A DNA stretch of 62,181 nucleotides, the filler included, from Vermamoeba vermiformis (taxonomy: Eukaryota): the NCBI GenBank assembly GCA_045837725.1. It is 6 parts of 6 records of this genome, joined end to end, with 100 filler letters (N's around TTAATTAATTAA, not from the genome) between each part and the next. Parts side by side here need not be neighbours in the genome. Positions count along the whole stretch, not along the records: positions 33,651 to 47,766 come from JBEWZL010000186.1; 5 more parts are not named here. The stretch is one strand, 5' to 3'. Position numbers and translations under genes: made by a program. Position 1 is the stretch's first letter. Each line of letters opens with the position of its first letter. This document shows positions 1 through 62,181 of this stretch, piece by piece. A model generated the notes under the pieces. That model was given only the letters and a program-made list of their open reading frames with translations. It made no database searches and had not been told where the DNA came from.

Positions 1-197
1 CAAACTGACCCGTGCAAGCAACAGAATGAATACAGGAATGCATCCTCTGTTTGTGCGTAGAATTATTATCCCTAAGGCATCCAAGAGTAAGTTAAAAGTG
101 CATTTTCGTGGATTATAGTATTTATTAGGTTACTACAGTTTAGGGTTTCGCGTTCTGAAGGGCAAATAACACCCTAGCACTGCAGAACAGGGTGTTG

Positions 198-363
198 AAA
201 CTACGCCCTTGCAAACCAGAACGGGGGCGTAGTCCTCGAAACTACGCCCTTGCAAACCAGAACGGGGGTGTAGTCCTCAAAACTACACCCTCACAAGCCA
301 GAACAAGGGTGTAGTCCTTGAAACTACACCCTTACAAGCTAGAACAAGGGTGTAGCCTTCAAA
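198..363. repeat. Tandem repeat, 41-bp unit x4, internally palindromic
   Basis: Unit AAACTACGCCCTTGCAAACCAGAACGGGGGCGTAGTCCTCG; arms ACTACGCCC/GGGCGTAGT. Confidence 0.9.
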
Positions 364-929
364 CTCAGGGACATAACTATCTGCGTCTTATTTATTTACT
401 GTGCACAACTGGTTGCGTGACCAGCTGGACACAGGCAAGGAAGTGACAGGGCACAGAGTGCAACGAGAGAGTGCCCAAGCCAGTCACAGAGGCAGAGAGC
501 ATGAGTGCCAGCAAGGAACAGCAAGCAAAGTGATGTGTGGTGAGAGCTCATGACACGGTGTGCAATCAGCTTGACGAGCAGCTTGCTGCAGTGTGCACAG
601 TGGTGCGTGCAGTGTCATCAGCATGCAGTGCGCTGTCACTGCTTAACTGTCACGTGTGATGCGCAGTGCGGCAGTGAATGTGAACAGCGTGCTCAACCAG
701 ATCGATGAACTCGCACTGCTCGGCCAATGGGTGCGCTGGGCAATGCTACCGGTGCGAGGTTAGTGCTGGAACTAGTATGCGTACACATCATTCGACGCAC
801 CTGCTATGCTTTCACGGGCCTTGGCCACGGCGTCGAGTAATTCTTGATATCTGTTGTGGAAGTACACTTGGCCTTGGTGCTGTGGCTCGTGGCCTATGCG
901 CGCCGTGTGCGTATAGTGGCATCAAAGCG

Positions 930-2789
930 ATTCATATATACTACAGGGCTTGGCCAAACAGGGCTAGCCCTAAAAATTATCTAAAAAGTTTTGTAAAGTC
1001 ACACTATACTGGCAGTTTTTCAACCAAGAGTTCGACATTATATATATAGTTAGGCTTAGCTAATTTAAGGCTTATAGGCCTAAAGCCTGGAAAATGTCAT
1101 ATTTTTGAATAAAACCCCATGATTCGAATAAACGTTATTTATTTTTGAATATACAATTATGGCTAAAATCTGTACAATCTTCATTATATATATAGTTAGG
1201 CTTAGCTAATTTAAGGCTTATAGGCCTAAAGCCTGGAAAATGTCATATTTTTGAATAAACGTTATTTATTTTTGAATATACAATTATGCCTTAAATCAGT
1301 ACTATCTTTGTTTTCCCAATTTTGAATCACAAACATTGTTTTCCCATCCATTTGCCTTGGCAGGTTTACGATGAAGACTGAGCCTAAAGTTAAGGAACTT
1401 AGTTTCATCGGGTAACTATTTTGAATATGCATACTTACAAAATGTCTATTCATTTGTATGCACGTCCAACCAGTAGAGTGCAGAATTCTCGATCAACCGT
1501 AGTCCTTGGACTACGGTCAAATGCAGAATTCTCGACTAACCGTAGTCCGAGGACTACGCTCAAACAAGGAATTCTTGAAGACCTGATGTGTACCAGCCTA
1601 ATCATGAAGGGTCAGAATATTTGAATATGCAAAATAGTAAAATGTATATTCATTTTTTTACCTATGGGCCAGTCATCTACAGCGAGTGGTGGGAGGTTGC
1701 AGCGACCACATCGAACTGCAACTGAGCATCTCCTGGATAATGTCAATATTTTGAATATGCAAAAAAAATAGTGTCTATGCATTGTCATAGGGCACTACAT
1801 TGACTTTAACAATTCCTCGAGTGTAGTCCGAGGACTACGGTCAAATACAGAATTCTCAACTAACCGTAGTCCCAGGACTACAGTCAAATGCAGAATTCCT
1901 GACTGAGCGTAGTCCAAGGACTATGGTCAAATGCGGAATTTGCGACTAACCGTAGTCCAAGGACTACGCTCAAATGCAGAATTCTTGACATACCTGAAAA
2001 CGGGCAAAGCAGCTTAAATTGTCTCTATGACCTGTAGAAGGGTATATAAGTAATTTTGAATATACATTAATTAAAAGTGTATATTCAAAAGTTTGTAAAG
2101 ATAACGTGACTGTAGACCAAGGACTACGGTCAAATGCAGAATTCCCAACTGAGCGTAGTCCAAGGACTACGGTCAAATCAAGAATTCTCAACTAACCGTA
2201 GTCCAAGGACTACGCTCAAATGCAGAATTCCTGACAACTGGTCAGGGTTATACTGTATACTTCGAGCGTAGTCCGAGGACTACGGTCAAATGCAGAATTC
2301 TCAACTAACCGTAGTCCAAGGACTACGCTCAAATGCAGAATTCATGACATACTTGAACAGGGAGAAACTGCCCAAAGTTATAACAGGTGACCTGAGAAAG
2401 GGAATGTAAGTTATTTTGCATATACATTAATCTAATTTGTCTATTCAAAAGTTTGAAAAGGTGAATTCCCAACTGAGCGTAGTCCAAGGACTACGGTCAA
2501 AGATTCGCACCTATAACCCTGAAGACTTGCATAACCCTAACAGTGCAGAATAAGTCCAAACCATCCAATATAGCCATTGCATATTACTTGTATGCTATAG
2601 TAAGGTAGATTAGCACCAGAGTGACAAAATAAAGAATTGAATTTGAATATTTAAAAAAAAATAATAACTATTTATTTTCGTGGGTCCGCATTTGATTACT
2701 TACTGCTGCAATGAAAGGAAGCCATGCAAATACAGGTGTTCTTATACATTCATATATACTACAGGGCTTGGCCAAACAGGGCTAGCCCT
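930..2789. repeat. Segment bounded by identical 42-bp direct repeats (930-971, 2748-2789), containing palindromic 43-bp satellite clusters
   Basis: ATTCATATATACTACAGGGCTTGGCCAAACAGGGCTAGCCCT occurs twice. Inside are a duplicated block (~1037 and ~1182) and clusters of CGTAGTCCAAGGACTACGGTCAAATGCAGAATTC at ~1480-2500. Confidence 0.8.
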
Positions 2790-2895
2790 CAAAACTACTC
2801 TGAAAGTAATAAAACCAAGGATAATTTGCTCGTTTGTTCCGATTTATGGACCAGGGCACCAGGAGCTAGCAAGAGTTGCCTAGTGCTAGCGACAG

Positions 2896-3118
2896 CGAAC
2901 GCTAGTGACAGTCGCCGAACACTAGTGACAGTTGCCAAGCGCTAACGACAGTCGCCGAACACTAGTGACAGTCGCCGAGCGCTAACGACAGTCGCCGAGC
3001 GCTAACGACAGTCGCCGAGCGCTAACGATAGTCGTTGAGTGTTAACGAGAGTCACCGAGCGCTAATGAGAGTCGCCTAGCGCTAAAAAGAGTCACCAAGC
3101 ACTAACAAGAGTCACTGA
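2896..3118. repeat. Short-unit tandem repeat (GCTAACGACAGTCGCCGAGC-like, ~20 bp)
   Basis: About 10 directly visible, progressively degenerate copies. Confidence 0.9.
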
Positions 3119-3139
3119 ATGTGGACAGGCATAAATAGT

Positions 3140-3900
3140 TTAAGAACTTTATTAATTATATTACAATTTTACAAACCTGAATACAAAGAGTTAGATAAAA
3201 TACAGATAGATAAAATCCAAGTTGTAAACTTAGTGAAGTCCTGCAAGGTAGTCTCCAGTGGGAGAAGATGTAAAAAAAAATTAAAGTCCAAAACCTCGTG
3301 ACCGCACTGGTCACGAGCTAAGAAAAATCATGTATAGTGCAAAGTCTAACAGAGGTCGTCTCCAGCGGGAGACGATGTCTAAAAAAACTAAGTCCAACAG
3401 AGGTCGTCTCCAGCGGGAGACGATGTCAAAAAAAACTAAGTCCAACAGAGGTCGTCTCCAGCCGGAGACGATGTAAAAAACTTACCGCGCAGGTTGTTGC
3501 AGGTCGTAATGTGCCTGGCAGGGTGTAATGGCTTGTAGGACTAGGAGATCGTTAGAGGGAGTGAAAAAAATAATTATCTGGCTTACCTAGTGCTGGAGGC
3601 TCGTCGCAAGTGGTAAGCACGCACCAAGTTTCTTTTTAATATGCACTATGCAGTTCTTGGGGTCAGCTGCCCTACACAAATGGATGAATGTTAGATGCCG
3701 CGCATCTGAAAAAACGGATTTAAATTTTTTTTGCTTACCGAAAGCTGCATACTTTGCGCTACCACCCTGAATACATGCCCCTTGAGTTTAGCCAAAGCAC
3801 CTAGCAGTGAGCTCGAATAATATGAAGCACGACCCACGACCGATCAGCTGTAAAACGAAATTGTGAGTTTAGCCAACGAAATGGGCAGAATTAATATTTA
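3140..3900 (-). ncRNA. Putative spliced non-coding transcript, divergent from the large lncRNA locus
   Basis: Minus-strand donors (CTTACC at ~3481, ~3582, ~3734) with branch/acceptor signals; exon ~3739-3848 has stops in all three frames; AATAAA on minus strand near 3148. Confidence 0.35.
3342..3480. repeat. 48-bp tandem repeat x3 with hairpin TCGTCTCC-AGCG-GGAGACGA
   Basis: Visible copies; a degenerate fourth copy near 3247. Confidence 0.85.
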
Positions 3901-4079
3901 ATTAGGGAAACTCACCTCCGTGCAATACGCACTGTGCGAGCACACATTCGGCAGCAGACAGCCGGCCGATCGTCACCACCCTGGTAACGAAAGCAGTTGC
4001 GCTGCGTTCAACAACGCAACTAGACAAGAATATTAAAAATAAAAAATAACTAAAATAAATCGACCTTTGTGGTGATCGT

Positions 4080-7000
4080 CTTGGTGAGTATTTGTGCAAG
4101 AAGTCTCGTGCGTTTTTGTCTGTCCCTCCCGTGCCAGGATTTATCCCAGCACAAAAACAATTTTTGGCTGCACGTGCCTCTCGACGCCCGTCGGTTTTCG
4201 CTGTCGACGCACGTCGGCTTTCACGGCATTGACTAAATTGGAAGTGACCGTTACTCACGGTGTAAAAACCTTGACAGATCGACCACAAGGGTCGATTTAT
4301 TTATTTATTGTTATTACTGCATTAAGTACCGCGCCACAGCATTAGAGCCGCTCCAGCGCCAGTTAAATATCTGATCAGATGCTGATGTGAAAACTTATGC
4401 GTTATTTTGCATCAGCAATGCCACAGATCGACCACAAGGGTCGAAATATTTATTTTATGCAGCTTATCACAGCAGACAGTAACGCGCCACGGTCGCCACG
4501 GCCGTTCAGCGCTAGTTATTTAGAGATTTGATATCAAGCTGCGAACTCGTATTCGCGACAGATCGACCACAAGGGTCGGTTTGTTCATTTAGATTATTTG
4601 TATGGAATCAGCAGACACGCGCCGAACGACAATCAGCGTCGTTGCAGCACGAGACAATGTGCGAGATCTAAGGATTTGCGCGAATCTCGGTGTAGAAACT
4701 CTGAGATAAATCAAGGTAATATCTTTATGTATACGCCTCCATTTTTTTTCTAAATGTTGTTTTATTTCAATTATTTCTGTCAAATAATTGGAAGATTCGG
4801 ATGGAGCTCACGCGTCAATTTAAAATATCAAATTACATTAATTTATACGGTTCGAGCTTCGTGCTCGTGCAAAATTAAAATTTATTTGCGTTATATTGTT
4901 AAAATAATTCTCTAACTTTAAATTTCATAGTTATCTTGCGGTTGTGTTCAAACCTAGCCAGATCGTTCACGGGCTCGTGCAACAAAGCGTGACAATCCAA
5001 CACATAGTAAGTAGTTTTTATTTACATTTATTGATATGATATTCAAAAACTTAATAGTATTTAGCAGTGTAACGGTCAACGATACCGGATCTGTAGCGAT
5101 ATCACGATAACTGTGTTGCGAATAGCATCGCTATCGCTTGGTAAGTATAGGTATCTATACTGAATAACAATTACTAACGGTTTTATTCAATTAGAATTAT
5201 GCAGAACATTCAGATACGAGACGACTCGGCATCCAACTTGATATCGGATCCAATAAAATTCAAGAGGCCGCATAAGAACGACTCCTAAGTAATTTAATAA
5301 TTATAAAACTATGATTATCAACACGTTGTAATATTAGAAATTAAAGGACTGCCCTTCAAGGAAATTGAACGGATTCGGTGCGCGATCTGGCGTTAGAATT
5401 TCTGTCGAAGGACTGGTGAGTCAGGTACCTTATAAAAACGTTTAGGATACTACTAATAACACGATTATAGGCTGGTAAGGGTCACAGCGATGAAGTGAAC
5501 GGATCAGATTGAGAGCCTGAGCGGATTCGCGAGTGGCAAGTCGTGCTGGTCGTAACCGTAGGCAAGTTAATTGACTAAATTAAGGTATTTTAATACATTT
5601 CCTAACGCGTTGTTATTGTCAGGATTTAACATACTCTGTGACTGCCAATTAAATATGCGCATCGATCCCGCTAACGGTAAGCAAAATACGATTAAATTGT
5701 AATTGGTAACAGTATAATAATAGTTTATTAACGTACTGATAACTTGATTTAGGAGAAGATGATTGGATTTGTGCGCGATCGAGGCAACGACCTCGGATCT
5801 GATTTAAACGAATAAAACACATTGATCGCGTTTAAGGTAAGAACAACGCGTTTATTACTATTATTACTACGTACTAATACCAGTTTTACGCGGGTATTAG
5901 TTGGCACTGCTCTCAAACGGATCTCACCCAGCGAAGAGCGATCAAGAAGATCAAACAATTGCGTAAGTACAGTAATTTTTTAATTACCACTTTATTAGTT
6001 TGCCCAGTGCTTTACTTTATTCATGCAGGAACCTCTCTGCACCCCGCGCTAAAATTATCGAACTTAATAAACCGCATCGATTGCGCTAATAGTAAGTAGA
6101 GGTTATTTAATGTGTTGGTTAGGTTGAAACGTGCTAATATAGTTTTTTATAGTTTAAGCGTGTTCTACTGATTTAACTAATCCGGTGCACGCGATCTGAC
6201 ACGCTCATATCGTAGCTATCCGAAGGTGGTAGGACGTAAGTAGCATAAATCAATTTGAAGACATAATCACTAATATTATTTACCAATAGATGGCATAGAG
6301 TTGAAAAGTACGATCCGCAACTGCTGTCGAAGAACGCGTTGGATCTCACACGAGCAATTTTAAATTGTAACAAACAATAAAAAACTAATTAATTTAATTA
6401 CTCGAACGATTACTTGTTAGACAAATCCCGAAGATCTGGTGCCGTTATTATTTTCTAACTTTTGACAGATCGACCACGAGGGTCAATTTTTTTTTTTGTT
6501 ATTACAGTGATGCTTAACAGCATACAGTAACGCGCCACGGCATCAGAGCCGTTTCAGCGCGAGTTATTTCGAAGATTGACTCGGATTCGCAACAGATCGA
6601 CCACAAGGGTCGATTTGGTTATTTAAATAGTTTATTCAATATCAATACACGCGCGCCAAACGACAATCAGCGTCGTTCCAGCGCGGCTTTAAGATCGCGA
6701 ACAAAACGCGATCAAATCTCGGTGCAGTGACCAAGATAAATTAAGGTAAGATTTTTATATATACAATTCCACCATTTATAACATTAATCTATCGTAAATT
6801 CAAATTTAAATTTTCAAGTAGATCCGGATCGAGCCAAGTGCTCGGACTTTATCCGGATTTTTAATTAATAACGATAGAACTATACTAAATACAATATTCT
6901 AACACTTAAATTTTTATTTAGATTAGGTTCACGATTTTTTACCGCGATCGAAAGTTTTCTAGTGACTTTCTGTTCGCGAGATCCCGACCACCAATGGTCG

Positions 7001-10000
7001 TATTATTGTCTTCTGGTGCCCTCCGTTCGTGTCCCGCTGCAGGGACGATCGCCATTGCTCGCCGACGGGGTCGGTAACTTGATGGCGAGATCGAATCCGT
7101 CCAGACTCTCGAAATAATTCAGTAAGTAATTTAATATATTCAATAGCGATAAAATAATCATTGAAATGCGTTAATTAATCATTTAAAAATCAAGTTAAAT
7201 TTTTAAAATTATAGCGAATCGGATCGAGCTTCGTGCTCGCGTAAAATTTGAATTATTGTTTTGCTTATTATCACCATAATATAAAAATCGTTATTTTGTA
7301 GGTTATTTGAGCGTCAGTATTAGGACGCGATTTCTAGATCGAGCATAAGTCGATTGCTCAAACCCCGGTCATTTCTCAAGCGTAAGCAATTTAAATACGT
7401 TAATTTATTGTTATTTAACAATCTAACACTTTTATTTTAGGTGTCAAAAGTTGACGAGGGCGGATCTTGAACGCGATCTTCTCGCGTTATCAGATCCGTT
7501 ACATCACCCATAATAGCCCTGTAAGTGCGTTTCAAGTTAGACATTGCTTAATACTGACCCATTATATTACTAGAAATAACGAAGACGACTACGGAGGAAA
7601 ATTACGAGATCGAGATCCGACGAGTCTCTATCGGTTAAAATTTCTTTGCGGGGCATCGATTGGTTTAAACGTAAGTGATCCCCCTTAAATATTAGTATAA
7701 TAACTCACTGATAACAATTTTACGTTCAGGAGATGACACGGAGCTGGGGCCAGAGATCGCGCACACAACAACCTGATCTCTCATAAGTTCAGTGACGCGC
7801 ATCGATCGCGTCAAAAGTAAGTACAATTAATTTTACATTATAATGGTAATAAACTGACATCTTTATTTATTATTAGAATCGTTTAATAGAATTTTTGGTG
7901 GATTTGGTGGCGCGAGATCTAGCGCGTTAACACTCTTGTCAGTGCTAATTGATGGACCGAGGTAAGGCAATATAATGTTTAACTGATCATTGCTAACGTT
8001 ATCATAGATCGACAAAGGTCAGAGCGACCCTTGAGCGCGATAATTCGGAACGGGATCCAACGCATCTCGATCCGTTAAAGTTTTGCTGAGGAGCTCTGAT
8101 GACGCTTAAAGTAAGTAAATTACGTTATATAACATGGTTAATGATTATTGTAATACCCATTTATTGTTTAGCTTGCCTGTTACGCGTTGATCTCGGACTT
8201 TGACGGGTCAAGCAAAAGTACGGCTGTACGGATCTGATCACGTTCAATATTTTATTGACACGAGGAAAAAGAGCTGGTAAATATTAATAATAGGTTTTAT
8301 GATACACGTACTAATGCTACGTTACAACAGATCGAGTCAATTAGCTGAAAGTACGGAGAAGTACGATCCGCAACCTCAGCGGATTCATGATCTGAAAATC
8401 AGCGCGGTAGTTAGTTACTTGGTAAGTTAATTTATGTTGTACTATAATATACAAACTCTTAATAACCCCTTTATTTTGTCAGAATTAATGCGTGATTGTT
8501 TTTACGCTGATCCCCTCATTGATCCCAATTGCGGCAATTAATGCGCGCATTGATCGCGCTTAAAGTAAGTTAATTCGTTATAAATTTATATTTATTACGT
8601 TCTAACATTGTTTATTTATTAGTACAAGGGTCTGGAGAAATTAGTAAATTCGGTGAAGCGATCTAGCGCGTTATTAACCGCTGCTTCGAAGAAGATAATG
8701 AGCCTAGGTACGTTATAAAAATAATAAGTGTATCACATCTAACATGCGTAAAGGTTGGTAAGGGTCACGGCGACCCTTGAAGTGATTGGGTGAGATCGAG
8801 ATCCGGCCTGTCTCGATCCGTCAAAGCCCGAGTTTACCGGGAATGTTAGCCATGGTAAGTTAAAAGAAGGCCCACCATATTAAATAATATCGCTTTAATG
8901 ACCCAGATTTGCTCTCGTCACTGATTTGAGTAGAGGCGCGGATCGAGAAACGAACGATCTGATCCAACAACAAGTTAACGCATCGATTGCACTAAAAGTA
9001 AGCAAAAAGCATTTAATATGTAATTATAACGTACTAATAGCGCTTTTATCATAGGCTAGTTGTACGAGAACGACTTAGCGAATCCGCGATGCTAAGACCA
9101 AGTTGTAGCATGAAGGTAAGTTTATTTACACTATTTTAACTTGTAAAATTAATTGTAAAGGACTTTAAATAAAAAGTTTGGCATAAATAAAATTAATAAA
9201 AATCTCCCGCGGGAGGGAATCACAAATATCTGCGTTATTTTTATTAAAACTTTGACAGATCGACCACAAGGGTCGTCATATTTATTTGTTATTGATCATT
9301 AACAGATGATAGTCACGCGCCACGATTGCAGCAGCCGTTCAGCGCGAGTTATTTTGATTTGAAGTCGATGCGAACTTGGATTCGCATCAGATCGACCACA
9401 AGGGTCGAATTATTAATATTATTTAGTTCACTGTGAATATTATACACGCGCCCAACGATATTCAGCGTCGTTGCAGCGCGACATACAAGTCAGCAATTTG
9501 GCCGTTTGATCTCGGAGTAGTGACCGAGATCTTGCAAGGTAATAATTTTCCTATCATCCTTCCACCATTTATAATACATAGAAATCGTTTATTTAATTAT
9601 TAAATTTTCAATTAAAAAATTAAAGATCCGGATTAGAGCTTAGTGCTCGAATTTTATCCGGATTTTTAAAAAAAATATGTAATTACATGTAACGCATTGA
9701 TCTAATATTAATTTTTTATTACAAGATTGATTGCAAAAACACGAGCGCGATCGAAAGTTTTCTTGACTTTCGTACCGCGAGATCCCGACCACCAATGGTC
9801 GTTTCAGTGTATGCTCGTGCTTTTCGTTCGTGTCCCGCTGCAGGGACGATCACCACTGCTCACCGACGGGGTCGGCAACTAGATGGCGAGATCGGATGCG
9901 TTGGACGCATCGAAACATTCCGTAAGTAATTACGTAGGAATAATAACAATCAATATGACGCAATAAATGCGTCTTTTTGAAATTTAAAAATCAAGGAATT

Positions 10001-12115
10001 TTTTTTTTAAATTAGTGAAATCGGATCGAGCTTCGTGCTCGTGCAAAATTTAAATAATTGTTTATTTTATTACTAATACATATGCTAATGATTATTTGAT
10101 AGGTAATTTGAGCGTCAATACGAAGACGCTGGTTCTAGATCGAGCGCGAAGTAGATCGCTCGATTACCGGTAGTGGATCAAGAGTAAGTGGTTAAAACAT
10201 TTTATTTATTATTATTTAATATCCTTAATGCGTTTTATTTAGGTTAAACAAATTCACCGTGGCGGATCTCGAACGCGATCTTCCCGCGTTAACAACTTCG
10301 ATGCTTGATGGACAATGACCCTGTAAGTATTCTCAGTGTTAAAAATCAAGCAATACTAACGCGTTATATACATAGAAATGGAAAATACAAGGCCTTATAA
10401 AAGTTAACGAGATCGAGATCCAAAGCGTCTTTGAAAGTTAATATGGAGAGCATCGATTGCTCCGAAAGTAAGTAAAATCTCTTATTTATTAATAGAATAG
10501 TTCATTGATACCGATTTTAGGGTTAGGAGAGGACACGAAGCTTGGGTCAGAGATCGCATCTCGACATCCGATCTCTCAGAAGTTAGTAACACGCATCGAT
10601 CGCTTTGAAAGTAAGTAAAATTGATTTTTTAATAATTAAGGTTTGCTATTTTAAATACTAACGTTTTAATCTCTAGATTTGATCGCGGCGCTGCTTACGC
10701 AAGTAGACGCGGGTTAGAGCGCATTTATTGCGTAAAAGGTTAGTGCAATTCAATGCATATATTTATATTGTATTTTTTAATTATTTTGGTAGAATACCAC
10801 TCCACGGACTTAGCGGTTCCGAGATCACCGGAGTTGCGCGTTATTTATCTTCAATAATAACGCTGTATAACGCGGTAAGTAGCTAATTTAATAGTAGATG
10901 GGACGTGCTAACACTTTATTGAACAGAACATATCAAGCCCTTGAATAGTTAGTCAGTTGGCGCGGATCGATCTAGCAAGATCGGATCCGAAAAAATTGAA
11001 TGGCCTTATTCAAAGGCTACTCAAGGTAAGTAAATATTGTTTAATATTAATCTTTAAATAATTTTTAAAGCTTATTTTAATTACAGGACTTCGCTGATGC
11101 GATCACGGATCTTAGGCGCGATCTGACCCAGCGAGGAAATATCGGTCAGATCGCCAACAATCTCTCAAAAGTAAGTAAATCCTTGTTCCGTATGATGAAT
11201 AATAACGCCTTATATTATTAGAAATGGATGTGAAGGGTTTTTTTACGAGAAAGAAGCGGATCGAGAACGACAGCTCGATCAAGATAAATTCTCACGTAAC
11301 GCATCGATCGCGTTAAAAGTAAGTAGACCTTTCTAAAATTCGTTTATGCGCTATATTAATATTCTTTATATCAACAGAAAATTGGGCAGTGCGGACTTGG
11401 TAAATCTGTGACGCGCGATCTGCCAGCACTGAAAACTTTCAGTCTAACTCGAGACTGACTAAGGTAAGTGCATCGTTATATTAATAATAACGAGTATTAA
11501 CCCCTTCATTAGTGTAAAGTGCTCACAGGTGTCATCATCAAAATGGCGCGATCCGGTCACGGCAAAGTCAAAACTTGGCGTCAAGTCTTATGGTAAGTCT
11601 GAATAACAAATAGTTTATTTATATACGTCGACTATATATTATTACTGTTATTAACATCAGTTATAAATAGATTTCAAGTTGGTAAACGATCGCACGATCC
11701 GCGCACTCAGTTGGACATTGATTTGAAATAGATTGTTGGTTATTGCGAGGCGAACGAAAGGGTAAGTCAATTTAAGCTAAATCTAAGCAATTTTGATAGC
11801 TAACAATCAACAGATTGGTCTGTAATACTTAGTTGGATTACGTGGCGCATCCTGTTTTGTCGTTACACGAGCCTTGGTCGTAAGTCAGAACAAAATCAAT
11901 CCTATTTTATTAATACATGACACTAATATTAATGTAATAGATGGTTGGTTAGGGCGAAGGGTTTGCTGGTGGTGGATCCGCTCCTCTCTTACCGGATCTC
12001 AGTCCAGCGATTAACTGGTGCCAAGTTTGACACCATTTATGGCTATTCAATGTTAATATACACGGAAGAAGTTATTAATTTGTATCAAAACGGTCATACA
12101 TATAAATAAATTGTT
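4080..12115 (+). ncRNA. Putative multi-exon (~40 introns) structured long non-coding RNA made of three diverged tandem units
   Basis: GTAAG...CTAAC/CTAAT...YAG introns every ~120-170 bp. The exon at 10103-10182 has stops in all frames, and no long ORF exists in 8 kb. Hairpin motifs repeat; AATAAA at ~12103. Confidence 0.6.
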
Positions 12116-13851
12116 CGTCGTGTCTGCGAACAAAACTTTTCTTCTAATTTCTTGCCTTTTAGTTTTGTTCAGTTTACCTCCTTTGCGGGTACTGAGCAAC
12201 ACAACTGCAACATACTTTGACTAGTTTAATATACTCAGCGCTTCAACTACGCTTCAACTATGCTACATCCGCTCAAGTCAAGTTTGCTGGCAATTTCAAT
12301 TAAATGGACGTAAGTTTAAGTTATTTTATTTTATTATATCCAAATAATAACATCTAAATTATATTTGTACACTGCGAATATTTCTGTGGCGTTTGAGATG
12401 CATAGGGCTAGCATTGGTTCTACGCATCATGGCAACAGAATCCATTCATATTTGGTATATGATGTCCTTACTATTAGTTATATATGCCATATCAATAGGA
12501 CCCCTTGATCTGCTTGTGACTCTGACACCCAAAATCCAGTGCAAGATTTTGCCAGAAGTGGATATCAGCTTCTTCTTTTCAGAATCAGCTCATACTTGTA
12601 CCATAGTATATTCATACAAATTGTTATTGATCCATGCAATACTGCAAGGATCACATGTTTGCGGCTGTTGACGCATCCAGCTAGCCACCAGATCTCAGAG
12701 CCACGATATTGGATTGATGAATCTTTTTCATATTTTTATGTTACTACATTTATGTTTATTTATCATAATAGTATCGACTTGTTCCGACAGTTGATCCATA
12801 CTCGGCTGATTTGAGTCCCTAATCAGCTTCACATTAACCTTGAGATTGGATTCAAATCCATGCCAAATCAATTATAAACATATTAAAACATGATATAAAC
12901 AGTGTATCTGATAGTTTGAAGTTGAAATGTCAAGTTGATCATAGGTGGAAGAAGGCAACGCTAACCCAGGAGTTGAGGTCAAGTACCAAAGTTGGGATTT
13001 GGCCTCAGCATCAGTGTTTAATCAATGAATAATAGCTAATATTAGTAAAGTAATAGATCTATGTTGAAGATGGGTTGATCTGATCCCCTTATCTGAGTTG
13101 ACATCCAAGGGCTGTGGCTTGGTAAAGTTGAAAGTATGGTTTGAATCAGCAATCCCAGAGTTAGATACATGGTTGGATAGGGCTTTAAGCAGCCTTCAAA
13201 ACAGTACCAGTCTTGCCTCTGTGGCTGTCCTAGTAAGGGAGAAAATCAAGTTAGGGTTTAGAGAGTATACAATGGGATCTTCGGCGCTGTCCGAGGCCGC
13301 TAGGCCGAGGGCAGCGCGTCTCAAAATTTGCACAAATATACTTCAGAGGAGGCTAATTATGCCCAAATTATCAAAAACAATGAGAAAGTTGAGGTAAATC
13401 CGAAACAATTTTGCGAAAATTTGGGTGCCGATGACAATAACTGATGAGAGGGCTGATGACGATGCTGATGACAGGCTTTGGTGAAAAAAGATGATCAGAA
13501 TAATAAAATAATACCTTTAATACATGTAAATATGCTGTTACAAGCTTAAAAATTGATTTTGGAAAGGATTCGGCAAAGTGCGAAAAAAATTAAAAAAATC
13601 AAATTGCGCAATTGATGCGCTGCTTGTAAAAAGGGTTCAAAATATGAATAAAGAGCATGAAAATGAGCAAAAAAGGTGATAAATTACAATAAAATATCAA
13701 ATCTGCAAATTTGCAGATAGGCAGAAAAGAGGCTGTTTTTGATGTTTAACTAGTACCAGGCAGGCTGAAAGACTGCCTGCAATCAATGGGAAGCATCCAA
13801 TTGGCCTTGATACAATAGATCAAGAATAGTTATGGCTGTGCTAATAGTATT

Positions 13852-13870
13852 TTTAGGGTTAGGGTTAGGG
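13852..13870 (+). repeat. Interstitial telomeric repeat (TTAGGG)3
   Basis: TTAGGGTTAGGGTTAGGG seen directly. Confidence 0.9.
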
Positions 13871-14474
13871 ATCTGTTCCGTGAGGCCGTGCCGGCAGGCA
13901 CGGCCGCGTAGCGAACTCCCCTTTATACCAGTACTAGTAGGCCCAGACCAATTATGGTCCTAGGTGGTTGCGTCAGATTAGCAGGTGAGGACTCGGGGCC
14001 AGACCGTGACGAACATGACTTTGCGAAAAAATTTTGACTTAGAATCTTTGCAGATGGGGCAGTGGAATGCAGTGTGCCAGGTTGTTGCCCTTTGGGTATG
14101 AGGTAGACTAGGCCCTAGACTGTATCATATCCAAAGGGGAGCCCTGGGACTGGTCAGGACTTGGCACAAAATGCCTGCAAAAATTTTGGCTTGGGGGCCA
14201 ACTTGACTCTACAGCTCAGTCATGGACTGGTAATCAAGTGGTTCTTGTTGGGATAGAATAGTCTCATATAGTGTTACTTACAGTATGAGTTTGGTTGAGA
14301 TCCCTGCCAAAAACCTGACTTGAAAAAAATCTTGGGGGCCCCAGTGTTTGATGACAGCTCTGCTGATCCAGAGCTTCAATATGGCTCATATTCATATGGT
14401 AATATAGTCTATATGTAAGCATACTATGGTGTAAATATGGCTGCATTTGGAGGAATTTTTCAATTTGGATCTTG

Positions 14475-14687
14475 GTTAGGGAAGGTCAGGGTTAGGGTTA
14501 GGGTTAGGGTTAGGGTTAGGGCTAGGGCTGGGGCTAGGGTTAGGGTTGATTCATGGGGTTAGGGTTAGGGTTAGGGTTAGGGTTAGGGGTTAGGGTTAGG
14601 GTTAGGGTTAGGGTTAGGGTTAGGGTTAGGGTTAGGGTTAGGGTTAGGGTTAGGGTTAGGGTTAGGGTTAGGGTTAGGGTTAGGGTT
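14475..14687 (+). repeat. Telomere (TTAGGG)n, chromosome end
   Basis: ~35 TTAGGG units with proximal variants (CTAGGG, CTGGGG, TCAGGG) running to the contig end, G-rich strand pointing outward. Confidence 0.95.
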
Positions 14688-14787
14688 NNNNNNNNNNNNN
14701 NNNNNNNNNNNNNNNNNNNNNNNNNNNNNNNTTAATTAATTAANNNNNNNNNNNNNNNNNNNNNNNNNNNNNNNNNNNNNNNNNNNN
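14688..14787. other. Artificial contig spacer
   Basis: N44-TTAATTAATTAA-N44 (stops in six frames); identical spacers at 24439-24538, 33551-33650, 47767-47866, 59543-59642. Confidence 0.97.
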
Positions 14788-16498
14788 AGATTATCGAGGA
14801 GAAGAATCTTGGAGCAATCATAAAAATAATAGCAGTAGCAATAGGGAGGCACATGTCACACAAAAGCGGCAAGTGACCATTCAAGATCTGGATGAGTCTA
14901 AGAACAACAGCGAAAACACCAATAATAATATTATCCTTAACAATAATACCGAGATTAAAAAAGAAGAGTTACATGATGCCGCAGATCCATCAAAACCAGG
15001 CTTAGATGACTCAACAAACAATACAAATGAAAGCACCAATGAGAGGAGTTCTAAAAATAGCTCAGAAGATATTGAAAAAGATCATTCAGTGAATGACAAG
15101 TCAAACAAAGCTGAACAAAAAGTTAGTCCTGGCCGAGAGGTGCAGATCCTGCCTCATGTCACAGAGCCTGATGAGCAGTTGGCCTCAGATGATGATGAAC
15201 ACAGTCAAGACTCTGAGTACGAAGAAGAAGTGCATGAGACAATTGTGCTGAGTTCGAGCAGTAGTCAGATCAGGGATAAAAAGAACTCACCTCATGTGCG
15301 TGAGATTGACGTGGAGATTGCCAAGCATCAACACACCATTCAGCTGCTTGAACGCGAAGTCACATCTGATAACACAATTAAAATACACAAACTAAAGATG
15401 TTTGTGACCAATCTGAAATTAAGAAAGATGGAAATTGAGGTAACAAAAAAATTTACTGGATGAGATCCAGAGTGCTAACGTATGCTGATGTAGGAAAAAA
15501 TGGACTCAAGTGCATTATCATTTGAGCAAATTAAAGAGATGCAACGACTATATAAATCCAAGCAAAGATTGAAACGAGAAGAAATTTCACAGAGCGCGGA
15601 ATACCGCAACACCAAGATGCTGCTGACTGAGAAACAAAACCAAGTGAGTGCATATATATCAACTCACCATACTATAAATATACTAACAGTGTTGGCTACT
15701 ACAGATTCAATCACAAAGTCTCAAATCAAAGGGCAAAAAGAATGAGCGGGAAGTTGCAGAGCTGCAGCGCAAACATGAAAAAGAATTGCAAGAGGTAACA
15801 GCAGATCCAGCCATTACTTCGATTAATTACTCATCTAATTGCCTTTAGATGATGTGGAACGAGTTCAAATTTGTGTCTAAAGTGACATTAGCGATCTTCA
15901 TAGTATTCTGGGGCATTCATCCGTGGCAAACCATGTCTGTCATTATCTCAGTATTGCACCAAAAGTTCGGAGAATTTGTAGTGTACTTGTTCCCAAGCAC
16001 TACACACAATTTGTTATTTTTGAACGAAGTACCTTTTGTAGGAACTCTTTTATTGGGTGCTGGGTAAGTTGGATCAGATCCACTTTAAGATCTAACAACT
16101 CTTCTAGGTCATTTATGGGCATCTTACTATTACTTCTTGGTTTCATTGCATATGCAGTAGCTTTTTGGCTCAATTGCTCATACACCACGAACACAATATT
16201 GTTGACAGGTGTCATGCTTGGACTTGGTGTGTGGCGTCATGTTGTCACTGGTGGCGCTGCATTTGTTACACTTGCATTAATTGAATATATTGTGATTAGA
16301 CAGTTGGTGAGTCCTATATACTGTTCATTGTGTAATCAGTCCTAATACTCATATAGAAACATCACATGAACAGTCCAAAGTACTCCCTGATCTACATTCC
16401 GTTTATCATCTTCGCTGCAGTTTTGGGTTATTTCACAGCATTCAATGTATTGTCTGTGGAGGTACCTATTCAAGCAGCTGCAAACACATCCCTTGTAA
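14788..16498 (+). CDS. 5'-truncated multi-exon gene: low-complexity region, coiled coil, multi-pass membrane C-terminus; function unknown
   Basis: ORFs 14873, 15500, 15849 and 15923 are linked by GT-AG introns; hydrophobic exons; stop at ~16498. Confidence 0.55.
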
Positions 16499-16656
16499 AT
16501 AATGTTTGGAGTTGTGTGTCCAAACTTGTATTTAAATAAATTTCCCAGCCACGGAATGAATTCCCTTAGCAATCATTATCTGCAACTGTAAATAAATAAG
16601 GTAGTGAAAACTATTCAAAACTCAAATGTAAATTGTTGAGTAGTTTGTTGATGGGA

Positions 16657-18381
16657 TCACTCAGCAACAAATGTTTTTTGACTCTTATTGGACTTTTTTG
16701 CTGATTTCTTTTCAAGTGATTCTTTCTCTTCCTTCTTTTTAGTAGCTTCCTTTTCATTGGTGCTCTTTTTTGTCTTGGTCCCAAATTTATGTGCCTGCAG
16801 GGCTTCAAACAGAGGGGTCAGTGGCTTGTGATCTACCTCAATTAGTTGTCCATTGTGAGGGTTTGCATACATTGTGCATGTGCTTTTGCAATCTCCACTT
16901 AATTCTGCAAAGATGTGCATCTCCAGCAAAGGCATGGACAGATAACCTTTGTCACTGTCCGGTACTGGAGTGAATGCAGCTATACCCTCTTTGATGAATA
17001 TCTTGATGTGTATGTCTGTGTCTGCCTACAAGTGGGGATGAATAAGAAACTACATGCACTAGTAGTTGTGGGACTTACTCCAGGGCCCTTAAACACATCC
17101 TTGTAAGCAACAGGAGTTTGAGTAATACATGCTGCAATGAGACAGTTGTAAGCCTCCACATTCCTCTTTGCATCAGTTACTCTGGCAGGGTATTTGAAGG
17201 AGAACAATTGCTTGACTTGTGTTAACAAGGTTTCTGAGTCAAGGTTTGAGTCATCAGAGCTCAGAACATGTGCTGCAAACTCAATCATTCTGGCATTGCC
17301 TCCTATGGTAAATCAGTATCAAATAAATGCTTTGTTAGTTTAACCTACCAAGCCATGGCAAAGCTTCTTTGACATAGGGTGTGTGCACAATCTCTGCAGC
17401 ATTTGTCTTGCACATTTCATTCAAAGCTTGTTCAAGCATCAGGCTACTAGCTTCATCTGTCAAATGTTGAACATGAACCACATTAAGTGGGCCACTGCTC
17501 AATTCAAGTAACTTTGGTTCTTCTAAAATCTCCTCTGCTAAAAATGCAGCTGCAATCCCACTGACAACTAACTGAATCCTGATGTTCTGGTGTGTATCAC
17601 AAAGTTGTTGGATGGCAAACTTAAGTTCAATAAAGCCCTTTCCATTGTTTTGTATCTCATCAAGATAGAGAACCAGTTTGAATGGTTTTTCCCTAGTGAA
17701 CTGCAAATTGTTAGTGAAGATAGCGCAAGCAATTGGACACTACCTGTTTAAGGTCATTTGGAATAATACACTGAAGAGCCTGCAATGTACTCAGTTCTGA
17801 GTCTTTTGGACAGGAGATGTTCAGTCGTTCAAGCACCCGCCTTGCAATGCTTGACAAGGGAACAACAGTTAAATCGGTGATCTTATCAGCTTTTTCAATT
17901 TTTATCTGTGCTTGAACTCCTTGAGGGTGGCTGGTTGTCTCAGCAGACACCAACTCCAGGTACCTCAAGCAAAGCCTTGTTTTGCCAATGCCACTGGGGC
18001 CACTGATGACCAGTGTTGGTGGACGACTGCTGTCTGGTGCACCAGCAAAAGTGTAGTTAGAGACGTTAATCATCTCTCCAAGCTCTGGTCTATCAACCCA
18101 AGTTTGCAGTGTTGTTGCAACACGTCTAGAGGCTGATGGATCAGGAAGATCTTTGCCTGATTTAACACGTTGGTTAGAAATGAGATTTGTTTTGAGTAAT
18201 TAAATATCATATGGTAAACATAATGGAATTCATTGAAATTTATAATTGGATTTGATATTTGCAGACAAAAGGTACAAATTTTGGTGAAGCTGAAAATTAA
18301 CAATTAATAATTATTTTGGGAGTTGACCAAGTAGTGGAATAATTGCAATTAAAATCAATTACCATGGGCATTTTTATCCAT
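16657..18381 (-). CDS. P-loop NTPase of Crinkler/RHS-effector type (multi-exon)
   Basis: Walker A VISGPSGIGKT, Walker B LVLYLDEIQ, downstream GGNAR motif; the splice junctions I checked join in frame (MDKNAHG-KDLPDP...WVDR; GPG-ADTDIHIK). Confidence 0.65.
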
Positions 18382-18649
18382 GTTTAGAATCACTCACGTG
18401 ATCTTGAAACGAAAGCTTTGTTAGAATTTTGTACAAGTTTTGCAAGGTTTAGCTTACTACTAGTTGTTTTGCGGCGTCCTTAAGCAAGTTGTGCGTTCGT
18501 TGTAAAGGCGTAACGAACACTTTTGTGGTCGTGGTTAATTGCTGGACGTGAATGTTTGTATCGATCAAATTTTCAATTGAGATTACCACAAACGCAATGG
18601 CGTAAACATTATTTTAATTCTAGTGATACACAGTATTGATATTATAATG

Positions 18650-20050
18650 TAGGGAGGTTCGGCCACTGCAGTCTTAACGTTAGATCCAGTGGGTCAGTAA
18701 TTGGAGACGCAACGACTCTGGGCCCAGTCTCAAGTCTCTATTTATCACGACTCATTAGCAAGTGCATATTCAGTTGTTGCTTTGGATGTCAATAACTCGG
18801 TAAGTCTTTTTTCTAATTTTTAAAATTTATTGTAATTAGATCTAATAACAATGCAACACATATTATCGAAGGTACGATGGACTATTGTAATCAAAATTAA
18901 TTTAAATTATTAGCTCAATTTTAGCTACTAGCAATTATTGTTTAGATCCGGATCTAGACCTCACTTATTGTTATTACTTCTCGTTGCTTTGAATACTTAC
19001 TAATATTATTATAGGTCACGCTGTACTCTCCATTATCCCGAATTCAGTTACACCAGAATGAGACAGGTCTCAGACTCGTGATCTGATCCATGCTACTTAC
19101 GGGCTGCACTTCTCATCGCCTATCGAAGCACTCAATTTCGCGAATGGCTTCGATAATAGTACAAAGATATGAGGGTAATACTATCGGTTGCGGATCTAAT
19201 CGAAAGGGAAATTAAATCCGTTTTTGTTGCAGATCCGCCCAAGAAAGACTCAAAAAGCGACAACAGCACGTCATCAATTCTAACAATTGAAGCAAGAAAA
19301 TGCCAAGTTGAAGCAAAAGATCAATCGTTGACGCGATTGGCGAGTTGAAGCACAAATGTTAATAGGGCTAGTGAGGTCATAATGATGCGTGGCTTGAAGA
19401 CAAGAGTCAGTGTAACATATGAACCCTTAGCACGGCTCCATCAATACTCGTTAGCCAAGTCTGTTGAGGGCACGGCAGGTTACACGGCGTGTGATCGGAA
19501 ATATTCGAAGAGATCTGTGCGCACGAGGACAAGGCTGAAAAACCGTTCAAAGAACGGCACAATGAAAATCCGATACTCGTAAGCGTACATTCTCTGCTTC
19601 TACTGGACTAACGGCTCTTAGTGGCATGGTTAGCTAGCTACTCGTGGGCTTAACGACGAGAGATCCAGCCAAGCCCAGAATCAAATGACTGCGTGTTGGA
19701 TGCGGCAGATCGAGCAAGCCGATGACGAGCAATGTACAACACTGGTGCGTGATTGTGGTCAAATAGACCTCAGTCTCTGTCCGAACGACGGTCAATAAGC
19801 AGTGCATTAAAGTACTCTTACGTTCGCTACACCCTTCCGCTCTTCTTCAATAATAAATACCTTGTAAGTACCGAAGAGTTAGCGTCAACAGGAAGACGAG
19901 GCGATGACGTGGCGTTGAGCGACTGAAGTCAACAGCTGACGAATCCCTCACGAGTCAAGGATTGCCGGGGCAAATATGAACGAAGACAAGGGCAAGTTGA
20001 GCGAGAATTCTTTCTTGGTTTAGCAAGTTCGATTTTTTTTTGTAATTATT
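18650..20050 (+). pseudogene. Possible degenerate spliced gene remnant
   Basis: Several GT-AG introns and a coiled-coil-like fragment (QLKQENAKLKQKINR*) but no continuous frame. Confidence 0.25.
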
Positions 20051-20219
20051 ATTTTTGAACAATAACACACAGCGTGCAATGCTTTATATGACACTACGGC
20101 GTATTTGTTAGCTGAAATTGGCAAGCCAATTTAAGATATTGTGCGGATGTCATAACCAATTGTTGTAATTCTTTATTTTTACTGGATATTATTTGGGAGA
20201 ATTGTAATTAAAATTAAGA

Positions 20220-23200
20220 ATGGCAGCGAGTGACAGTCCAATTCTCCAGTATGTCAAATCTGACAGATTCGAAAACTAATTATTTGTTTTTTGCAAATCT
20301 CGTGCACCTACCAAACTAAAATTCGTGATTTAGGCGCACATCTTTAGCATCTGGTCTCCCCGCGGATACGGCTGGATTTAGGCTGCGTTATGCACGAGTG
20401 AAGGACGTTGGATCCAGACTAACTTCCGGCGAACAACGCAACAAAAGAATAATTGAAATTGCTGAGCCCCTTCCCGAGGGCAACTACCTGTCCGGGAGGG
20501 CAATTTATTGGTTCGTTACCACCGAAGAAGTTGAATTCTTATTCCACGGCGCCAATAAGCGAAAGGCAAACTCGTTTGGTGAAAGGAAATTTTTTTTTTC
20601 GCCACCAATTTTTGACAGAACCGTGCAAACTCGCGATAAACCCTCTCGAAAGTAATATTTTGACTCAAAACTGCTTGGAATAATTATTATTAATTAGGTT
20701 GATATTTAATACGGAAGGATTAGTTTAAAATTGAGTGCCGAGACGTTTTTAACAGATTTGATCAGGATTAAAAAAATGCAGCCTGCTGGGCTGAAAATTA
20801 TATATATATTTATAAATGTGTCCATAGTGGTGCAATATAGATAAGTTGAAACGAACTGGGAAAATCTCGCGCGAAATAAGTCCGCCAAAAAAAACGCAAC
20901 CAACAATCTGGCGATGCAACCACAAAAATAATTATTTTACCATTTAACTGTTGCTACCACAATATTCAAAATAATATAATTAATGGTTGGGCCTTCGCTT
21001 GGTCGCTGCTCTTCCAGGCTGCCCCAGATTCCATGTCAAATCCGTCATTTTTGAACACAAGTGTTGCGTTATTATTCAATATTAATATATCAATATATAT
21101 TATAATTTTTCGACTGTGTTTCAGCCTTGTCCGCTCGTTTTCATTTAATTTGTTAGGAATTTATCGCGAGTATGAACAGTCCTGGCAAAAATCTCTGGCG
21201 AAAAAAAAAAATAGTTTTCTGGCGCCGGAGAATGCTTTCCGCTTAATTTATTTCAGTGGAAAGAGAGCGCCTACATAACTGACAAACATGGCGTCGGTCA
21301 TTACTTGAATCAAATTCAATTCCATAAAAACAAGCACGGAGTGATTGAATTTAGATTTCCAAATGGCCATTCCGAATATGTCACTTGCTATTCAACAACA
21401 AAGCCAACAAACCCGAACAAACGAATCAAATTAACTCCTAACACGGTCAAATCGATCAACGATGAATATGACGCCATGCAACAAGACGAGGAGTCTCAAT
21501 CGCCGAAATTTCTCGAACCTGAAGTACACCCGGTCGGTGACCCAAATCAACCATACTACACACCCAAGGAAGCAATGTTTAACAACAATAACAATATTGT
21601 ACAATCACCTCCCCAAGTACTAGATAATGGCATATCAGTCCCATCTGATGAAGCACTAGTAGTCAACATATTGCTCTTGGTTCCCGACACTTCCGAGTGC
21701 ATTCAAGTCATCGAGAACGCACTGACAGAGAACGAATTCTTGAAAGCAGTCAGTTCAGCGCATCAACAGCACTTGTACAGTCGAACAGACTCTGCCGACA
21801 AGCACTTGCACGTCTTAGTACTGCCGTACGGAAAAGTGGGTCGGTACCGCCGAATCGTGGAGTACTTGAAGTGTTCAAGCGAGGTGATAATGTTGCTAGA
21901 AAATGAAGATTACACGGACAATAACCTGATGGCAATAGAGCACGTGACTAATATCAGCAATGAGCCCGATAATAATTGGGCATTTACGGTCAAGACAGCG
22001 AGCTTCAAAAAAGTGACACTTGATTACGCGACACTCAATGCCGCAGTCCAGCCAGTATTTCTTATCGAAGAACTTTGTGAAAAAAGCAAAGGAGGTGCTA
22101 TTTGCAAAAGAATGTCGTTGACTGGTGCATCGCTGTCGAAGTACATCTTGGAGTGGACTCTGAGGCCCGTGACCAGACATGTAGTGCAAAACATTTACTT
22201 GTGCTTCAAGTACGAGCCCAAGACAGTGCGAGCGTTCACTTACTACGCAGCTATCTCGCTCACTGCTCTTGGAATTGATCGCGATTTCGAAGAATTTCAC
22301 GTAGTCCGCGGCAGTGTGCTCGTGTACATTCGATGTCCAGCGTACATCCCGTGGTACATTATGATGCGCAAGGACAAGGTGTTTAATGCCCTGGCTGACC
22401 TCGGACTGACTGAGATCTACGAGTGTTTCATCAGCGATGTTGACGCTTCACTTCAACGACCGGAGAACAAGCATCTCGTGGACGATTTGACATTCTTGAA
22501 AGAACAGATGATCAGTGACGAGGTGCCTGAACAGCCCACGCCGTCGAGGTAAGTGTGCGAGACCGACATCAAAAGTCATTTTTTGCGTGAGGGTGTCAAT
22601 CTCGACGATCCCCAGTACATACTAAGGCTACGCAACATCTTCATAATTCAGAAGCCATTAGTAGCACTCGGCACTAGTACGTTCGCATAAAAGATACGCG
22701 GAGTACACTTTAAGACAGGGCACGGGATTGGTGAAGATTGATACCCTCACGCAATTTTTTTTCAACGCCACAACTCACTCTTATCTATCAGGTTTATTAT
22801 AAAGAAGAGCGACATTAACTTAGATGATTCTGTAAGCTGAAAACGCTACTAGATCAGAAAAAGTATTTGTACTGTACTGACGATGTGTACTATAGGACAG
22901 CTACAAGGAATTGAGTTCGACGTGTGAAGCATTAGAAGGAGTTGCGTTAAGTAATGCTGATAGAATTACTCAACTTGAGCGAGAGAACGGTGAATTGCAA
23001 CAACAGCTGAGCGTACGGATTATTCAAGAGGCTATGACAAAGCATCAAAGTGACAAACTGTCAGCGAAACAACTAACAGAAAAGAAAGCCAAGATGAATC
23101 AAAAGATTACTCTGCTGAATCAAGAAATCGGTTTGTTGCGTCAAGAAAATGAAGATCTGAAAAAACAACTGAGCAAGTATATGATTGAAGAATCTGAAAA

Positions 23201-24438
23201 TATGCATCGAATCAACGAGTTGAGGACTAACAATGACAGATTGGTTCATGAAAATAATGACTTGAAAGATCGAAACGCAAAGCTGGATGCGCAGTTTATC
23301 CAAACAGTAGCTCAATTGCACGAAGAAAACGAGTCACTAAAACAAGCCAAAGATCAATTGATACAGAGCAATAGAAGCCTTAAAGAGGCAAGAGAACAAC
23401 TGCAACAGCGATTAAATAGCGCGATGATCGAAGAATCAGAAAGAATTTACCAAATAAGGCAATTCACCGAAGAAACCAAGCAACTGGAGAATAAGAACGA
23501 GAAGCTAGTTAAAGAGAATGACAGACTCAGAGAAGATATTGAGAATTTACAAAACAAGCAAAAGAACGGAGAGTTATTGGCCGGATCTGTCTTCAACATT
23601 CCTTTTGTTTCGTTGACCATAAGAGAGCCGCTAAAATCAGGTCGATTCGCAGTCAAAGCAAAATGGAACGGAGAAACGGTCGTTGCAAAGATTATCTCTA
23701 CAGGAGTAGCCCTAGACGAAGTGTCCCGAGAATTGCATCGGTTGATGTGCGTACAATTTTGAGCAGCAACTCAAATGCATTTTTTAAATTTCCTTTTTAG
23801 GCAATTACGACACAAAAAACTGGTCATAGTACACGGAGTGACGAAGAATCAAATCGATGCCAACGATTCGGAGCCAATATTAGTCATGGAATACATGAAG
23901 GACGGGTCGCTTGAAGACCTGATTTTCACTGAAAAGAAAAAACTTGACCAACATACCGTTCTTAAAATCGCCATTGACATCGCTAAGGGCTTGAGGTACC
24001 TGCACTACCAAATGAGCATTCATCAAAATCTCAAGTGCTCGAACATCTTGGTAAGGAGTAGTTATAGACTAATTAGCTCTAACGGTAACAGTTACGCCGC
24101 AAAAAAACACGAGCGAAAATTAGCGACTATGGCACTGCAAATTTACGTCTGAAGCCTTCCATGGATTCTTCATCAATAAGCTACATGGCCCCCGAAATAC
24201 TAGTAGGAGGTGCAGCCACCAACAAAGTTGATATTTACGCGTAAGTGTTGAGCTTAGCGATCCTTCAGCCGCTGACAGTCTGCAGTTTCGGAGCAATTTT
24301 ATTCGCGATGATTACCAACCAGAACTTGATTGCGAAAACTCAAGAGCAAGAGCGCGTTAAGCACATTAACACTAGTGTAACTGATGCACAGCTCAAGCAG
24401 TTGATCACCGACTGTTGTGCGACAGATCTGACTAAACG
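20220..24438 (+). CDS. Large multi-exon protein: unknown N-terminus, long coiled coil, C-terminal TKL-like (pseudo)kinase; 3'-truncated at gap
   Basis: ORF 21305-22552 splices in frame via a small exon at ~22792-22831 to 22896. Kinase motifs VVAKII, LVMEY, HQNLKCSNIL, ISDYG, YMAPE, VDIYA-FG. The 5' exons (20220-20570) are tentative. Confidence 0.7.
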
Positions 24439-24538
24439 NNNNNNNNNNNNNNNNNNNNNNNNNNNNNNNNNNNNNNNNNNNNTTAATTAATTAANNNNNN
24501 NNNNNNNNNNNNNNNNNNNNNNNNNNNNNNNNNNNNNN

Positions 24539-26967
24539 TGATGGTTACAGGTATGTATTGGCAATCACAACAGGTTAATTCTAACCATGACATCAGATTT
24601 ACTGAGGATAAATCGTACTTGAAGAATTTCATATCATTTTTGCAGCAATACTACTCCAACACGAACTCTGCCAGAGCTAAACTTAAATACTCAGCATGGA
24701 CATATGAAGCACTGAAAAGTTTTCCTGTTCAAAATTCTGCCACAGAATGCGGTCCAATGTTACTTCGTGGAGCTCTGGACCTGGCTTACATTGACTCTGA
24801 TAAGCAATTTCAGTGGACAGAACAAGACACTCCTTTCCTTCGTAGGTGGTTTGCAGCTATTATTAACAGTTGGGTACATGGCTCAAAGAGAACAATGCAC
24901 GAATTATTCACCCAAAAATCTGCTGTTGCTGCAGCTCCACAAGTAACAACAACAATAAATCAATCATTACCTGCGTATACAAATTCCCCAACAAAGAAGT
25001 CAGATACTGAAGTAGCTGTGTTAATGCAATCACAGCCAGACAGCGACCACTTGATTAACAACTTGTTACGTCTGCCATTATTGGACTTGTTGCGGCTAGC
25101 AATCTTAGCCAGGATTGCTCTTGCAGATAACTCGTGCAATAGACACCGTGACTATAGAAAGCAAAAGGATTGGCTTTTGGACAAGATAGACCAATGGCCT
25201 CAGAATATATTACAGCAAATTCCAACATTAAAAAAGAGCTACTTAACTCTTGTGCTGCAGTCTGACTTCTGTTATCCAACTGGCAATTTGCGTTCTGACT
25301 TTGGAATGGGCCTTCTTTGTTGGACTACAAAGTGTTGCAGCTCAAGATGCATGTTAACTTTAATGCAAGATTTAATTGCAAATCAACTGGAGTGGAAGCA
25401 AAGTTCCAATGAAGATAGAAACAAATTCATTGCTTGGAAGTCAGAAAGAACAGTCTGTATCAAAGAAAACGAGACATACCGCTTTCGAAAAGAGAGAAAT
25501 CACTGTACTAGAGCATGGCAGGCAGTCTATGGGGTTCATTCAAAGCGAATGAAATTGGCTGCAAGTTTAAAGATTGGCCCAGAGAAGTCTGATGCATGGA
25601 AAGAAGCAGTGAAGCAGCTCAGTTCTCAACAATTGGAGGAAATTGATAACCATATCACTAAGACTTTGCTGCCAAATCCTTTTGCCCCTAAAGGAGTAAA
25701 AGATCATCAATATGTCCTCCCTCCCAATATTACTAGTGTTCACCAACTTTATTGGGACTACGTTTGGAATCATATTTCCCAGTGCTCACACTTCAAAAGA
25801 AATCAAAGGACATCAGATGGAGTTATTTTATTTGAAACAACAAAGAGAAAACTGGAAGGCAAAGAGAAGACACCTGTAATTAAGCGCCGTAGAGTTGAGC
25901 TTTCCTCCAGAGGATTCAGTTCACGAACAACTTTCATTCAATCTGGGGTGTACCAACAAATGAAAGAATCATCTCAGTTGCATTCACAGTTTTGTACTTG
26001 TGTTGTTCATTATGGATCGTGGTACAAGCACTTCAGCAGGCTTTGGAGTTCTCAAGTAACCTCAAATGCATTTGGCAGAACATGGTGCACAGCATGCCAA
26101 AGTTTCATCGATGAATCAACTAAGTGGCATCGCTTTAAGAACTCTCAATCTGAGGAAACTAAAAAATCCAAAAAGTACTTTGATGAACGAAGCAAATGGA
26201 AGGCAATCAAATTAGCATGGAGCAAACACTACTCACATGCACAACAAGAGAGAGAGCATCATGAATTACTCCGTCAACAGGCAGCAAATGGAACACTTCG
26301 GCTATTTTGCTTTGACTTTAAAACTAGTTTAGTTTGTCCCTACTGGGGTTACCATTGTGCTCCTAATCAAGTTCATTATCTCTCAAGAATGAATGCCTAT
26401 TTCTTTGGAATAGTTAATGAAGGAGACCCAGATTCATTTACTGGCTACGTGTATCCAGAAAACTTTGTGGACTCTGATGGACCAGCGGCAACAAAGAAAG
26501 GAGCCTCTCATGTAATTGCTATGCTCTATAACTTCATGCAAAGAAATGGCTTTACTGAAGATAAGAGGAAGACAGACAGAAAGTTACACTTTGCAGCAGA
26601 TAATTGCTCTGGTCAAAATAAGAACCAGCATGTTCTTAAGTTTTTCTGCTCAGCAATTGACCTTGGATGGGCTGACGATATTCTATTGGACTTCATGATT
26701 CCTGGACACACTAAATTTGGACCTGACAGATGGTTTGGCAAAATTGGCAAAGAAATCATCAGATTAGATGCTTGGAATATTGAACAACTTGTTGAAAACA
26801 TCAGGAAAAGTTTGTCATACAAAGAATATGTGGAAGATTTGCGAAAGCTAGATTGTGTCAACTTCAAAACTTTTCTAGATAGTCACTACCGCAAACCAGA
26901 CTCCCTCAAAGTTTCTGAGCAATATCACTTCTTTTTAGGGTTAGGGTTATATTCTCCATCCGGATGA
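24539..26967 (+). CDS. Sola-type (DUF7869-like) DDD transposase with N-terminal Ulp1/C48 peptidase C-terminal half; both ends incomplete
   Basis: PVQNSATECG and WTEQDTPFLRRW (Ulp1-like); CCSSRC and CTAC Cys motifs; CFDFK, ADNCSGQNKN, GHTKFGPDRWFG catalytic motifs. Confidence 0.75.
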
Positions 26968-26999
26968 ATCACCCTAAAAACCTTCTCCATTTTTACTAT

Positions 27000-27915
27000 T
27001 AAAATGCGAATGAGTTTGCTAAATAATGCGCATGAGTTCTCTAATAATGCGCATGAGTTCGCTAAATTAGTACAAAATTGTACCAAGAGTATGTTGAAAA
27101 ATAAAGTTTATTTTACTGTTACAGTACGTTGTACATGAAATTTCTATGTCAATTCCCATTATATGGGATTCGATTCAACTCATTCGCATGTAGACATCAG
27201 CATGAGGACATTCGCATGAAGACATCAGCATGAGAACATTCGCATGCTTCATCCGAATGACTGACACTAATGGGGCATGCGCACGTAAATTAAACATGCG
27301 AATGTATTTACTATCATGCGAATGCAGTAACGGACTGTCTGCCATGCGAATGTACTCGCTGCCATGCGAGTGCGATCACTTGATTGTCATGCGAATGTAC
27401 CCGCTGCCATGGTGTGATCACTTGACTGTCATGCGAATGCAATCACTGTCATGCGAGTGTAATCACTTGGCTTTCATGCGAATGTACTTGGCTGTCATGC
27501 AAATGTACTCGCTGTCATGCGAATGCAATCACTTGACTGTCATGCTAATGTACTTGACTGTAATGCTGTCATGCGAATGTACTTGGCTGTCATGCGAATG
27601 TACTTGGCTGTCATGCGAATGTACTTGACTGTCATGCGAATGCAGTAACGGACTGTCTGCCATGCGAATGTACTCGCTGCCATGCGAATGCGATCACTTG
27701 ACTGTCATGCGAATGTACCCGCTGCCATGGTGATCACTTGACTGTCATGCGAATGCAATCACTGTCATGCGAGTGTAATCACTTGGCTTTCATGCGAATG
27801 CGTTGGGTTTCATGCGAATGCATTGGCTGTCATGCGGATGGACTAACTCGCTGTCATGCGAATGCACAAGCTGGCTAACATGCGAATGCACTCCTTGGTT
27901 GTCATGCGAATGCTA
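27000..27915. repeat. Minisatellite array built on (TGTC)ATGCGAATG core, ~21-bp units with higher-order duplication
   Basis: Dozens of CATGCGAATG copies; block ~27316-27480 repeated at ~27633-27800. Confidence 0.9.
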
Positions 27916-28279
27916 ACGAGCAAGTATTAGTCTGATGCTCGGCGTTGCTCATCATGCTAATGTACTGGGGGATGCTGAAAGACAGGTGTCAAGTACTCGC
28001 CGTGCTCGCTCAGCTACGTGCTGCTGTCACTGTGATCACCACGAGTACCGGCCAAAGCTCAGCACGAGCCTAACAGTTATCAATACTGATGCCATGACAC
28101 CGATAACCATGCCGTTATAGAAATCGTTGCTCGTGCGCATGTGAAGCACCACCAAATAAACTAAAAAAAAACAAGTAAATAAGAGTGTTGAAGTAAATAC
28201 ATACATAATATTTATTAATTGTTTTTGTTTTTTTTTTGAATTTGATATTAAATATATATATAAAATACTCGTGGACAAA

Positions 28280-31187
28280 TTACATTGTCTTTTGTCTCTT
28301 CTCCTCTCGCTCTTGTTCGAGAAGTTTTGCCAAGGAGAACGTAGTAATCTTTCTCTTCTTCTCGGGGTTGGCAGCGGCGGGTGCATTGTTAGACGGAGTA
28401 CTACCATCGTTGTTGACAATGACAGGAACAGGCTTGTTGTACGAAACCTTCGGAACAGGCACCGGTGTGGGTGATGGCATCACTGGCACAGGCAAGGGGA
28501 CTTTTTGCTCTCGTTGTCCTAGTATGACCTTTGGACGACAGTACTTGACGACGGTGTTGGGCTTAGGTTTGCTTGGTTTCGGAGTCTTGCGAGCACTCTC
28601 GATGGACGTAGTTCTCCGGCTACAGTCACCGTACACAAGCTTACGGGATGGCCCTGGCTTCAAGTTCGTGTTTGCGCCAGTTCGCATGTTGGTGTTTGCG
28701 TCGGTTTTCAGGTTGGTATTTGTGCTTGTGTCCTTGTTCGTTTCCCATTCAGGTGGAGCATTCAAATCCAAAGGAGGCGTTGAGGGCGCGTTCGAATCCT
28801 CAGCAACAATCGAGTTGATCGTATGGGTAGGAGAGTCAGACGAAGAACGTGAACTGTGAGCAGCGTGGTAAGAATCAGACTCAAGAGCATCATCAGAATC
28901 AGAGACGATATGAGAAGATTCGATGGACTCGCACTCGGCATCACTCTCGTCGCTGTCCTCGCTGGCCTCACTTTCTTCACTTTCTTCGCTTTCTTCACTC
29001 TCGTCATCACTTCGGTCCTCGTCGCTCTTGTCGTCATCACCGGAATTAGCGCCAGAACCTCCTGATTCGCCTCCCGAGCTGGATCCATCAGCAGAGTCGC
29101 GTGAGCTGTCATCATTGCTCTCCTTCGAATCAGATGAAAAACCAGAAGACAGCTCCATAGAGCTGCTGTCAAGGCTGGACTTTTTTGTCGAGTAGCAACC
29201 TCCGATTGTAGCCCAGTACGTGTTGACGAGTGACATGAACGCAAGTAGCTTGGGCCCAGGCAAAGTTTGCTTGGTGCCATCTTTGAACAAGACTTCGAAG
29301 CAAACGGACTGTCTCTTGCCAACGAACTTGTGACCAACGATTCGGTCAATGCTGTCTGCAAAGTCGTCATGAGTCTTGTCGTAGCGCTTCTCAAACTTGT
29401 TGATGACGCTTGCCATGGCCTCGGAAGGAGCTATTCCAACCGTCTCGTTGACCTCCTTCAGCGTCTTTTCGTTGACACCAGCACGTTGAACTCTGTCGTA
29501 GTGCGTGCTCATAACGGCAGGTGAAGTATTGATCAGTGCTGCGTGCTTCTCGCTGAAAAACTTCGAGATGCCTTCGGTGTCGTTGTTCAAGTGATGTTCG
29601 GTCAGAAAAGAGACCAGCGCACGACGGAAATAAGCGCAGCTGATCGCTCTTCCTGGGAAGTAACTCGCAACGACATTGCTCACCACCTTCGAGAGTGTAG
29701 TGAAGTCTAAACGAGCGAAGGTTAGCGACAAGATGAGTTTGAAATAATTACTTACTAGGTGCGTTACCGTCTCGATTGACCCACATGGACTCAACTCCTT
29801 CGTTACGAACCAGAGGCAAGTAGTGCTCGAACCAAATTCGCAACGGTACTGCAAACGCTGCAGGTAGCAAGAAGAAATCTGTCTTGGCTCGCTTGACTTT
29901 TTCCGGTGGTGGGAAGAACTTGACAGTGTTTCCCTCGAAGACAATGTTCTAATTAAATAATCAGTAAAGTATTGATTAATGGAGCCGATTTGTAGTTCGT
30001 ACCGACACCGTCATTGAAGCCGTGAACTGTCGTCGTTGTCCTCCAAGATACATCATTCCAAGGACGAACAAGTTGCCCATGAAGTTGAACATTCCTTGTC
30101 GCGACAAAGCTGAACTTTGTCGCTCTTTCGTTAAGAACTTGTCATCCAAGTTGATGTAATACACCAACTTGTCACAGATGTGCGCGTTCAACTGCCGTAG
30201 CTCGTCTTGATGAAGCCACTGCCCAAGTAACATCAGGTTCTCAATAACCATTTTATTCGCGTTAGCCTTGGCTTCGTCTTTCGCTTCTGCAGGTCAAAAT
30301 AGTATCAGAATCGTAATCGTACAGCACATGTTCGCAACTTACTTGCACAAGGAGCACGCAGCAAATCCTCCACTGCATCAATCCGTGCCCTGTAATTGGC
30401 AAACTCTTCGAGACCCTATTACTGAATTAGATTACACGCCACGGCCACAAGTAGTTACTTACGTGAAGATACTTCAAGAACATTCGAATAATCTTCAGGC
30501 AATTTGCAATCGTGCTTGCAGACTTGCCCGTGGATTCGTACCACCGCGGAAAAGCGGCAGCCACGCGAACGTCCAGCAGATGACGAAGGTCTACTACGAC
30601 TGGCTTCACTTCCGTATCGACAAAACGAAAGAAGATGCCAAGCATAGAACGTGTTTCGGCGCCGCGATCAGAGCCTGTGTTGGACAAGTGCTTCTCTTTC
30701 ACCTTGAGTTCGTCTGCGACAGAGGACTTTTTCCTGGTCTTGCGCTCACGTTCGATATAAGTATCGAACAACTTCGGTACCTTGAAGTACTTGACCGAGA
30801 CTTGATCAAGCGAGAGAGCATTAATTCGTAGCGGCTTTCCTGTTCTTGAATCCCCTATTAAAAAAGTTAACAAGCTTAAACACCGGGACTAATTAGTCTT
30901 AAACTTACTTTCGGCAACAGCAAACTCCTTAGTTGCTAAGTCTTCAGGTACGTCTTCCATATCAACGACGACAGGAGCGTCGCTATACTGAAGCAAAGCC
31001 TTTTTGACGTTACTGAGCTCAGTGCGAAGCCTTTTAATCTCCGACGAATCTGGTTAGACTGTAAGACTCGGTTACGGAATTACTGAAGGGCTTACCATTC
31101 ATAGTCGCCGTAGACTCTTTTTTCTTATCCACGTCCTACAAATTGTCAATAAATATTATTAAAATTCTGTTGTGTTACCTTCTCCAT
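28280..31187 (-). CDS. Tyrosine recombinase with C-terminal chromodomain-like region and acidic/Ser-rich tail (multi-exon)
   Basis: Spliced product has GGQRRQ (R), EKVKR (K), YFRR (HxxR position), AALINTSPAVMSTHY (catalytic Y), then SIDRIVGHKFVGKRQSVCFEVLFKDG. Confidence 0.7.
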
Positions 31188-31320
31188 GATTGCGAAAGAT
31201 AAAGATTGAAAAAACGCCTACGAAAAAAAAAAATTATTAACCACGTGACTTTTGACGAACAAAAATTTGTAAGTCCAAATATAGTACGTTCTGAAAATAA
31301 AATTAAGTAATCTCACAAGC

Positions 31321-31695
31321 ATGGAACCACACAACCAAACTCCGCTCCTCGATCAATACTACGGCAGTGATATGAGCGATGAGACGGTTGAGCAGGCATA
31401 TCTTAAGATTGAGGAGCTGCTTAGCTACGCGCGAGAGGACAGTAATAACACCATTCTTGTTGGCGACGGCGATGATATTGAGTGCGAACAAACCTTACCC
31501 TATGAACACGAGAACGACGAGAACGACGAGAAGAAGGAACGGGAGGTATTATCATGGCAAATCAAGGATCCACGCACGTGGTTAGAAAAAGATATCAATA
31601 AATCACCACGCACATGGTTTGAAGACAATTTCATAATGAAATTGCCTGAAGAAGAACGAGAAGAAGTCCGACGGAAATACAACAACGGTAACTAA
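31321..31695 (+). CDS. Small acidic hypothetical protein (cargo)
   Basis: 124-aa ATG-initiated ORF with coding-like composition, divergent from the YR gene. Confidence 0.5.
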   Translation: MEPHNQTPLLDQYYGSDMSDETVEQAYLKIEELLSYAREDSNNTILVGDGDDIECEQTLPYEHENDENDEKKEREVLSWQIKDPRTWLEKDINKSPRTWFEDNFIMKLPEEEREEVRRKYNNGN

Positions 31696-31766
31696 AAATA
31701 ACTCCGCCGGATAACCTCCGGTACAAAAATGTTAGTGATTAATAAATTATGCATTTAATTACAGAA

Positions 31767-33009
31767 ATGGAAGAGAAGTAAGTCCTACCTCATTCTAGTC
31801 TTAATTTTAACATGCCATAGCGAACTGCGATGCTTATGCTCGAAAGAACACGGACACTTTTACGTGCACTCAAAAGATTTTTCCGAGCAATGGTTTGGTA
31901 GAGGTGCGTTAGCTGGATTGCTAGGAATGACAAAGAACTCTTTCTGTTCTAAGCTATCGATCTACGTGCTTAATTGCCCGGCTGGCTGCGCACCGTTCAA
32001 CACGCGCAAAGTCTTTCATTCTAGCGGCAACGGCAGCCCAATACGCCCAGAACGTTACTATACGTTGGAAGAAGCCAACGATATACTGAGACAATGGCTT
32101 ACGCGCCCAGGAGGGAAAAAGGATTGGGTAAAGAGATTGCACGAGGCCAACGATTTTTTGAAAAACTTACCGGGGGTGCAGCTCGTTGTTGTAATCCAGC
32201 GATCAGAAGATAAGAAGTACTTCCAAATAGCACGCCAACAGCAAGTGCCGCTTGATGAGCGCGACACGCAGAACAAGCCTAAACCAGAAGCTTTTAACGA
32301 CGATAGTGTTGAAGCCGACTCCGAAGGATATTCTGCCGAAGCAATTGCTGCACTGACCGAGATGCAATCTGACTCGGCCGCGGATGAACTTGCCAAACCA
32401 GAGATAGAACCTAGCGTCGGTCACGTGATTGACCAAATAGAGCAGTCCGCGGAGATACATGCTCCCGGTGTTGGGGCAATACCAGAGTTTGCGGAATCTA
32501 GTGTCGGTCACGTGATTGACCAAATAGAGCAGTCCGCGGAGATACATGCTCCCGGTGTTTTTGGGGCAATACCAGAGTTTGCGGAATCTAGCGTCGGTCA
32601 CGTGATTGACCAAAAACAGCAGTCCACGGAGATACATGCTCCCGGTGCGGCCAACACCGTGCCAGAAATCATCGATGTTGATGAATTCGTGCTTCCTACT
32701 AAAGGTACGTTAGTAGTCTGTTACAATCGCATATTGATTAATTTCGCAGCGGAAAAAAATTGGAAGCAATCCTCGATTGAAACTATGTTAGAACCAAAGA
32801 GCGACACGTCAAAGCAATCTAAGAGAAAAACGAACAAAAGAAAATTGACCGTTGGTTTATCGAAGCCGTCGCCGCTCCCATTTAAGAAGCCACGTAACGT
32901 TAAAAAACAAAAGAAGAACAAGAAGGACAATGACACAATCAAACCACAAAAGAACGACTGCGACGACGATGATGACTTCGCAATACTTATTCCACCGATC
33001 ATTAAGTAA
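31767..33009 (+). CDS. Hypothetical protein with internal ~29-30-aa repeats and basic NLS-like tail (cargo)
   Basis: ORF 31864-33009 preceded by a short exon; SVGHVIDQ..QS.EIHAPG x3; Lys-rich C-terminus. Confidence 0.6.
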
Positions 33010-33081
33010 TTTTATTTATCAAATAAATGCAAAGCTACCAAATTTAGTTCGTAAATATCTACTATCTTAAATTCGAAAAGA

Positions 33082-33550
33082 ATGTCGACGACAAAAGCTA
33101 GTCCTTTCGCCCAAGCGTTAGTGTACTTGTAAGCGTTAAATATTAAGTAAAGTACTAACGTCTCTATAGCAAAACAAAGCCGGTCAGAGAAGTGAAGTAC
33201 GTAACACAACACAACTTGAAGGACACTAATGCTTCTTCACAGGGCCCAAGATATATTGACCAATGACGAACTTGGTGTCTATCTCGTTAACGAAAAGGGC
33301 AACCATATTTACCTAGCGCTTGACTTGGTACTGAAAATGCTACCGGAGAAGATGGTATTTGAGGAGCATGCCCGACTTCAACTAATTAAAGTAAACGGGC
33401 TTCGAGACATTTTGCGAGTTTTTGCTTCAACCGATCTGGATGTAATGACAAGAAGATTAGTAAAAGAAAATATTACCGATTCAAAAACACTGCTGCAAAA
33501 TATAAAAAACAAAATGGAGGAATATGACGTTTATGGCTACTTACACGTGT
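33082..33550 (+). CDS. 3'-truncated hypothetical protein, weak Bro-N-like resemblance (cargo)
   Basis: Short first exon plus ORF 33229; VYLVNEKGNHIYLALDLVLKML resembles the Bro-N N-terminal pattern. Confidence 0.4.
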
Positions 33551-33701
33551 NNNNNNNNNNNNNNNNNNNNNNNNNNNNNNNNNNNNNNNNNNNNTTAATT
33601 AATTAANNNNNNNNNNNNNNNNNNNNNNNNNNNNNNNNNNNNNNNNNNNNCGAAAGGTATTGTAAAAACCCAGTTGGGTATATTTCATTAATTTTAGACT
33701 A

Positions 33702-36700
33702 TCATTTGCTCAATCTCTTCTTTTCATAGTCAGCCCATACTTCATTCTTGCTTTGGTCTGCATCTATGAAGCAATTACGTGGCTCCCAGGACTGTTGTCC
33801 TCCGTCCCAAAGTACCAGCCACTCTAACTTACGTCCAACTTTTCGGTGGTCTATAATACTTTTAACTACCCATTCTGCCTCATCTGCAAACAAAAATGAG
33901 TAACAATTAAGAATAAACCTATGATTTGAAGGTACCTTCAACCTGCCGTTTACGCTTCTTTAAATTGACCATTGTTGGTTCTTTTTCTGATGAGACCACA
34001 AGCTCTGGTCCTTCACGTTTAACTTGGCCAATCTGGAACAATTCTGTCATAACTTTCACCTCTTCTGTTCTCTCCAGACCTTTGTAATATTCGATGCCCT
34101 GCAACATGTTAGTAACTGAATAGTAAAGTACAATCCTCACCTTTTCAGAAAGAAATTTAGAGGTCTTTGTCACTATTGTGGCTATCAACTCCTTGGACAC
34201 AGGGTTTGGTTGAAGTGCTACAGGTTCGGCTGACGGAGAATGACTAAACACTGATTCTTCAACTTCAATCCAATTTTCATCGAGAGATTTTTGTTTGAAC
34301 AGGAGTGTTGGAGTGCCATCAAGTCCTTTCTTTAGCCAAAAAGCATATTTGTCTTTGTGACCACTCATTGATGAGCAGAATGTGAGAAACCACTTTTTCC
34401 AGGAAAGAATGGGCCATTGGAGTTCATGAATATACACATCCTTGGGATAGATTGACTTTGCAAATGTAATAGCATCATTCATAGTTTCAATAACTTTCCA
34501 TTGGAAGTAAGTATGAAATGGTTGAAATAGTCGGTCAATATCTTCATGTGTGTGGCCAGGTTGTAAATAATGAATGAAAACCTCTTCAAACCACTCATTG
34601 TGCACTAGTAATGCTGCAAATTGAAGCAAATATTGATTTTTGCCTTCAGCTGCACTGTTATCTACTTGTAAATACAGTGTTGTTGGTCTATTTTGTGGTT
34701 GAATTGATAGCAAAGATTCTTTCAAATGATGGAACAGGAGTGAGATGTAAAAGTCTGCATCTGCAATGTAATCAGACTCCTTGAAAAACACTAACTCTTT
34801 CTTGTTCAGTCCGTGGTTAATGAAGCCTACAAAGCTTGCTTGCAAAAGGTTAATATTCGCCCATTCTTTTGGCATTGGATGGTGCTGAGGAAGTTGAAAA
34901 CTGCCACTTTTGTCTGTAATGATGCTCATCTTCAAGAAGGGTTGCTTAATGGCAATATCTGCTCTTTGCCGATACATCTGTCTGTCCTTTGTAATATAAT
35001 CTATGTGTTCATTCATCTGCTGTTTCAATTGCAACAGCTTATCTTCTGAAGGGCACTGTAGTCGCCGTTGTTTAATCAATAAACAGGTTGAACATTTGCC
35101 AAGTCGAGTCTCCTTCGGGCATTTAACATTCTAAAATCTTTAGCAAAATTGAAAGATGCACATAGTAACTTACTGCAAACCATTTGCGCTTGACCTGCTT
35201 GAAAGTTTCATAGCTTGGTGTGTCAGCTCCTGGGTGAAGATTGGCAAATTCACCAGAAAACAGATTGTACCATTCCTTCACACTTGCATTGGTTAGCAAT
35301 CACAGTATCAGAACAAGAACTTACGTCATGTGTGATGGTAAGTGAATTTCATCTTTAGTTGGCACATAATCACCATATGTATTGCAATAGTTTTGGATCC
35401 AAGCGGCTACTGAGTCTCTCTTTGGGGAGTCATACACCCAAAAGCAATTACCATGCATATGAGCCTTTGTTCCATTTAGGTATTGTTGCTTGCATTGAAT
35501 AACCTTGTCGACAGACACTCCATAAACTCTGCAAAATGCAAGCTGACAAACTGATACACCTCCTACCAGGAAAGCAACAGCTGGGCTATCAATGTTCATG
35601 TTTGTTTCAAAAAATTTCATCAGCCACTTAGTTTTCTGACTGTCATTGAGCTCAGCCACCATCTTGCGGCTTTCCAGAATCTGGCTGGTAGTGAAGAGTT
35701 CAGTACATCTAGCCTTACAACAGTTTGTAGCTGCAACTGGAAAATGTTAGTTAGATCTAAAATTTGCAAGTTATAAGTACCTTTGTTAATTGAATCAGCC
35801 CCAAGTAACTTTTGTTTTTTTAATGACTTGAGTTTTTCAGATGGAATGATATTCTTTGTTAGGACTTGGAACAGATTCTGCGAGGCAATTGGGGTACTTT
35901 CTGGCTGCACTTGCAAGGTAGTAAATAGGTCTTTTGCATTGATGGCTTTCGAAACAGGTGCAGAATTCTAACAAGAGTTAATGCTTAGAAGAACTAAACC
36001 AGGTTAAATTACCTGTCGTTTTAAGTACACAATGTGGTCATAATATATCTTAGATTTGCTTGTTTCAAGTGTTTCTGCCACTGGAGTGGCAATTCCTTCA
36101 TTTTGCATGCCATCATAGAAATACAAGACTGACTGTTGCACAAAATAGCATGTAGTGTGGGCTCCAGTGCACATCATTACAGCTAATAGGTCATACTGAC
36201 AATTGTTGACAGTTAAAACTGGCTCGATGGTTATATTTGGGTTGCTAAATTGCCTTTTGAGTCTTCCTAACTCGACAGTCAAAACTTGTGGCAACTCCAA
36301 TGTACCTACACAGTTTAATATCAAATTCATTTCTTCTAATTGAACTTACGATGTTCAACAGGTTGTATTCCACAATCATAGCAGTTGATGGGTAGCTGGC
36401 AGTTGTAGTCTGCTAAGTGGTTGAGTGCAGCTTGGAGTGAGAGTGTACTGTCAGTCAGTTTTTCTTCAACAAAAACTGCCACTTGATGAAATAGCTTTGT
36501 TGTTGTAGGACATTTGCAGTGGCTAACAACTTTAAGAGTAGAGACAAATAATGCTGATTCGGCAATTGACAGAGTTTTGAAAGCTGCCGTGAGTATTGCA
36601 CCAATTGAGACATAAGTCTTGCAAGGCACCCAGCCTACAACAGGACCAAGGGCATCTATCAGATCCAATTTTAATTGGTGTAGCCTTTCATTGGATAGTG

Positions 36701-36901
36701 GTCCATTATTAATCCAACCCGTCAATAGTTTAAAAAAGTCACTCTCAAACTTGTGTCCTGGCAATTTTTGCAGCACTAGCCGAAGAACGAAGCCAACTGT
36801 CTCAATAGTGCATAGGTCATTCATATCTACCATTGTTAGGTCATTCTATTAATAGTGCTTAACTTACTGTTAGAGCCCCATTGAAAGCCTTGGAATGTCA
36901 T
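33702..36901 (-). CDS. USP/C19-like peptidase - Sola-type DDD transposase - chromodomain fusion (about 9 exons)
   Basis: In-frame GT-AG splices join GFQWGSNNMNDLC, LPQVLTVEL, AVMMCTGAH...YFYDG (USP boxes), CCKARC, KCSTC, ITDKS, VDNSAAEGKN, GHTHEDIDRLF, and EWVVKSIIDHRKVGRKLEWLVLWDG..SWEP (chromo). Confidence 0.8.
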
Positions 36902-38160
36902 TTTCCTGAAGTAACAGTATTAATGAACTGCACATGAATAGTGATTTTTAAAATCTATATTGTTGGTCAATTTTGTATCATTATATGATGATCAATAGCA
37001 TAGAATAGTAAGAGTCGTTCGGCAAAGTAGTGCTGTTTTACGTCAGCAGCAAGAGGGTTGATGCGCACCACTGTGAACCCCTACGATTTTAGCTAGCCAT
37101 AACAGTGCTATATATATATTAGATGCAATGAATAACTGCCAGCATTATATTTAGTTGAGTTCGGCAAAGTCGTGCTGCACACGAAGTTGAAGTTAAAGTT
37201 ACGTTACACCAGTGTTGGGCAATCATGATTTTTCTTACCAAAATCAATTGCATATATAAACTACATGAGGTATTGTAATACCATATATATACTTAATAGA
37301 GTTCGGCAAAGTCTGGGTAAGGCACAGAAATTGTCAACAAAGATGACCCGAGAGAACTTTACTTGCATCAACTCAATAGTCCAGCTACTGCCATTACTAA
37401 TAGCATAAATAATTGTAAGCACAATGAATAGGGATAGGAGTTACTTCAATTCTCTTTTACTCATGAGTAGTGGATCTTGTCAGATCTAGATCGGCAGAAC
37501 TGAACTAGCAAAACCATCTTTAAAATATATATCAAAGCTTTAGTATTGCTCATTGTATATGTACAAATGCATACACCATGTTTGAAACAATTTGGTTAAT
37601 TAGTAATGATACTATAGATTGAAAACCCTCTTACGGCAAGGATTTGACTGGTGCACGAGACAGAACAGATAATAGGCTTTTTGAATATGCAATGATCAGC
37701 CCCAAAATGATAGATATGGGATATATATAATATAAGCAGCATACATATGTTATTATTATGTATTATGTTGATACCTAACAATTTCCGAGCTGGATATGAA
37801 ATTATGCCGATCAATTTTCTCCTCAAAAATTCAAAATAGCCATTAAACTAGCATATTTAAATTATTATAATGCATATATAATTATAAATTGATATATGTC
37901 TTCATATGTAATAATTTCCGAGCAAGATGTAAAGTTAAATCCACCTTGACTTACATTAGTTTTGAATCCATTGAGTTGCCTTGATAATGATGTGTTGTAT
38001 GAGGTATATAATAGGTGATTTGAACTATAGGTGTTGTTTAATGTTATTATTGGAATGAAATAATGGTCAAATAACTTCTCCGTAGCAAGTGCCCTGGTTA
38101 ATTTCCTTTTATGGGTAACCAAATCCAATTGTCCTCGGAAATCATTACATGAACACCACA

Positions 38161-39601
38161 ATGAGTGAGGATACTGACAAGGTATTAATTGACAACCCTA
38201 CTGCTGCATCAGTTGACAGTGAAGCCCAGCAGCCAAAGCAAAATCCCCCGCCCAGTCCAAAATCCACTCGGGAATCATTAATAGCTGGTAATTAACTCTC
38301 TTAATTATTCTATAATTTTCCCAACATTATGATGTCTCTTTATTTATAAGGAAACTAATTTTTAATGGCTAGAAGAAAAAATTGAGTCCCTCAATCCTGA
38401 TCGGCAAACCAAAATTCCTATTGGTAATTCCAATAATGAAGGTACATATTAATTTATTATTGTAAGTATTACTCATACATAAATCAATTATAGTAAGCAA
38501 TGACAGTGTCCAAGAAGAAAAATCTTCCTTCGGCGGGCTGAACTCTGCCGATAACAAAGGTAAGTAATAAGGCATTATTGGATCAACTCTGACTTGTTGC
38601 TGATTTAGAGGTATATACTGAGTTCTACAAGTACCACGGAGAGCCTTGGAATGGCAATTATTATTATAAAGTGACTCGGCGGATGGATGACTTTGCTGTC
38701 GAAGTTGGAGATACAGTGGTTGTAAAAAATGTCATTGGCTTGCATACAGTGCTATTCATCATTCGCAATAAGCAATTCAACAAGGTTCTCCTTGCAGATC
38801 CTTCCCTTAAATCTGTAATTGAAGTCAAGTTCAGTGATGTCGAGTCAGTTGAAGGCAAAGCTAGCAATAGTCAAAAAGAGTGCCTGGATGAATTGTTTAA
38901 GGCTTATTATGCAGCAAAGGTATGTCAGAAACAATATAACCCTATTTATTTACGTTGTCCAGACTAGAAAAGTCTCTCCAAAACCTACTGTGAAAACAGA
39001 GCCAGCAAAAAAGGCTTCTAGGACCCAGCCAGTACGTGCCTCAAGAACACTGGTAAAGCCAGCTGCGCCAAGCAAAAAAGGTAGCAAATTCTATTACCGA
39101 TAGGTTTTGACAAAGACGTTTACAGGAGCAAGCAAGGGACTTGTTGCTAAAGATCAGAAGAGACCTATTGCTGTAGTAGAGCCTTCTTTGGTCAAATGAC
39201 GACAATTGCAAAGTTTGTCTGCATCAGAGTCAGAAGATGAAGTTATCCCACTTAAGAACAAGACAAAGTCCATTCACAAGCCAACATTACCAAAGCTCCC
39301 ACCACCGCAAGCTGCACCCACTGCTGCCACTAACACAACTGAATTAGTTGGAGTTCCAGCTGTCCACTTGAGTCCTCAAACTACAGGATTGACACCCAGC
39401 CCAGTTCCCACTTCTGTGTTGAATACTGCAAACAATGCAAGCAACCAATATCTCCAAAGTATACTGGAGTTGCAGCAAATGCAGCACAGACACTCTATGG
39501 CACAGCAACAGGCCCAGTTCATGACAATTCTACAACAACAGCAGCAAGCAGAGGCAGACAGCTCATTCCGTACTGCCTTCTTACTTGCAAACAAACTTTG
39601 A
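38161..39601 (+). CDS. Second transposon gene: possible BAH-like domain plus Pro/Gln-rich tail (multi-exon)
   Basis: 5' exons splice in frame; YYKVTRR..FAVEVGDTVVV...DVESVEGKA resembles BAH; C-terminal QQQ-rich helix. Confidence 0.55.
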
Positions 39602-40006
39602 TATTTATTCTGGTGTTAGCTAATTCTGCCTAATAAACTGAAGAACAATAGAAAAGCAAAAGAAAACTTTACACACAAAGAATAAATGAAATACACCCAA
39701 ATGGGTTTTTACAATACCTTTCGATTATTATTATGAGAATATTGCTAGATTAGAATCGACCAGTTATTCGTTCTTGAGAATTCTTGAGAATTTCCGGAAG
39801 CGACGTTGACACGTGTTCGTTTAGCGTGCAAACGCTACAGAAACAATGCCCAGCGCCAATGAAGGCTGCCGAGCGAGCTTTCAGTTTCGACGAATACGAA
39901 GTTTCCGCGGAATTTCACCGAGTAGTTTGAGCAGGGACCAACGGCGGCTAGTATAAAAAGTCAGCGTTAATATCTCAACAACTCCTTATTATACTTTAGC
40001 TTGGGA

Positions 40007-41621
40007 ATGAGTGAGTTGCCATATGAGATCGTGTCGCACATCTTCGGCATCTTGGATGTGCGATCTCTAGCCCAAGCAAGCGCGACTTGTCACTCGTGGA
40101 GAGAAGCCTCCAATGACCAAAGACTATGGAAGGCTATATTTCAGGAATCTGTAAGTACTACAAATAAGTGAAGATCTGCTGACGAATAAACGGTTCTCGT
40201 TTACTACCCATTTCAATAGTTTATCGCTCTGGTCATTTTATTAATTTTACCTGTTAAATGTAGTACTCTGAAGACGTCTTTGGTAACGAATTAGTCGAGA
40301 AGGTAAATAAAATAAAATATTTTTTCGATCTGCAATTGTTTTAAAACGATAAAGCGTTATTATTTATCAACTCAATCAATTGTAGCTAACATCATATTAT
40401 ATATGACAGGAGGAGTGGAAGAAAGCGTGCAAATTGTCCTACAAGATCCGCTCCGCTTACTACGGATCGTATATTCCAGACTATCGCATTAAATTCGCGC
40501 CTGAAGATGTTGCTTGGAACGAACAAAACGTCCACGTGCGAGTATTCAAACGAGCGCACTTCAAACAGGCACCTGTCATTTTATACCCCGTAAGTATAAA
40601 ATATCTCGGCAGATCCACCTGGCATAATTTACATTTAACTTGAACACATACTAATGATTGGTTATTATTATAGATGGAAAAAACAGTTGCCAATACTCTT
40701 CCCGATAATGACGCTGTTCGAACGTGGATCGAAGGAAAAATGAAGCTTCACAACCCTGAATTCTGCAAAATATTGGGCTGGACAGGCGACGTATGTACTA
40801 ATAGTATTATAACATTATCGTGTCCATTATTAGAAATGGAAGCTGGATCCGGACCTCACATTTGACACGTGTCAATTTATTTTACTTTGTTTTAGGACGA
40901 AGAAAAATACTTAGTGATTGAAAATTGTCAACGAGGAATCGTTAAACATGCCTCGAATAAGTCATTAACGAGTTGGCAGTTTTATTTCTCGTACGCGCTT
41001 CAGATGGTCGATATTTTCATGAAGGCCCATGAAGTCATGCCAGAACAGAAATATTTTTGTTTTAGACTGGAAGATTTTTATCTCACTTCCGAGATCAAAT
41101 TGAAATTGAACCTCTCAGGTACACTTCGAACAGAAAAAAAAATGCGACCGTACTTAATTCTAATTCTTAGATTGGCTATTTGCTTGGCTATCGCTTTTTG
41201 TTATCAATTATTCTGATGACTACAGACCGAACATTTCACGAAGTAATTTCCCGCCTGAATTAGTTACCGTTGAAGGATTGAAAATTGAGAAGCAGACAGT
41301 CGATGTTTGGGCCATTGCCAAGAACTTACAACACCTCGTACGGTTACATAAAATATACTATACTATAGTGCCCGACACTAACGATAGTTTCTATAGATGA
41401 AACAGCTGTTTGTAGCACCACGTTACTGGTTCTCGTACCCCGAAGTGTTCCCTCATGATTGTCCCGCAGAACTAACCGAATTCATGAAAAAATGCACCGC
41501 TCGCGAGCCACAAGATAGACCTAAGCTTAGTGAACTCAAGCATATGTTAGAAATCATTGCACATAATAACTCGACTCTTACCTCACCCAATGTTAGCGGA
41601 TCAACCCTTTCCAAATCTTAA
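40007..41621 (+). CDS. F-box protein with degenerate kinase-like domain (multi-exon)
   Basis: MSELPYEIVSHIFGILDVRSLAQASATCHSW...LWK (F-box); KLHNPEFCKILGW, FPPE, VDVWA, CPAELTEFMKKCTAREPQDRP (kinase C-lobe). Confidence 0.75.
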
Positions 41622-41696
41622 GTCAACCCCAAAAAACTCCTTGTAAATAGTTCAAATTAATACTCCGAATTTTATTTACAATTTTTCCAGCAATTT

Positions 41697-43914
41697 CTAT
41701 TTTTCAGGCCAAGGTTTGCTTGGACTACTAAGTTCCCACCGACCGTCGATTAATCGTTCGTAAAATAAAAACGCATGGCCGTCAATGAACTGACCCTTAG
41801 TACGGTTATTTCTATAAGCATAATAACTATACTCGAGACTTCGCGTGAATGAGAATGACTGGTAGCCTTGCATATTCGTTGTTTTTTTCAGCAGTCTCGA
41901 CGCGTAGTTATTCCGCAGTTGTTTTTGCTTGACAGGCGAACCCATTACTTTCATTAAGAATATGATGCCATATCTAAGGAATAATTAGATTTTAAATTGA
42001 AATCTAAGGGTGGATCCAGATCTGCTTACCTTTCCGTTGCACTAATATTAAAAAGAAATGAACTGATATTATCTAATGTTCCGACCTTATTGCCGATGAA
42101 CTCAATCAGTTTTGACGAGCTAACGGTCTCTTCCTAAAAAGGAAATATCGTTAGTTTAGCTCGATACTGCTAAGTTTAGCAGTAATATAGTACCTGAATA
42201 TGACATTTGTGCTCTAATTGATATATCGCTTGAATTCTGACGCGCTTGTCGATCAATCTTTGTTGGAACGAGATCACGCGCACTCCTTTTCCAGTTCTCA
42301 CCGCCAAATCTCCATTACTGAGCTAAAAAAACAATCATTAACCTTAAAATAGTACTTTAATATATTACTATTACCTCACTGAACTCCGATACAGATTCAT
42401 ACAGATTAATGCCGTTGATCAGCTTGCCCGAATTCAGATCGATGAAGAACACTTTGCCGTCGCTAGAACACACCAACATATCGTGATATATGGTTGCGTT
42501 GTTAGGCTAAAAATAATAAAATTAATTATAAATGCTTTGAAGAACTTGCTATACGTACGTAAGCAACAGGAATTTTGAGGGTCGCGAGCGATTTGGTATT
42601 AATATCGTACACGAGCATTTTTTTCTCGTAAATAAACATTACGACCTAATTGTAGGCATTAGTGAGTATATTTAATGCAGTTCGTGTAAAGTTGACTTAC
42701 TTTGTCGGATCCAGCAGTAATGCTGTGAACAACCTCGTTGCTGATGATGACATGTTCTTCTTTCGTTAACAAATTCATGCACATCACTTTGCACGGATGA
42801 AAAGGCTGCAGTATATTCAGTCATATACTGTAAATATTTTAGCTACTCACTTGGTAATATATGAAATAATGTTGGTAAAGATCTACGATGCGGATCTTCT
42901 TAGCTTCGAGAATTTGGTGCATTAGCTCCATTGAATGAATATTCCATATGCCATATACCGATCCAGCACTAAATAACAACATTTAGTGGCTGCATAAAAG
43001 CTTTGGATCTGTTAATTTCTTACTTGTTGTACCAATCATCGTAGCCACGTTGAAAACAAATGGCAACAAACGGTGATTTGTTGTCGCTGTTTTTTATCAC
43101 GTGATCGACGTTGCCTTTCACTACACCACCGAGTTCTTTCGTTTCAGGCGTGGCACAGACCGATTGAAAGCTCAAATCACGAAGCCTGCTGGGTGGCGCC
43201 GTAGACTTTTCATTGAGTTAGCTAAGTTTGGTAATGTAGTATCGCTACTTACTGATCTGAACATCATGTTACCCGACGTTAGAAATAAGAATGAATCCTT
43301 GTACTAACAAAAATGTAATTAGTAAGGCTTAGGCGGTGACTCAAAGCGGTACGTACAGGAATAGATTCTTCGGTAATAACATTGACTAAATGCGTATCTT
43401 TATCATCTAATATGGTACACCAATCCCCATTAAGCGAGGTGCACGTACTAGTACTTGTTTTTGCGTCCTTGGAGGAAACGGAACGGACAACGCATCTGAA
43501 TTCCATTTGAGTCGTTGAACAATTAAAAATTAAAATAAATAATACGTACTTAGATTGTTTAAGATTATGCCTGACAATAAATTTGCGAAGGACAAGGTGC
43601 TTCCAGTCGAGTTTCGCATCTGGTCTGTAGGCAGGATGCGGAGTGGTTGCAAAGTAAAGCGCCTACCATGACAGAATTTTAACAAATATTAATGTCACAG
43701 ATCGATTTAATATTAAATAAGCGCGAATAAATGAGAATAAAAATTAATAATTCAATAATTCCGGTCGATAAAATTCAATTACCTTCCATAATCCAGGATC
43801 ACACGTGCTACCTCTCCAATTTGAACACACTAAAGAGTTCCGCAGAACAGAACGCACGGATCCAAATCTGAATATCAAAGAAAGTATTTCAGGTGGCAGG
43901 TTGCTCCAATCCAT
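41697..43914 (-). CDS. F-box protein with beta-propeller-like C-terminal region (many short exons)
   Basis: MDWSNLPPEILSLIFRFGSVRSVLRNSLVCSNW...LWK; ~12 short minus-strand introns; beta-rich exons. Confidence 0.7.
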
Positions 43915-44081
43915 GGACGGCTTTGTGAGGTCAAACCAATACTATTTGTAATTGATCACTCTTGTGCTTTTATTGTTGGTCTTTGGGGCGAGATTTCAAT
44001 CGAGCGGGAAACCAATTTGTTGATTTTTTCTTGGAAGTGATTTCAAACAGATCGAGATAAAAGAGGAGCACAACAACGAAC

Positions 44082-44683
44082 ATGTCTGGTCGTGGTAAGG
44101 GAGGTAAAGGACTCGGTATGGGTGGTGCCAAAAGACACAGAAGAGTCCTACGTGACAACATCCAAGGTATCACTAAGCCTGCTCTTAAGCGTATTGCAAG
44201 AAGGTAATCAATTATTTCTTTATACAATAACAAGCACGTAATTATTAATAGTAGTATTACTCTATTATAAACGATTCAGTTAAATTGAATTATTATTCTA
44301 ATAATTAAGCAACAATTTATTTGGACTTTTTACCGTGCAATCTGCGATAAATATTTACTACATAAATATTACATGCTCAGCTAATATTTGATGTGATGTT
44401 CGTTTGTTGCTTTGTCGCACTAACGTGGATTTATGTCTTAGAGCTGGCGTTAAACGCTTTAGCGGTCTTATCTACGAGGAGTTACGCTGCGTTATGAAGA
44501 TCTTTATGGAGAATTTAATTCGTGATGCTGTTACTTACACAGGTAAGCCAGGCTTGACGATCGCACAACCAAATCTTACCACCATTCTTTACAGAACACG
44601 GCAGAAGAAAGACAGTCACTACTACCGATGTTGTGTACGCTCTTAGAAAGCAAGGCATTACCTTGTTTGGCTTTGGTGCTTAG
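44082..44683 (+). CDS. H4: Histone H4, divergent (exons 44082-44203, 44442-44542, 44595-44683)
   Basis: Spliced product [103 protein letters not shown]. Confidence 0.95.
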
Positions 44684-44912
44684 ATTCAGTTGTAAAAAAG
44701 ATCTTTCTGTCTGAAGCAGCTGCTAATCCGGTTATTCGGACGAATTTATCCTTATAGTTTGCAGTATATAAACAATATATTAGTGTGATAGTTCTTTTAT
44801 GAATTTTCGGTTTATTTACTACAAAGGAGGTTCGAGTTGCAAAAACCAAAGAGCTACATCTCGTTGGAAGTACTCAAAATCTTGCAACCTTACACTCCTT
44901 AGCTGAACATAT

Positions 44913-46515
<1,603 letters not shown>

Positions 46516-47119
46516 CTAAGTCGGGCAATATTTCCATATCACTTTCAGACCGCGAACTAGGTCTGCGGATTTGGAAGGAATCAACAGCCCAGCTCGAGAT
46601 GAAAGCCCGCAAACATGATCAAGGGCACTTACTATTGTTATGTGGTGTGTTCAGAAGCTTGCTTCGATAAAAAGAAGCCAAAAACTTTGTGGCTTTCTTG
46701 ATGTCCGCCACGTGGGTTAAAAACTCGAAATTTTAGTGAAATGCACCATCGTTAATGAAACAAGGCAAAACGTAGTCGAAACCGACTTGACCGACGTAGT
46801 GTCGGTTTTACCGCGACTTGAACGACGGAAGTTTTAACGCACGTCTCCATTTACACCACCGAGTCTCTTAATAGAATACGTACAATTGGATAGGTCATCT
46901 TAACATCGTGACTATGCCCTTTTTATGAGGCGATAATCGATTTTAATTCGTCGCGAAATTGTCTAGAAAATTGAGGGATATCTCATGAGGGGGGAGTTTT
47001 TTTCGGAAGACCACAATTCATTGATTGGGAAAAATACGAGAAGCTCTTAGCTCTTAGCCCAAACGTGTTTAAGTTATCCCATTGGTACTCATTTACCACA
47101 CCACAACCACAAAAGAACA

Positions 47120-47437
47120 ATGTATCCTTATTCTGGTGGTTATCCTGCGGGTTATAGTTATAATACTTATCCTGTAAATTATCCAAGTCAACCCTATACA
47201 ATGGCTTATCAAGTAAACTATGGAACACACGGCCAAGCACTGCAGATGTTAACTGGCATTAATAATCTTACCCCGGAAGAACGGGCTATATTACAGCAAA
47301 TAAAGCACGCCAATGATAAAAAACTTAATCCAAAGTGGGGACCAAACCCCTATTGGGGGCCTGAAGACAAGACACCTGAAGCCTTGGAAGAAATGGCCAA
47401 GATTGCGAAAAGGCATCGCCGAAACCCATATTATTAA
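47120..47437 (+). CDS. Small Tyr/Pro-rich hypothetical protein
   Basis: 105-aa ATG ORF followed by AATAAA signals. Confidence 0.55.
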   Translation: MYPYSGGYPAGYSYNTYPVNYPSQPYTMAYQVNYGTHGQALQMLTGINNLTPEERAILQQIKHANDKKLNPKWGPNPYWGPEDKTPEALEEMAKIAKRHRRNPYY

Positions 47438-47967
47438 TTGGCCTTCATCTAAATAAAACATACAAATTTGTCATGCTATTACAATAAACACCTTATGAAG
47501 TTATTTGAGTGCAAATTTTTAGTTTCACTTAAAAGATCAACTTGCAATTCTTTTCTTTTATTATTACTATTTGGTGCAAGTAATTAATTAATCACTGGAA
47601 AGGATTACGGCCATAATTTTGATATAGTAGCGAGGTTAGATTTTACCCCTGCAATTTTCCGCCTCAAGATCTGACGCGATTAACTTAAACATTTATCCGT
47701 TCTAAGGTCTTTTAAAACTTAAATACTATTATCAGGTGCCAATGAACAGAGTGACTAAAAAATTGTNNNNNNNNNNNNNNNNNNNNNNNNNNNNNNNNNN
47801 NNNNNNNNNNTTAATTAATTAANNNNNNNNNNNNNNNNNNNNNNNNNNNNNNNNNNNNNNNNNNNNATAAAATATTTATTAATTAAAAGTCAATAGGACC
47901 TGGACGGTACAGTCACCGGTCTGAGTATACAGCTGGTAGTGCGTCATAAAAGCGAAAATAGCCTGGC

Positions 47968-49377
47968 TTAACCTTGGTTGATCAGCGGCTCCACCTTTTC
48001 GCCTTCAATTTTGCTCGTAGTGGTAGTTTCCACCGTATAAATTGATGCGGTACTTGGCATTTCATTGTTGATTTGCACATTGTTGGCACTCAAAGATTGC
48101 TCTACGGGCTGACCTCTCGCAAGATCCTCAGTAGCCACCACGTTCTCCGTTAGAGGTATTTGCGGAAGTGCCGATCTTTGAACATCGAATGCACGTGCCA
48201 CAGAGCTGAACGGATCGTACGAAGCAGGACGAGGAGGAAAGATCACGTTCAAAGGTACTGGCATAGGCAGTGTTCCATGGTACTCCTTCGCCATACGCCC
48301 TGCGTAACGCATTAATTATATTTAACAAGACTTTCAGACCCGGCAGAAACAACTTACATGCGTGGTCAAGTACATTGTACACATCCCGACAGTCATGACT
48401 GAAGTGGTAGAAACGATGCATCTAAAACCAATAGTATTAAATATAGATAGTACGAAAATTATTTCACTTACCAAGTGATCCGTGGTGTACACGATCAGTC
48501 CGCGGGTTGTTTCCGTCGGTCTCTCAGCTGCGACAATTTGCTTCACATGCCTTTTGCCTACAAAACAGATATTGTCACTATATTTTCGAATGAAAGTTAG
48601 CACTCGTACCTGACTCGATCGCAGCTCGGAACGAAACGATTTCTCTTAACGGGATCATGAACTAAACGAGGAGTTAAATGAAAGGTACCATAGGTTTGTA
48701 AAGCAATAGCTTACCGAAATGCGTTCGTGCTTGTGACTCGACATAAAAGAAAGATAGTTGTTGCTGATGTAGCATATTCCGGCACGGTTGAATCCGGGCG
48801 AAACAATAACTTTGCAATGAAAACTGTCCAATATTTGCTCTTCCCAGGGAAAGCGAAAATGAGATCTGAAAGCTTCATCTTTGGCAATATGAGATCCCTC
48901 AGAGTGACCTAAATTAAGTATTTGGTTACGAATGAATAACCCGATCAGATTCCGACTTACTTTCGGTCAATGTTACGTCGGAGAATTCATCCCCAATACT
49001 CTTGCCAGCATCCTTTAGTGACTTCTTCAAAGACGCCGTCCAGCCTAGCCAAAATGATTTATTAACACAGGAAGGTGCGATCTATCAATGAAAGTAAAGC
49101 TTGCTTGGTTTGGGTCCAGACTCGAGTCGTGCCTCAGATTGCACGTTTTCAGAATGTCTAAGCTGCCTGTAATATTCTCTGGTGTAACGAAGCTCATTCG
49201 GAAGAAGTTCGGCGACAGGTGGGGGCGCGGGAGGTGCTTCGGAGTAGCTACATTCGAGTCAATATTAATGTTTTGTTCGCGGGGTGTATGAATGGACTCT
49301 TACATTACAGGAGCGTACTGTACATAATTGTACTTCTCAGGAAGTGGCGCGGATAAAATATGTTGGTACGGATTCAT
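47968..49377 (-). CDS. GRAM-domain protein (multi-exon, includes a probable GC-AG intron)
   Basis: Exon reading FRSHFRFPWEEQILDSFHCKV...GICYISNNYLSF, then FMIPLREI and HRFYHF; matches the GRAM pattern. Confidence 0.75.
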
Positions 49378-50012
49378 AGAGAGAAATTAAAACGAATGCC
49401 TATTGTGGAGTATATATCGAGATTTTCTGTCTACTGCAGGATTTCGATTGCGCTGACTTCTTGAGATTTTGCTTCTGTCGCACGACGATACCATTCGAAT
49501 TACCTAAAAAGGAAAATGTTTTCGGAATATTTGTTGTTTTCTTCGTATTGCCTTAATCTCTCGCATGATGTGTTGAATTTCCTACCGCATTTTGATGAAA
49601 CGTCATAAGCGATGAATTTTGATACTATACTTGTATAATTGTACCGAAACTAGTTCTTTATTGATTTGTGTAGGGACATCAGTACTCGAGCCTTGACTGC
49701 ATTATGAACCTTTAATTGAATATCGTTGCGTCAGTAGTCTCCTTGACAATTTTACATTTTGACTTGTTTGGCGTGAGAACAGATTCATAACGAAGTGGTG
49801 TACATCCTTCGCAACTCCATTTGTTCATGATGTTCAGTTGGTTTAGCCGTCTACTTTCAAAATGCACTGAGGCTTGGCAAATGAGCTGGACTTGTGCCTT
49901 GAAACAGGCTTCGCAAATTAAATCCGGATAAAAAAAATTTATAAAATCAAAAATTAACAGCTAGTTGTTTGCGCTTAACATCGATAAATGCTAGCGACGT
50001 CTTTTTTCTTAT

Positions 50013-51875
50013 TTAGAAATTCTTTTTTCTTCTCTTGAATCCGCCCTTGAATCCTCCCTTCTTGGGTGGTTTGTTCAAAATATTCTTTTGCCAGTACTCG
50101 TTCTCGGTTTCACCTTCGAGCATAGTAGCGGTGACCTTGCCACCAGCAATCTCTTTATCACCTTCTTTGTATTCTTTCAGCGCGTTTTGAGCTGAGTCAG
50201 TGTCTGCAAAGCGAACGAAAGCCTTGTGTTCAGCGGGAATGTATTCGACGTACTTGACTGAGCCGAAGCCAGTGAACAAGTCCTACGATTAGACGCACAT
50301 TAGTACTACGTAAATATATATAATGCAAGCAAATAACAATTTATAAAATAAGTGCGGATCTGTCAAAGATCTAAAAATTGAAAAATCCAAATCCGCTTAG
50401 AAAAATCGTAACAGGCTTGAATACACCCTGAATATACTTAAATATAGTCTTGATATTATATTATGCCTATTTAAAGCCTCTGCAAATGTTTCTAACATAC
50501 CTTCAATTCATCGCGATCGGTCTTCTCGCCCAAGCCAGTGACGACCATGACGAGACCTTTGCGCACTTCATTGGTGTATTTTTCACGGCCAACAGGAGCC
50601 TCGGCCTTGCGCTTCTTGCTCTCCTTGGCTTGTTTGCTCTCTTCCTTCTTTTGTTTGTAGTATTCAGAGCTGTAAAACAACGCGCACGATCAGATCCAAA
50701 AACTCCAACAAAGCATAGTTTAACGATAATAAGCTCAAGAATATATCACAGGCATATGCTCGTTATTTTTATAATTACAAAGATGCCATAGAGGGCGTTA
50801 ATGTGGATAAAAAAATGTTGCGGATCCAAAACAATTTACGTAAAATAAGTAAGAGCGTAATCACGCTAATTTAAGCCTGCTATATGTTCTTATAATATTT
50901 TGATAATATTGGCACGTACCGTTGCAGCAAAGTAAGAGTTTGTTCGCCCCACTTGAGTTCCTTCAAGTCAGCGACCTTCTTGGCAGTCTCTTCGGTATCG
51001 AACTCGATGAAAATAGAGCCCTATAATGACAAATATTTATTTAGTACGAAAATAATATTAATCAGATTAAAACTAGAACATTTTCAGATCTACTGATCGA
51101 AAAAAAATTTACTAAAAAATTCCCCTTAGTGCGTTCCGATGATTAATCGTGTCAATAGCGTATATTATGATAGTATATGTTACCTTGAATTTCTTTTCCT
51201 TAGTTCGGCGAGGACGAACGGACAAAACTTTGCCGTGAGTCTCAAAGAATTTTGTAACACTGTCGATCGTGACACCAGTCTCGTCTTCAGGGAATCCTTT
51301 CTATTACAATATTGTATTAGCCATTATTGTCCACATCAGTAGGGTATTTTGCTTTGATTCGAAAATAACATGGATTTGATCGTTGCAAAAAGATCACAAA
51401 AATATCGGTGACTGATTATGCTCGAGTTAAATAATTTTACTTACAACGTAGATGCTGCGCTCGTTCATAGTGTCATTTTCAGGCAAAGGAGCGGATCTCT
51501 TGACGAATTTACCGTCCTCAGAAAGGATTAATTGATCGCTGGTCTTGATTACGTTTGCAACAGCCGCGACATCAGTAGTAATCTCCTTGACCTTGTTGAA
51601 TTTAAGCAAGACTTCAACGGGGATTTCTGCGTGCATTAGTTAAGGAATCCAAGATGCGATTTGCGATCACCGAAAAAAAAAATCTAAAACAACCGGCAAA
51701 TAAACGATCTTCGTATGGATCGTTAATAATGAATATTAGTGAGAAGGATACGACCATTGTTTTCAGCGGCAGTGGTGCGCATGAACTTGTCGCGGGGATA
51801 GTTCGAGTCGCTGAAGTAGAACTCGATCTGCTTCTTCAAAGCTTGAGTTTGTTCGTCGGTGAGAGTAGCAGCCAT
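50013..51875 (-). CDS. SSB: La protein (La motif, RRM, C-terminal RRM, NLS), multi-exon
   Basis: KQIEFYFSDSNYPRDKFM, IPVEVLLKFNKVK, RSIYVKGFP, KGSIFIEF, basic C-terminus. Confidence 0.92.
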
Positions 51876-53010
51876 GATTGTGGACAGTTGTGTACTTCTA
51901 GCTGAAAAAATAAAAGACGAATGAAAAACACAGACGGAGCCAAAAAAGAACGTTGCGAGAAATTTATCAGATCGAATTATTAGCCCACACACGACACGAT
52001 TAATATATATGCTACTGACTTTGTTTATTGGCGAGGAGGTTATTATGTTCCTAAAGCGGCCAACGATCTGAAGAGCGCGTTTTACGCAGATTAGATTTGT
52101 TTTGAGCCCGCGAGGTAATTATTGGGTATAATTTTCCAGACTACATTAATCCATATTTTTTTAAGCCGTGATTATATTTTGGGGAGGACGACAAATTGTT
52201 TTTTAGATCGAAGATATTTTCTTTTTACCTGGATGCAATTTTTCTTTACCCTCACTAAATCATGTTATCGTCATAATTAATTCAATGAATTTTATGCACA
52301 GAGCGCTTGATTTTGCATGTTGTCGATTAATTCTGTATCCGCAAGCAACTCAACATTTTGCCATGAAAGCCTTGATCTTGCAACGGTTTGACCAGCAGTC
52401 ATTGTGCAAGTTAACCCCTCAATAGCGATATTAGTGGCATTCGAATATACCGCTAATTGCTACTGGCAAAAAGATCCGCTCGCAAGGTGAGTGTTTGTTA
52501 GCTTGTTTAGTTCTAAAATTTAGCACATACATACGTTTCTGTTCTGGCTAGCTAAATCGTGCTTAGATTATTAAATTGCCGAAAATTTTGTTTCTAGTCT
52601 TTTCGGCACGTGGCCAGTACGCGAGTACGGTTTCAACAAGCTACAAGCGCTAAATTAACCACTCGCATCAAATTAGCTAATTAGTAGTATTAAATAATTA
52701 CATTGGCAAATGTATTTCCTTTTGGCCTTACCCGCAAAATTTTCTCTCTCGGTGGTTTCATGGATGAAAATCTTGATTTTATCATTGTACTCACTCATGT
52801 TTGGCTATATTGCTGAAATTCGAGTTAAAAGGTTCATTTAAATAGATTCGTTCGTATTGCGGTTCAAGAATCTCCAAAAACAAATTGTGTACGATGCCAA
52901 TGCCGCATTTTCCACCCAATTTCGATTATTTACATAAAAGCAACGGCACGGCGAATTTAATTTCATTTTAATTTCTGGATTGTAATTCAATACCACAACT
53001 GCCGCCAGAA

Positions 53011-55995
53011 ATGATGACGGCAAACGTGATGTTGGTTATAATAGCTTTATTGATTGCTTCGTGCGGATTGGTGACGTCTACTCCGACATTTGCATCTACT
53101 GATGGAACTTTCAGAGCTAATTGGACTATTAGTGGCTCATCCATAACCTTTATGATGAGCGGATTAGGTACTGGCGGATGGGTTGGCATTGGCTGGAACA
53201 TGAATGGAGGCATGCCTAATTCTGACGTCGTGGTTGGTAAGTTTAATTTCAGTAATACATGTTCTCTATTACTAGGTCTGCTTATTGATGGGACTGTTAC
53301 CAGGTTGGATCGACAATAGCAACAGAGTTACTGTTTTGGATCGCTGGGCGTCAACTAGAACTGTTCCATCAACGGATACTTCACTAGGAGGTATGCGTAA
53401 TTAATTTAATATTTTATTAATAATATTACCCGTTTGATTTCTTCTCCAAACATCGGGTAATTTTGACGCGGAGAAATTTCCACCGCGAATCAAAATTAAA
53501 TCCATAAATAAAAATAACGTCATAAATTACAGGTACCAACGACGTAACTAGCGTTAAAGGCTACGTTGAGACGTACAACGGAGCTCAATGGACAACTTTT
53601 ATCTTCACTCGCCCTCTTAACTCCGGTGACTCACACGACGTCCCTATAATTAACAGCTCGATGCATATGATCTATGCAGTTGGTTCATCAGGTTCTGTGA
53701 ATTATAACACGGGAAATTTCAAACAACACTCGAGCAGAGGTGATGTCATCGTCAACTTTTTCGAACCAACAGTTGCCGTTGTGGATGTCCGTAAGTACCA
53801 ACAAGGCACTAGGTATAAAGTAGGTACTTACTATTATACAGCTATTGCTCTCACGCCAATCACAGTTGTCAACGCTACCGGAGCTGGCACGTCCTTTTCC
53901 TCTTCAGACGGAAGTTTCCGTGCGAATTGGACTATTAGCAGTTCGTCAATCACGTTCATGATGAGTGGCCTGGGCACTGGTGGATGGGTCGGCATGGGCT
54001 GGAACATGAATGGAGGCATGCCTAACTCGGATGTAGTAGTTGGTACGAAAATTTATTCTTCACGCTAGCAGCTTGGCTTTGACTTTTAAGCGTTATTATC
54101 GAGACTGACGTAAAGTCAATTCTTAGGTTGGATCGACAACACCAATGCCGTAGTACTCACCGATCAATGGGCTGCAGATCGAACCATGCCTTCAACGGAT
54201 ACGTCCTTGGGAGGTAATTAAAGCCTTGTAAGATACCTTCGTGCTCGATACTGATGCATTCATACAGGTTCTAATGACGTAACAAATGTTCAAGGCTACG
54301 TTGAGACCTACAACGGAGCTCAATGGACGACTTTCATCTTCACTCGTCCTCTTAACTCCGGTGATGTTAATGACGTGGCAATCACCAACACTCCCATGCA
54401 CATGATCTACGCGGTTGGTTCATCTGGTTCCGTGGATTACACGACGAATACGTTCCAACAACACTTGACGCAAGGTGACGTCATCGTCAACTTTTTTGAC
54501 ACGAACGCTGTAGTTATCACGTCACGTAAGTCATTAGCTCTGATAGCCTAATATGGTATGATATTCACAACTATCTATTTTGCAGCTGTGTCAAGCTCTG
54601 GCAGCACACCAGTCGTGTCTGTTGCAAGCGGGAACTCAACGAATGACAACTTGTACGCGTCTCCTGATGGCACGTTCAAAGTCAAATGGACAATCAACCA
54701 AAACAACATTACATTCACTATGAGCGGTGTCACATCAACTGGTTATGTTGGCATTGGTTGGAACACCTACGGTGGTATGCCCAAATCGGATATGGTAGTC
54801 GGTAAGCCCTAAGCTTTATTCAACAAGGGATTATAACCTGATCGTTGTGCTTGAAGGTTGGATCGATAATAATGGTGCCGCTGTGGTCTTGGACACATGG
54901 GCCTCTAGCCATGACATGCCCAGTTTGGACACGAGCCTTGGTGGAGACTCTTACGTGTCTAATGTCTCGGCTTCAGTAGACAAGATCAACAATGTGAAGT
55001 GGATGACGATCACCTTCACTAGACCGTTGAGCGTGACAGACAAGTACGACGTGTCTATCACTAACCAACAATTGCACATGTTGTGGGCAGTCGGATCTGA
55101 CGGATCAGTCAATTACGCCACCAAATATTACTCTCAAGTAAGGATATTATGATCTTCTATACGATCGAAAGCTAATAGTATTCTTCCAGCATTCAACGCA
55201 GGGCGACGTGTTGATCAATTTCTTCAGCGGCAACACGCTTTGCGGAGCCTCGGCAAAGGCCAACAATGTATTTTTCAAGGTCCACGGCGTGTTGATGGTG
55301 GTGGGCTGGACGATGATGCTCTTTGTTGGCACTTTCATCGCTCGTTACTTAAAGCCACTCACGAAGAATTGGTTCAAAGCTCACGTCGCGCTTCAGACCA
55401 TTGGATGCGTCGTGGTGCTGGTAGCTTTTGCACTCATTTTGATCTACTACAATGGAGGCTTTACCGTCGGCTGGCATCAAATTGTTGGCATTGTGGTCAT
55501 CGCTGGAATGGTCGTGCAACCTATTATCGGTGGCATTGCCGATAAAATGTACGATCCGTCGAGATCCAAGGCACCGATCTGGCCTGATCAGATCCACTGG
55601 TGGATCGGTCGTGGTACTTCTGTGATCGCCATAGCCGCTATCTTCTTGGGCATTCGAGAGTACATGCCTGATTCACTCGTTGCGTACATTCTCTTCGGCG
55701 CCTATTGCCTTTTGACCTTCATTATTATTTTGGTGGCCGAGCTCAAAGTTGGCTCCAAGCACGAGAACGAAATCTACGAAGAAGATATGACCGTAATAGA
55801 TGGTAAGCAGCTTCAAGTTTGACTTTGTATCGGCGCTTCTCTAACAAATATTTGTCAGGTGCTAAAGTAGAAAAACGAAAAGTGCAACGAGCACGAAGTC
55901 TCTTTGCAGCTTGGCTAGTGATAGGCTTTTTAATATTGATTGCGTTCATGATCTTCATTATTCTCAATGGAATCTCGAACATTTCTGGATGTTAG
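53011..55995 (+). CDS. Membrane protein with signal peptide, three DOMON domains and a cytochrome b561 domain
   Basis: Three GWVG(I/M)GW/GYVGIGW..GGM..SD.VVGW repeats each with a distal QH; HGVLMVVGW, WFKAHVALQ, HQIVG, HWWIGR (b561 histidines); extra C-terminal TM; stop at 55993-55995. Confidence 0.9.
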
Positions 55996-56471
55996 GCCGA
56001 ACATAACGGTACTTGTAAAAAGTTTTGTAATTTAGAACATCAAAAAAATCTCGTAGCTCTATCCAGATTGATTATTCCTGCTTTTAATTGGCGGATCAGT
56101 TTATTCAACAAGTCAATTAAAACCATCCGAAGCTAAATCTGAATTTACCAAAGTTCGTGGTCGTTATTTATTTTTACATTATTTAGCAATTAAAATTAAT
56201 GAATCGTCATCGTACTTTTGATCAAGATTGAACTTGGTATTGGTGTTATGATAAATTCACGGGAAAAACTTCGTTGATTTTTCGTTGTGCTCTCGTCAGA
56301 AAACCAGAAAACAGTCTCGTTATGCAACCCTCAATTTTTGGTCAGGTCACCAAAACCAATTACTAGTAATAGAACATTAAATATCTGTGCTATTATTCGC
56401 CGAGTCTTCAAATCTGCATCTAGCGGATATTGTCATTTGGTGACGCTACCTTGAAGACCGAATTGCTGCGC

Positions 56472-56833
56472 ATGGATTTGTTACCTGCGGAAATAGAATC
56501 TAACATTTTTGGCCTGCTAGATGCGTCAGATTTAACGAAGTAAAATTTTAAAATAAAAACGCTTTCTCTTGCTGATTGCTGTTTTATAGGCTTTTGTTGG
56601 TCAACAAAGAGTGGAATATCCGTGGAATACAGTACGTTAGTCGATCAGTCTTAGGCCAGGTTCCAGTTGTTTACAGCGACGACCGCACAATCAAGATCCA
56701 AACTAATTCACAACAACAATCAAATATCGTTATCAGCTCTTTGCGATATTTAAAACAGTTGGAAGCTATTGAAAGCATTCACTTTTATGAAGTCGATGAA
56801 CACATAAGTATTAGACTTGATGTAATTTTTTGA
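56472..56833 (+). CDS. 5' part of an F-box gene interrupted by repeats/retroelement
   Basis: MDLLPAEIESNIFGLLDASDLT|LLLVNKEW; the frame ends where the TGCAATTGC array starts. Confidence 0.6.
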
Positions 56834-56836
56834 TTC

Positions 56837-57945
56837 TGCATGCAATTGCGTAAACCAGCATGCAATTAACCAAACTGGCTTGCAATTGCCAAAACTGCGC
56901 GCAATTGCCAAACCTGTATGCAATTTGCTGAAACTGCGCGCAATTGCCGAACCTGCGTGCAATTGCCGAACGTGTGCGCAATTGCCGAAACTGCGCGCAA
57001 TTATCGAACTGCACTCAATTGCTGAACTGCGCACAATTGCCGAACCTGCGCGCAATTGCCAAACTGCATGCTATTAACCAACTTGAATATATTTATGTGT
57101 TACACAGTACATATGCTTTACATAGCTTGCCAATGAATATCAAAGCTTCCACTTAGTATTTTCAAGTCAATTGAGGTCATAGTGACCAGCAATGGCTCCA
57201 TTCTATTAATTAAATCACCCATGAGGGATTTACATATAAAAAAAACAATAATTAGAGCCACTGGAATGTGACAGCAATGGTGAACAGTTTGCTCAGGAAA
57301 ATCATTGCCAACATGAACAAGCATTAAAGGGTGGATTACAAGGCAAGATCACTAGATAATTATTCCTTGGCAATTTGCATCACAGGTAGATAGGGCAAGT
57401 TGTGAGCCTGAGGCCAACCTGTGCATCCCCTCTCAGGCTCCTTCTATCTCCTACAGCTGCTCTGTAGTCTCCCAACCTCCTCTGTTACTTGCCCCTGGCT
57501 TTCCAATTTCTTTGCCTTGTGTACTAATCCTCTTGGATTAATTGTATTTTGCTTTATCTGGCAGAATTGGCTATGCCTGCTTGCGTCAGTGCTAGGGCAC
57601 ACTCAAGGTGTCCCAACATGTTGCTGCTAGTACCCAAAGAAAATGATGGATTGTGAATTGGCACAAGCAAATTGCCAAACCCTGTGTGCAATTTGCCGAA
57701 CTGCGTGCAATTGCCGAAACTGCACGCAATTGCCAAACTGCACGCAATTGCCGAACCTGCGCGCAATTGCTGAACGTGCGTGCAATTGCCGAAACTGCGC
57801 GCAATTGCCGAACCTGCATGCTATTGCCAAAACTACGTGCAATTGCTTAAACTATGTGCCGTATGCTGAAACTGCGTGCAATTTACTCAAACTGTGTGCA
57901 ATTGCATGCTTGTGCGTATAATTGCACGCATGTGCAAGCAGTTAC
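56837..57945. repeat. Two TGCGCGCAATTGCCGAA(A)C minisatellite arrays (56837-57075, 57653-57945) flanking a CpG-poor ~570-bp core
   Basis: 18-19-bp units with palindromic GCAATTGC seen directly. Confidence 0.85.
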
Positions 57946-59358
57946 AGCAAGTCTATTACGGCGTTCATGATAGTTGTCAGTGCGTTGACGTTTGCGTGAG
58001 TAGCAGTCATTCTGTTTGTGGCCTTTCTTCCCGCAGTTGTAGCAAGTGATGTGGTCGAGGCAGTCTTCCGAGCGATGGTTCCTACGACCACAATAGCGAC
58101 ATTCTCGATTGTTATTATAGAACTTACGTTGCCCATAGTGTCGATCGGTGCGAGTGTCCCGTTCTCTCGCACGATCTATCGCGTTGACATCGTTAAACTC
58201 TACGTGTGGAGCCACGGTCGTTCCCACGGAGTTTACGGAGGGCTGCGCGTTATTGACAACGTTGATGTTGTTAACGTTGTTCACTATTCGTGGTTTCTTC
58301 AAGTTCTCGTTATCAGCGATGATTTTAACGAGACCATAGTAGTCGACATTAGGATAGAAGACTTGAAGACCATCACGCAGGGATTGAGGCAATTTCTGCC
58401 ACAATATTCTCTTGCGATTGACATCGCTCAGCTGTAGCACGTGCGAAGAAGCCAACTCGAATTCACGTAAGAAGGTACTGAAGTTGACGTTGAGGGCGTC
58501 CCACTGCAACTCGTCGAGGCGTTCATGGTGGACTAGCTCGCTGTTGGCGGTGTAGAATGCATTTTCAAGCCATCGCAGGTACTCTTCAACGGGTCTCGCT
58601 GTTAAGTCCCTAAAAATGCCGTTAAATTGTTTGCGCACTTCCATGTCAATCTTCTCATAAAACAAAAGCTGTTTGGTATGCACAGACAAGCCTTGCGTTA
58701 GTTGACGAAACATGTGCGTCCAGGTCAGAGTATGTTCCGGGTTCCCGTTGAATTCTTTGATGACGGATCTGGCTGTCTTGAGTGCTTGCTTCCTATCCAC
58801 TGGAGGGTTTTCATTTCTTCTTCGTTGCTCTCTACGATTGCATAGATAATCTTCGTAATCTCGCGGGTCAAAGCTTTCGTCTTCGGATTCCGATCCAGAC
58901 TCGCTGGATCTTGACTCGTTAGATCTACGGCTGTCATGATTGCTACTGCTGGAACTAGAATCACTAGGCTCAGGCTCCTCGTTCTCTCCTCTTAGATCTT
59001 CTTCTTCGAGATTTTCCGCTGACGAATTTGACGGTTCTTCGTCGGAGTTTTCTCGTTCGTTCCGTCTTCGAGCAGCTTCTCTGCGATTGATTCTACGACG
59101 ATCTTCTAGTTGAGCTTCTTCTTCGTCGTTTCCTTCCTCCCCTTCTTCGTCTCTTGGTCTCCGTCCTCTTCTAACGTTAACGGCAGCGGCAGCACGTGCA
59201 CGATTTTCACGCAAAGTTCTCAAACGCCTTAGATTCTTCAAATCTTTGCGTTGTTCGTTCGTGAGCTCGTCGCGTGGAATTGCTTCTAACTCTTCAAGAG
59301 TATAATCTTTCCCTAACCGTCTCCTCCTTTCCATAATTGAGTTTTTCCGATGCACCAA
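57883..59358 (-). mobile_element. Retrotransposon Gag-like ORF with two CCHC zinc knuckles, truncated before pol
   Basis: CRYCGRRNHRSEDC and CYNCGKKGHKQNDC; capsid-like IKEFNGNP..W region; ORF runs into the minisatellite. Confidence 0.8.
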
Positions 59359-59642
59359 TGTAATGAAGGTGGTCGGATGCAGTTACCAAAAATAAAGAGA
59401 CGTGTGTTAGAGTTAACGAAAATAACAAATCGATTTATTTGACTGTCAGTCTCGTTACTATGTACAAGATACACGAATTTCGATTCGGAGATTTCTGTGA
59501 CATCACGTGTCACCACTCCGTCTATAATTAGCTTCATCACACNNNNNNNNNNNNNNNNNNNNNNNNNNNNNNNNNNNNNNNNNNNNTTAATTAATTAANN
59601 NNNNNNNNNNNNNNNNNNNNNNNNNNNNNNNNNNNNNNNNNN

Positions 59643-60595
59643 CCTTTACAGCCCTGAAATGACATATATGCCATTGGCAATTATTCCATTAGTAATTGAA
59701 ATTTTCTGAAATCTTTTTAACCATGGCTTATTGGTCCTTGAATGTATGTTGGGGTACCATAACAATTGATCTTGCATTGCATGATTCCAACAGGCACTTG
59801 AAAACGTCGTTTTTTAAGATTCAAAATTTTGGTTTATCAAACGGCAGGCAGCTTAATAGCAAGCAAATTCATTTATATTTCATATCTATGCTATCTATTA
59901 GTCAATGAACCATGCTAGCAAATATGGCTGCGGGATCTTGCTGTGGTGCCCTGCTGGCAGTTTGAGTCAAAGTGATGTCAGTGACTCCACCTCTGCACAG
60001 CAGAGCATCCTTAATTGGGGATTTAAACACCCTAAAGCTATACTTGCTGTCTACCATGCATTGGTGGCATAAGTTTGTCTGACAACCGAAATTGACATTT
60101 GGACCCCATAAACCCAACTTTGAAGTTTTTTGCAAAATTTTGTCAATTTCGACAGTATATCAAGGAGGACTATAACATTACAGTATAGTATGGTATATAT
60201 AATAAGCTTTCAAATCGCACCTATTTTGGAATTATATTTGCAGGAATAAAGGGGAGGAACATGCTTGAGTCATTAGCATAGTATGCGATGTCCAGCAAAG
60301 TGATCAAGATGTATTGGTATAGCCCTCCCTAAAATATGTTTCTACATACATACTATTATTAACTATGATATGAGTTTGGAATATTGTCCTCTTGCTACTT
60401 TGTCAATTGCAAAATGAAAAATGTAAAATAATTGAATTCGACAATCTTTTTGTGGACAAAGGAATTTGAAGCAAATATCCATGGCTCCAGATACACTTTG
60501 GGGTAACTATTTATGCCTGAAAATTAGACTGTGAAATTTCTTGTTGTAAGAAAGGTAATGCAAAAGTATCAATTTTGTCGGCAGGGCTGTAAAGG
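59643..60595. mobile_element. Non-autonomous TIR element (MITE, ~950 bp) apparently within an intron
   Basis: Perfect 14-bp TIR CCTTTACAGCCCTG (59643-59656) / CAGGGCTGTAAAGG (60582-60595); no coding capacity; branch/acceptor follows at ~60611-60632. Confidence 0.8.
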
Positions 60596-60632
60596 ATATC
60601 AAAACAGAGACTAATATTAGCTATATTTTAAG

Positions 60633-62026
60633 GTTATCAATCGTATCTAAGCAGTTATATGCGTTAATATGGCCACTTGTGACTCACATCGCAATATCGG
60701 ACATGCATCCCGCTTTATTCAGAAATTTCGTACTCAGTCGTCAATTCACCAATTTGATCAGCTTCAAAGTCACATCACTGCCTACTGTACATTGCATTTT
60801 CAAACGACCATTAGACAACGTGTTTTACCGAGGAAAATCTCGTACAATAACAAATCTCGAAAAAATCTCCGTAGCATCAGTTCTAGCGAATTGCACCAAT
60901 CTCAAACACGTTAAAATTGACGGAAGATTACCATATGTTGATATTATAGATACCTTATCTGTTATGACCACATTAGAATCGATCGAACTAGACCATGTAG
61001 ATCTGTCGGAAAAAATTCTCGACTTACGAACCTTTTCCAATCTAAACTTGGTCAAATTCTCATTGAAGAATTCCAATGCTTGCAATGGTAAGTCCAAAAA
61101 AGAATTTTATAGAACGCTAGTTAATGTTCAGGGCAGTGCACGGACTTGAACTCTTCACGAACTTGCAAAGCCTTCAATTCATCAATTGCCGTACAATATC
61201 GAACCTCGATTATATTGCAAACTGCAGTAATATAGCAACGAGATTAACATCGTTGAATATTTCAAAATCTCAAAGTTTTGCAGTTAGTCTCGAATGGATC
61301 TCAAGATTGACGAACTTGCTGTCACTCAATATTGAAGATTATAATTACATGGCTACGGACGATTTGTGTTCTATTGCGAAACTAACAAAATTAACACGAC
61401 TGTTGATAAATAATGCGTCAATAACCAAACATGAATTCGCACTTACAACGCTGACGAATCTGAGAGAAATTTCAGTATCATCACCAACTATCGGTATTAC
61501 AGCCTTAACGAACTTACGGAAAGTTGCTATTTACCACGATATAAGCCTAATGAGCGATGTCATACAGATGCCTGAAGTAGTGGATCTGTCACTGAATTAC
61601 TGCCACAATGTTTACGATAGCAATTCATATTGGCACTTGCTATCAACTATGACCCAATTAACACGACTATCACTTTGCGTCTCGAGTTGCGATGTTCGTA
61701 CATTAGATACGTTCATTGCACGTCTCTCCAACCTTGCTGAACTGGAATACCATGGCCCATATGAAAGTACGTTAATTAATTGTTAGATACGATTCACTTC
61801 TTATTCTGACTTGATGATAGAAGTACCTAATTGGTCATTTTTTTGTGCTCTCCCAAGCCTTCGCACTTTGGCAATCCCAAGCTACGCAATTACAAATAGT
61901 GATCAGTTGTCACTATTTACTCACTTAAACCTACTAAGGATTTACTCTACATCCGGAACAAGTGCTCAATTTGATTTGAATCAATGCAACATTCCAATTG
62001 AGCATTTATTGTATGATAAGTATTAA
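60633..62026 (+). CDS. Leucine-rich repeat protein, 5' part missing (multi-exon)
   Basis: Repeated LxxLTxLxxLxI/L motifs across ORFs 60679, 61124 and 61811. Confidence 0.8.
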
Positions 62027-62181
62027 TAAATTATGAAAAATTCATTCACCATATTAAATTGTATTACAGTGCCTTGCTACCTTACGGTGGAATGGCGGAT
62101 CTGCTTTCTGTTCATTTTTTTCGCTTTATCACTCCGTCCCTCCAATCGATATCAACAGGCACGCAGAATAAGATGCGATTG

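Follow-up and report, generated by a model that had tools for sequence, protein, structure and literature searches.

An intron-dense, apparently non-coding subtelomeric locus of Vermamoeba vermiformis as a candidate cluster of modular RNA genes sharing a GATC-containing exon core

What kind of gene carries dozens of strong splice signals and yet no recognizable reading frame? The question is raised by a locus in the first contig (JBEWZL010000177.1, positions 1 to 14,687) of the window analysed here, a stretch of 62,181 nt joined from six parts of the Vermamoeba vermiformis assembly GCA_045837725.1, whose coordinates are used throughout. In a curated model, 42 intron-like segments alternate with 43 GC-richer exons on the + strand of 4278-12115 (GC 0.46 in exons versus 0.255 in introns), amounting to ~5 introns per kb over 7.8 kb and bearing out the original prediction of some 40 short, mostly GT-AG introns between GC-rich exons. 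The boundaries are of the spliceosomal type, with 41 GT-AG introns and a single GC-AG intron; donors read GTAAGT (27), another GT sequence (14) or GCAAGT (1), and acceptors TAG (27), CAG (13) or AAG (2). Most introns (35/42) are 46-76 nt long (median 58), the other seven spanning 102-215 nt, and the 37 short exons measure 54-105 nt (median 84). Donor spacings of 128-151 nt define a regular exon-plus-intron period. All ten donors named as examples in the prediction were found, one of them displaced by 1 nt (from 10183 to 10184). Transcription would run toward the telomere repeats in surroundings that are also repeat-rich, and the AATAAA at 12105 lies, as had been stated, about 2.4 kb from the TTAGGG array that starts at about 14480. 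The scan for tRNA and tmRNA genes returned none.

Upstream of the first unit, a spacer separates two outward-facing copies of the head motif, the second of which opens a small, divergently oriented minus-strand unit (Table 1). No convincing ORF was found in this unit, the 3' part of which consists of a 48-nt hairpin repeated in tandem. Judging from its sequence, the spacer could be either a shared divergent promoter or the first intron of the + unit (GTGAGT ... TTGACAG); the equivalent TTGACAG of a related copy is read through unspliced in RNA-seq reads.

Table 1. Positions of the features of the locus and its surroundings (window coordinates).
Feature	Position	Strand	Remarks
TTAGGG telomere repeats	14480..14687	+	end of first contig
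Divergent small unit	3140..4079	-	four short GT-AG introns, donors 3915, 3738, 3586, 3485
Inverted copy of head hairpin motif	4060..4079	-	begins short intron-bearing minus-strand unit; read directly
Spacer between two outward-facing head motifs	4084..4277	+	contains CpG
Head of unit 1	4278..4715	+	three sub-repeats; fold z -4.09
Body of unit 1	4716..6468	+	11 short exons, 12 introns
GC-AG intron in body of unit 1	5562-5622	+
Head of unit 2	6469..6745	+	two sub-repeats; fold z -5.56
Body of unit 2	6746..9258	+	14 exons, 15 introns
Conserved hairpin element within long intron	6821..6858	+	counterpart 9625-9663; pair I_a, conserved-fold z -6.47
Conserved exon in body of unit 2	6922-7121	+	200 nt
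Best-kept block of the family	6963..7100	+	86% identity to 9764-9901; several short hairpins
Second conserved intronic hairpin element	7215-7241, 10015-10042, 4848-4870	+
Head of unit 3	9259..9538	+	two sub-repeats; fold z -4.24
Body of unit 3	9539..12115	+	15 exons, 15 introns; AATAAA just before end

The claim that the locus is non-coding is upheld by the absence of long frames, the absence of codon periodicity and the divergence of its exons. The spliced product of 4,646 nt contains stop-to-stop frames of at most 82, 93 and 81 codons (shuffle mean 105) and no ATG-initiated ORF longer than 65 aa; period-3 power is 0.686 in the spliced exons and 0.721 in shuffles, whereas the window's real ORFs reach 1.305 (P=8e-8); and indels of 1 and 2 nt, which break the frame, separate paralogous exons. 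The exon at 10103-10183, previously delimited as 10103-10182, does contain stop codons in all three frames. Threading an ORF through any GT..AG pair produced 3,825 nt on the + strand and 2,708 nt on the - strand, and since it succeeds on both it is uninformative. An old multi-exon gene for a repeat protein, its frames since eroded, would account for the one-module-per-exon architecture and for a number of stops in the spliced sequence that falls somewhat below that of mononucleotide shuffles (223 versus 260 +/- 12). We give such an origin only the barest chance, given that stops are spread evenly over the frames (66, 80 and 77), that no open frame exceeds the shuffle mean and codons leave no periodicity, that splice sites and exon cores have been kept where frames have not, and that the donors of a dead gene would decay at the background rate.

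The splice signals themselves are strongly biased to one strand. Between 4001 and 12000, GTAAGT occurs 27 times on the + strand and never on the - strand (dinucleotide shuffles: mean 2.4, maximum 7), and a donor followed by a branch-like site and YAG, the complete intron pattern, is found 20 times on the + strand and never on the other (0.41 in shuffles). The same signals are used by the GAPDH gene in the window, with GTAAGT at 3/4 donors, branch sites of the CTAAC or CTAAT type and YAG ends, and the sequence evidence as a whole supports a locus that appears built for + strand splicing. In a homologue search, the GAPDH exon had its best hit, at 98% identity, in a metatranscriptome, all others reaching 70-78%. 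Between duplicated units, 34/36 positions of the donor hexamers are identical (P=2e-4) while the units are otherwise about 69% identical, and this comparison of paralogues shows selection on the donor sites. The columns that stay invariant in older duplicates are concentrated at a GGTG..GCGA core, at the donor and acceptor and at the branch TAAC. The expectation that splice sites and exon hairpins would be kept while introns diverge was therefore realized for the donors, but not as a difference between exons and introns at large, whose columns are about 70% and about 67% identical under our own weighting of the pairwise unit comparison.

Direct evidence of splicing comes from relatives of the locus. 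Three RNA-seq runs chosen by species label, from libraries carrying no strand information, yielded 39, 53 and 60 reads on the locus from about 13 million records per run, almost all of them partial fits. Across these runs, no bin of the locus copy exceeded a depth of 1.5 and the bins at 10952-12247 had zero depth. Reads of related copies nonetheless cross three predicted junctions. Fourteen reads in run X3 and six in run X2 end their fit behind 7104 and continue with the remaining 17 nt of the exon, after which the start of the next exon is matched at 11/13 positions and the start of the intron at only 3/13; seven reads from all three runs join 10462 to 7729, preserving the exact exon-to-exon spacing; and seven reads join 6736 to 6965, the 176-nt intron being absent. 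These reads support the conclusion that related copies are transcribed and that three predicted introns are removed at the predicted junctions. Three predicted junctions are seen in reads from related copies alone, the window's own copy being almost uncovered. The single giant RNA of ~4 kb that the original prediction had also envisaged is one of two readings: AATAAA signals also occur at both junctions between units, and three tandem genes are therefore as likely as one 8-kb gene producing one ~4-kb RNA.

The description of the locus as three diverged units is accurate for the heads. These segments of roughly 300-440 nt are triplicated, with motif starts at 4277, 6468 and 9258 among seven copies of the head motif on the + strand, and in the head of unit 1 each sub-repeat consists of a hairpin (H1, ATCGACC-ACAAG-GGTCGAT), an AT-rich spacer and a nested CG-rich hairpin (H2). 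The bodies are not triplicated. Units 2 and 3 are collinear over 1,452 nt at 71% identity, whereas unit 1 has only its head and scattered exon cores in common with the others, and from 7730 on the body of unit 2 comprises two copies of a ~750-nt module of about five exons each (7796-7929, for instance, matches 8544-8673). The best-kept block of the family is also matched by RNA-seq reads of related copies. Tandem Repeats Finder does not detect the underlying ~145-nt modules because they are too diverged.

Such an architecture invites the reading that the locus is a selfish or neutral repeat, a non-coding segment that spreads at chromosome ends by tandem and segmental duplication and whose RNA serves no function in the host. 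In a yeast, silencing by small RNAs can be set off when splicing stalls, and many strong introns could persist in such a repeat if efficient splicing shielded its transcripts from RNA-based silencing. The subtelomeric, repeat-rich surroundings, the tandem higher-order repeats and the poor expression of the window's copy are all in keeping with this reading, as is the evidence for a multi-copy family, in which reads of related copies match the cores alone at 93% or more while their flanks are unrelated (e.g., at 7898-7930). It nevertheless seems improbable to us, as neither terminal inverted repeats, target-site duplications nor coding capacity for mobility were found at the locus, and short exon cores have been strongly kept across old duplicates in which other sequence has drifted, as though the mature RNA or the DNA, and not the introns alone, were under constraint.

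The most conspicuous element of these cores is the tetramer GATC, the most over-represented in the exons, with 90 occurrences where 17.8 are expected. Elsewhere, the observed and expected counts are 9 versus 7.2 in introns, 204 versus 171 in other contigs and 37 versus 44 in long ORFs. It is present in 40/43 exons of all lengths and in 34/37 short exons, in the latter lying a median of 34 nt in from the exon start. With 24 occurrences on the + strand against 10 of its reverse complement, the extended core CG[AC]GATC is strand-specific. The mature RNA predicted from the exon model would carry many copies of a short conserved motif, as repeat-modular sponge and scaffold RNAs do.

Whether the locus is also highly structured, as had been proposed, depends on the part considered. 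The heads fold well beyond expectation (z -4.1 to -5.6) and z drops below -4 in a few exons, yet its median over the 43 exons is only -0.55. Conserved-fold z-scores of -2.8 to -5.0 were obtained for the head and three exon pairs, inverted repeats are enriched (41 perfect 7-bp stems versus 6.0 in shuffles), and 87% of head alignment cells are paired versus about 30% when the partners are slid. The compensatory change reported between GAGCA/TGCTC and GAGCG/CGCTC is present. Covariation in the head is weak, with both sides changing in 2/18 pairs and the observed score being reached by 31/500 shuffles. Perfect stems of at least 6 bp occur in about 60% of the exons, with GATC in both arms, and together with the conserved hairpins inside long introns they raise the prospect of a small-RNA precursor from which exonic or intronic hairpins would be excised by an RNase III-type enzyme. 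This is very unlikely in view of the size of the stems, which are 6-11 bp long (the longest perfect stem has 11 bp, the majority 6-8 bp) where ~20 bp or more would be expected of a Dicer-type precursor; stems of this length are too short for Dicer-type processing. Furthermore, no Rfam small-RNA family reaches threshold, and the reads of related copies represent long spliced RNA, although libraries of this kind would lose small RNAs. Those reads are devoid of the conserved intronic hairpin segments.

Several of these features might instead belong to the DNA. The locus could be a CpG-rich array 8 kb in length, with some 40 phased sites that contain GATC and CGCG, lie ~143 bp apart and would act as binding sites or methylation targets shaping subtelomeric chromatin, with transcription and splicing secondary to this role (e.g., keeping the region open). 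The CpG observed/expected ratio is high in exons (1.58) and introns (1.64) alike, compared with 0.49 in the telomere-side flank, and the excess within introns suggests that a property of the DNA extends over the entire locus. All enriched exon tetramers (GATC, CGCG, GCGC and TCGA) are palindromes; single mismatches in stems are of the G.U type in 19 cases and of the A.C type in 21, leaving no RNA-strand signature; and conserved-fold scores on the minus strand match or exceed those on the + strand. The regular period of the modules and the lack of visible expression of the window's copy fit the same explanation. We consider it unlikely all the same, because 27 perfect donors with branch sites and acceptors on one strand are not expected of a pure DNA element, the extended core is oriented, and related copies give rise to spliced RNA. 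In addition, just 18/90 GATC sites remain palindromic one base further out, and the spacing of the stems varies between 3 and 39 nt, making them ill-suited to a dimeric DNA binder.

The reading that we favour, at a probability of about one half, sees in the locus paralogous non-coding genes of the RNA polymerase II type, rich in introns and arranged as a tandem cluster, that form a modular family whose core is displayed as a probable multivalent platform. The cluster would comprise three head-plus-body units on the + strand, possibly joined in one read-through transcript, together with a single small unit that diverges from them on the opposite strand. It would itself be a member of a multi-copy family in the genome. 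Growth may have proceeded through repeated duplication of a ~145-bp module, made up of an ~84-nt exon and a ~58-nt intron, after which the splice signals and the central CG-rich, GATC-containing exon core would have been retained while the remainder drifted. Splicing would then bring together 12-15 cores per unit and about 40 across the locus, many of them within 6-11-bp hairpins, and the mature RNA could serve as a sponge or scaffold for a factor recognizing the core, either a protein or other copies of the RNA pairing via the self-complementary GAUC. The scaffold or sponge role first proposed for the locus fits well with a short core in nearly every exon, although the function is a presumed one; we likewise infer the polymerase, the limits of the transcript and its binding partner. 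It is doubtful, if conceivable, that the locus represents a class of eukaryotic non-coding RNA not described before, with each binding module its own exon and extreme intron density serving to assemble dozens of GAUC-centred cores. Such an RNA would multimerize or gather a core-binding factor, for instance to scaffold a nuclear body or the chromatin at chromosome ends, and the mechanism would include the dense splicing or the marks left by it on the RNA.

If the family is functional, it would provide a rare instance of selection visibly keeping dozens of introns in an RNA without a reading frame, and the introns, or the act of splicing itself, would matter for a non-coding RNA. The importance of introns and splicing for long non-coding RNAs is a discussed idea that is hard to test. 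The modular build, with one core per exon, about 40 cores and a strand-specific motif, offers a handle both for a partner search and for addressing the role of dense splicing. The locus also carries a warning for genome annotation, since gene callers based on proteins would skip or mis-model 8 kb of sequence with perfect gene-like splice signals.

The original prediction recognized no matching family, and an Rfam search of positions 1-14690 at E up to 1 returned nothing within the locus; three weak rows elsewhere in that interval, two of them microRNA families, fall far below gathering scores. A metagenome scan with an 18-nt head motif produced 67 single hits, all in contigs of at least 50% GC and with no further similarity, which are taken as chance. 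The Rfam and metagenome searches thus brought up no relative beyond the window, and a full-text literature search found no description of an intron-dense modular non-coding locus. Telomerase RNA was discarded as a candidate: the + strand of 4000-12200 contains no CCCTAA, and the sole TAACCCTAA, at 2532, lies outside the locus.

In an introner burst, a single mobile intron is inserted into coding genes as near-identical copies. The locus resembles such a burst in its many short, regularly spaced introns, but their host is non-coding and they form no sequence family; in a self-comparison of the locus, the only introns found to resemble one another were syntenic ones of units 2 and 3, and a burst was rejected on these grounds. 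The snoRNA host genes of the GAS5/UHG type are multi-exon, spliced and non-coding, with functional RNAs in their introns and disposable exons. The locus shares their multi-exon, intron-bearing and non-coding organization and was also considered as one of them, but its introns are short (35/42 within 46-76 nt), poorly kept and free of any snoRNA family up to E = 1, and it is the exon cores that are best kept. A further comparison is with the repeat-modular sponge and scaffold RNAs, such as NORAD with its PUMILIO sites, the Xist A-repeat, the roX stem-loops, bacterial CsrB/RsmZ and fission-yeast meiRNA. Like the locus, with its GATC core in nearly all short exons, these are non-coding, and a short motif is repeated many times along them, often within small hairpins. 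As far as is known, their repeats lie within one or a few exons, whereas the locus presents nearly each module as an exon of its own between strong introns, and it bears no sequence or Rfam relation to them.

Two further comparisons draw on the available portions of a single source. With TERRA the locus shares a subtelomeric position, and read-through from it would yield UUAGGG RNA, but it ends at an AATAAA before reaching the repeats, and an intron-dense or modular build is not among the features described for TERRA in those portions (PMC12566771). According to the same portions, the long non-coding RNAs of fungi are shorter; those of Neurospora are "typically without introns", and those of other fungi contain fewer exons than coding genes do (PMC12566771). 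The locus is like ordinary fungal representatives in being non-coding and, on the reading favoured here, of the polymerase II type (PMC12566771), but 12-15 introns in one unit would set it apart from them as an outlier, and the locus is unusual because, as far as these portions of the source extend, fungal non-coding RNAs are normally intron-poor or intronless.

The intron-exon anatomy of the locus (4278-12115, plus strand) is confirmed and lies far beyond chance. Between positions 4001 and 12000, GTAAGT occurs 27 times on the plus strand but is absent from the minus strand, against a mean of 2.4 and a maximum of 7 in dinucleotide shuffles, and the combined pattern of a donor, a branch-like site and a YAG end is found 20 times on the plus strand and not at all on the minus strand, against 0.41 in shuffles. 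Curation between 4716 and 11940 yielded 42 introns, 41 of them GT-AG and one GC-AG, of which 35 measure 46-76 nt (median 58 nt) and seven 102-215 nt. They separate 43 exons, 37 of these spanning 54-105 nt with a median of 84 nt, and GC content is 0.46 in exons versus 0.255 in introns. The ten example donors of the original prediction, a model's sequence-only proposal of a giant, structured and repetitive lncRNA, are all present. Elsewhere in the window, three of the four introns of a GAPDH gene start with GTAAGT, and these introns have branch sites of the CTAAC or CTAAT type and YAG ends.

That the locus is non-coding, as had also been proposed, is well supported by tests of its coding potential. 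In the spliced product of 4,646 nt, the longest stop-to-stop frames reach 82, 93 and 81 codons, versus a shuffle mean of 105, and the longest ATG frame 65 codons; the 223 stop codons, compared with 260 ± 12 in mononucleotide shuffles, are spread evenly over the frames, and exon 10103-10183 carries stops in all three, in keeping with the earlier claim. The period-3 power of the exons (0.686) is at shuffle level (0.721), real ORFs in the window scoring nearly twice as high (1.305; P = 8e-8), and the indels between paralogous exons are of 1 and 2 nt. Threading an ORF through arbitrary GT..AG pairs works on either strand, and such a test is therefore empty. The exons might alternatively be the remains of a dead coding gene, but no trace of a frame is left.

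Three RNA-seq runs of the same species label (X1, X2 and X3), from libraries without strand information, were mapped to positions 3500-13200 and gave 39, 53 and 60 reads, nearly all of them partial fits and most 90-99% alike. Read depth is at most 1.5 in every bin and 10952-12247 is empty, so the copy of the locus in the window is either not expressed in these samples or missing from the sequenced strain. The partial reads agree with short conserved cores and beyond them pass into unrelated sequence, the pattern that paralogues would give, and in comparisons made by eye against the window sequence three sets of reads from these related copies cross predicted junctions without the intron. In the reads behind 7104 (14 in X3 and 6 in X2), the consensus covers the remaining 17 nt of the exon, and past its end 11 of 13 positions agree with the beginning of the following exon (7302 on), versus 3 of 13 with the beginning of the intron. 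The joint from 10462 to 7729, seen in 7 reads over the three runs with four letters between, has the exact exon-end-to-exon-start spacing, while a joint from 6736 to 6965 (7 reads), together with loose ends, shows AAG at the predicted donor and then continues without GT, omitting a 176-nt intron and its conserved hairpin. Support for splicing, at three junctions, hence concerns the family and does not extend to this copy, on which almost no reads fall. Taken together, the strand-specific conserved splice signals and the spliced reads of related copies are best read as placing the locus in a family of spliced non-coding RNAs.

The division of the locus into three units, each here described as a head followed by a body, applies to the heads but only in part to the bodies. 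The heads are triplicated, each consisting of two or three sub-repeats in which a hairpin, H1 (ATCGACC-ACAAG-GGTCGAT; seven copies), is followed by an AT-rich spacer and a nested, CG-rich hairpin, H2. In the self-comparison, collinearity (1,452 nt, 71% identity) is confined to units 2 and 3, unit 1 having in common only the head and scattered exon cores, and the exons of unit 2 from 7730 on form two copies of a ~750-nt module of about five exons each. This repeat pattern therefore indicates that the locus grew by repeated duplication of a ~145-bp exon-plus-intron module. Its transcription as one giant RNA is not established, given that AATAAA occurs in both unit junctions (6376; 9168, 9186 and 9195), as it does at 12105, although a perfect GTAAGT (9116) stands at the end of the final unit 2 exon; the locus may be either three genes or one read-through transcript. 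Next to it lies a small minus-strand unit that begins with an inverted H1 copy, has four good introns and lacks an ORF, so that two divergently oriented units seem to flank a ~200-bp spacer. Five X1 reads match up to 4059 and then turn into uninterrupted A (median 66 nt), which looks like a plus-strand poly(A) end just before the inverted head motif; the good introns left of 4059 lie on the minus strand, contrary to that reading.

Coordinates of repeat, hairpin and gene features in the window.
Feature	Position	Strand	Remarks
Head, three copies (277-438 nt)	starts 4278, 6469, 9259	+	from self-comparison
Inverted H1 copy	4060-4079	-	opens small minus-strand unit
First intron-borne conserved hairpin	6821-6858 / 9625-9663	+	inside long introns
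Second intron-borne conserved hairpin	7215-7241 / 10015-10042 / 4848-4870	+	inside long introns
GAPDH gene	~44950-46470	-	four introns, ~60-200 nt

Units 2 and 3 share identical donor hexamers at 34 of 36 positions, against a background of ~69% (P = 2e-4). The proposed contrast between diverging introns and conserved exons holds for islands only, since overall identity is ~70% in exon columns and ~67% in intron columns; the islands comprise exon cores, splice and branch sites, and two hairpins inside long introns. These intron-borne elements, of the form GATCGAGC-loop-GCTCG, belong to segments missing from the reads of related copies, and could be small RNAs or splicing aids. The change from GAGCA/TGCTC to GAGCG/CGCTC between units is present as described. 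The exon core is centred on GATC, the most over-represented exon tetramer (90 versus 17.8 expected), which is near background in introns (9 versus 7.2), on other contigs (204 versus 171) and in long ORFs (37 versus 44). It occurs in 40 of the 43 exons and in 34 of the 37 short ones, the median distance from exon start to first GATC being 34 nt in the latter, and belongs to a CG-rich core of the form GG.GCGC-GATC-T. This extended core is strand-specific, with 24 instances of CG[AC]GATC versus 10 of its reverse complement; only 18 of the 90 GATC sites are palindromic one base further out, and GATC is placed within inverted-repeat arms rather than at the centre of a palindrome. In the mature RNA, selection mainly maintains a single short core in each exon, frequently within a small hairpin. 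The most economical mechanism, offered as a reasoned guess, is that the mature RNA would serve as a multivalent platform for a core-binding factor; alternatively, the self-complementary GAUC might support RNA-RNA pairing.

The description of the locus as highly structured fits its heads, with fold z-scores of -4.1 to -5.6, and its enrichment in stems, but not the median exon (z = -0.55). There are 41 perfect 7-bp inverted repeats (loops of 3-30 nt), versus 6.0 in shuffles (maximum 15), and ~60% of exons contain a stem of 6-11 bp; for a small-RNA precursor, another conceivable role of the locus, the stems are too short. Comparing unit 2 with unit 3 gives significant conserved-fold z-scores for the head, the 200-nt exon and another two exons, with equally good values on the minus strand, single stem mismatches are of G.U type in 19 cases and of A.C type in 21, and nothing marks the plus-strand RNA as the pairing strand. 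Across the seven head sub-repeats, 87% of cells are paired, versus ~30% with partners slid; covariation is not established, since just 2 of 18 pairs show a change in both partners and the observed score is reached by 31 of 500 shuffles. The lack of a strand signature in the stems favours a rival explanation, in which the locus is a DNA-level array of sites, as does the CpG excess across its whole length. With an observed/expected ratio of 1.6 in the locus (introns 1.64, exons 1.58), versus 0.49 in the CpG-poor telomere-side flank (12116-14470) and 0.96 on other contigs, this excess looks like a DNA property of the entire locus.

The 62-kb window joins six small contigs through N runs around a TTAATTAATTAA linker (14688-14787, 24439-24538, 33551-33650, 47767-47866 and 59543-59642), and features are not readable across these joins. 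The first contig (1-14687), which carries the locus, terminates in TTAGGG repeats that start at ~14480, and the terminal AATAAA of the locus is, as predicted, ~2.4 kb from the telomere. A further rival explanation regards the locus as a selfish subtelomeric repeat that its introns would protect from silencing. The telomere-side flank contains an interstitial TTAGGG run (13853-13870), and the contig upstream of the locus is dense in short tandem repeats that carry hairpins such as GTAGTCC-AAG-GACTAC (197-355, 1479-2340, 2910-3113 and 3342-3480; repeat periods 41, 43/86, 20 and 48 nt). The 43-nt repeats coincide with two weak microRNA-like Rfam rows that score far under thresholds. On other contigs, two long intron-less ORFs (24541-26967, plus strand, 826 aa; 33919-35130, minus strand, 403 aa) have a stretch in common (...DN..(G)(Q/K)NKN...) and, judged by eye, look like candidate transposase genes, and a 499-aa ORF (57883-59382, minus strand), whose N-terminal part is acidic and rich in serine and which carries two CX2CX4HX4C zinc knuckles close to its end, resembles a retroelement Gag in its predicted sequence. 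The 181-aa exon of the GAPDH gene shows 98% identity to one metatranscriptome protein and 70-78% to all others listed.

No Rfam family matches the locus, a tRNA scan found no tRNA, a telomerase template was not found within it, and a metagenome scan returned no relatives; a full-text literature search found nothing similar, which is weak evidence of absence, as many journals and all supplements fall outside its coverage. The locus differs from ordinary fungal lncRNAs, which, in the passages of a 2025 review that describe them (PMC12566771), have few or no introns. It is also the inverse of a snoRNA host gene. NORAD, the Xist repeats, roX, CsrB and meiRNA are repeat-modular sponge or scaffold RNAs. 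The likeness of the locus to these RNAs would be one of function, through the platform role that we infer for it, and the difference is that here nearly every module sits in an exon of its own.

Follow-up and report, generated by a model that had tools for sequence, protein, structure and literature searches.

The window analysed here is a stretch of 62,181 nucleotides from Vermamoeba vermiformis, filler included, in which contigs are strung together via five N...TTAATTAATTAA...N linkers. At 33651-39723 it holds an element of 6,073 bp framed by 43-nt terminal inverted repeats (TIRs), the arms of which are complementary at 40 of 43 nt (93%, with three mismatches) and both open with CGAAAGG. The first 22 nt of the TIR occur exactly twice in the window, compared to zero occurrences expected from 100 shuffles. 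The first-pass annotation had described TIRs of 38 bp beginning with CGAAAGG; the start was retained, and the length was corrected to 43 nt with three mismatches. Since its contig opens with the left TIR, the left flank of the element is absent. AT adjoins all eight element ends seen, which fits a 2-bp AT duplication, an AT inside the repeat, or an AT-starting 4-mer alike. An empty site for the element was looked for, and none was found. The features of the element are the following:

33651..33693, no strand: TIR at the 3' end of the transposase gene; the contig's first base is the TIR start
33702..33883, minus strand: transposase exon 9, chromodomain-like C-terminus with W893, W914, and G916
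33936..34098, minus strand: exon 8, variable spacer that includes basic KKRKR
34141..35130, minus strand: exon 7, DUF7869 core with CxxC (C517/C520), D577, D661, and D703
35174..35282, minus strand: exon 6
35325..35736, minus strand: exon 5, conserved Cys-rich region (NCCKARC onward)
35781..35967, minus strand: exon 4, poorly conserved linker
36013..36305, minus strand: exon 3, latter half of the USP-like domain, including His220 and Asp235
36350..36826, minus strand: exon 2, initial half of the USP-like domain, including Cys17, C115, C117, C160, and C163
36868..36901, minus strand: exon 1, predicted start (MTFQGFQWGSN)
36902..38148, no strand: intergenic region between the two divergent genes
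38149..39601, plus strand: second gene, inside the element and divergent from the transposase gene
39681..39723, no strand: TIR at the opposite end, with AT next in this copy

The nine exons of the transposase gene join into one frame of 948 codons without stops, and its eight introns, all GT..AG and 41-52 nt long, preserve frame and phase throughout. Six junctions proposed in the first-pass annotation (EH/RTLELP, KRQ/NSAP, INK/VAATNCC, HMT/VKEW, WFA/NVKC, and VE/DEAEW) were all reproduced with GT..AG introns, and two further introns were added, namely 36867-36827 and an in-frame intron of 42 nt at 34140-34099. The ATG of exon 1 is present in the window copy and in subfamily B, and is replaced by CTT in the related locus L005; as a TTYAG/G motif is conserved just upstream of exon 1, an additional 5' exon is possible. 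At the other end, the stop codon lies 8 bases away from the TIR.

The second gene, which was absent from the first-pass annotation, comprises six exons on the plus strand (38149-38287, 38373-38441, 38494-38559, 38609-38919, 38963-39080, and 39126-39601), all joined by GT..AG introns. It contains an in-frame TGA at 39197-39199 followed by 133 more open codons; the description of the element as intact holds for the transposase frame. No relatives or known domains were found for its product, and its PDB matches were chance matches only. The intergenic region presumably holds the promoters; when compared to the related locus L006 in 60-column windows, positions 37860-38280 were 72-92% identical and positions 36930-37400 about 48-65%.

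Domain composition of the predicted transposase

The DUF7869 core was assigned by Pfam (PF25273) with an E-value of 7.9e-39 and 133.7 bits, against a curated cut-off of 26, over model positions 2-190 of 192. Residues D577, D661 (DN...KN), and D703 (PGHT...D), which are D73, D157, and D199 in the numbering of the exon-7 frame, do not vary among the six aligned DUF7869 proteins, and the three are predicted from this conservation to be catalytic. The CxxC in the core is invariant as well. The DDD core proposed earlier was thus borne out and falls within DUF7869, which Pfam lists as a domain of unknown function and for which a text search of the literature found no mention. Its placement here, in an element that looks complete and has well-defined ends, gives the family a testable transposase role. 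Exon 5 aligns also to the N-terminal part of two distant DUF7869 proteins, P0001 and P0006, and its Cys-rich region may be DNA-binding, while the KKRKR stretch of exon 8 is a putative nuclear localisation signal.

At the C-terminus, 26 of the 30 PDB matches listed for exon 9 were chromodomain proteins, the best of those listed being CBX1 (E 4.6e-4), and the Pfam chromodomain (PF00385) was recovered at E 0.012 with 15.9 bits, under its cut-off of 25.1. In the CBX1 alignment, two of the three positions that we take from HP1/CBX structures to form the aromatic cage are aromatic (W893 and W914), and the third is G916, or Cys in subfamily C. With two of three cage aromatics, methyl-lysine reading is not assured; of the methyl-lysine-reading chromodomain claimed earlier, the chromodomain similarity therefore stands and the complete cage does not.

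The N-terminal domain (residues 1-268) is probably a USP-like cysteine protease domain, as suggested by its motif order, by conserved Cys/His/Asp and zinc-ribbon Cys residues, and by one language-model resemblance to UCH clusters. Cys17 lies in an NDLC motif and is kept in the four of four rows covering the position; His220 (G-A/S-H-T-T-C-Y-F) and Asp235 (Y-x-Y-D-G) are likewise invariant in four of four rows, and Asp235 is replaced by N in the decayed copy L001. The Cys, His, Asp order is conserved and is that of clan CA, including USP/UCH (Peptidase C19, PF00443); by comparison with USP motifs, these three residues are presumably the catalytic ones. The four Cys at 115, 117, 160, and 163 form a CxC...CxxC pattern conserved wherever aligned rows cover it, and they presumably sit where the USP fingers hold a zinc ribbon. 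In a protein atlas of language-model look-alikes, exon 3 (recognition 2478) had a first match of 0.95 with 193 of 256 shared features, where about 1 in 100 shuffled proteins score at least 0.95 and at least 170 shared features are typical of true family members. PF00443 is found on just 11% of the members of that first cluster (seven matches in that set) and on 100% of those of the cluster at rank 24 (0.87), and one third of shuffled proteins likewise get ten of ten family-consistent matches. No usable atlas match was obtained for exon 2.

The conserved residues and the first atlas match, together with a dN/dS of 0.09 for exon 3 against the related locus L002, argue against an alternative in which the element and the fusion are real and the N-terminal domain is something other than a USP, either a lineage-specific zinc-binding domain or a catalytically dead papain-like scaffold that mediates protein contacts (e.g., oligomerisation or the binding of host factors). 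We regard this as rather unlikely, and it is favoured by the low PF00443 share and the shuffled-protein caveat just given, as well as by the searches that returned no match. Pfam gave none at E <=1 on the exon-2 and exon-3 frames, PF00443 and PF13423 included; since the domain is split by introns, it was scanned in pieces only. For P0011, a 200-residue read-through from a related copy, there were no Pfam families at E <=10 and no PDB matches. Searching the PDB with phmmer at E <=10 yielded three matches for exon 3 and one for exon 2, with no USP among the matches listed, and profile searches of the domain pieces gave one unrelated match and no matches, respectively. Among 1.84 billion representatives, exon 2 matched only three, all close family fragments, and when viral contigs were scanned with the exon-3 alignment, there were 38 pattern matches, none of them confirmed. 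AlphaFold2 models of the domain were of low confidence (pLDDT 52.6 and 43.9), with Cys17 at a helix start and the His/Asp region in strands, and Foldseek and VIA found no significant match for these folds. Co-folding of the exon-2 and exon-3 peptides with ESMFold2 scored 0.55 versus 0.00 for the best control (partner pLDDT at least 71, agreement between runs at 48% of contacts or more, zinc riding along). This counts as weak support: 51 of 78 solved complexes attain the mark, as do 2 of 108 mismatched pairs, but scores at or below 0.60 account for 5 of the 78 solved complexes and for all four passing mismatches (of 180). For the USP-like boxes proposed earlier, order and conservation were upheld, whereas Pfam, the PDB sequence and profile searches, and AlphaFold2 did not bear them out.

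Relatives, copy number, and selection

Six metagenome loci belonging to three subfamilies were compared with the window copy. Exon lengths (34/477/293/187/412/109/990/163/182) are kept in these relatives except for one 2-nt and one 1-nt indel, both in decayed copies, and all eight introns differ in length. Values of dN/dS against L002 ranged from 0.05 to 0.26 across the seven exons compared, the highest being that of exon 4, and exon 2 against L005 gave a pN of 0.22 and a pS of 0.88; every exon compared is under purifying selection. A search for longer relatives returned one protein, P0001, which is without the N-terminal domain, and a near-length search returned six.

Several of the related copies are broken. 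A 2-nt deletion in exon 2 is common to L001, L002, and L006, a stop in exon 3 is found in L001, L003, and L006, and L003 also carries a frameshift in exon 9; in subfamily C, the sequence beside the third Asp is altered from PGHTHEDID to PRHTHKDID. Together with the in-frame TGA of the second gene, these lesions would suit a decayed or domesticated copy that has lost transposition. Such a history is in our view distinctly unlikely for the window copy, which has both TIRs and an unbroken 948-codon frame, and for which DNA run X2 gave a word depth of 3,043-14,207 in the 29 bins reaching the element versus 283 in the last flank bin. In the same run, 457 of 627 placed contigs were at least 99% alike, and at least four loose ends ran from the TIR into different flanks. 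TIRs and multiple copies with differing flanks identify a cut-and-paste TIR transposon at 33651-39723, in agreement with the first-pass annotation.

That annotation had also proposed one fused protein, and the kept exon lengths, the drifting introns, and dN/dS well below 1 support the prediction of a single reading frame. It is very improbable that a captured protease-like gene (exons 1-3) is transcribed separately from the transposase (exons 5-9), as might be argued from junctions known from genomic sequence alone, the weakly conserved exon 4 linker, and the distant proteins P0001 and P0006, which are without the N-terminal domain, since frame and phase are kept over eight introns and 948 stop-free codons, and exon 4 is exactly 187 nt in the four of four loci covering it while both flanking introns vary, its dN/dS of 0.26 still indicating purifying selection. 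Three RNA runs labelled with the same species placed no reads, an outcome that weighs neither for nor against the splicing model. Overall, the locus is likely to be an autonomous cut-and-paste DNA transposon with many near-identical copies and two divergent genes, one of which encodes a 948-residue USP-like/DUF7869/chromodomain transposase.

Proposed mechanism and comparison with known systems

The predicted transposase would comprise a USP-like papain-type domain (1-268), a linker, the Cys-rich region, the DUF7869 DDD core, the basic stretch, and the chromodomain. The core would cut and rejoin DNA at the TIRs, and the chromodomain may tether the transpososome to histone H3 tails, steering insertion to marked chromatin in the manner of chromoviral integrases. 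The protease-like domain could strip ubiquitin or a ubiquitin-like modifier, whether from the transposase or repair factors, shielding them from degradation, or from histones at the insertion site; such a role has been proposed for the OTU, Ulp1, and VTD domains found in other mobile elements. That one polypeptide unites a DDD transposase with both an active deubiquitinase and a reader of histone tails, so that it reads chromatin for a landing site and erases ubiquitin there (H2A/H2B-Ub, or on repair or degradation factors), is a tentative proposal to which we give limited credence. If true, the element would provide the first example of a cut-and-paste transposase that has its own reader-eraser pair, as well as the first functional handle on DUF7869, an uncharacterised superfamily that in the same genome has recruited an Ulp1-type protease too. 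The latter is seen in another part of the window:

24487-26967, plus strand: second DUF7869 frame (E 2e-17), one uninterrupted frame cut by the contig start

Ahead of its DUF7869 core, this frame holds an Ulp1/SENP-like protease remnant, with Pfam C48 at E 0.003, below the cut-off, and only two PDB matches, SENP2 (E 0.56) and SENP5 (E 0.93). As is predicted for the element's transposase, it has a cysteine-protease region preceding the core; in contrast, the protease is Ulp1/SENP-like and the frame is not interrupted. One genome would have two different ubiquitin/SUMO-type protease domains joined to a DUF7869 core, and the element adds to the case for repeated recruitment of such proteases by mobile elements. 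Its unbroken copy is a construct for probing protease activity, steering by the chromodomain, and the need of either for transposition.

When compared to known systems, the element resembles the Sola superfamily (Bao et al. 2009; summary in PMC10741241), the type named for the core in the first-pass annotation, which has a DDD transposase, TIRs of 11-1124 bp, and a size of 2-9 kb: its Asp triad is invariant, and its TIR length and size fall inside these ranges. The likeness is one of description only; Sola makes a 4-bp target duplication, and the summary mentions no protease or chromodomain. Ginger1 transposases carry C-terminal OTU or Ulp1 protease domains, for which a ubiquitin-pathway role in transposition was proposed (PMC2836005). 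They share with the element, as predicted, a cut-and-paste transposase in one frame with a ubiquitin/SUMO-type cysteine protease domain, but their DDE core is integrase-like, the protease lies at the C-terminus, and that account reports no chromodomain. The same source describes XP_001314237.1 of Trichomonas vaginalis as transposase_11 plus Peptidase C19 (PMC2836005), which by description is, as is probable for the element's protein, a USP-family domain joined to a DDE-type transposase; however, the transposase is IS5-like (pfam01609) instead of DUF7869, and a chromodomain is not mentioned there.

Helentron/HLE2 rolling-circle elements bear VTD, OTU, UCH, or Peptidase_C48 domains, with UCH among those stably included in HLE2; VTD domains of zebrafish Helitrons were picked for biochemical and structural study, and cleavage of ubiquitin chains and of Ub-AMC is described for the transposon-encoded VTD group (PMC9741609, PMC11417382). 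They too are mobile-element proteins stably carrying deubiquitinase-type domains, although their RepHel enzyme is unrelated, TIRs are lacking, and these descriptions report no chromodomain (PMC9741609, PMC11417382). Chromoviruses (Ty3/Gypsy) carry a C-terminal integrase chromodomain tied to gene-poor heterochromatic location (Gao et al. 2008, cited in PMC6839031). As in the element, the chromodomain stands at the extreme C-terminus of a DNA-joining enzyme, but these enzymes are retroelement integrases and not cut-and-paste transposases, and the element's cage has two of three aromatics. Among the papers listed in a literature search on chromodomains in cut-and-paste transposases and on USP/C19 with transposases, no account of the three-domain protein was found. 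The earlier view that the architecture is undescribed does not hold in kind, as these sources already describe mobile elements with deubiquitinase-type domains (OTU, Ulp1, VTD, and UCH) and a C19-transposase fusion (PMC2836005, PMC9741609, PMC11417382); what appears to be new is the combination of add-ons, each of which is already known from other mobile elements.

Structure, ends and copies of the element

The element is real, apparently complete, and encodes one fused multi-domain transposase. On the minus strand, nine exons were joined into 2,847 nt, corresponding to 948 codons and a stop, with GT..AG borders at all eight introns (41-52 nt). The first-pass annotation had read this region as a single fusion protein, and the six in-frame junctions that it quoted were all recovered in our model. 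Two introns were added to that annotation: the one after exon 1, and one of 42 nt that lies in frame within the long open frame. A second gene on the plus strand was missing from that annotation.

Features of the element
33651-33693 and 39681-39723: terminal inverted repeats, 43 nt, 40/43 complementary
36901-36868, minus: transposase exon 1, 34 nt
36826-36350, minus: transposase exon 2, 477 nt
36305-36013, minus: transposase exon 3, 293 nt
35967-35781, minus: transposase exon 4, 187 nt
35736-35325, minus: transposase exon 5, 412 nt
35282-35174, minus: transposase exon 6, 109 nt
35130-34141, minus: transposase exon 7, 990 nt
34098-33936, minus: transposase exon 8, 163 nt
33883-33702, minus: transposase exon 9, 182 nt
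38149-39601, plus: second gene, six exons, all GT..AG

When compared to six related metagenome loci (L001-L006), which formed three subfamilies with 72-77% DNA identity over the longest BLAST alignments, the exon lengths (34/477/293/187/412/109/990/163/182) were identical to the base, except that L001, L002, and L006 share a 2-nt deletion in exon 2 and that exon 9 of L003 is 1 nt short. The length of every intron differed among loci, and introns were less conserved than their own exons in most comparisons. The dN/dS values against L002 were 0.09, 0.26, 0.09, 0.09, 0.05, 0.25, and 0.06 for exons 3-9, and exon 2 compared with L005 gave a pN of 0.22 and a saturated pS of 0.88. Taken together, the retained exon lengths, drifting introns, and low dN/dS fit the pattern that would be expected of a single spliced coding gene with selection on every domain. 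Three RNA runs labelled with this species yielded no matching reads, a zero that does not count for or against the gene model. Signs of decay were present among the relatives: a stop interrupts exon 3 in L001, L003, and L006, subfamily C has PRHTHKDID next to the third Asp of the transposase core, and CTT stands in L005 at the position of the window's start ATG. Since a conserved TTYAG|G is situated directly upstream of exon 1, an additional 5' exon is possible. The product of the second gene combines a compact domain in its middle with a tail rich in Pro and Gln, and no relatives of it were found in Pfam, PDB, or database searches. An in-frame TGA at 39197-39199 (plus strand), after which the frame stays open for another 133 codons, is either a true stop or a nonsense change, and no variant was seen there among the listed contigs of X2, a DNA sequencing run bearing copies of the element.

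Five N...TTAATTAATTAA...N linkers, with cores at 14732, 24483, 33595, 47811, and 59587, were identified in the window; the linker carries a stop in all frames and joins separate contigs, across which features are not readable. The element was placed at the start of the fourth contig, and its left repeat opens at the first base past the linker, so the left flank is absent in this copy. The first 22 nt of the repeat occurred exactly twice in the window versus never in 100 shuffles. In run X2, word depth, which does not equal copy number, was 3,043-14,207 across the 29 bins reaching the element and fell to 283 in the final flank bin. Of 627 contigs, 457 were at least 99% alike, and at the four listed of 22 loose ends the repeat exited into different sequences. 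Combined, these observations point to many recent copies. The dinucleotide AT directly followed all eight element ends among those listed (the right end in the window, 39724-39727; L002:4202; L003:2727; L004:2723; and four listed X2 records), and it may represent a 2-bp duplication, a portion of the repeat, or the first half of a 4-bp duplication. Because the flanks of L002 and L003 are almost the same, these two loci may correspond to a single insertion site or a nested repeat.

Domains of the fused protein

Exon 7 matched the Pfam family DUF7869 (E 7.9e-39). In an alignment of six proteins, 18-80% identical to the window's protein, the CxxC pair (C517, C520) and three aspartates, D577, D661 (in DN...KN), and D703 (in PGHT...D), were invariant, with D-D-D spacings of 83 and 41 residues, which agrees with the DDD core proposed earlier. 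Exon 9 scored below the curated cut-off against the Pfam chromodomain (E 0.012), and chromodomain proteins made up 26 of the 30 PDB matches listed, the best being CBX1 (E 4.6e-4). In the CBX1 alignment, W893 and W914 occupy two positions of the aromatic cage of HP1/CBX structures, the third being Gly (Cys in subfamily C). The chromodomain is real, with two of three cage positions aromatic, and its methyl-lysine binding is putative.

N-terminal domain
Residues 1-268, exons 1-3: USP plan, by eye

The order of motifs comprised an NDLC Cys opening a helix, a helical stretch, CxC...CxxC, LPxVLxxELGR, YDLLAV...G-x-H-T-T-C-Y-F, Y-x-Y-D-G, and finally a YDHxVY strand, an order resembling the USP layout. 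Cys17, His220, Asp235, and four Cys were kept in all aligned rows that cover them. As introns split the domain, it was searched in separate pieces, for which Pfam returned no family, single-sequence and profile searches of PDB returned no USP match, and a search of 1.84 billion representatives returned three close fragments and nothing else. Both AlphaFold2 models were poor (pLDDT 52.6 and 43.9), and fold searches gave no informative match. In a protein atlas searched for language-model look-alikes, exon 2 had no match; exon 3 (recognition 2478) had a first match of 0.95 with 193/256 features shared, in a cluster with PF00443 on 11% of members, seven matches falling within that set, and a 100% PF00443 cluster ranked 24th (score 0.87). 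Joint ESMFold2 prediction of the peptides from exons 2 and 3, with zinc and without alignments, gave weak support (partner pLDDT at least 71; contact agreement between runs at least 48%), its score being 0.55 versus 0.00 for the best control, on a scale where 51/78 solved complexes and 2/108 mismatches reach the mark and where the range up to 0.60 holds only 5/78 solved complexes plus all 4 mismatches that passed. The exon-3 atlas result and the co-fold favour the USP assignment. The earlier deubiquitinase claim retains its motif order, its conserved Cys/His/Asp, and these two results, and finds no counterpart in Pfam, PDB, or the AlphaFold2 searches; residues 1-268 probably adopt a USP-type fold, and the chances that the predicted enzyme is active appear evenly balanced.

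A second DUF7869 family and other frames in the window

24487-26967, plus: other DUF7869 frame, 826 uninterrupted codons, on a separate contig and cut by the contig start

This frame contains a DUF7869 core (E 2e-17) and an Ulp1/SENP-like remnant (Pfam C48, E 0.003) with a QNSATECG motif, and its only PDB matches were SENP2 (E 0.56) and SENP5 (E 0.93). It is a second transposon family with the same core type and a different protease; with the USP-like element, the DUF7869 core is therefore joined to two different ubiquitin/SUMO-type protease folds in one genome.

Additional frames and repeats
27200-27900, downstream of the 826-codon frame: block of short degenerate tandem repeats, giving repetitive CECxHL/MRMY frames in both orientations
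28280-30010, minus: 576-codon frame, no Pfam family; stretch IVGHKFVGKRQSVCFEVLFKDGTKQTLP chromodomain-like by eye, then an acidic Ser/Asp/Glu-rich tract
31759-33009, plus: 416-codon frame, no Pfam family; three near-identical ~25-residue repeats (SVGHVIDQIEQSAEIHAPGV), tail rich in Lys
39971-40171, plus: open frame opening MSELPYEIVSHIFGILDVRSL, ~250 bp right of the element, F-box-like by eye
57883-59382, minus: 499-codon frame, CCHC zinc knuckle (E 4.2e-6); candidate retroelement Gag

Comparison with known systems

Ginger1 transposases bear OTU or Ulp1 domains, Mutator elements bear Ulp1, and a T. vaginalis protein combines transposase_11 with Peptidase C19 (PMC2836005). VTD deubiquitinase domains are described in Helitrons of the Helentron subclass, including two zebrafish elements studied biochemically and structurally, and the transposon-encoded VTD group is reported to cleave ubiquitin chains and Ub-AMC (PMC9741609). 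Helitron-like elements stably include UCH, OTU, and Peptidase_C48 (PMC11417382), and retrotransposon integrases have long been known to carry chromodomains (Gao 2008, cited via PMC6839031). In literature covered mostly at title level, supplements aside, neither a description of the three-domain protein nor the name DUF7869 was found. The D-D-D pattern of our core agrees with the published Sola summary of a DDD transposase with a 4-bp duplication, 2-9 kb length, and TIRs of 11-1124 bp (PMC10741241), membership in Sola being putative. The kind of add-on is already known; the novelty lies in how the domains are combined and in the core family.
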